This document shows positions 1-17,812 of a stretch of 17,812 bases of DNA, piece by piece. Every line of letters begins with the position of its first letter. Positions within the stretch are counted from its first letter, which is position 1. The translations under genes were made by a program, and so were the position numbers. Where the stretch lies: positions 6,440 to 24,251 of the forward strand of contig JAXINV010000064.1 of NCBI GenBank assembly GCA_034190465.1, given 5' to 3'. This DNA is from Candidatus Asbonarchaeum danakilense. GTDB taxonomy: Archaea; Nanohalarchaeota; Nanosalinia; Nanosalinales; Nanoanaerosalinaceae. The notes under the pieces were generated by a model. The model had not been told where the DNA came from. It saw only the letters and a program-made list of their open reading frames with translations, and did no database searches.

Positions 1-1
1 A

Positions 2-137
2 CGCCCGGGGCAGGATTTGAACCTGCGAGGGCTCGCGCCCACCGGTTGTCTTGCAATAGATGGTCCACGGTCGTTCCCGCTTGGGGTAGCCGCTTGGCTC
101 AAGACCGGCGCGATGGACCAGACTCCGCCACCCGGGC
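2..137 (-). tRNA. tRNA-Ser (anticodon UGA) with a 50-nt intron at canonical position 37/38
   Basis: Minus strand: acceptor GCCCGGG/CCCGGGC with G73 discriminator (pos 2); anticodon stem CCGGT/ACCGG with loop CT-TGA-G^A; long variable arm; T-arm GCAGG-TTCAAAT-CCTGC. No encoded CCA. Confidence 0.95.
48..97 (-). other. tRNA intron (50 nt) with a strict bulge-helix-bulge splice motif
   Basis: CTTG pairs with CAAG (4-bp helix), with 3-nt bulges AG^C and AC^A, flanked by the anticodon stem and a CAA/TTG helix. Confidence 0.92.
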
Positions 138-242
138 ATACTGCTTGTGGGTTCCGGGTGCGCGGCTCTGAAAACTCCGTACGGAGTTTTCTTCGTTCGA
201 GCGAAATCCCGTAGGGATTTCATCGAGCTCCGCCACCCGGGC
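123..242. repeat. 15-bp direct repeat of the tRNA 5' end (CTCCGCCACCCGGGC)
   Basis: Identical at 123-137 and 228-242; a partial third copy GCCACCCGTGC at 320-330. Confidence 0.9.
154..242. repeat. Palindromic three-way-junction element, unit 1
   Basis: Closing stem CCGGGTG-GCGG-CTC / GAG-CCGC-CACCCGG encloses the perfect palindrome GAAAACTCCGTACGGAGTTTTC (170-191) and the hairpin GAAATCCC-GTA-GGGATTTC (203-221). Confidence 0.85.
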
Positions 243-253
243 GGTATTTGTGT

Positions 254-346
254 GATGCAGGTGGCTCCGTCGCAACCTGATGGTTGCTCACGGGTGAACC
301 GCAAGGGTTCACCGTGTCAGCCACCCGTGCATCGGGCTGTACAGCC
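254..346. repeat. Palindromic three-way-junction element, unit 2, plus a short flanking palindrome
   Basis: GATGCA-GGTGGCT (254-266) pairs with AGCCACC-cg-TGCATC (319-333). It encloses GCAACC-TGAT-GGTTGC (272-287) and GGTGAACC-GCAAG-GGTTCACC (293-313). GGCTGTACAGCC palindrome at 335-346. Confidence 0.8.
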
Positions 347-369
347 TACACGAACACGTGCTGAGACAC

Positions 370-377
370 TTTTATAA
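370..377. promoter_or_regulatory. Archaeal TATA box, possibly bidirectional (lipoprotein gene and tRNA precursor)
   Basis: TTTTATAA is the only strong TATA-like run between the divergent tRNA and lipoprotein genes. Confidence 0.55.
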
Positions 378-415
378 CGTTGGGAAGGCATCGTCTCCTA
401 TAGAGTGTGAACGAT

Positions 416-1060
416 ATGGGGCGTGGACGATACGTTATCGTGCTTGTAGCGGCTGTCCTCCTTGCAGGCTGTACTGCTCCAGAGACTCGAAAGCCTGATC
501 TGGAGGATCTACCGCGTGCTGATACGGATGTGAAACAAGAGCTGATTGAAGCATTCAATATAACACAAATTGGCGTTAACACGACTGATATCGGCACACA
601 GACCGATACACCGTACCGGAGGGTGATCAGCAAGCACGTCAAAGCGTCTGAGAAGAGCATCGATGCCGTCATGATGCAGCGGAGAGGAATCGTAGAATCA
701 TGGAGTAATGTCCTAACGATAAACAATTCGAACGGCACATCGGACAAGCCTGTTCCCGTTCTTATCATCTCAACAGTGCGGCTGTACCTCGATCCGAAAG
801 ATGCTGCAGCCCGTTACAATTCCATCAGGCGGCAAGCGAGACAGAACGGCGGTAATGTTTCATCAATAATGGTCAACGGGACGAATGTTACCCGTATCCG
901 TATCCAGGCATCGAAAGGCCAGAACAATGTGATGTTCCTGGCGAATCAGAAGAACCTTCTCTACTACGCCTCCGCTGTCGATGAAGACAGGATGTTTGTC
1001 GATTTTGCACGACGGCTATTCGAGCTGATGTTGGAACCTGCCGTGAACCAGCGAGGATAG
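416..1060 (+). CDS. Putative surface lipoprotein of unknown function
   Basis: Basic N-terminus MGRGR, hydrophobic stretch and lipobox LLAGC; 7 N-x-S/T sequons. ATG at 416 preferred over GTG at 407. Confidence 0.8.
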   Translation: MGRGRYVIVLVAAVLLAGCTAPETRKPDLEDLPRADTDVKQELIEAFNITQIGVNTTDIGTQTDTPYRRVISKHVKASEKSIDAVMMQRRGIVESWSNVLTINNSNGTSDKPVPVLIISTVRLYLDPKDAAARYNSIRRQARQNGGNVSSIMVNGTNVTRIRIQASKGQNNVMFLANQKNLLYYASAVDEDRMFVDFARRLFELMLEPAVNQRG

Positions 1061-1067
1061 TGCTGCA

Positions 1068-1484
1068 TCAACTGTTGTAATCGTCGATGATCTGCTCGTG
1101 GTCGAACCCGAGCTCGTCCGGCAACTCGTCCAGCGCGAACCACCGGACCTCCTTGGCATCCGTCTCCGCGTCCAGCTCACCGCCGACGGGATGCGCCTGG
1201 TAGACGACTGAGATCACAGGGCCGCGAGGATCCCTTCCCGGTGTGTCGTACACGCCGTGGACCTCGTCAAGCTCCACGTCCAGCCCGGTCTCCTCCTTCG
1301 CCTCCCGGACCGCCGCTTCGCTGACCTGCTCGCCGCCCTCGACGTGGCCGCCGGGCAGGCACCACTGGTCCTCGAACGGCTCGAACTTCCGCTTAATCAG
1401 CACGATCTCCCCCTCCTGTTCGATGATCAGGTCGGCGGCGACCCGGTGCAGGTCCCTGTCCGTCACGGAGCGGTACTCGACCAT
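1068..1484 (-). CDS. NUDIX hydrolase (ADP-ribose pyrophosphatase/MutT-like)
   Basis: Nudix box GGHVEGGEQVSEAAVREAKEETGL, plus RDPRG and FDH motifs. ATG at 1484 avoids overlap with cbf5. Confidence 0.93.
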   Translation of the reverse strand: MVEYRSVTDRDLHRVAADLIIEQEGEIVLIKRKFEPFEDQWCLPGGHVEGGEQVSEAAVREAKEETGLDVELDEVHGVYDTPGRDPRGPVISVVYQAHPVGGELDAETDAKEVRWFALDELPDELGFDHEQIIDDYNS

Positions 1485-1528
1485 GGCCCTGTATTGTCCC
1501 GCCCGGTTTATGTGTCTTTGAGAACCAG

Positions 1529-2506
1529 CTACTTCCACGCCTTCGGGTACAGGTCCTTCTGCATGAACACGCGGCGCAGGTCGGCCGCCGTCACGCTCTG
1601 CTCCTGCATCGCCTCTGAGTCCATCGTGGCGTCGGCCAGCGCGATCAGCTCGCCTTTCAGTGTCAGCAGTGCGACCATCTCACCGGGCTCGATACCGTCC
1701 TGGAGCTGGCTGATGCCCTGTGCACCCAGGTCCGCGCCGTGGCAGATGGAGGCGACCGCTGAGTCCTTGACCAGCACCTTCTTCAGGTGCCTGACCCCGG
1801 CCTCGACCGGGAGCACCATCGATGCGAGGTCGCTGTCCTCGCCCTCCTTCCAGAACTCGTACTCGTCCTTCAGGTCCTGTAAGGTGTTGAGCTGGGCTTC
1901 GTCGAACACGCCGACCTGGGTCCGGCGGAGGTCTTCCATCTCCCCGGTCGTTCCGAGTTCCTCTGCGAAGTTCTGACAGAAGTTGCGGACGTAGAAGCCT
2001 TTCTCGCATTCGATGCGGAACAGGACCTGGCCGCCGTCGACCTCCAGGATCTCAAGGTCGTAGATCTCGCGTTCCCGTGGCTCCCGCTTGACCGCTGACT
2101 TCTCCGGCGGTGTCTGTGTCCGTACGCCGACAGCATCCTCGGCGGCCGCGGCGATCTCCGTCCGTGCGACCTCGTCCTCCAGCTCCATGCTGCCGATGTA
2201 GACCTTGCCGGCCTCTGTCAGCGCCTGGAGGACCTTGGTGCCGCGGTTGAGACCGATCGGTAGCACGCCGGTGACCTGCGGGTCAAGGGTGCCGGAGTGC
2301 CCGGTCTTCTCCCGGCCGAGCACTTCACGGGTCCACATTGAGACCTGGTGGCTGGTCGGACCGGTGGGCTTGTCGACGAGGACGATGCCGTTGTCCAGCA
2401 GGTCGTCCATGCTGCGCTGCTCGGGTCGTTCACCGTGGTCCCAGTCTGTCTCGGCTTCCTCACGGATCAGCCAGTCCCGATCCTGGTTGTGTTCTGCGGG
2501 CAGCAT
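1529..2506 (-). CDS. truB: H/ACA RNA-guided pseudouridine synthase Cbf5 (TruB family, PUA domain)
   Basis: DKPTGPTSHQV, catalytic GHSGTLDP, LRRT motif, C-terminal PUA domain, ends YPKAWK. Confidence 0.97.
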   Translation of the reverse strand: MLPAEHNQDRDWLIREEAETDWDHGERPEQRSMDDLLDNGIVLVDKPTGPTSHQVSMWTREVLGREKTGHSGTLDPQVTGVLPIGLNRGTKVLQALTEAGKVYIGSMELEDEVARTEIAAAAEDAVGVRTQTPPEKSAVKREPREREIYDLEILEVDGGQVLFRIECEKGFYVRNFCQNFAEELGTTGEMEDLRRTQVGVFDEAQLNTLQDLKDEYEFWKEGEDSDLASMVLPVEAGVRHLKKVLVKDSAVASICHGADLGAQGISQLQDGIEPGEMVALLTLKGELIALADATMDSEAMQEQSVTAADLRRVFMQKDLYPKAWK

Positions 2507-2532
2507 GGCTGTAGAAGAGGGAGGGTCAACTG

Positions 2533-2539
2533 TTTTAAA
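2533..2539 (-). promoter_or_regulatory. TATA box for cbf5
   Basis: TTTAAAA begins 33 nt upstream of the cbf5 ATG, in the intergenic gap. Confidence 0.65.
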
Positions 2540-2551
2540 TCACATAGCAGG

Positions 2552-3313
2552 CTACTGCAGCCCCAGCATCTTGCGGAAGATGAAGGTGAACGGTAGCTGG
2601 AAGATGATGTAGAAGCCCAACCATTCCAGCGAGTCGCCGGCGAGCGGCAGGCTGAACGGGAGGTGGAGGAAGCTGAGTGACAGCTTGACGGCCGCCTCGC
2701 TGTCCTGGACCTGGATGTTCTGTACCTGCCAGGACATGCCACGTATCTTCATCATATTTCCTTCGCGATATGTCTCGTTCCCGTGCTGGAGGATATAGGT
2801 GTCATTGTTCTGTGCGGTCGCCTGGAGCTCGCCAAGGTTGTACTGTCCGTCGAGGAACGTCAGGTTCCCGGTGTAGCCGTCACCCTGCTGGGCGGGCTGG
2901 AGCGTGGTGACTGGGACGAAGGTGTGGAGCACCCACGGCATGAACAGGAAGAACAGCAGCATCGAGCCGAGGATGGGTTTGAGCGAGACCTTCATGAAGT
3001 CTTTCTGCAGCTTCATGTTCTCGCTGATGTACTTGTTGACCTTGTCCATCTCGTCGTTCTCCTTTGCCTCCTTGATCTTGTCCTGGTATTTCTGCTGTTT
3101 CTGCTTGATCCTGTCGTACTTCTCCTTGTCGATCATGATGTAGTAGACGACCGAGACCAGGGCGGCGAGGAGGATGGAGAGTGCTCCCAGTGCCAGCTGT
3201 GGTGCGATTGAGAGATCGAACAGTGCGAAGAACGGGCCGAACACCAGATCGAACAGCGGGAACGTTGGTGCGAGGAGCGGGATGATCGCGTCGTAGAGGA
3301 ATCCGTATGTCAT
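2552..3313 (-). CDS. DUF106 / EMC3-TMCO1 (Oxa1 superfamily) membrane protein
   Basis: TM helix, then a coiled coil (DKEKYDRIKQKQQKY...), further TM segments and a C-terminal WLGFYI..RKMLG. Located in the secY-cbf5 block. Confidence 0.88.
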   Translation of the reverse strand: MTYGFLYDAIIPLLAPTFPLFDLVFGPFFALFDLSIAPQLALGALSILLAALVSVVYYIMIDKEKYDRIKQKQQKYQDKIKEAKENDEMDKVNKYISENMKLQKDFMKVSLKPILGSMLLFFLFMPWVLHTFVPVTTLQPAQQGDGYTGNLTFLDGQYNLGELQATAQNNDTYILQHGNETYREGNMMKIRGMSWQVQNIQVQDSEAAVKLSLSFLHLPFSLPLAGDSLEWLGFYIIFQLPFTFIFRKMLGLQ

Positions 3314-3316
3314 AGT

Positions 3317-4756
3317 TTAGCCCATGTTCTGCATGAAGTTCCTGAGGGAGGGATGCATCTCCTCCATGTGTTTCTTGACGACCTCCTCGTAGAACTGGAA
3401 GGAGATCATCACAACAAGCAGGATACCCGTCCCGGTACCGAACGAATTGGTGAAGTTGGCGACCGCGGCAACCAGCCCGATGAACGCTCCGCCGAGCACC
3501 GCCAGCGCGGGGATGTACCTGTTCAGAATCTTGACGATGACGCGCTTGTCCTTCCTGAAGCCCGGCACCTTCATCCCGATATCCATGATCTGGTCAGCGA
3601 CCGCGGTCGGGTCCTGGTTCGACGTCTTCATCCAGAACAGCGAGAAGATCGCCGACGCGATGACGTAGAACAGTGTGTAGGTCAGCGCCTGGAGCAGCAT
3701 CGTCGGCGGGATCTGGAGCTGCATCCCGGCGATCGACTGCCAGAGCAGCGTCGGAAGGTTCGACGGAGCGGTGAAGTAGTAGATCAATGTGTTCGCGGCC
3801 GGGGCGCTGTTCGGCGAGTACTGGCCGACCAGGTAGAACGCCTCCTCCATCCATGGCAGGTTGAGTGACAGCTCAATGCCGCGTCGAGCCATCACTGAGC
3901 TCCACAGCCTGAAGTTGGAGGCGATCGCGGACACGAAGATGACAGGGATGACGTTGGTGTACAGGAACTTGAGCGGCCACTTCCGGCCGAACCCGCGGAC
4001 GTTGCCGAAGGTGAGGGGGATCTCCACCCGCATCGACTGGGCGTAAACCCCCACCAGGAACACGACGACGGTGAAGAACAGTCCTGTGATCGTTGCCGGG
4101 GCAAAATGACCGGTCATGAACTGGAGCAGCGCACCTGCCGGGGCGCCTCCGGCTTCAGGACTGAAGAAGAGGACGCCGCCACGTGTGAACGGTGACATAA
4201 GACGGATCATGATCGTCTTCGAGACCCCTCCGAGGATAAACAGGGAGACGCCGGAGTGGAAGCCCCATTTGGACACGATCTCGTCCATGAGGATGATGAA
4301 CCATGCGCCGATCGTCAGCTGCGCGACGACCAGCGGGAACAACGAGGCGCTTGCCGGTTTGACGGCCCCCATGGCAACGAAGGCGAGTGCTTCGAACAGG
4401 CCGAAGGCGTAGGCAAGCAGTTTCTGCGTGCTCTGGAACTTCTGCTTGCCGGGCCCGGAGTTCAGGTCCCAGGGGATGATTTCCGCCCCGACCAGCAGCT
4501 GGAGGATGATCGAGGAGGATACGATAGGACCGATGCCCAGTGTGACCAGCGTGCCGATGCTGGCGCCCAGAATGGTTGAGAACGTCTTGAACTGCTGGAG
4601 CTGCGCAGAAGAAGCCCCGATAACGTAGATCTCGCTCATGACGAAGTAGAGAACGAGGATGAGCCCGGTCCATGTCAGCTTCTCTCTGAAGCCGACGTTA
4701 CGGTTCGGCTTCCTGATCGACGGCAGGAACTGTGCCAGTGTGAGTAGTAGTGACAT
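3317..4756 (-). CDS. secY: Preprotein translocase subunit SecY (Sec61alpha)
   Basis: LGIGPIVSSSIILQLL, SGVSLFI, PLKFLYTNVIP, GTGILL motifs; about 10 TM helices; follows uL15. Confidence 0.98.
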   Translation of the reverse strand: MSLLLTLAQFLPSIRKPNRNVGFREKLTWTGLILVLYFVMSEIYVIGASSAQLQQFKTFSTILGASIGTLVTLGIGPIVSSSIILQLLVGAEIIPWDLNSGPGKQKFQSTQKLLAYAFGLFEALAFVAMGAVKPASASLFPLVVAQLTIGAWFIILMDEIVSKWGFHSGVSLFILGGVSKTIMIRLMSPFTRGGVLFFSPEAGGAPAGALLQFMTGHFAPATITGLFFTVVVFLVGVYAQSMRVEIPLTFGNVRGFGRKWPLKFLYTNVIPVIFVSAIASNFRLWSSVMARRGIELSLNLPWMEEAFYLVGQYSPNSAPAANTLIYYFTAPSNLPTLLWQSIAGMQLQIPPTMLLQALTYTLFYVIASAIFSLFWMKTSNQDPTAVADQIMDIGMKVPGFRKDKRVIVKILNRYIPALAVLGGAFIGLVAAVANFTNSFGTGTGILLVVMISFQFYEEVVKKHMEEMHPSLRNFMQNMG

Positions 4757-4787
4757 CTTCCTCTACGTTCTCCCCGCGCGGGGCTCC

Positions 4788-5228
4788 TTATTCGTCTTCG
4801 AGTTCGATCGCCTCGTTACCGTTGTCGGCGATTTTGTCCTCTGCGCTGGATGAAAACTTGGCTGCCTTGATGTCGATGTCCTTTGTCAGCTTCCCACCGC
4901 CGAGGACCTTGTCGTAACCTGCCTCGTCAGCATCGAATACATAGCTGTCGCCGTCCTTCTCGGCGACCCCTGCTTCGACGAACTGGTCGATACGCTGATC
5001 GATGTCCTTGAGATTGATACCGTTCTGCTCGTTCTGCACGCTGTCCGGCCGCTGGAACCCTTTCTCACCGAGGTACTTGCCGCCTTCCTGAGCGGTCCGC
5101 TTCTTGTGCTTTGCCTTCTTCCCCATGCCGGCCTTACCGCGTCCACCGCGGCTGCCTGCGCCCCTGTTCTTCTTCGAGGAGCCGTGGCCGTGGGTTCCGC
5201 TGCCGCGCTTCTTTTTCTTCTTGCTCAT
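4788..5228 (-). CDS. rpl15: 50S ribosomal protein uL15
   Basis: RGSGTHGHG..KNRGAGSRGGRGKAG, KVLGGG, FSSSAEDKI. Alternative GTG start at 5237. Confidence 0.96.
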   Translation of the reverse strand: MSKKKKKRGSGTHGHGSSKKNRGAGSRGGRGKAGMGKKAKHKKRTAQEGGKYLGEKGFQRPDSVQNEQNGINLKDIDQRIDQFVEAGVAEKDGDSYVFDADEAGYDKVLGGGKLTKDIDIKAAKFSSSAEDKIADNGNEAIELEDE

Positions 5229-5233
5229 GTGTA

Positions 5234-5692
5234 TCACTTCATGCGTGCGAGGAGATCCTGGATCGCGTCACCGCGGTCGCCCAGTGAACCTCCCTGGCTG
5301 TAATGCCGCCTCGTGTCGTTATACCCCTTACTTGGCGGGGTGAGACGGACGACGTTCCGGAAACCGCCCTGTTTGAGGTCGGAAAGTGTGACAGCGCCGT
5401 CGTCAAGTGCCTGGACCAGTTCCTCGACGCTTTCATAGCCGAGTTCGTCGAGACTGTCGGCGAGCGATCCGTGTCGTGTTTCGCCGTGTTCCTCCAGCAG
5501 CTCGGCTGCGAACGATGCATCAACCTGGCCGAAAGTGATGTAGTCCTTCGCCGCGGTCAACATACCCCGGTAGTTGTCGTCCTCAGGGAGGAGCGCGACA
5601 TGGTTCTGCGCTGTCAGCCCGAGCCGTTCCAGGGTCTCCCGGGCGTTCTTCCTGGTGTCGGGTTCGCCTCTGATGCGGATCGCTGCGTACAT
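5234..5692 (-). CDS. rpl30: 50S ribosomal protein uL30 (archaeal long form)
   Basis: MYAAIRIRG, KDYITFG, RLTPPSKG, GGSLGDRG..LLARM. Confidence 0.96.
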   Translation of the reverse strand: MYAAIRIRGEPDTRKNARETLERLGLTAQNHVALLPEDDNYRGMLTAAKDYITFGQVDASFAAELLEEHGETRHGSLADSLDELGYESVEELVQALDDGAVTLSDLKQGGFRNVVRLTPPSKGYNDTRRHYSQGGSLGDRGDAIQDLLARMK

Positions 5693-5695
5693 CTG

Positions 5696-6403
5696 TTACA
5701 CCTTGCCGACGACGAGGCCGGTCTTTTCCTTGATAGAGTCGGTCGTTTTGATCTCGTTCATGTTCTGGAAGGCGTTGAACGTTGCCTTCAACAGGTTCTC
5801 CCGCGTCCTCGTGGTGCCGCGGGATTTGATCCAGAGGTCTTGGATACCAGCGAGGCGCAGCAACTTCTTGACATCATCGGACGCTGCCAGGCCGGTCCCC
5901 TTCGGTGCGGGCTGAAGTTCCACCTCGACGGAGCCTGATTTACCGTCTTGCTTGAACGGGATGGTCGTGGGCTCGGTACCCCGGTCCTCCCAAGAGCCGT
6001 TGCCACGCCGGATCTCTATCATGTTGAGCTTGGCGTTGTCACGGGCCTTGTCGATGGCTTCACGTGTATCATCTGCGTAACCTTCGCCAAGACCGATCAG
6101 GCCGTTACCGTTCCCGATGACGACCATGGCCTTGGTCTTGAAACGACGACCGGATTTGTGCATCCGTACGGTACGCTTGGAGACGATACGTCGTTTGCCC
6201 CCGCCTTTTCCGGGTGTGCCGCCGATGAGGATGACCTCATCGTCCAGGTTGGGGACGAGATGATCGACGATTTCTGGCTCCCTGAGCTTCTTCTCATGGT
6301 TGAGCGCGTCGTGGATATCTGTTATCTTGCCCTGCTTCACCAGCCGACCGAGTTCGGTCGATGGCCGCCATACCTCTTCCTGTTCGTCGTCATCCGCCAT
6401 CAT
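5696..6403 (-). CDS. rps5: 30S ribosomal protein uS5
   Basis: WRPSTELGRLVK, TVRMHKSGRR, PAPKGTGL, LAGIQDLW. Confidence 0.97.
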   Translation of the reverse strand: MMADDDEQEEVWRPSTELGRLVKQGKITDIHDALNHEKKLREPEIVDHLVPNLDDEVILIGGTPGKGGGKRRIVSKRTVRMHKSGRRFKTKAMVVIGNGNGLIGLGEGYADDTREAIDKARDNAKLNMIEIRRGNGSWEDRGTEPTTIPFKQDGKSGSVEVELQPAPKGTGLAASDDVKKLLRLAGIQDLWIKSRGTTRTRENLLKATFNAFQNMNEIKTTDSIKEKTGLVVGKV

Positions 6404-6912
6404 GCTTCACCTATCTTGTCCTTGACCTCTTCGAAGTTTGCTGCAACGTCTGTATCTCTATACTCGTCGATGTGCTCGCCTCTGATACGTCGATCCGGGG
6501 GGAAGATGTCCTCGTCGGCGTTGACGGCAAGCCCTGCGTCGATGAGGCCCTTGACCGCGGCGTAGATCCGTGTGCCGTGCTGATGGTTCTGCAGGCCGAT
6601 ATCGACGACGGCCTCCTCGATCCCTTCTTCCAGGGCACGTGTCCCGGCAAGGTAGCCTGTCAGGTATGCTGCGGGAAGGTTGCCGGTGTGGTGCTCCCAG
6701 CCGTACTCTTCGAGCTGCTTGGAAAACGCGCTGGTGATCGTATCGTCACCTTCCTGCTCGTAGCTGACGAGCTGCACCCGGGCATGGCTGTTACTCCGCC
6801 GGACGACGGCACGCGGCTTCCCGGACTTGAGCATATCAAGCCGCTCTTTGTAGTCTGTCTTCTGCTCACGTCGCCGTCGGTGTGGTACTGTGTAGTCTGG
6901 ACCGTCTGCCAT
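6400..6912 (-). CDS. rpl18: 50S ribosomal protein uL18
   Basis: RRRREQKTDY, GNLPAAYLTG, VKGLIDAGL, RIRGEHI. Confidence 0.97.
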   Translation of the reverse strand: MADGPDYTVPHRRRREQKTDYKERLDMLKSGKPRAVVRRSNSHARVQLVSYEQEGDDTITSAFSKQLEEYGWEHHTGNLPAAYLTGYLAGTRALEEGIEEAVVDIGLQNHQHGTRIYAAVKGLIDAGLAVNADEDIFPPDRRIRGEHIDEYRDTDVAANFEEVKDKIGEA

Positions 6913-6913
6913 A

Positions 6914-7360
6914 TCACTCGCCTCTGATGTTCTTGTCGATGTAGATATTCATGTGTTTCTTGTTCCGGAAGAACCCGCCTTTCGCCATGTTGTACAGCTT
7001 GCGGTACTCGGAGCTGTCGAGTTCGTCCTCGTCCCGCATACGCTTGAGTTCTTTCCGGAGGGCGCGGATGTTCTCCATCCATTCTTCTTTCTCCGACTTG
7101 CGGCCGCCCTTGCTTCCTTGCTTGCTTCCTGCACCCTTGTGGCGGCCTTTCTTCTTCTGCTTATCGCGTTCACGTGCACGGCCTCTGCTGGTGCCGTCCT
7201 TGTCCTTCTTCTGGATGACGCCTGATTCGATCAGGTTCCTGATGTCTTGCTTGGTGATGGCGTCGTGGACCTCATCGGTCCTGTCTGGGTCGATCCAGAC
7301 CCTGCTCTTCCCGACATCAAGGACGTCGGCCGCCATCTTTTTCTGTGATCGCAGGTTCAT
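6914..7360 (-). CDS. rpl19e: 50S ribosomal protein eL19
   Basis: QKKMAADVL.VGKSRVWIDP, AITKQDIR, YRKLYNMAKGG. Confidence 0.97.
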   Translation of the reverse strand: MNLRSQKKMAADVLDVGKSRVWIDPDRTDEVHDAITKQDIRNLIESGVIQKKDKDGTSRGRARERDKQKKKGRHKGAGSKQGSKGGRKSEKEEWMENIRALRKELKRMRDEDELDSSEYRKLYNMAKGGFFRNKKHMNIYIDKNIRGE

Positions 7361-7384
7361 CGTGCATCTCCTTGCTTGAGCATC

Positions 7385-7393
7385 TTTTTTAAA
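7385..7393 (-). promoter_or_regulatory. Internal TATA box for rpl19e
   Basis: TTTAAAAAA begins 33 nt upstream of the rpl19e ATG. Confidence 0.65.
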
Positions 7394-7398
7394 CCTGT

Positions 7399-7575
7399 TC
7401 AGTTGTTACGGAATTCGACGTCGTCGCCCTGCTGGAGGATGATGTACCGGTTGAACACTGCGTCGCAGCTCGGGCAGACGAGTCCGTCTTCTTGCTCCTC
7501 GTTGACACCAAAGCTGCCACAGTTCGGACATTTGTCGTCGTCCGTACGGAAAAATGAGCTCCCTACCATGTTCAT
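7399..7575 (-). CDS. Small CPxC zinc-ribbon protein (58 aa), absent from the ORF track
   Basis: MNMVGSSFFRTDDDKCPNCGSFGVNEEQEDGLVCPSCDAVFNRYIILQQGDDVEFRNN*. ATGA overlap with the rpl32e stop, GGAGG upstream, fills the whole gap. Alternative start at 7569. Confidence 0.85.
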   Translation of the reverse strand: MNMVGSSFFRTDDDKCPNCGSFGVNEEQEDGLVCPSCDAVFNRYIILQQGDDVEFRNN

Positions 7576-7970
7576 TCCTCCTCTTCGTCGTCACGACCGT
7601 CGTTCAGGATGTGGATGCCGAGTTCGTCTGCCTTCTCCAGGATGGCTTCACGCTTCCGACCACCGACATTGGAGGCGATCCGTGCCGCCTCTTCTTCGGG
7701 GTCCAGTTCGTCGAGATCCGCCGGCCTGTGGACGAGGATGTCCTCGTAGCCGGAGGGATGCAGGCCACGCACTGCTTCCGGTGCGCGGTACCCGGGATCG
7801 GGCATGTCCTTGGCGAACTTCTTCTTGAGGCGCACGTTGCTGTGTTTGCCCCGTGCACGTCGCCAGGACTCGGGGACGCGGTTCTGCTTGTGGGAGTTCT
7901 GCCGTGTGAAGTCCTTCTTTTTCTTCTCCCGTTCCCGCATCAGCCGTTCTTTCTCGTTGTCGTCAGTCAT
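7572..7970 (-). CDS. rpl32e: 50S ribosomal protein eL32
   Basis: FTRQNSHK..SWRRARGKHS, GYRAPEAVRGLHPSG, GIHILN. Confidence 0.97.
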   Translation of the reverse strand: MTDDNEKERLMREREKKKKDFTRQNSHKQNRVPESWRRARGKHSNVRLKKKFAKDMPDPGYRAPEAVRGLHPSGYEDILVHRPADLDELDPEEEAARIASNVGGRKREAILEKADELGIHILNDGRDDEEEE

Positions 7971-7972
7971 CG

Positions 7973-8494
7973 TTACTCACCTTTGCTCGTGATGTAGATA
8001 CCGTCCTGGAACTTCCGCGGGTCGCGTGTCCCCTTGTAGCATTCCTGTTCGATCCGTGCCGCGGTCTGTGAGACCTTCTCCTTGTCCGGGCCGGTGACAG
8101 TGATTTCGTCGTCGTTGATCTCGACGCTGACACCGTCCATGATCTCGACGCGCCGGTCGGACCGTTCACCGATGAAGTTCTGGATCACGACCTCGTTCCC
8201 CTCGACCTTGACGGACATGGGGAAGTGGGCGTAGACGGTCTTGAGCTTGTATTCATACGGTTCCTGAACGCCCTCGATCATGTTCTGGAGCTTGGAGCTG
8301 TACGTGCCGACGACCGCCTTGATATCGCGCTTGGTGGCGTCGGTCCGGACGGTGACGGTGTCGTCACCGATCTCGATGGCGACCTGCGGGTGCTCCAGCT
8401 TCTGCCGGATTTCATTGCTGTCGCTCTCGACGACGATGCTGTCGCCGTCCTGGCTGACCGTGATATCATCGGGGATCGTTACCTGTTCTTCCAT
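7973..8494 (-). CDS. rpl6: 50S ribosomal protein uL6
   Basis: YAHFPMSV, NFIGER, DKEKVSQTAARIEQ, RDPRKFQDGIYI. Confidence 0.97.
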   Translation of the reverse strand: MEEQVTIPDDITVSQDGDSIVVESDSNEIRQKLEHPQVAIEIGDDTVTVRTDATKRDIKAVVGTYSSKLQNMIEGVQEPYEYKLKTVYAHFPMSVKVEGNEVVIQNFIGERSDRRVEIMDGVSVEINDDEITVTGPDKEKVSQTAARIEQECYKGTRDPRKFQDGIYITSKGE

Positions 8495-8506
8495 CGTTGA
8501 TACACC

Positions 8507-8896
8507 TCAGTAGACGTAGGCGAGCAGCTTGCCACCGTGACCTTCCTCCTGGGCCTCTTCGTGCGTCATGACGCCCTGGGGCGTGGATACGAGCAGGTTG
8601 CCGAACCCACGCGCGGGAAGGTATCGCTTCTCGTACTTCTGATACCCGTCCTTGGAGACGGAGAACCGGGGTTTGATCGCGTTACAGTCGTTCAACGTCT
8701 TCTTCAGCTCGACCTTGAACTTGCCGGCTCTGCCGTCCTCGATCTGTTCGAACAGACCGATGTAGCCTTCCTGCTGCAAGATCTTGAGGACGTTCTTGAT
8801 CAGGTCGGATGCGGGCTCGACCGTGACTTCCTGCTTGCCAACCTCGCGTCCGTTCCTGATCGTCGAGAGAGCGTCCGCCAGTACGTCCTGTTGCAT
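8507..8896 (-). CDS. rps8: 30S ribosomal protein uS8
   Basis: [43 protein letters not shown]. Confidence 0.98.
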
Positions 8897-8911
8897 CGCT
8901 TATTCCACCTT

Positions 8912-9136
8912 CTAGCTCATCTTTTTAAATCCTAGTTTGGGCGCGATCTCGCGGAAGCACTGCCGACAGTAGTACAGGTCGTACTTCCGGATGATGCCGC
9001 GTCCTCTCCTGCCACAACGACGGCACTTGCGCTTCGCCTTGCCGAAGTCCCTGTCCTTGGGCTTGTTATGCTTCTTGAATCGCTTGACCTTGTTTTTATT
9101 ATGCTTGATCTGCTCCAGTACTCCTTCGTAGCTCAT
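8912..9136 (-). CDS. rps14: 30S ribosomal protein uS14 (zinc-binding)
   Basis: [30 protein letters not shown]. Confidence 0.97.
8922..8929 (-). promoter_or_regulatory. Internal TATA box in the rps14 3' end, upstream of rps8
   Basis: TTTAAAAA begins 33 nt upstream of the rps8 ATG. Confidence 0.55.
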
Positions 9137-9139
9137 AGC

Positions 9140-9652
9140 TTATGCACCCTCGATCTCGGCGCCGAACTGCTCTTGGACAAAGTTTACTGCCTCTTCAGGC
9201 GTGATACGGTGTTCCTTCCCGACATCGCGAGGATCCTCCTTCCGCCGTTTGACCCGGTATCCGGGCCGCTCCAGTGTGACGGCGACCTCGAACCCCCTCA
9301 TGCCGATGTCTGGGTCGTACTCCATACCGGGGACGTTAATGTACTCCTCGACGCCGAACGAGAAGTTACCGTGCTTGTCGAAGTTGCTCATGCTGATGTT
9401 CTCCTCGATCGCGTCGAACATACGGCCGAGGAAGTCGCGGGCCTTCTCACCGCGGATCGTCGTCTTGGCACCGATGTTCAGGCCGTCACGCAGACCGAAG
9501 CCTGTCGAGTTCGGACCTGACTCGGTCCGGACGGCGGTGGAATCAGTCATCCGTTCCAGCAGGTTGACCGCCTTCTCAACATCGTCACCGACCTCGCCGA
9601 TGCCGATGTTGACGGTGACCTTATGGATCTGGATCTGTTCCATCTCGTTCAT
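9140..9652 (-). CDS. rpl5: 50S ribosomal protein uL5
   Basis: KVTVNIGIGE, FDKHGNFSFG, YDPDIG, RPGYRV. Confidence 0.97.
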   Translation of the reverse strand: MNEMEQIQIHKVTVNIGIGEVGDDVEKAVNLLERMTDSTAVRTESGPNSTGFGLRDGLNIGAKTTIRGEKARDFLGRMFDAIEENISMSNFDKHGNFSFGVEEYINVPGMEYDPDIGMRGFEVAVTLERPGYRVKRRKEDPRDVGKEHRITPEEAVNFVQEQFGAEIEGA

Positions 9653-10329
9653 CAGAGCGCCACCTCCGGCTCGTCGTCGCCGACGACGAAGACGTAGTCC
9701 TCGATGGTTTCGAACGTGCCGTCATCGCTCTCCAGAGTGACACGGTTGGCCTGGGAGCCGCGGACGGTCTTGATATCCTGTACTTCCGCGATCTCGCCGA
9801 CGTGCTGGCCGGCGATGATGTATGCCTGGGCGCCTTCCTCGAGCGGCAGTCCGTTGACGATCTCGCCGTCCTTGAGGACGACGCTGCCCCGGGTGTCGTA
9901 GTCCTCCTCGACGATCCGGTTCTCGCCGCCGTCGAGGTTGAGCTGGGTGCGGTCGCCCTTCAGCGTGGTCTTGTCCTCGATCCGCCGGAGCCGCCTGTCG
10001 CCGTCGTCGACCTCCTGGAAGACCAAGCCGTCCTTGTCGACGGTGACGCGGAAGTCCTTGTCAAGCCTGTCGACTGAGATGACGTCCATGAAGCCGACGG
10101 TCCGCTGCGGGTCGGTCTCGACGGTGTTGTTGACGGCAACGTTCCGCGAGCTCAAGATCTGCTGTACCTCCGACAGGTCGTTCGCGTAGCCCAGCACGTC
10201 ACGGAGCAGGACGGCGATCGGGACGCCTTCCTCTTCGCTGTGCGGGCCCTTGCCTGTGATGACGTAGGCCGCGTCCTTCCGTTCGACGGGATAATGCCGC
10301 GGCGCTGAAAGTCGCTTCTGATGTGTCAT
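9652..10329 (-). CDS. rps4e: 30S ribosomal protein eS4
   Basis: HQKRLSAP, GPH, LRDVLGYA, VGFMDVI, QLNLDGG, YVFVVG. Confidence 0.97.
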   Translation of the reverse strand: MTHQKRLSAPRHYPVERKDAAYVITGKGPHSEEEGVPIAVLLRDVLGYANDLSEVQQILSSRNVAVNNTVETDPQRTVGFMDVISVDRLDKDFRVTVDKDGLVFQEVDDGDRRLRRIEDKTTLKGDRTQLNLDGGENRIVEEDYDTRGSVVLKDGEIVNGLPLEEGAQAYIIAGQHVGEIAEVQDIKTVRGSQANRVTLESDDGTFETIEDYVFVVGDDEPEVAL

Positions 10330-10863
10330 TTAGCTATCACCTTTTCCGTCGTCTTCATCTGCTTCCTCGCCGGTTTCGTCCCCGGCGTCGTCTGGGTCCT
10401 CCGCTTCATCGTCGTCCTCTGCATCTTCGTCGCTCGCCTCTGCCTCGTCTTCCTCGTCGGCCGCCTCGATCTCCTGCCTGTCCTCTTCGGAGACCTCGTA
10501 CTTGGCGAGCCGTTCCTCGTCGTCGAGGTCGAGCTTGGTGATCTTGAGGTTGGACGGGTCGATCGGGATCTTGGCGTCGGATGTGTCGACGCGCTCCGTC
10601 TCGACGCCGCTGATGTATACTTTCTTATCCTCGTAGTCGACGTCCTCGACACGGCCGGTCGCGTCCGACCACTCGCCCCGCATGATCTCTGCCTTGTCGC
10701 CTTCGCGGAGGGGGAGGGTCTTGGTCCCGACCCTGTCACGGACATCGTCGGCGAGCCGGGCGGAGAGGAACTTCTTCCGCTGATGGTATGGTGCGTTCTC
10801 CCTGTGCTTCCGCTGCTTGCCCGGCTTCTCTGAGCTCTGCCAGTTCTTGTTCCAGTCGCTCAT
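10330..10863 (-). CDS. rpl24: 50S ribosomal protein uL24 with a long acidic C-terminal tail
   Basis: PGKQRK..NAPYHQR, REGDKAEIMRG, PIDPSNLKITKLDL. Confidence 0.96.
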   Translation of the reverse strand: MSDWNKNWQSSEKPGKQRKHRENAPYHQRKKFLSARLADDVRDRVGTKTLPLREGDKAEIMRGEWSDATGRVEDVDYEDKKVYISGVETERVDTSDAKIPIDPSNLKITKLDLDDEERLAKYEVSEEDRQEIEAADEEDEAEASDEDAEDDDEAEDPDDAGDETGEEADEDDGKGDS

Positions 10864-10873
10864 CCTGTATCAC

Positions 10874-11275
10874 CTATACGACGATCGACGCGATCTTGCC
10901 GACGGGCGCATATCGCTCGACGACCTCTTTCGCGACCACGCCCTTGACCCGGTTGGCCTTGGGCATGTCGGAGTCCTGTTCGAGCAGGACGGCTGCGTTG
11001 TCCTCGAAGCTGACACGCCGCCCGTTCCCGCGCTGGAAGTCCCTCTTCTGCCGGATGATGACGGCGTCGTATGTCTCGCCTTTCATCTCCTGTTCGCCCT
11101 TCATGACCCGGACGGTGATCCGGTCGGAGACGCCACAGGAGTTCCGGCGCTCGCTCGTGTTCTTCTGTGCACGGACGCCGATGACCTTGAGCTTCTTGGC
11201 GCCGGAGTTGTCGGCGCAGTTGAGCGTCGATCCGATCTCAAGGCCGCGTGCAATGTTTGATGTCAGTGCCTTCAT
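10874..11275 (-). CDS. rpl14: 50S ribosomal protein uL14
   Basis: CADNSGAK, AVIIRQ, FEDNAAV, ASIVV. Confidence 0.97.
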   Translation of the reverse strand: MKALTSNIARGLEIGSTLNCADNSGAKKLKVIGVRAQKNTSERRNSCGVSDRITVRVMKGEQEMKGETYDAVIIRQKRDFQRGNGRRVSFEDNAAVLLEQDSDMPKANRVKGVVAKEVVERYAPVGKIASIVV

Positions 11276-11277
11276 CG

Positions 11278-11613
11278 TCACTCAGCCTCGTGCTTCTCGA
11301 CGATGACGAACTTCTTGGTTTTGGAGAGAGGACGACACTCCGCGATCGTGACGGTGTCGCCCTCGTCAGCATTGATACACCCGGGGTTGTGGACGTTGAC
11401 ACGTGTGTTCCGTCGTTCGTACCGTTCATACTTGGGCAGCTTCTCCGCGTACTCCCAGGAGACGACGGCCGTTTTTTCCATCTTTGTGGATTCGACCGTG
11501 CCCTCGAAGGTCCTGCCTCTGACCGGAAGGCTGCCGTGGAACGGACATTCGTCGTCCTCACAGCTTCCTTCGGGATCTGCTACGTCAAGTCCGATGTCTC
11601 GTGCTTCTGCCAT
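11278..11613 (-). CDS. rps17: 30S ribosomal protein uS17
   Basis: IGLDV..CPFHGSLPVRG, KYERYERR, ECRPLSKTK. ATG at 11613 is preceded by a GGTGA SD. Confidence 0.97.
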   Translation of the reverse strand: MAEARDIGLDVADPEGSCEDDECPFHGSLPVRGRTFEGTVESTKMEKTAVVSWEYAEKLPKYERYERRNTRVNVHNPGCINADEGDTVTIAECRPLSKTKKFVIVEKHEAE

Positions 11614-11626
11614 CTTGTTCACCTTG

Positions 11627-11920
11627 TCATGCAACGTACCCCCATTTCCCGGGGAGGTCCTTGCCTATCCGTTCTTCTGGCCGTCCGGCCAACAGTCTTC
11701 CATTGACCCGAACCTTTAAATCCCCAAGGTGGAAGCGGAAGACGCTCTCTTCCTTCGGGATCTGCCGCTCGCCTTGGTCGGTATCCAGGACGAGGGTGTT
11801 CTTCGTTTCGTCGACCACCGTGCCTGTTATCCCCTCACGCGAGGGGTCGGTGGCCTCAACGACCTCCGCCTCGAGCCCGATGAGTTCGTGCCGGGGGAGA
11901 TTGTCGGGTGTCCGTGGCAT
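11627..11920 (-). CDS. rnp1: Ribonuclease P protein component 1 (Rpp29/POP4)
   Basis: HELIGL, GTVVDETKNTL, IPK, G..L.GRPEERI; conserved position before uS17. Confidence 0.95.
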   Translation of the reverse strand: MPRTPDNLPRHELIGLEAEVVEATDPSREGITGTVVDETKNTLVLDTDQGERQIPKEESVFRFHLGDLKVRVNGRLLAGRPEERIGKDLPGKWGYVA

Positions 11921-11923
11921 CGC

Positions 11924-12235
11924 TTATCTGTCGACCTCGATCGATTCCTCGTCGAACCCGAGGTCCTGCAACACGTCCTTGATCCGCCGCCGGTGGTCGC
12001 CCTGGAGCTCGATGGTGCCGTCCTTCGATGTGCCACCGCAGGCGAGCTTGGATTTGAGCTTCGTCTCCAGGTCGTCGATGTCGACCTCCTTGTCGTCCAG
12101 GCCGTCGACGACGGTGACTTTCTTCCCGAAGCTCCGTTCTGTGATACTGACTTCGATCTTTTGGCCTTCTCGTGCGATGCTTTTACACACGCAGATATCT
12201 TTCGGGAGTCCGCACTTGGGACAGGTCTCTGTCAT
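11924..12235 (-). CDS. sui1: Translation initiation factor aIF1 (SUI1/YciH family)
   Basis: CPKCGLPKDICVC, LKSKLACGGT, IELQGDH. Confidence 0.97.
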   Translation of the reverse strand: MTETCPKCGLPKDICVCKSIAREGQKIEVSITERSFGKKVTVVDGLDDKEVDIDDLETKLKSKLACGGTSKDGTIELQGDHRRRIKDVLQDLGFDEESIEVDR

Positions 12236-12432
12236 TGTTCCTCCTGGTTGAGTATTGTCTTGATCCGGGCGATGGTGCGCCTGATCTCCTTGATCCGGCC
12301 GGTGTTCTCGGGGAACCCGCCGATGGCGACCTTGCCCATCTCCTTCGCCCGCTCAAGCTCGAGGTCGTCGAGCTGTTCCTCCAGCTCGCTGCGGGACATG
12401 TTCCGTATCTCGTCGGGTGTGAGGATTGCCAT
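12232..12432 (-). CDS. rpl29: 50S ribosomal protein uL29
   Basis: MAIL..EIRNMS, PENTGRIKEIRRTIARIKTI. Confidence 0.97.
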   Translation of the reverse strand: MAILTPDEIRNMSRSELEEQLDDLELERAKEMGKVAIGGFPENTGRIKEIRRTIARIKTILNQEEQ

Positions 12433-12438
12433 TGTGTA

Positions 12439-13311
12439 TCACTCCATCTGGGATTCGATCCAGCTGACGAGTGTTTTCCTGTCCTTGTTGTCCTGCTCTG
12501 CCTCGAGCAGGGCCTCGTAGTCGACGTCGTCCTCGTCGTCCAGTTCGGCCTTGATGTCCTTGATCGTGTTGGTGACGAGTTCCTCGTAGTCGATGTCGCT
12601 CTCGCTGCCGGAGGACGCCTCGGTCTCGGCCGCTTCGTCGGCCGTCTCTTCGGCCTCCTGTTCCTCGCCGTCCTGTCCTTCGTCCTCGACGACGGGTTCG
12701 GGTTCTTCGTCTTCAACGACGTCCTGACTGACCTGCTGCCGGGTCATGTAGCCTGGCAGCTCTTTCATGATACGGACCTTGACACCGAGTGCGCCGGGCT
12801 GTGTGACTGCTGCCCGGTACGCGGAGTCGACGTACTGTTCCGCGGTGTTGCCGCATTTCTTGACGTATCCCTGTGTGAATTTCTCGCTGCGCCCTCTGCT
12901 GCCTGACAGCTTGCCGGCGATCTCGATCTGGACGCCGACGGCACCGGCATCCATGACACGCCGGGTGTATGTGTTACCGACACGCTTCGGGTGGCCGCCT
13001 TTCTCCAGCCAGCCCTGGATGTTCTTGGCGACGACCTCGGCGTCCAGGTCGGGCTCTTCGACTTCCTGCGCCTCGACCTGTGGGTTCTCGATGCCGAAGT
13101 CGTCCTTCAGCTTGCGTGTCACTTCCTTGATCCGGTGGCCGCCCCGTCCGATGACGAGGCCGGGCTTCTCGGAGTAGATGGTTATCTTCGTCGATGTTGA
13201 GGTCTTGGTGAAGTCGATGTGGCTGTAGTTGGCCTTGTCCAGTTCATCTTCCAGCCACTCGTCGATCTTGACCTTCTTGATGCTGTCCTGCACGAACTGC
13301 TTTTCGATCAT
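12439..13311 (-). CDS. rps3: 30S ribosomal protein uS3 with an acidic linker and an extra C-terminal module
   Basis: KH motif KPGLVIGRGG, GAVGVQIEIAGKL, GVKVRIM. Confidence 0.97.
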   Translation of the reverse strand: MIEKQFVQDSIKKVKIDEWLEDELDKANYSHIDFTKTSTSTKITIYSEKPGLVIGRGGHRIKEVTRKLKDDFGIENPQVEAQEVEEPDLDAEVVAKNIQGWLEKGGHPKRVGNTYTRRVMDAGAVGVQIEIAGKLSGSRGRSEKFTQGYVKKCGNTAEQYVDSAYRAAVTQPGALGVKVRIMKELPGYMTRQQVSQDVVEDEEPEPVVEDEGQDGEEQEAEETADEAAETEASSGSESDIDYEELVTNTIKDIKAELDDEDDVDYEALLEAEQDNKDRKTLVSWIESQME

Positions 13312-13314
13312 TAG

Positions 13315-13728
13315 CTATCGCTCCCGTAGCTTGATGGTGATGTGAGCCGACTTGGGCTCCTCACCTCTGTTACGTTTCGGTGTCGGCTGGGACCTGCCCT
13401 GGTTGGCGTAGAACTCGTGGATGTACAGCTTGTCCGCCGCCAGTCCCTCGTTGATGGCGTTCTGCTCCGCGCTCTCGAGGAGCTGGAGCACTTCCTTGGC
13501 TGACGCGACAGGGTACCGTCCGCTGTCCATGTCACCGCTCTTGTGCGCGAGGTCGGAGTCGTACTTGGTGTACGGTACCGGCTGCTCTTTGTCGATGACA
13601 CGCTGCAGTTTCTCCTTTGCCTCGTCCACAGGGTCGTCGCTGATGAAACGCCCGATCTCCACGCAGTGCTTCCGGGAGACGGAGACGTTGACCCCGCGTG
13701 CCTTTGCTTCCTGTACGCTGTCGGCCAT
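13315..13728 (-). CDS. rpl22: 50S ribosomal protein uL22
   Basis: VSRKHCVEI, GRYPV, AEQNA, final HI..L; conserved position. Confidence 0.95.
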   Translation of the reverse strand: MADSVQEAKARGVNVSVSRKHCVEIGRFISDDPVDEAKEKLQRVIDKEQPVPYTKYDSDLAHKSGDMDSGRYPVASAKEVLQLLESAEQNAINEGLAADKLYIHEFYANQGRSQPTPKRNRGEEPKSAHITIKLRER

Positions 13729-13737
13729 GGTATCACG

Positions 13738-14115
13738 CTACTTGAGTGGGATGAACTTGGAGCTCCGTGTTGCACCCAGTCCGGGTGCGGAGTGCTCCAC
13801 TTCCTTACGGTTTCGTGTGAACTCGCCGAGGTAGTGGCCGATCATCCGCTCCTCGACCTCGACGGTGACGTATTCCTGTCCGTTGTATACCTCGATGGTC
13901 GTCCCGACCATCTCCGGGACGACGATCATGTCACGCTCATGTGTCTTGACGTGATCGTTTTCCCTGACCTTCTGCAGCAGTTTCTTCTGCCTGTCGGTCA
14001 GGCCGCGCTTGATGCTTCGTCGCTGCCGCGCCGGCAACAGCTCTGCGAACTCGTCCATATCCATTTTCTGGAGTTCGTCGAGCGTCTTGCCGCGGTACGT
14101 GAAATCGTTAGCCAT
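13738..14115 (-). CDS. rps19: 30S ribosomal protein uS19
   Basis: [40 protein letters not shown]. Confidence 0.98.
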
Positions 14116-14142
14116 CTTATAAGGCACCCTTCCTTCTCAAGG

Positions 14143-14205
14143 TCACTCAGGTTCCACCGTCGCTCTCGCTCCGGTGCCTGATGTTGTGAATGTTGTTTGT
14201 TCCAT
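14143..14205 (-). other. Candidate 20-aa upstream ORF (MEQTTFTTSGTGARATVEPE)
   Basis: ATG lies 5 nt after the rpl2 stop, behind a strong GGAGGAGTGA SD-like run; in frame with rps19. Confidence 0.4.
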
Positions 14206-14210
14206 GATGT

Positions 14211-14945
14211 TCACTCCTCCTTCTTGCCGGTCCGTGACGCGGCGTTGCTGCCAACCTTCTTGCCGGCAGGCGCGTGCCGCGAGACCGTCTTGGGCTTGCC
14301 TGGTTTGGCGGAACCACCGAACGGGTGGTCGGTCGCGTTCATCGCGACGGCGGACGTCTTCGGGTACAGCTTGCCACGCGCCTTCTCGCGGTGGTGCTTG
14401 TCCCCTGCCTTGCGGAACTCCTTGTCCCGCTTGCCGGCGCCGGCGACCTGTCCGATCGTCGCACGGCAGTCCGGGTTGAACTCCTTGATCTCTTGGGACG
14501 GGAGCTGGACAAGGGTCTTGTCCGCCTCGTGCGTGACGATGAACGCGTACGTGCCGGCGGAACGGGAGATCTTCCCACCGTCACCGGGCTGTAGCTCGAT
14601 ATTGAACACGGGCACGCCCTCAGGGATCTCCCTGAGCGGGAGCGTGTTCCCCTTCTCGAGCGGGGCCTCCCGCGAGATCGTCACTGTATCGCCCTCGGCC
14701 AGTCCTTCCGGCGCGAGGATGTATTCTTTATCATCACTCGATCGAGCGGAATCATCCGATTCCGTCGAGTCTGCAAACTGCACTTCTGCGACGGGCGCTG
14801 TCCGGGCGGGGTCGTGCTCGATGTCGACGACCTCACCTTCCTTCTCGCCCTGCGGGTGCTCGATGTTGCCTTTCCCGCGGTGCGTGTTCGCCTGGTACCG
14901 GTTGCTTCCCTTGCCACGTCGCTGTGTTATGATGCGCTTACCCAT
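14211..14945 (-). CDS. rpl2: 50S ribosomal protein uL2 with an ~11-aa insertion
   Basis: MGKRIITQRRG, HDPARTAP, PGDGGK, MNATDHPFGG, GKKVG..A.RTG. Confidence 0.97.
   Translation of the reverse strand: MGKRIITQRRGKGSNRYQANTHRGKGNIEHPQGEKEGEVVDIEHDPARTAPVAEVQFADSTESDDSARSSDDKEYILAPEGLAEGDTVTISREAPLEKGNTLPLREIPEGVPVFNIELQPGDGGKISRSAGTYAFIVTHEADKTLVQLPSQEIKEFNPDCRATIGQVAGAGKRDKEFRKAGDKHHREKARGKLYPKTSAVAMNATDHPFGGSAKPGKPKTVSRHAPAGKKVGSNAASRTGKKEE
14736..14770. repeat. Palindromic element inserted in frame in rpl2
   Basis: ACTCGA-[TCGAG]-CGGAATC-ATCC-GATTCCG-TCGAGT hairpin; resembles 193-227. Confidence 0.7.
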
Positions 14946-14956
14946 TGCTACTCACC

Positions 14957-15223
14957 TTACAGCATGCCGAGCTGTGTGGCGACGTCCAGTGCCTCGTAGT
15001 CCGGTGTGAGGCGGACGTACGCTTTCTTCTCGCCATCCTGTGTTACCTGTGTGTTTACGTTATCGACACCGACGTCGAACAGGTTCTCGACCGCGCCCTG
15101 GATTTGCGGCTTGTTCGCCCGTTCGTCGACGATGAAGACGAGGGTGTTGTCCTCGTCCACCTTGCCGACGGACTTCTCCGTCAGGTGCGGGTGCTTGATG
15201 ATATCCCAGTCTCGCTTATCCAT
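14957..15223 (-). CDS. rpl23: 50S ribosomal protein uL23
   Basis: HPHLTEK, NTLVFIVD, KKAYVRL. Confidence 0.97.
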   Translation of the reverse strand: MDKRDWDIIKHPHLTEKSVGKVDEDNTLVFIVDERANKPQIQGAVENLFDVGVDNVNTQVTQDGEKKAYVRLTPDYEALDVATQLGML

Positions 15224-16034
15224 TGAAGATACCCTCTTCGTCGAGTCGTCCGATGGCGTTTTCCGTCCAGACCGTCAGCCGGCCGACGTCCGTCCCTGGC
15301 GCGAGCAGCGCTGCGTTGAGCTGATCGACCTGGACAACGTCGACACCGGGCAGGTTCCGGGCTGCCTGCTGGATGCCGTCGTCCTCGCCGACGACGATCA
15401 GCGGACCGCGGCTCCTGCGGTACTTCCGACCTCGTGACTTCCCGCGGCCGGCCCTGACGGACGCCTCACGGCACCGTTCCAGGTCGGCCTCGAGCCCGAG
15501 GTTGACGAGGACCTCACGGACCTCGCTGGTCTTCTCCAGCCCCTCGAGCTTGTCGTCGACGATGATCGGGAGTTCGAGGTCTTCGTCGAACTCGTGGCCG
15601 CGTTCCCGGACCTTCGTCGGGTCGGCGGTCGCGGCGATGGCTGCACGGATGGCCTTGCGCCGTTCCTTGTCATTGATATCCTTGGTGAAGTCCTTCTCTG
15701 CCTTCGGCGGATGCGCCTTGCGGCCGCTGACTGTCTGCGGTGCCTCGCCACCGGGACCGCTCATCTGCATCCCGCGTCGGAAGGTGATCTTCCGCGGTGT
15801 GCGGGAGGACGGGTAGCTTTTGCCCCGCCGGGAGCGGTAGGCGCGGTTACGCTGCTTCCACTCGGTCACGTGCTTGAGGCCTGCCCGCCTGTCTGCGCCG
15901 TAGGGCTGCCGCTGCTTGGACTGTGTGGACTCCACGGCGCGCTTGATGATGTCCTGTCTGACGCGTTCCGTGAACTGTACAGGGAGGCCGATCTCGCCTC
16001 CGTCGTCGCCGGTGGTGTCGTGTACTGTTGCCAT
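15216..16034 (-). CDS. rpl4: 50S ribosomal protein uL4
   Basis: GRKAHPPK, INDKERRKA, RAGRGKSRGRKY, LLAPG..GRLTVWT. Confidence 0.97.
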   Translation of the reverse strand: MATVHDTTGDDGGEIGLPVQFTERVRQDIIKRAVESTQSKQRQPYGADRRAGLKHVTEWKQRNRAYRSRRGKSYPSSRTPRKITFRRGMQMSGPGGEAPQTVSGRKAHPPKAEKDFTKDINDKERRKAIRAAIAATADPTKVRERGHEFDEDLELPIIVDDKLEGLEKTSEVREVLVNLGLEADLERCREASVRAGRGKSRGRKYRRSRGPLIVVGEDDGIQQAARNLPGVDVVQVDQLNAALLAPGTDVGRLTVWTENAIGRLDEEGIFNG

Positions 16035-16039
16035 CGCTC

Positions 16040-17008
16040 TTACCTCTCAATGTGCGTTATTTCGGGGTTTGACGGGTATCCGTCCTTCCGGACTGCGCCC
16101 CTTAACATTATTAACCTTTGCGAGGGGCCGGGGACGGAGCCTTTGACGAGGATGTAGTCGTTCCTGATCTCCCCGTAGTTCGTGAAGCCGCCCTCAGGGT
16201 TGATATCCTCCGGTTCGCCGCCGATCTGGAGCAGACGCTTGTTCTGCTCCGTCCTGCGGACGTTGCCGGACTGACCGGCCTGCGGTGCCCGCCACGAGGT
16301 GTGGTCGGGATGCCACGGGCCGAGGTTGCCGGCTTTCCGCGAGATCTTCTGTGCCTTGCGGCCGAGCGGCTTGACGCCGTGTCGCTCGACGGGGCCTTCG
16401 ATACCTTTGCCCTTCGTGATGCCGATGACGTCGAGGTACTGGCCGTCCTCGAAGACATCGGAGATGCTGACCTCGCCGCCGAGCTTGTCCTGTGCGTATT
16501 CATACTGGTCCTCGACGCTGCCGCCGACCGGGAGTTCGAAGACCTCCGGCTTCTTCTTGTTGTTCGTGGTCTCGCCCGGTGTGGCGTGAACGAGGAGCTT
16601 GATATCTGTCAGGTCGTCGAGGTGCTCTTCCGCCTCCTCGAGATTGTGATCGTGGTCGTCCGGCGTGTTGATGGCTCGTTCGAGGTCGTTGTCCAAGTCA
16701 TCGGCGAGGATGTCGGTGAAGACCTCCTTGCCGTCCAGTCCTTCCTGGTAGAGGCGGACGCCGTGGACCTTGAGTGGCGGGCATTCGAGTACTGTTACCG
16801 CGTCAGCGACTTCCTGTCCCTTGGATGTGGAGTTCTGCCTGTCTTCGATGCGCAGGACGCGTGTCATGCCTGCCTTGTACGCTGCGAATCCTAGCGGTTT
16901 TGCTTCTCCTTCGTCCTTGACGGTGTCAAGTGTCGGGTAGGGCCGCTGTGCTCGTTTCTGGGGTTTGTACCCCAGTGAACCTCGTCGTGGATGTCTTTTT
17001 CTTGCCAT
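16040..17008 (-). CDS. rpl3: 50S ribosomal protein uL3
   Basis: PRRGSLG, YKAGMT, TKGKG..GPV, GPWHP, KGSVPGP. ATG at 17008 has a GAGGTG SD. Confidence 0.98.
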   Translation of the reverse strand: MARKRHPRRGSLGYKPQKRAQRPYPTLDTVKDEGEAKPLGFAAYKAGMTRVLRIEDRQNSTSKGQEVADAVTVLECPPLKVHGVRLYQEGLDGKEVFTDILADDLDNDLERAINTPDDHDHNLEEAEEHLDDLTDIKLLVHATPGETTNNKKKPEVFELPVGGSVEDQYEYAQDKLGGEVSISDVFEDGQYLDVIGITKGKGIEGPVERHGVKPLGRKAQKISRKAGNLGPWHPDHTSWRAPQAGQSGNVRRTEQNKRLLQIGGEPEDINPEGGFTNYGEIRNDYILVKGSVPGPSQRLIMLRGAVRKDGYPSNPEITHIER

Positions 17009-17118
17009 TCGTCGCACCTCGTGGGGGCAGCGTGGAGGATACGCTCCTCTGGTTGCCCTGGTTTCAGTCCTGACAGAGGCCTCGCATGAGGCGTGTACGC
17101 CCAGAATCCTGGACGTAC
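17009..17118 (-). promoter_or_regulatory. Structured 5' leader of the S10-spc operon (candidate r-protein autoregulatory RNA)
   Basis: Hairpins at 17095-17118, 17079-17092 and 17029-17045, and a CCTCTG/CAGAGG stem (17046-17079), between the TATA box and the rpl3 SD. Confidence 0.6.
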
Positions 17119-17136
17119 CGGGGGATGGTATGGCAA

Positions 17137-17144
17137 CTTTTAAA
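17137..17144 (-). promoter_or_regulatory. Main operon TATA box
   Basis: TTTAAAAG directly upstream of the structured leader. Confidence 0.7.
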
Positions 17145-17150
17145 TAGGTG

Positions 17151-17190
17151 TCTCACCCCTTGCGGTCGTCGCCACAAGGGGGTGTTGAGA
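17151..17190 (-). terminator. Stem-loop just after the Lrp gene (possible 3'-end structure)
   Basis: TCTCA-CCCCTTG ... CAAGGGG-GTGT-TGAGA inverted repeat about 10 nt past the stop; no clear oligo-T tail. Confidence 0.35.
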
Positions 17191-17199
17191 AGTAGGCGG

Positions 17200-17667
17200 T
17201 CAGTTGTTCTCCATGTCGGGGACCGGTGATGCGGTCTCCTCCTTGTAGGTGTCCATGATGATCTGCGTGCTGGCGTTCTTGACGAGGTCGTTGTGGGTAT
17301 CGAGCAGGTCGTCCTTGACGAACTCCGACATGTCGTTTTTGTCCTCGAACTTGCCGATGATAAGGATGTCTGTCTTGCCGGTGACGCGGTACATGGACGC
17401 GATGTTGGGGTGGTCTTCCAGCCGCTCCCGTAGCTCCGACCGTTCGCCGTGGAGCTTGAGCTCGATCTTGGCGGAGAGGTCGTAGCCGATCTTGTCGTGG
17501 TCGAGTTTGATTGTGTAGTTCTTGATGACGCCCTCGTCCTTCATGCGATTGATGCGGTTGGTCACTGTAACTGGGGTGGTGTCGATGGAATCCGCTATCT
17601 CTCTGTAGGGCTTTCTGCCGTCTTCTGACAGGTGTGTCAGGATCTTTCTGTCTAGTTCGTCGAGCAT
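17200..17667 (-). CDS. Lrp/AsnC family transcriptional regulator
   Basis: LDELDRKIL..L..DGR.PYREIA HTH, GVIKNY, RAM domain YRVTGKTD. ATG at 17667 has a GGAGG SD. Confidence 0.95.
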   Translation of the reverse strand: MLDELDRKILTHLSEDGRKPYREIADSIDTTPVTVTNRINRMKDEGVIKNYTIKLDHDKIGYDLSAKIELKLHGERSELRERLEDHPNIASMYRVTGKTDILIIGKFEDKNDMSEFVKDDLLDTHNDLVKNASTQIIMDTYKEETASPVPDMENN

Positions 17668-17687
17668 CGTTCGCTGCCTCCACATCC

Positions 17688-17742
17688 TTTACAAATAAAA
17701 GATATAATTTGTTAATCCTTTATATATTTGTAATTTTTATAT
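17688..17742 (-). promoter_or_regulatory. AT-rich promoter/operator region of the Lrp gene
   Basis: TATATAAAG on the minus strand; 9-bp inverted repeat TTACAAATA (17689-17697) / TATTTGTAA (17725-17733). Confidence 0.6.
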
Positions 17743-17812
17743 GGTTTTCGGGTCGAAGATTAACCTTCGTGGCGGCCTACGCCTCTGACATGTGTGGTTT
17801 ATTACAAGGAGA

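Follow-up and report, generated by a model that had tools for sequence, protein, structure and literature searches.

The tRNA-linked repeats (TLRs) of Escherichia coli are short non-coding sequences that occur in one to five copies per locus within tRNA transcripts, copy the end of the neighbouring RNA and mostly lack any known role; in those sections of PMC8144298 that describe them, the copied segment comprises 18-19 bp of the 3' end and lies downstream. Rickettsia palindromic elements (RPEs), as outlined in PMC10969869, are bacterial gene-less palindromes of about 150 bp that occur in a host-dependent prokaryote with a small genome, where they sit in frame in conserved proteins and encode a recurring peptide. 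Haloquadratum walsbyi, a hypersaline archaeon, harbours PATEs and other short mobile repeats which, in the part of PMC3119063 devoted to them, are palindromic, non-autonomous and mutually nested, with PATEs tied to the ends of IS200/IS605 elements and targeting other elements. Partial tRNA duplications also arise at att sites, where insertion restores the tRNA, strands a fragment and may be repeated to give stacked insertions, the cargo measuring kilobases and often including an integrase (passages on att sites in PMC3119063 and PMC3293823). In Thermoproteales, related short sequences have been found as transposed introns in different tRNA genes and positions, being kept where a bulge-helix-bulge forms; the summary of this work in a 2026 preprint (10.64898/2026.10.13.758758) describes only introns as moving. 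How archaeal tRNA introns arrive is an open question: the same preprint, in the portion concerned with routes of arrival, put a number of them to the test in Asgard archaea, and none proved general.

Here we describe hairpin units that carry a copy of the 5' end ("head") of a tRNA and lie upstream of tRNA genes in Nanohaloarchaeota. Literature searches, largely of open-access papers, turned up no account of such upstream tRNA-head units. We propose, with a probability of roughly two in three, that the units arose by stacked insertion of a palindromic element of Nanohaloarchaeota which is non-autonomous and gene-less and brings a new tRNA head with it, and whose leader RNase P would remove. The units are a feature of the whole lineage that works like a mirror-image TLR and like an RPE, yet lacks defining features of each.

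The tRNA-Ser(TGA) locus

The window, i.e. the whole stretch of 17,812 nucleotides analysed here, corresponds to G000:C17:6440-24251, where G000 denotes the window's own genome (assembly size 1.2 Mb, 61% GC). A ribosomal protein operon, read from translations, makes up its bulk, and the same DNA is also present in salt-lake sequencing runs. A tRNA-Ser(TGA) gene, which ARAGORN misses in the window unless introns are allowed, lies at the left end, preceded on its own strand by two units (window coordinates):

2-137, minus strand: working tRNA-Ser(TGA) gene (ARAGORN on the genome; Rfam RF00005, 43.1 bits, E 5e-8)
137-123, minus strand: head of the working tRNA, part of the tRNA-Ser(TGA) gene and the sequence copied by the units
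48-97, minus strand: 50-nt intron of tRNA-Ser(TGA) at the canonical 37/38 site (bulge-helix-bulge by eye; strain-variable)
138-153, minus strand: spacer from the unit 1 anti-head to the working tRNA; RNase P would be expected to cut at 138/137
154-168, minus strand: unit 1 anti-head, an imperfect reverse complement of the tRNA head whose partner can be the copy or the working head
170-191, minus strand: hairpin B of unit 1, 22 nt long and perfectly palindromic (GAAAA...TTTTC type)
197-227, minus strand: unit 1 hairpin A, which together with B forms the mobile core
228-242, minus strand: unit 1 head copy, exact over 15 nt; absent from the same-genus genome G001
243-253, minus strand: inter-unit spacer
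254-266, minus strand: unit 2 anti-head and 3' strand of the closing stem
272-287, minus strand: unit 2 hairpin B'
290-316, minus strand: unit 2 hairpin A'
317-330, minus strand: unit 2 head copy, decayed (12/14); the closing stem reaches 333
335-346, minus strand: 12-nt palindrome near the putative transcription start
370-377, minus strand: TATA-like box TTATAAAA (consensus match only)

Each unit thus runs in the order head copy, hairpin A, hairpin B, anti-head and spacer, with a closing stem in which the head copy pairs with an imperfect complement of itself. The initial annotation had drawn both units as a closing stem around two hairpins, and folding agrees (-49.3 and -45 kcal/mol, z -6.31 and -5.89); none of 200 shuffles folded as well, and the plus strand is about equally stable. 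Its statements that the opening 15 nt of unit 1 (242-154) are identical to the start of the tRNA, and that the three heads are spaced 105 and 88 nt apart, were likewise confirmed. The head of unit 2 at 330 is a near copy as claimed (12/14 nt); likened there to an acceptor stem plus the start of a D stem, the head copy instead pairs as a single helix with the anti-head. The shared architecture also stands, whereas the hairpin sequences, taken to be different, prove to be diverged members of one module family with 59 of 97 aligned columns identical.

A misassembly was rejected, since two separately assembled contigs span the leader: a Logan contig from run X1 covers positions 12-1100 with no difference in 138-346, and a contig from run X2 covers 12-1087 with one substitution in that interval (X1 and X2 belong to the same study, and either may be the source of the window). 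The intron of tRNA-Ser(TGA), by contrast, differs at about ten places. An Rfam scan returned no family at gathering score in the window, and within 1-420 only the tRNA was significant.

Three further observations concern this locus. At positions 61-67 the tRNA-Ser intron contains 7 nt that are exactly complementary to the D loop of the same tRNA (from position 18); this stretch is retained in G001 despite variation elsewhere in the intron, and could be a guide or another anti-target. [quoted passage not shown] Divergent from the tRNA, and perhaps using a common TATA box, a 217-aa open reading frame at 407-1060 encodes a lipoprotein-like signal and has no Pfam match.

Structure and covariation of the units

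Among ten Ser units from six genomes, 8 of 23 pairs changed on both sides. Only 0-6 of 500 shuffles scored as high, a figure that overstates the case and is not a probability, since the sequences are kin. One covarying pair of the closing stem tracks the tRNA's own G/A difference at position 7. A covariance model built from these ten units (R1), the check that had been advised, matched 12 of the 70 genomes of the phylum under strict filters, many of the genomes being incomplete. Thirteen matches fell outside the training set: twelve are head units before Ser, Cys, Pro or Asp tRNAs or before a tRNA head truncated where its contig stops, and the thirteenth lies behind a tRNA on the other strand. 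A second model, R2, contained only four pairs owing to a poorly registered alignment and served as a sequence profile.

A stable, covarying three-way junction that is likely to be transcribed from the tRNA promoter could also be an array of ncRNAs, tRNA mimics as had been offered at the outset or decoys, each independent and freed from the co-transcript to serve a function of its own; decoys might also be directed against tRNA-targeting nucleases or integrases. Such an array is improbable in our judgement. The units have no T arm, anticodon arm or CCA end and hence no tRNA-like processing site between them, their number and module content vary between species and apparently between strains, they have no Rfam match, and neither ARAGORN nor the tRNA model detects them. 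In addition, none of the five published ncRNAs of a cultured nanohaloarchaeon begins, by eye, with a tRNA head (Table S3 in the supplement of PMC10266531).

The position at which the copy ends was determined for 53 units from 195 tRNA rows. It falls at 10-18 in 47 units, 22 of which end at 14-15, and at 22-24 in the other six; these longer copies (Val, Ala and Lys) bear a different cassette that is common to them. This second cassette is near-identical across the three isotypes and resembles, by eye, a decayed anticodon arm plus T arm (G000:C23:14724-14842, C36:6166-6284 and C15:31904; G001 L048, L051, L052 and L067). In 29 of the 53 units, pairing between the unit body and the head of its own tRNA surpasses that with 95% of other heads, which speaks for the insertion of an element; the remaining 24 lie outside the top 5%, which counts against it. 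Isotype-specific units of Leu, Cys and Ser are shared by three families, and the bulge in their closing stem is conserved, a pattern also compatible with old, selected leaders. The complete genome G014 contains Cys and Leu units.

Head and tail copies across tRNA genes and relatives

The tRNA set of G000 comprised 52 ARAGORN calls, of which 41 were kept on the basis of a T-arm motif and a length of at most 345 nt; one of the 11 dropped calls is probably a real tRNA. Head copies matching at 13-14 of 14 positions were present within 260 nt upstream of 8 of the 40 evaluable tRNA genes (nine less one that overlaps a scaffold gap; two Pro(CGG) loci are possibly one locus assembled twice). Downstream, tail copies matching at 18-20 of 20 positions were found at 12 of 38 genes (14 counted, two of them across gaps). 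On the opposite strand, the parts of a tail unit follow one another as those of a head unit do, namely stranded copy, hairpins, complement and working end. Chance controls of 4200 tests yielded no heads and two tails; for heads, 14 tRNA heads were compared with 300 random 260-nt windows, the best match being 12/14 and none reaching 13 or more. All four relatives surveyed carry head copies of at least 12/14, at 9/30, 2/35, 5/20 and 2/30 tRNA loci, with loci drawn from 30/32, 30/38, 18/18 and 30/34 tRNA-model matches. Perfect GAA...TTC hairpins in G000 are likewise concentrated in or within 300 nt of tRNA genes (17 of 26; 2.4% of the genome).

A pattern scan of GTDB genomes gave 29 matches, including six archaeal ones with hairpins, and the named archaeal records with the same motif belong to Asbonarchaeaceae (Nanohalarchaeota). 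The 23 matches labelled bacterial have no tRNA and were judged to be chance, and those on viral contigs (2 and 6) and metagenome contigs (0 and 4) were also attributed to chance. Positions 138-346 had no match in plasmid and phage collections.

Several loci met during this survey deserve separate mention. A lone tRNA-Ser 3' end followed by a tail unit (G000:C10:22900-22991), 6.5 kb from tRNA-Ser(CGA), resembles an att remnant with its own unit. Two odd tRNA-like sequences with a common upstream motif lie in foreign-looking regions (G000:C11:31556-31706 and C22:6569-6718) and are possibly mobile-element RNAs. About 19 intron-poor tRNA genes form dense clusters with no head or tail units on G027:C1 (L079, L082, L088 and L095), perhaps reflecting a viral sequence or a binning error. 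Three or four related short palindromes stand in tandem in an intergenic region with no tRNA nearby (G000:C16:18800-18990).

Direction and age of the proposed insertions

A TATA-like motif (loose pattern) precedes the first head copy by 20-55 nt at 27 of 40 unit loci but is found at the same distance before the working tRNA at none of the 40; for unit-free tRNAs the figure is 67 of 146. In the window, TTATAAAA stands about 45 nt upstream of the first head copy and more than 230 nt upstream of the working tRNA, and judging from this position the leader is likely co-transcribed with tRNA-Ser. A sigma-70 promoter scan was set aside as inapplicable to archaea. Where copy and working head differ in the acceptor stem, the copy pairs worse in all nine cases. 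The first head copy occupies the place where a tRNA free of insertions would begin. From promoter distance and decayed copies together we infer that the promoter kept the old head, while a new one was supplied downstream. The second explanation put forward in the initial annotation, in which the units are remnants of a tRNA-targeting palindromic element and this element duplicates the 5' end of the tRNA, is supported, and can be extended to an element that is mobile, affects many tRNA genes and reaches beyond tRNAs.

In outline, the element would enter a tRNA gene at about position 14-16, the start of the D loop, and place a fresh head behind itself. The old head would be left stranded beside the promoter and the working tRNA displaced downstream, and in the window a second round of insertion would have added unit 1. 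The entire stretch would be transcribed as a 5' leader of about 200 nt, in which the anti-head may close on the stranded head during synthesis and so keep it off the 3' strand of the acceptor; removal of the leader by RNase P would render the insertion nearly neutral. Units could then spread among isoacceptor genes, with hairpin modules swapped by recombination or conversion, and the enzyme involved would act in trans or be a host repair function.

In another reading, the first head would be the true 5' exon and the 105 nt a non-canonical intron, with the splicing endonuclease cutting a bulge-helix-bulge between the head copies. A symmetric motif of this kind can be drawn for the Ser(TGA) head (CCGG as core at 3-6, with helices of 4 and 3 bp), true D-loop introns between direct repeats occur in the lineage, and the equilibrium model puts the copy on the acceptor. 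The motif, however, is possible in only 15 of the 41 nearest units, all of them Ser, Val or Lys, and competes with the 11-bp anti-head helix; with the poorer acceptor pairing of the copies at every difference, we regard splicing as extremely unlikely.

The units differ between species and strains. At Ser(TGA), G001 has only a homologue of unit 2, identical in 65 of 85 columns, so that unit 2 is probably the older of the two and unit 1 came later; at Ser(CGA), two units are present in G001 and none in G000. A contig from run X4 links position 165 to 345 across 56 other letters while matching the promoter and the unit 1 spacer, which suggests a shorter allele of the leader. Another X2 contig contains the unit 1 core with six substitutions and one gap in 73 nt, and its flanks match, by eye, 15 and 30 nt of an array in G017, a genome of family f4, which points to module exchange between arrays. 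Exact tandem unit repeats are found as a 58-nt triple at Leu-CAG in G001 and a 61-nt double in G038.

Predicted behaviour of the leader RNA

A candidate RNase P RNA on contig C18 scored 81.9 bits against a cut-off of 84. For the leader with its tRNA, the normal fold (-163.4 kcal/mol) and a swapped fold (-163.3 kcal/mol), in which the copy occupies the acceptor strand and the anti-head the working head, are almost equal in computed energy. In a transcript ending at 137, before the working head exists, anti-head 1 is predicted to pair with the copy at 0.91. Once the RNA is full-length, the swapped fold dominates the ensemble (0.77), with the copy on the acceptor strand at 0.83-0.86, and shuffling the anti-head raises this pairing only to 0.94; an equilibrium swap prevails in 25 of 28 intron-less loci. 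The folding model omits tRNA tertiary contacts, which favour the normal fold. Given the equilibrium swap and the small effect of shuffling, protection by the anti-head would be kinetic at best.

The two folds could instead represent a selected switch tuning tRNA output, in which the anti-head would sit either on the copy, letting the tRNA fold and RNase P cut at 138/137, or on the working head, trapping the tRNA. Besides the isoenergetic states, the covarying structure and the recurrence of units across three families are in keeping with such a switch, as is the fit of the anti-head where heads differ, which is better for the downstream head in 10 of 17 cases and for the upstream copy in five, with two ties. 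Near-equal energies, on the other hand, follow from any direct repeat with one complement. The leaders are patchy in their presence (R1 in 12/70 genomes under the strict filters, many genomes being incomplete), orthologous tRNAs differ between species of the same genus, and the identical type of core occurs in protein genes and introns. On balance we consider a selected switch unlikely and return to insertion of a palindromic element as the preferred reading.

The hairpin core in protein genes, gene ends and trailers

The core of the unit, 55-60 nt long, is not confined to leaders. A profile of the core alone matched 26 times, at 24 sites in five genomes: 14 tRNA leaders (mostly training sequences), three tRNA-Arg introns, one trailer, three sites within proteins, two intergenic sites and one probable chance match. 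The A+B core of unit 1 itself recurs in G000 in a tRNA-Cys leader and a tRNA-Arg(CCG) intron. At the protein sites the insertion adds 18-19 residues in frame to PheT (G015), Nre (G017) and ArgS (G001); the G000 orthologues do not have these residues, and none of the sites shows a clear target duplication. At two protein-gene ends of G000 the layout is tail, anti-tail, hairpin and tail copy, and at one of them the anti-tail tracks synonymous differences. These sites, and the D-loop insertions considered further below, are as follows:

L255:862-2625, L256:1396-3060, L257:1367-2701: in-frame insertions in ArgS, PheT and Nre, with a common DRAN peptide
G000:C11:28500-28690, C11:9000-9200: repeated 3' ends of protein genes, parvulin-like and thermosome-like (by eye, from the translation), in two or three copies that vary at synonymous sites, with anti-tails and hairpins between them
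L267 (G017:C31, near 4500-4680), G000:C1:99425-99605: tRNAs with D-loop insertions, His and Gly(TCC), missed or misnamed by ARAGORN

Strong hairpins may also promote slippage or fold-back template switching, and local events of this type could have made both the head duplicate and its inverted copy with no mobile element involved. The exact tandem repeats of whole units (G001 Leu-CAG and G038), the anti-tails at a G000 protein-gene end that track synonymous changes in their own tails, and the lack of an enzyme in our searches fit this account. Local events cannot, however, place homologous cores in introns of tRNA-Arg, in the leaders of Ser, Cys, Pro and Asp tRNAs and in three protein genes that are not related to one another, and the coexistence of filled and empty sites had already weakened the case. 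We consequently give a purely local origin little chance; local copying probably explains only the later amplification of units.

Search for a mobilising enzyme

GIY-YIG nucleases, Y1 transposases and reverse transcriptases (RT) were sought in 70 genomes and tyrosine recombinases in G000. None of the enzymes sought follows the units across these genomes, many of which are incomplete. Y1 transposases were found in 4/70 genomes and RT in 7/70, and neither in G000, G001 or eight family-f4 genomes (69-87% complete). The GIY-YIG matches in G000 and G001 are of UvrC size, and the single tyrosine recombinase match in G000 lies on another contig. Across 31 enzyme loci, a GAA...TTC hairpin occurs near two and the array layout at none. 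G055 has GAAA...TTTC hairpins near an RT gene and near a Y1 transposase gene (L235:2613-2657, L229:1357). Selfish repeats persist here in genomes that measure about 1 Mb and show no transposase. The units also account for scaffold gaps and missed tRNA calls beside tRNA genes.

Relation to described repeats and mobile elements

Integrative elements duplicate, as a rule, the 3' part of a tRNA. In contrast to att sites, the units duplicate the 5' head, their cargo consists of hairpins of 40-120 nt, and no open reading frame fits within 88-105 nt. The tail units of G000, found behind 12/38 tRNAs, share the layout of TLRs. Head units are set apart from TLRs in that they copy positions 1-15 rather than the 3' end, lie upstream rather than downstream, include an anti-head and have a core that also occurs in introns and proteins.

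A palindromic core that sits in frame in conserved genes and encodes a recurring peptide is a property shared with RPEs, from which it differs by its shorter core (55-60 nt against about 150 bp); it has no Rfam match, and rebuilding of a tRNA end is not among the RPE properties given in the relevant text of PMC10969869. PATEs are tied to IS200/IS605, whereas no Y1 transposase was found in the unit-rich genomes, and the account of PATEs in PMC3119063 makes no mention of tRNA-head duplication. [quoted passage not shown] Nor do the units represent tRNA-like structures, being three-way junctions without a T loop or CCA. We consider it fairly probable that the units, akin to the known short palindromic repeats, are footprints of a gene-less palindromic element which rebuilds the end of its target.

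A possible link to tRNA introns

The preprint summary for Thermoproteales has introns alone moving, whereas the modules described here are also leaders, trailers and protein insertions, with direct repeats at two D-loop introns in addition. By blastn, unit cores matched 2 of 59 introns and nine trailers, so most introns have no detectable relation to the cores by that test. An internal-repeat search recovered two D-loop insertions that lie between direct repeats starting at tRNA position 14, approximately where most head copies end, and that contain two hairpins each. In tRNA-His of G017 the repeat is 13 nt with a 60-nt period, a full bulge-helix-bulge with helices of 5 and 7 bp can form, and 73 nt are left after removal; in tRNA-Gly(TCC) of G000 the repeat is 9 nt with a 56-nt period and there is one outer helix only. 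A third match (Thr) looks like chance. The two cases are suggestive of a link between the element and the origin of introns, and are no proof of one.

We tentatively raise a wider scheme, which we think is possible but doubtful, in which a family of gene-less hairpins would insert guided by its own complement of the target (anti-head or anti-tail) and would always repair the break. At a tRNA end this would produce a leader or trailer; in a protein gene the insert would be in frame or replace the last codons; and inside a tRNA a segment of the D loop or anticodon region would be duplicated, a bulge-helix-bulge would arise immediately and the insert would be an intron from the outset. The tRNA-His insert of G017 is the best case for it. 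If true, such guidance would amount to a route of targeted insertion not described before, and archaeal tRNA intron gain would have a concrete source. The same hairpin modules serve as leaders, trailers, introns and protein insertions, with a common boundary at tRNA position 14, in one lineage that has cultured members, and this combination makes the link to introns testable.

The tRNA-Ser(CGA) introns of relatives (L010-L016, L032, L036 and L038) carry boxes of the CTGA and ATGA types beside a complement of the start of the 3' exon, and are presumably similar to intron-encoded C/D guides.

Follow-up and report, generated by a model that had tools for sequence, protein, structure and literature searches.

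In relatives of Candidatus Asbonarchaeum danakilense that lack the insertion described here, the ribosomal-protein genes rpl32e and rpl19e abut. In this genome a short open reading frame lies between them. Is the frame a gene, and what might its product do? The window (the whole stretch of DNA analyzed, 17,812 nt) carries, as we read its ORFs, a large archaeal ribosomal-protein operon on its minus strand; the non-ribosomal genes of this operon we take to be those for SUI1, Rpp29, SecY and Cbf5. A preliminary description had noted an ORF with the motif CPNCG-x13-CPSC between rpl32e and rpl19e, and the sequence bears this out: the 58-aa frame at 7399-7575, on the minus strand, encodes the motif, which occurs once in the window and in 0 of 200 base-shuffled windows.

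The same description had the frame coupled to rpl32e by an ATGA overlap and served by a Shine-Dalgarno (SD) site. The overlap is present (ATG 7575-7573, rpl32e stop 7574-7572) and so is AGGAGG (7582-7577), which lies 1 nt from the first ATG and 7 nt from the second, at 7569. In the orthologue from the same genus the upstream ATG is missing and only the second start exists, and a public gene call, P0002, is 56 aa long and 100% identical. Because orthologue start, ribosome-binding-site spacing and public call agree, we prefer the start at 7569: the protein is most likely 56 rather than 58 aa long and begins 2 nt past the rpl32e stop. With the second ATG favored, the ATGA overlap is probably incidental. 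The AGGAGG purine run doubles as codons of the acidic tail of eL32 and therefore says little by itself. We use the name ZR for the 56-residue four-cysteine gene starting at 7569 (Table 1). It is single copy in its own genome (69 bits versus 18 for the next match in a profile search). Nor is it hidden, as had been thought, since annotators already call its orthologues, without a family name: the close public homologues that carry an organism name stand as 'hypothetical protein' under Ca. Nanohaloarchaea or Nanohaloarchaeota, which places the window in Ca. Nanohaloarchaeota, and those from Aenigmarchaeota appear in public records as Ca. Aenigmarchaeota hypothetical proteins.

Table 1. Positions of ZR, its neighbors and putative signals in the window.
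Feature	Position	Strand	Basis
rpl19e (eL19), downstream neighbor	6914..7360	-	NF006343 198.9 bits, cut-off 131
38-nt spacer with TATA-like run 7393-7386, 33 nt before the rpl19e start; candidate internal promoter	7361..7398	-	same-genus comparison; function inferred
ZR gene, preferred form: 56 aa + stop, from second ATG	7399..7569	-	sequence, same-genus orthologue, 100% identical public protein P0002
Four-Cys core C14-x2-C17-x14-C32-x2-C35 (56-aa numbering), predicted zinc ribbon	7465..7530	-	alignment of 147 sequences; models
Extra upstream ATG + one codon (58-aa form), overlapping the rpl32e stop as ATGA	7570..7575	-	sequence; probably not main start
rpl32e (eL32), upstream neighbor	7572..7970	-	PF01655 127.9 bits; NF006332 158.5 bits, cut-off 120
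AGGAGG, Shine-Dalgarno-like site within final rpl32e codons, 7 nt before ATG 7569	7577..7582	-	sequence; function inferred
Gene read as rpl6 (uL6)	7973..8494	-	named from sequence and operon order

We searched 70 Nanohaloarchaeota genomes, from five families (f1-f5), with a profile built from 20 ZR sequences, counting full-length matches at E <= 1e-23. ZR is present at full length in 20 of the 70, namely in every one of the 20 genomes of f1, f2, f4 and f5, and in 0 of the 50 genomes of f3; rpl19e was detected in 69 of the 70. All 20 loci display the order L6-L32e-ZR-L19e-L18, two of them with one extra gene before ZR. Likewise, a Ca. Nanoanaerosalina record holds ZR in the same rpl32e-rpl19e slot. 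Among the 49 f3 junctions available we read 40; none contains ZR, and rpl32e and rpl19e are at most 8 nt apart in 35. As several f3 genomes are single contigs, ZR is truly missing from the slot in this family, which, judging by its size, is probably Nanosalinaceae. The f3 genomes also gave weak matches to the ZR profile; of the 10 inspected among 13, we take seven to be clear eS31-type ORFs, two eS31-type by position and one NrdR-like. Five f3 genomes (L064, L068, L070, L075, L083) carry junction inserts of 39-235 nt, four of which are short related spacers and one a 78-aa acidic ORF without cysteine knuckles. In some f3 genomes the uS3-like gene adjoins eS31 (L044, L047, L048).

Beyond Nanohaloarchaeota, a search of 1.84 billion representatives returned 93 matches, many of them 48-71-aa proteins with the ZR cysteine pattern. 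Named genomes, when scanned, yielded 18 loci: 14 are archaeal (10 carry the title Aenigmatarchaeota) and 4 bacterial. Every archaeal locus (14/14) sits in the rpl32e-rpl19e slot; both flanks are present in 12, and the other 2 stop at a contig end. The bacterial matches lie in unrelated longer proteins and were dismissed, and longer matches from the large search (nine read, seven scanned) are other zinc-finger proteins. Of 301 Aenigmatarchaeota genomes, 169 match the profile, and just 3 of them do so more than once; ZR was not found by this search in the other 132, and rpl19e was matched in 287. Fifty of these matches were inspected and 45 lie downstream of rpl32e. All of the 30 best follow rpl32e, 29 of them with rpl19e after ZR, and several of these loci contain additional genes; among 20 weaker ones, 15 follow rpl32e (9 without rpl19e nearby) and 5 have no ribosomal neighbor. 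Three of these five could be extended, and all three are convergent with a radical-SAM gene; the fourth is near-identical to one of the radical-SAM loci, and the fifth precedes EF-2, its upstream side ending at a contig end. We also read 60 junctions from profile-negative Aenigmatarchaeota genomes, chosen among those with a listed rpl19e place. None contains ZR; 49 show both flanks, and in 39 of the 49 the gap is 40 nt or less.

In a third phylum (42 genomes, some of whose proteins NCBI labels Ca. Aenigmarchaeota) the profile gave 32 matches, about 31 of which we accept; one is probably spurious, a 564-aa frame containing a stop, and another, outside the loci read, is weak. All 30 loci read lie between rpl32e and rpl19e. 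Another 131 archaeal genomes produced 10 full-length matches, all in Aenigmatarchaeota or the third phylum, and 6 partial ones to other proteins. Further archaeal samples searched with a deep profile (E <= 1e-7) gave 3/251, all previously counted, 1/61, eL43-like, 0/17 and 0/201, and thus no new member. Five of seven weak genome matches inspected outside the three phyla look eL43-like, which we judge by motif. As weak evidence on fused forms, 4022 longer candidates included one match, of 407 aa and unrelated in appearance. Thus the syntenic homologues that the preliminary description called for are abundant, and its term lineage-specific stands in that ZR is clade-restricted, although the clade is much wider than one genome group. 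Furthermore, dN/dS, which it had proposed as a check, is 0.03-0.22 in 13 of 15 hand-chosen close pairs, the other 2 being saturated, showing that ZR is under purifying selection. Together the data show that ZR is a real, conserved, lineage-restricted gene common to three related phyla. A shadow ORF, or chance reading, was rejected on the grounds of selection and synteny.

The history of ZR appears largely vertical. In a ZR tree of 43 loci each phylum forms a clade (FastTree support 0.89-0.97), and ZR distances follow those of uL6+eL32+eL19 for the same loci (Mantel rho 0.41, 0/2000 permutations), where the reference tree itself does not show Aenigmatarchaeota as one clade. With a tree length of 31 versus 18-22 for its neighbors, ZR evolves 1.4-1.8 times faster. 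On a 161-column tree of 167 of 194 loci (27 were left out for a missing flank or a short eL32 match), ZR presence changes state 9 times versus a shuffled mean of 56, on a topology with low support in places and non-random sampling; this count does not distinguish gain from loss. The one shared slot and the congruent gene tree favor one origin and several losses; ZR tracks the species tree and was likely lost several times. ZR is non-essential, being missing across f3 and in many Aenigmatarchaeota.

Spacing at the downstream end is tight as well. From ZR stop to rpl19e start the median is 11, 10 and 22.5 nt across the three phyla, and an SD-like core lies at or just past the ZR stop in 15 of 20 Nanohaloarchaeota loci. 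In the same-genus genome (L002) the first 23 nt of the ZR-rpl19e spacer, including the TATA-like run, are identical and the rest has diverged; the SD-like part varies between both genomes of the genus. The TATA-like run is a candidate internal promoter for a leaderless rpl19e transcript.

We compared ZR with known families. No cut-off was passed in Pfam or NCBIfam, the Pfam set being one without the newer PF26788, and no characterized family gave the confident match that would have identified ZR. PF26788 is precomputed on 2 of 36 ZR homologues, a caveat on the novelty of ZR, and we found nothing on it in the literature. Scans of individual members gave scattered weak zinc-finger matches, and no single family was matched by more than 15 of 60 or 8 of 43 members. 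The earlier view that ZR is none of eL37, eL40, eL43, eS27 and eS31 holds, since the genome encodes separate genes for all of them: eL37 (74.7 bits), eL40 (56.7) and eS27 (73.9) score above cut-off, as do aS21 (75 bits), Nop10 and Spt4; eS31 (47.2 bits), eL24 and Rpo12 are best matches below cut-off; and eL43 lies elsewhere. ZR scores 12 bits against NF003058 (eL43; cut-off 87; 4 of 43 members match at E <= 0.01), 11.6 against NF001669 (eS31; cut-off 54) and 11.8 against NF011481 (aS21/PRK14890; cut-off 61), whose two zinc knuckles it does not have. Among its listed family matches (for Pfam the best 25 of 39), eS27, eL37 and eL40 do not appear. Against the TFIIB ribbon PF08271 it scores 21.4 bits (gathering score 29), as a stand-alone 56-aa ORF without cyclin repeats.

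Several known systems resemble ZR in part. The closest in its ribbon core is eL43, which is the best single-domain PDB match (23.4 bits, 2.5 above the next family) and aligns by HHalign with a probability of 96.8 over 42 columns (3 eL43-like rows), versus 93.1 over 25 (8 rows) for eS31. However, ZR has its own C-terminal signature and lacks what we take to be the hallmarks of eL43, an N-terminal basic helix and a GAY-type motif after the ribbon. Descent from eL43 is a lead only. In the ESM Atlas, searched with two queries, the nearest clusters are unnamed and the nearest named one, for the window protein, bears L37ae (0.92, 130 shared features), again a lead only. In both Nanohaloarchaeota genomes read, our own (L221 215-460 (-)) and G014 (L227 82-342 (-)), eL43 is without cysteines, so its zinc ribbon appears lost there; the own-genome eL43 also lacks the N-terminal RFG..RYG-type segment. 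PDB sequence matches cover the ribbon core only, and the top whole-sequence profile match is TFS4. TFIIB, TFS/TFS4 and Rpa12 share the CPxCG...CxxC beta-ribbon and supply the best, non-significant fold rows, but ZR is a single ribbon without cyclin folds, second ribbon or conserved acidic hairpin. LysW/ArgW are similar in size, with a ribbon body and a tail with conserved terminal residues, and match weakly; their C-terminal EDWGE motif is missing from ZR. The last ZR residue varies (N, T, S, H, M, A), which does not fit a covalent carrier site, and a LysW-like carrier was rejected.

Recent additions to the archaeal ribosome offer a parallel in kind. The small, acidic, cysteine-knuckle protein aS21 (HVO_2753/PRK14890) was unannotated until it was seen on the 30S subunit by cryo-EM; it carries two zinc knuckles and is described as widespread in archaea (PMC7005279), with a report in Methanosarcina (PMC12605026). 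ZR differs in having four cysteines, in having been found in three phyla only and in coexisting with a separate aS21 gene in its own genome. The lineage-restricted aS33 and aS34 of Saccharolobus, Thermoprotei-centered, were likewise not annotated as ribosomal before cryo-EM, and aS34, about 80 aa with two zinc motifs, binds zinc (10.1101/2024.07.16.603699); neither chain is among the listed PDB sequence matches of ZR. In sets of 5 genomes each, a sample too small for statistics, ZR showed no complementarity with eL20, eL34, aS21, eL43 or eL37. The same was true of eL33 in 5 genomes, where the positive control also gave no signal. The Pfam eL40 model missed 5 of 5 genomes, and NCBIfam found eL40 in G000. 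The open literature searched, which leaves most subscription journals outside its scope, contains no description of ZR. The main texts of PMC9258230 and PMC8204110 have 0 occurrences of L32 and L19, and their supplementary family tables may list ZR as a hypothetical family; 10.64898/2026.06.17.729505 has 0 occurrences of eL32, eL19, zinc and operon.

The protein itself is built around its cysteines. All four are invariant in 147 of 147 aligned sequences, partly by construction because the set was chosen by profile or motif. Also conserved among the 147 are the Pro and Gly of the first knuckle, a second Gly, Thr and Phe/Tyr downstream of the last Cys, and an Asn close to the C-terminus; a strand F-N-x-F/Y-G-hydrophobic follows the ribbon, and a Phe lies near the N-terminus. 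C-termini read NN in 26 of 26 third-phylum sequences, N or H in Nanohaloarchaeota and often WN, WT or WS in Aenigmatarchaeota. Stand-alone copies also end in Asn, which places the constraint on the protein and not on overlap with the next gene. A cis-acting leader peptide was rejected, as ZR persists outside the operon and retains the terminal Asn there. AlphaFold models of the window protein (60 rows; pLDDT 78.7, pTM 0.57) and of an Aenigmatarchaeota member (147 rows; pLDDT 73.5, pTM 0.50) display the same pattern, with short strands only and less confident tails, and ZR is predicted to fold as a small zinc ribbon. The Pol I Rpa12 ribbon tops the Foldseek rows for both (E 0.56 and 0.25). In fold searches with the two models all matches had E > 0.001 and Z < 5 (highest Z 3.4 and 3.9), and such non-significant matches show neither a new nor a different fold.

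ZR is neutral to acidic even in non-halophiles. Its net charge per residue is -0.055, 0.0 and -0.039 in the three groups, 0.0 being that of 52 Aenigmatarchaeota-group sequences, whereas eL32 and eL19 range from +0.05 to +0.22 (Aenigmatarchaeota group, +0.175 for eL32 and +0.22 for eL19). Only one alignment column exceeds 40% Lys/Arg. A basic rRNA-binding surface, typical of ribosomal proteins though not universal, is therefore not seen in ZR. In its own genome ZR (-7) resembles aS21 (-7) and eS27 (-8) more than eL37 (+13), and its acidity thus does not exclude a ribosomal role.

The junction that holds ZR also accepts other genes, among them uS3, a metallo-beta-lactamase-fold gene and a 114-116-aa gene; since these are unrelated, position in the slot is weaker evidence than it appears. 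Depending on the genome, inserted genes flank ZR on the rpl32e side or on the rpl19e side. In some Aenigmatarchaeota uS3 has moved into the rpl32e-rpl19e junction (L117 1666-2370 (-), Pfam-confirmed; L161, L212 and L219, by resemblance). The metallo-beta-lactamase-fold gene sits between rpl32e and ZR in L128 (878-1498 (+)), and L131 and L137 have a gap matching its size. The 114-116-aa gene lies between rpl32e and ZR in genus g3 (L007 1128-1472 (+); L013 1689-2039 (-)); it has a CxxC...HPxC pattern and an acidic C-terminal half, and the one copy scanned has no Pfam match. In L199 a 106-aa cysteine-rich ORF (250-570 (-)) precedes rpl19e and shares its first eight residues with eL19, which suggests that the insertion duplicated the rpl19e gene start. 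In one Aenigmatarchaeota group (L232, L233) the run ends after rpl6-rpl32e-ZR and rpl19e lies elsewhere, so that rpl6 moves together with rpl32e and ZR in this rearranged clade; the gene preceding the block is presumably that of an RNA polymerase A''-like subunit.

What, then, might ZR do? We suggest, with a probability of roughly one half, that it is a non-essential, lineage-specific ribosomal or stably ribosome-associated protein. One Zn2+ held by the two CxxC knuckles would staple a small beta-ribbon, whose tails at either end would be poorly ordered. ZR would be co-transcribed and translationally coupled with ribosomal proteins and hence made in similar amounts. It may dock mainly on protein rather than wrap rRNA, as we believe the equally acidic eS27 and aS21 do, using the N-terminal Phe, the F-N-x-F/Y-G-hydrophobic strand and the terminal aromatic or Asn-Asn residues. 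With ribosomal proteins ZR shares a ribosomal operon, tight spacing, mostly single copy and vertical inheritance. There is also a precedent: aS21, aS33 and aS34 are small proteins that had escaped annotation until cryo-EM revealed them, and two of the three bind zinc (PMC7005279; 10.1101/2024.07.16.603699). It is operon position only that points to a ribosomal role. Against it stand a charge unlike that of the rRNA-wrapping eL32 and eL19, the dispensability of ZR, its faster evolution, the presence of non-ribosomal genes in the operon and the one clade with ZR outside it. The original proposal of a ribosomal protein or assembly factor thus keeps its conserved gene in a ribosomal slot and is weakened by charge, by the tolerant junction and by the off-operon clade. 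A fuller account, which we hold tentatively and at less than even odds, makes ZR an undescribed ribosomal protein that may descend from a duplicated eL43 zinc ribbon and that entered both the ribosome and the spc-like operon in the ancestor shared by Aenigmatarchaeota, Nanohaloarchaeota and the third phylum. ZR would then be an innovation of symbiotic DPANN archaea and a clade marker, having arisen once and been lost repeatedly, including from the largest nanohaloarchaeal family.

The same neutral to acidic composition beside strongly basic neighbors would suit a transient assembly factor or chaperone that shields eL32, eL19, uL6 or a pre-50S site with an acidic, aromatic surface and leaves before maturation. 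Tails modelled less confidently are expected of a protein that folds on binding, and ZR travels with rpl6-rpl32e where the operon breaks in one clade. Inserts on either side, depending on the genome, show however that ZR is tied to neither neighbor, and eL32 and eL19 are kept in lineages without it, so we regard this role as unlikely. It is highly improbable that ZR is a known zinc ribosomal protein in disguise (eL43, eS27, eS31, eL37, eL40 or aS21) or a stand-in for a missing one, even though its core is most like eL43 and eL43 is cysteine-free in both Nanohaloarchaeota genomes read. Its own genome has genes for all six, a ZR-positive Aenigmatarchaeota genome has a strong eL43 (E 1e-27), a ZR-negative f3 genome also carries a cysteine-free eL43, and neither eL20, eL34 nor aS21 shows a complementary pattern in 5 genomes each.

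The operon may instead lend its strong expression to a growth-coupled passenger, such as a zinc buffer or sensor or an enzyme adaptor. A junction that takes unrelated genes, persistence off the operon in one clade and repeated loss all agree with this idea, yet the other inserts are limited to small clades and ZR keeps its slot across three phyla. Moreover, the conservation of aromatic residues at the surface and of the terminal Asn implies a particular partner, which a plain metal store could do without, and we find a passenger rather improbable. Quite improbable, too, is a role on the transcription side, in which ZR would either bind RNA polymerase, like the ribbons of TFS, Rpa12 and TFIIB, or regulate the operon that encodes it. 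The Rpa12 and TFS4 matches speak for it, as does the presumed A''-like gene ahead of rpl6-rpl32e-ZR in one clade. These matches, however, are confined to the ribbon core, and by fold none reaches significance; ZR has no conserved acidic hairpin pair or basic face, and its genome already has Rpo12, Spt4 and, judged by motif, a TFS-like gene. An RNA polymerase B'' insertion common to Nanohaloarchaea and Aenigmarchaea (10.64898/2026.06.17.729505) also speaks for such a role, yet f3, without ZR, would carry this insertion as well, as it is reported in all Nanohaloarchaea (same source).

ZR is an old, clade-restricted family in a highly conserved operon and a good candidate for an undescribed lineage-specific ribosomal protein. 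Unlike recent archaeal ribosomal proteins, which were found only after cryo-EM, it is predicted from genomes, so that proteomics, and unassigned density in a first ribosome map from these phyla, can be searched for it directly. Gene loss is what one expects of reduced symbionts, and a small slot gene kept under purifying selection across three phyla points to an unrecognized part of the translation machinery. Sister lineages with and without ZR provide a natural comparison. Irrespective of what ZR does, its shared insertion at a single operon position provides an independent character, one that does not depend on composition, in support of the debated grouping of Nanohaloarchaeota with Aenigmarchaeota, to which insertions have also pointed (10.64898/2026.06.17.729505).

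Elsewhere in the window, we see no convincing ORF in the first 330 bases (17-330), which might specify a structured RNA. A gene that we take to encode an Lrp/AsnC-like regulator (17200-17685 (-)) closely precedes the operon. The uS3-like gene at 12439-13311 (-) has an acidic C-terminal extension of roughly 90 aa, the end of which looks, by eye, like the acidic half of the extra gene of genus g3.

Follow-up and report, generated by a model that had tools for sequence, protein, structure and literature searches.

What is a hairpin-forming sequence of 33 nt, with a close relative beside a tRNA gene, doing inside the reading frame of an essential ribosomal protein? The question is raised by the uL2 (rpl2p) gene of Candidatus Asbonarchaeum danakilense, which lies in a 17,812-nt stretch of contig JAXINV010000064.1 (hereafter the window) from a nanohaloarchaeal genome of 1.2 Mb and 61% G+C that is 92% complete. 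Positions 2552–17017 of the window hold an ordinary S10–spc ribosomal protein cluster on the minus strand, flanked by ORFs that we named by eye as NUDIX-like (1068–1538), pseudouridine synthase-like (1529–2506) and Lrp/AsnC-like (17200–17685). A preliminary description of the window had proposed that the insert belongs to a dispersed family of short palindromic repeats that enters both tRNA loci and essential ORFs. Here we show that such a family exists, redefine its unit, and consider how it may move.

Results

The uL2 insert is half of a double-hairpin element

Around the insert the uL2 protein reads VQFAD-STESDDSARSS-DDKEY. That about 11 residues are extra and hairpin-encoded, as the preliminary description held, was borne out by the homologues, 102 of 120 of which have the standard loop, 11 residues shorter (the loop pattern was mis-anchored in two of the 120), and by alignment with the solved archaeal L2 1s72_A, in which an 11-residue gap stands opposite the insert. 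Among the named relatives of this uL2 are nanohaloarchaeal proteins. The insert, first placed at 14738–14769, extends one base further to the left, to 14737, and so measures 33 nt (Table 1). Folding of the hairpin gave z = −3.1/−4.0, and the insert is present with one difference in a second assembly (X2, 14200–14830), whose run possibly represents the same sample. The loop holds other inserts, of 26, 12, 14 and 6 residues, in P0018, P0086, P0111, P0015–P0017, P0021 and P0031, whose hosts are another nanohaloarchaeal family and haloarchaea-like sequences; it appears to be a general insertion hot spot.

Table 1. Features of the uL2 and tRNA-Ser loci and of an invaded IS605; positions refer to the window unless another locus is named.
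Feature	Position	Strand	Basis
tRNA-Ser(TGA) gene, anticodon-loop intron of ~50 nt	1–137	−	
Inverted, imperfect repeat of the tRNA 5′ end, lying between the intact tRNA and the element	154–165	−	
Full-length 62-nt double-hairpin copy, same element family as the uL2 insert	166–227	−	
Second copy (15 nt) of the tRNA-Ser 5′ end; stops in the D-arm, at the left end of the element	228–242	−	
uL2 (rpl2p) host gene, 244 aa	14211–14945	−	ORF reading, homologue search, alignment to 1s72_A
Half element in uL2: CTCGA + hairpin 1 + CTCGATCGAG; adds STESDDSARSS in frame; lacks hairpin 2	14737–14769	−	
Central 10-bp palindrome CTCGATCGAG, dyad axis of the full element	14737–14746	not assigned	
Hairpin 1 of the uL2 copy: 7-bp stem, 4-nt loop at 14754–14757	14747–14764	not assigned	
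Target-side flank GTTTGCAGA of the uL2 copy; agrees with the loose consensus GTTCRRNGA^Y seen at further insertion sites	14770–14778	−	
Inserts in the IS605 ends of G055	L097, 1345–1405 and 2911–2970		

The arms of the uL2 hairpin aligned with 193–227 at 14 of 16 and 10 of 12 identical positions, with a compensatory G-C/A-T change, exactly as first reported. The relative at tRNA-Ser is of the same family, but it is a full 62-nt double hairpin rather than a single leader hairpin. The adjoining tRNA-Ser(TGA) gene is overlooked by ARAGORN at default settings, and ARAGORN at low threshold returned noise. Alignment of 21 seed copies of 51–62 nt gave the layout of the full element as CTCG – hairpin 1 (YGAAATC...GATTTCR) – CTCGATCGAG – hairpin 2 – GAG; full units overall measure 50–63 nt, with a mode of 54. 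The element is a palindrome of palindromes, in which two bulged hairpins stand in inverted order around CTCGATCGAG and are closed by CTC...GAG, and the uL2 insert is the left half of this ∼54-nt dyad, ending at the central palindrome. What had been taken for the repeat unit is palindromic and dispersed, as claimed; the unit itself is the double hairpin, of which uL2 keeps one half, and its copy number per genome is low.

Pairing in the 21 seeds was conserved through covariation: 89% of cells were paired, with 37 double changes, a result reached by none of 500 shuffles and far above every slid control, in a seed set that includes kin and is hence statistically dependent. One-sided G-U changes were few in both hairpins, as expected of palindromes that matter at the level of DNA. 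A second subfamily, with the centre CTCGA(C/G)TCGA and different ends, was also seen (L140, L118, L120, L151, L148, L150, L157 and L162), several of its copies inside tRNA introns.

The likeness between the two hairpins of the window could in principle be fortuitous, a low-complexity expansion of the uL2 loop having come to resemble an unrelated terminator-like hairpin. The exact two-arm pattern put forward at the outset matches just twice in the genome, TCGA and GAG words are common at 61% G+C, and the loop takes other inserts. Nevertheless, a covariance model built from the 21 seeds, which include the tRNA-Ser copy and leave out the uL2 copy, scored the uL2 copy at E = 2.6e-10 in the genome; pattern searches of relatives turned up near-identical 33-mers in two other families, within the reading frames of pheT and merA; and the two-arm pattern was absent from 10 dinucleotide-shuffled genomes. 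On this score, from a model built without the uL2 copy, the 33-mers and the shuffled-genome null we reject chance likeness, to which we attach almost no probability.

The element is patchily distributed in Nanohaloarchaeota

The covariance model, looser than the exact pattern, recovered six loci in the genome: the uL2 copy, one in an intron of tRNA-Arg, one each at the 5′ ends of tRNA-Ser and tRNA-Cys, one downstream of another tRNA and one intergenic. Four of the six thus adjoin or enter tRNA genes and one is in an essential ORF, in agreement with the proposed dispersed family. A profile search that included the window copies returned the identical six loci, and the reversed genome gave nothing under E 7.

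In a survey of 70 genomes of the phylum, with 79 candidates scored per genome, at least 27 genomes matched the model at E 0.05, at least 20 of them at E < 1e-5 (seed genomes included). Copy number was patchy: G003 gave 37 matches and G027 28, both strands counted, and six genomes from the family to which the window belongs had none among the matches listed. Per genome there are up to some 20 loci, mostly fewer than 10. Detailed study concerned 83 distinct loci from 82 sources, a part of the phylum matches, 52 of them full length.

Beyond the phylum, the exact pattern matched 26 times in the GTDB collection, from which near genomes had been left out: one nanohaloarchaeal record, 25 bacterial records and none in Halobacteria. 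We judged the 25 bacterial matches to be due to chance; 16 of them encode the LDEIxEIPL motif of sigma-54 activators, and two that scored weakly with the covariance model, on hairpin 1 only, were left uncounted. A metagenome scan gave one match, a full copy adjoining a tRNA. Viral contigs gave no match with three patterns, BLAST against plasmids and phages gave no significant match, and a search of 50% protein clusters added nothing. In five haloarchaeal plasmids (2.76 Mb) the best match had E 0.0065, and the seven of eight matches inspected were all without the element's architecture.

Eight copies at tRNA genes adjoin duplicated gene ends

Among 63 non-ORF loci, 11 lie inside called tRNA introns, 10 adjoin tRNA genes and 42 were left unplaced by that test, five of these 42 adjoining duplicated tRNA 5′ ends; for comparison, 2% of the genome lies near a T-arm motif. 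Long, hairpin-rich introns occur in many tRNAs of the window's genome. In eight cases, that of the window among them, the element has a 13–20 nt repeat of a tRNA 5′ end on one side and the intact gene on the other, and an inverted copy of that end lies in between. This arrangement suggests insertion into the D-arm, the gene being rebuilt downstream. In four of the eight, as in the ORF copy L066 (12-nt duplicate), hairpin 2 is itself made of inverted and direct target copies.

A comparable arrangement was noted at the other end of tRNA genes. At tRNA loci C5, C9, C18 and C21 of G000, the T-arm/3′ end of several tRNA genes recurs twice downstream of the gene, first inverted and then direct, with other small hairpins, apparently of further families, lying between. 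These copies look like the fold-back duplication seen at tRNA 5′ ends.

ORF copies keep the frame and share a loose target

In addition to uL2, 17 of the 52 full-length copies lie in frame in 12 genes: msrB (five copies), pheT (two) and those for NreA, a lamin-tail protein, MerA, a metallophosphoesterase, a Hel308-like helicase, a DEAD-box helicase, ValRS, ArgRS, Elp3 and S24e. All 17 are 54 or 57 nt long, while only 14 of the 35 copies elsewhere have lengths that are multiples of three; the test is partly circular, because an out-of-frame copy would have been classed as non-coding. All are free of stops, both orientations occur, and 16 of the 17 are in a register that gives Ser/Asp/Glu-rich peptides.

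Insertion is precise. The flanks of 43 of the 52 full copies show no target overlap at all, and an overlap of ≥3 nt was found in three. A purine precedes the insertion point in 48 of 52 copies and a pyrimidine follows it in 41, although the bias at −2 to +2 is in part circular, two flank bases on each side being included in the model. At −7 a T was present in 35 of 52 (28 of 41 once nested and related copies were dropped, p 2e-9), giving the loose consensus GTTCRRNGA^Y. The left flanks matched the element's 3′ end at 4.8 of 11 positions, against 3.6 ± 0.2 at random positions. Guide-like matching of an element to its own target was weak and inconsistent, with p 0.16 over 41 copies and p 0.003 over 14 ORF copies in a post hoc comparison that used the best-matching of the five msrB copies. 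Reconstructed empty sites showed no hairpin enrichment for the 17 ORF sites and p 0.07 for the 35 others.

Filled and empty sites differ precisely

The empty uL2 sites expected in close relatives were found in P0004, P0089 and a contig of run X5. P0003, with a 19-residue insert, and P0004, which is empty, are 97.0% identical; P0036, with an 18-residue insert and from a different family, and P0089, again empty, are 97.9% identical. Judged from protein alone, the P0003 and P0036 peptides appear to correspond to translated full units, of which the DEAD-box copy is an example. In the metagenome contig of run X5, which has 20 differences over 520 nt, 19 nt stand here in place of 52, exactly 33 nt fewer; this evidence is one contig with 46 letters on the short side, the contigs of X3 and X4 not spanning the site. 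The two filled uL2 groups are 60% identical, and their grouping as a single clade was rejected (AU p 5e-42; 25 rows, loop removed). The uL2 gene of G001 carries a decayed 27-nt form that has lost the hairpin and kept the frame. Neither of two outcomes that the preliminary description had set against its proposal, a lack of further genomic copies and an insert conserved in the protein without the palindrome, was encountered.

Recurrence at a single codon is also evident in msrB, where five filled alleles fall in two families with elements 81–96% identical in genes 62–70% identical. A single clade of filled alleles was rejected (AU p 0.002; five filled and the 30 best-scoring empty alleles), synonymous flanks diverge right up to the element junctions, and hairpin 2 of the copies stays constant irrespective of the codons around it. 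The element was present in eight of 120 MsrB protein clusters, a search whose insert-bearing query biases it towards filled alleles. In P0132 MsrB, a second 18-residue insert is nested in the hairpin-1 loop of the element. In pheT, two different copies occupy the same codon in opposite orientation in two of six family-f4 alleles, and the site is empty in 21 of 21 family-f3 alleles, where the local sequence differs (30 loci surveyed, three not reaching the site).

The congeners G055 and G056 share an IS605 (∼90% identical) that is free of inserts in G056; in G055 its two near-terminal hairpins hold inserts of 56 and 57 nt. The left insert is a diverged relative, barely scored by the model (E 0.19). 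These G055 copies are invaders of the IS ends, not the own ends of a transposase gene. The tnpA of the G056 sister copy contains two stops.

The insert is very likely translated

No bulge-helix-bulge was found at the junctions, none of the 18 ORF cases reaching 4/3/3 pairing in any register from −3 to +3. The strict keeping of frame, together with this lack of a splice motif, indicates that the uL2 insert peptide is very likely translated and not spliced. In an AlphaFold model of uL2, of low confidence as a whole (pLDDT 57), residues 60–70 have pLDDT < 50 and form a turn between strands 52–57 and 73–77. The insert may be close to neutral, and Ser/Asp/Glu-rich additions would suit the proteome of a halophile.

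Discussion

We regard the existence of the family, its structure, the precise difference between filled and empty sites, the recurrence at single codons and the preservation of frame as secure. On balance, the uL2 insert is probably a half copy of a very small, non-autonomous mobile element of Nanohaloarchaeota. Such an element would insert precisely and without target duplication at a purine^pyrimidine step, usually after a GTTC-like motif, and would persist at sites that can bear it: within tRNA introns, at the 5′ ends of tRNAs whose gene is rebuilt downstream, in the end hairpins of IS605, and in reading frames if the copy measures 54 or 57 nt and lies in a surface loop. The uL2 copy would then have lost hairpin 2, probably by deletion between repeated CGAG motifs, leaving 33 nt and the frame intact.

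How the element moves is a matter on which the evidence pulls in more than one direction. IS200/IS605 ends and REPINs are marked by bulged hairpins, a lack of target duplication and loss without a scar (PMC3116915, PMC3119063); with the taste for IS605 ends, these traits suggest single-strand HUH chemistry, which has been argued for REPINs (PMC3116915). The mechanism that we favour, at slightly less than even odds, is movement as single-stranded DNA that an IS200/IS605-type HUH transposase (TnpA), supplied in trans and only transiently present, cuts and rejoins. The HUH, RAYT or IS200-type transposase that the preliminary description suggested looking for is missing from the window's genome, in which we found no TnpA, TnpB or reverse transcriptase. 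TnpA occurs in four of the 70 phylum genomes, all IS200/IS605-like; the element is in three of these four and in at least 24 of the 66 that have no TnpA, numbers too small to be informative, and at the Y1 loci of the phylum no transposase gene has copies of the element as its ends. IS110 was found in none of the 70 genomes, and nor was IS91 Y2, for which the controls were silent as well. A tyrosine integrase is present in three of five element-rich genomes, with no link to the element shown.

The inverted and direct target copies at eight tRNA sites are not predicted by peel-and-paste transposition and favour template switching. On that account the element spreads without a dedicated transposase: its hairpins arise where forks or R-loops expose single strands, and host enzymes copy them into new sites through template switching or microhomology-primed repair, a process that also makes inverted-plus-direct target copies, so that hairpin 2 may at times derive from the target. 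Besides the eight tRNA copies, and the five in which hairpin 2 consists of such target copies (four at tRNA sites and L066), the resemblance of left flanks to the element's 3′ end and the rarity among carriers of a transposase of the tested families fit it. The lack of target overlap in 43 of 52 copies, the precise ends and tight lengths, the constancy of hairpin 2 in msrB and the weak match of elements to their own targets speak against it, and we consider it unlikely, though a serious contender. A third possibility is a 54-nt enzyme-less homing micro-element, whose subfamilies return to one codon in alleles 60–70% identical (msrB, uL2, pheT), its own hairpin arms choosing the targets. Homing of this kind would draw on replication or repair enzymes of the host, or on a transposase that the haloarchaeal host cell supplies, and the same process would rebuild tRNA 5′ ends and disable IS605 ends; we think it decidedly doubtful.

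We weighed two further explanations. The element could act at the level of RNA, with the tRNA splicing endonuclease removing it from transcripts, or with reverse splicing carrying it out of tRNA introns to other sites, and a normal uL2 protein as the outcome. Its frequency in and beside tRNA genes (11 and 10 of 63 non-ORF loci, against the 2% of the genome near a T-arm motif) would suit this, as would the many intron-bearing tRNAs of the lineage (PMC10266531). However, bulge-helix-bulge motifs are lacking in 18 of 18 ORF cases, splicing would not require the ORF copies to be in frame and stop-free, both orientations occur in ORFs, the tRNA copies sit within introns and are not introns themselves, the G001 uL2 copy has no hairpin and is still in frame, and the genome has no reverse transcriptase. 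We consider an RNA-level element very improbable. Still less probable, in our estimate, are old insertions, inherited vertically or moved with genes or gene patches and lost repeatedly, the element being dead or kept for a protein or DNA function. It is true that msrB-type copies were seen at the msrB site only, that the msrB trees are short and weakly resolved, and that change counts on a tree cannot separate gain from loss. Nevertheless, a single clade was rejected for uL2 and msrB, no synonymous sites are shared beside the msrB junctions, one pheT codon holds opposite orientations, and alleles 96–98% identical are polymorphic; precise loss on repeated occasions would in turn call for a mechanism of excision. 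Gain and precise loss look alike on a tree, and each requires a mechanism.

The movement of coding palindromes and of SMR-A elements is open, that of SMR-A being called enigmatic in its description (PMC3119063). To this question the nanohaloarchaeal family, in our reading probably mobile, adds exact ends, a target consensus and filled and empty alleles at 96–98% identity; it also offers recurrent single-codon sites, candidate TnpA proteins in relatives and cultivable co-cultures. Given exact ends, a consensus, candidate TnpA proteins and co-cultures, a test in vitro or in Haloferax would be direct. In streamlined DPANN genomes, most of which have no transposases, the family links peptide-adding repeats, the expansion of tRNA introns and flanks, and attack on IS605 ends, phenomena that are as a rule considered separately. 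It is also a warning that an indel shared between marker proteins, uL2 for one, may be homoplastic.

Comparison with known systems

We found no published description of the element in Nanohaloarchaeota, in a literature coverage that excludes most subscription journals, and none stands in the available portion of the report on tRNA introns of the lineage (PMC10266531). Two classes were discarded on structure: an archaeal BHB intron, with the motif in none of 18 ORF cases, and a classical MITE, since most copies have no target duplication. Like the very small cyanobacterial SDRs, the element is a mobile repeat with preferred target sites (Elhai 2008, as cited in PMC5861425). It differs from them in domain, sequence and structure. 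SDR5 of cyanobacteria reportedly targets HIP1.

With REPINs the element shares an inverted doublet of short palindromes as the replicating unit, singlets that look like remnants and a proposed single-strand HUH chemistry, whereas REPINs are extragenic, run into the hundreds and stand beside a resident RAYT (PMC3116915). A REPIN/RAYT system was rejected, as the window's genome has no Y1 and none of the four of 70 genomes with a Y1 has it flanked by the repeats as its own ends. The 52-bp terminal-only PATEs and IS605 core deletions are alike in size, in having two hairpins and in the lack of target duplication (PMC3119063). Unlike them, the element has inverted CTC...GAG ends and dyad symmetry, and it invades IS605 ends instead of matching them; the empty sister IS has other end hairpins and the model is silent in five of six Y1 loci, and a terminal-only element was rejected.

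RPEs, of 105–150 bp, and the coding palindromes of Rickettsia, Wolbachia and Methanocaldococcus jannaschii (PMC10969869, PMC2996958, PMC3184786) resemble the element in placing in-frame palindromes in unrelated housekeeping genes (here uL2 and 12 others) in a host-dependent organism of small genome; the added peptides of those systems lie in unstructured segments, and those of the element may do so. In contrast, as far as those accounts extend, ORF copies here are 54–57 nt (33 in uL2) with a double-hairpin dyad, one codon is hit again in distant lineages, and the ORF copies share their element with tRNA and IS605 targets. Membership of an RPE family was rejected on size and homology: units are 33–63 nt, and the GTDB exact-pattern scan gave no genuine bacterial copy.

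The closest parallel is SMR-A of Haloquadratum walsbyi (HqIRS42/43/55), elements of ∼110 bp with up to 54 copies per genome and a mobiliser described as unknown (PMC3119063). Both are transposase-free, have inverted ends unrelated to known transposons (here CTC(G)...(C)GAG and the dyad of 21 seeds, with six Y1 loci compared), leave no target duplication (43 of 52 copies; precise in G055/G056) and insert into the near-terminal palindromes of IS605/PATE-type elements, in our data in a single IS; habitat and host group are the same. They differ in size (50–63 nt against ∼110 bp) and number (some 20 loci at most per genome), and IS605 ends are a minor target here (two inserts in one IS), tRNA genes and in-frame ORF sites being dominant, neither of which is given as an SMR-A target in the text consulted. 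The comparison with SMR-A is one of published characters (PMC3119063). With the size limits of SMR-A and RPEs exceeded downwards, and the RAYT, PATE and BHB tests failed, we file the element in none of these classes. In its manner of working, as this analysis suggests, it is like Haloquadratum SMR-A and the RPEs, at half their size or less and with their targets combined.
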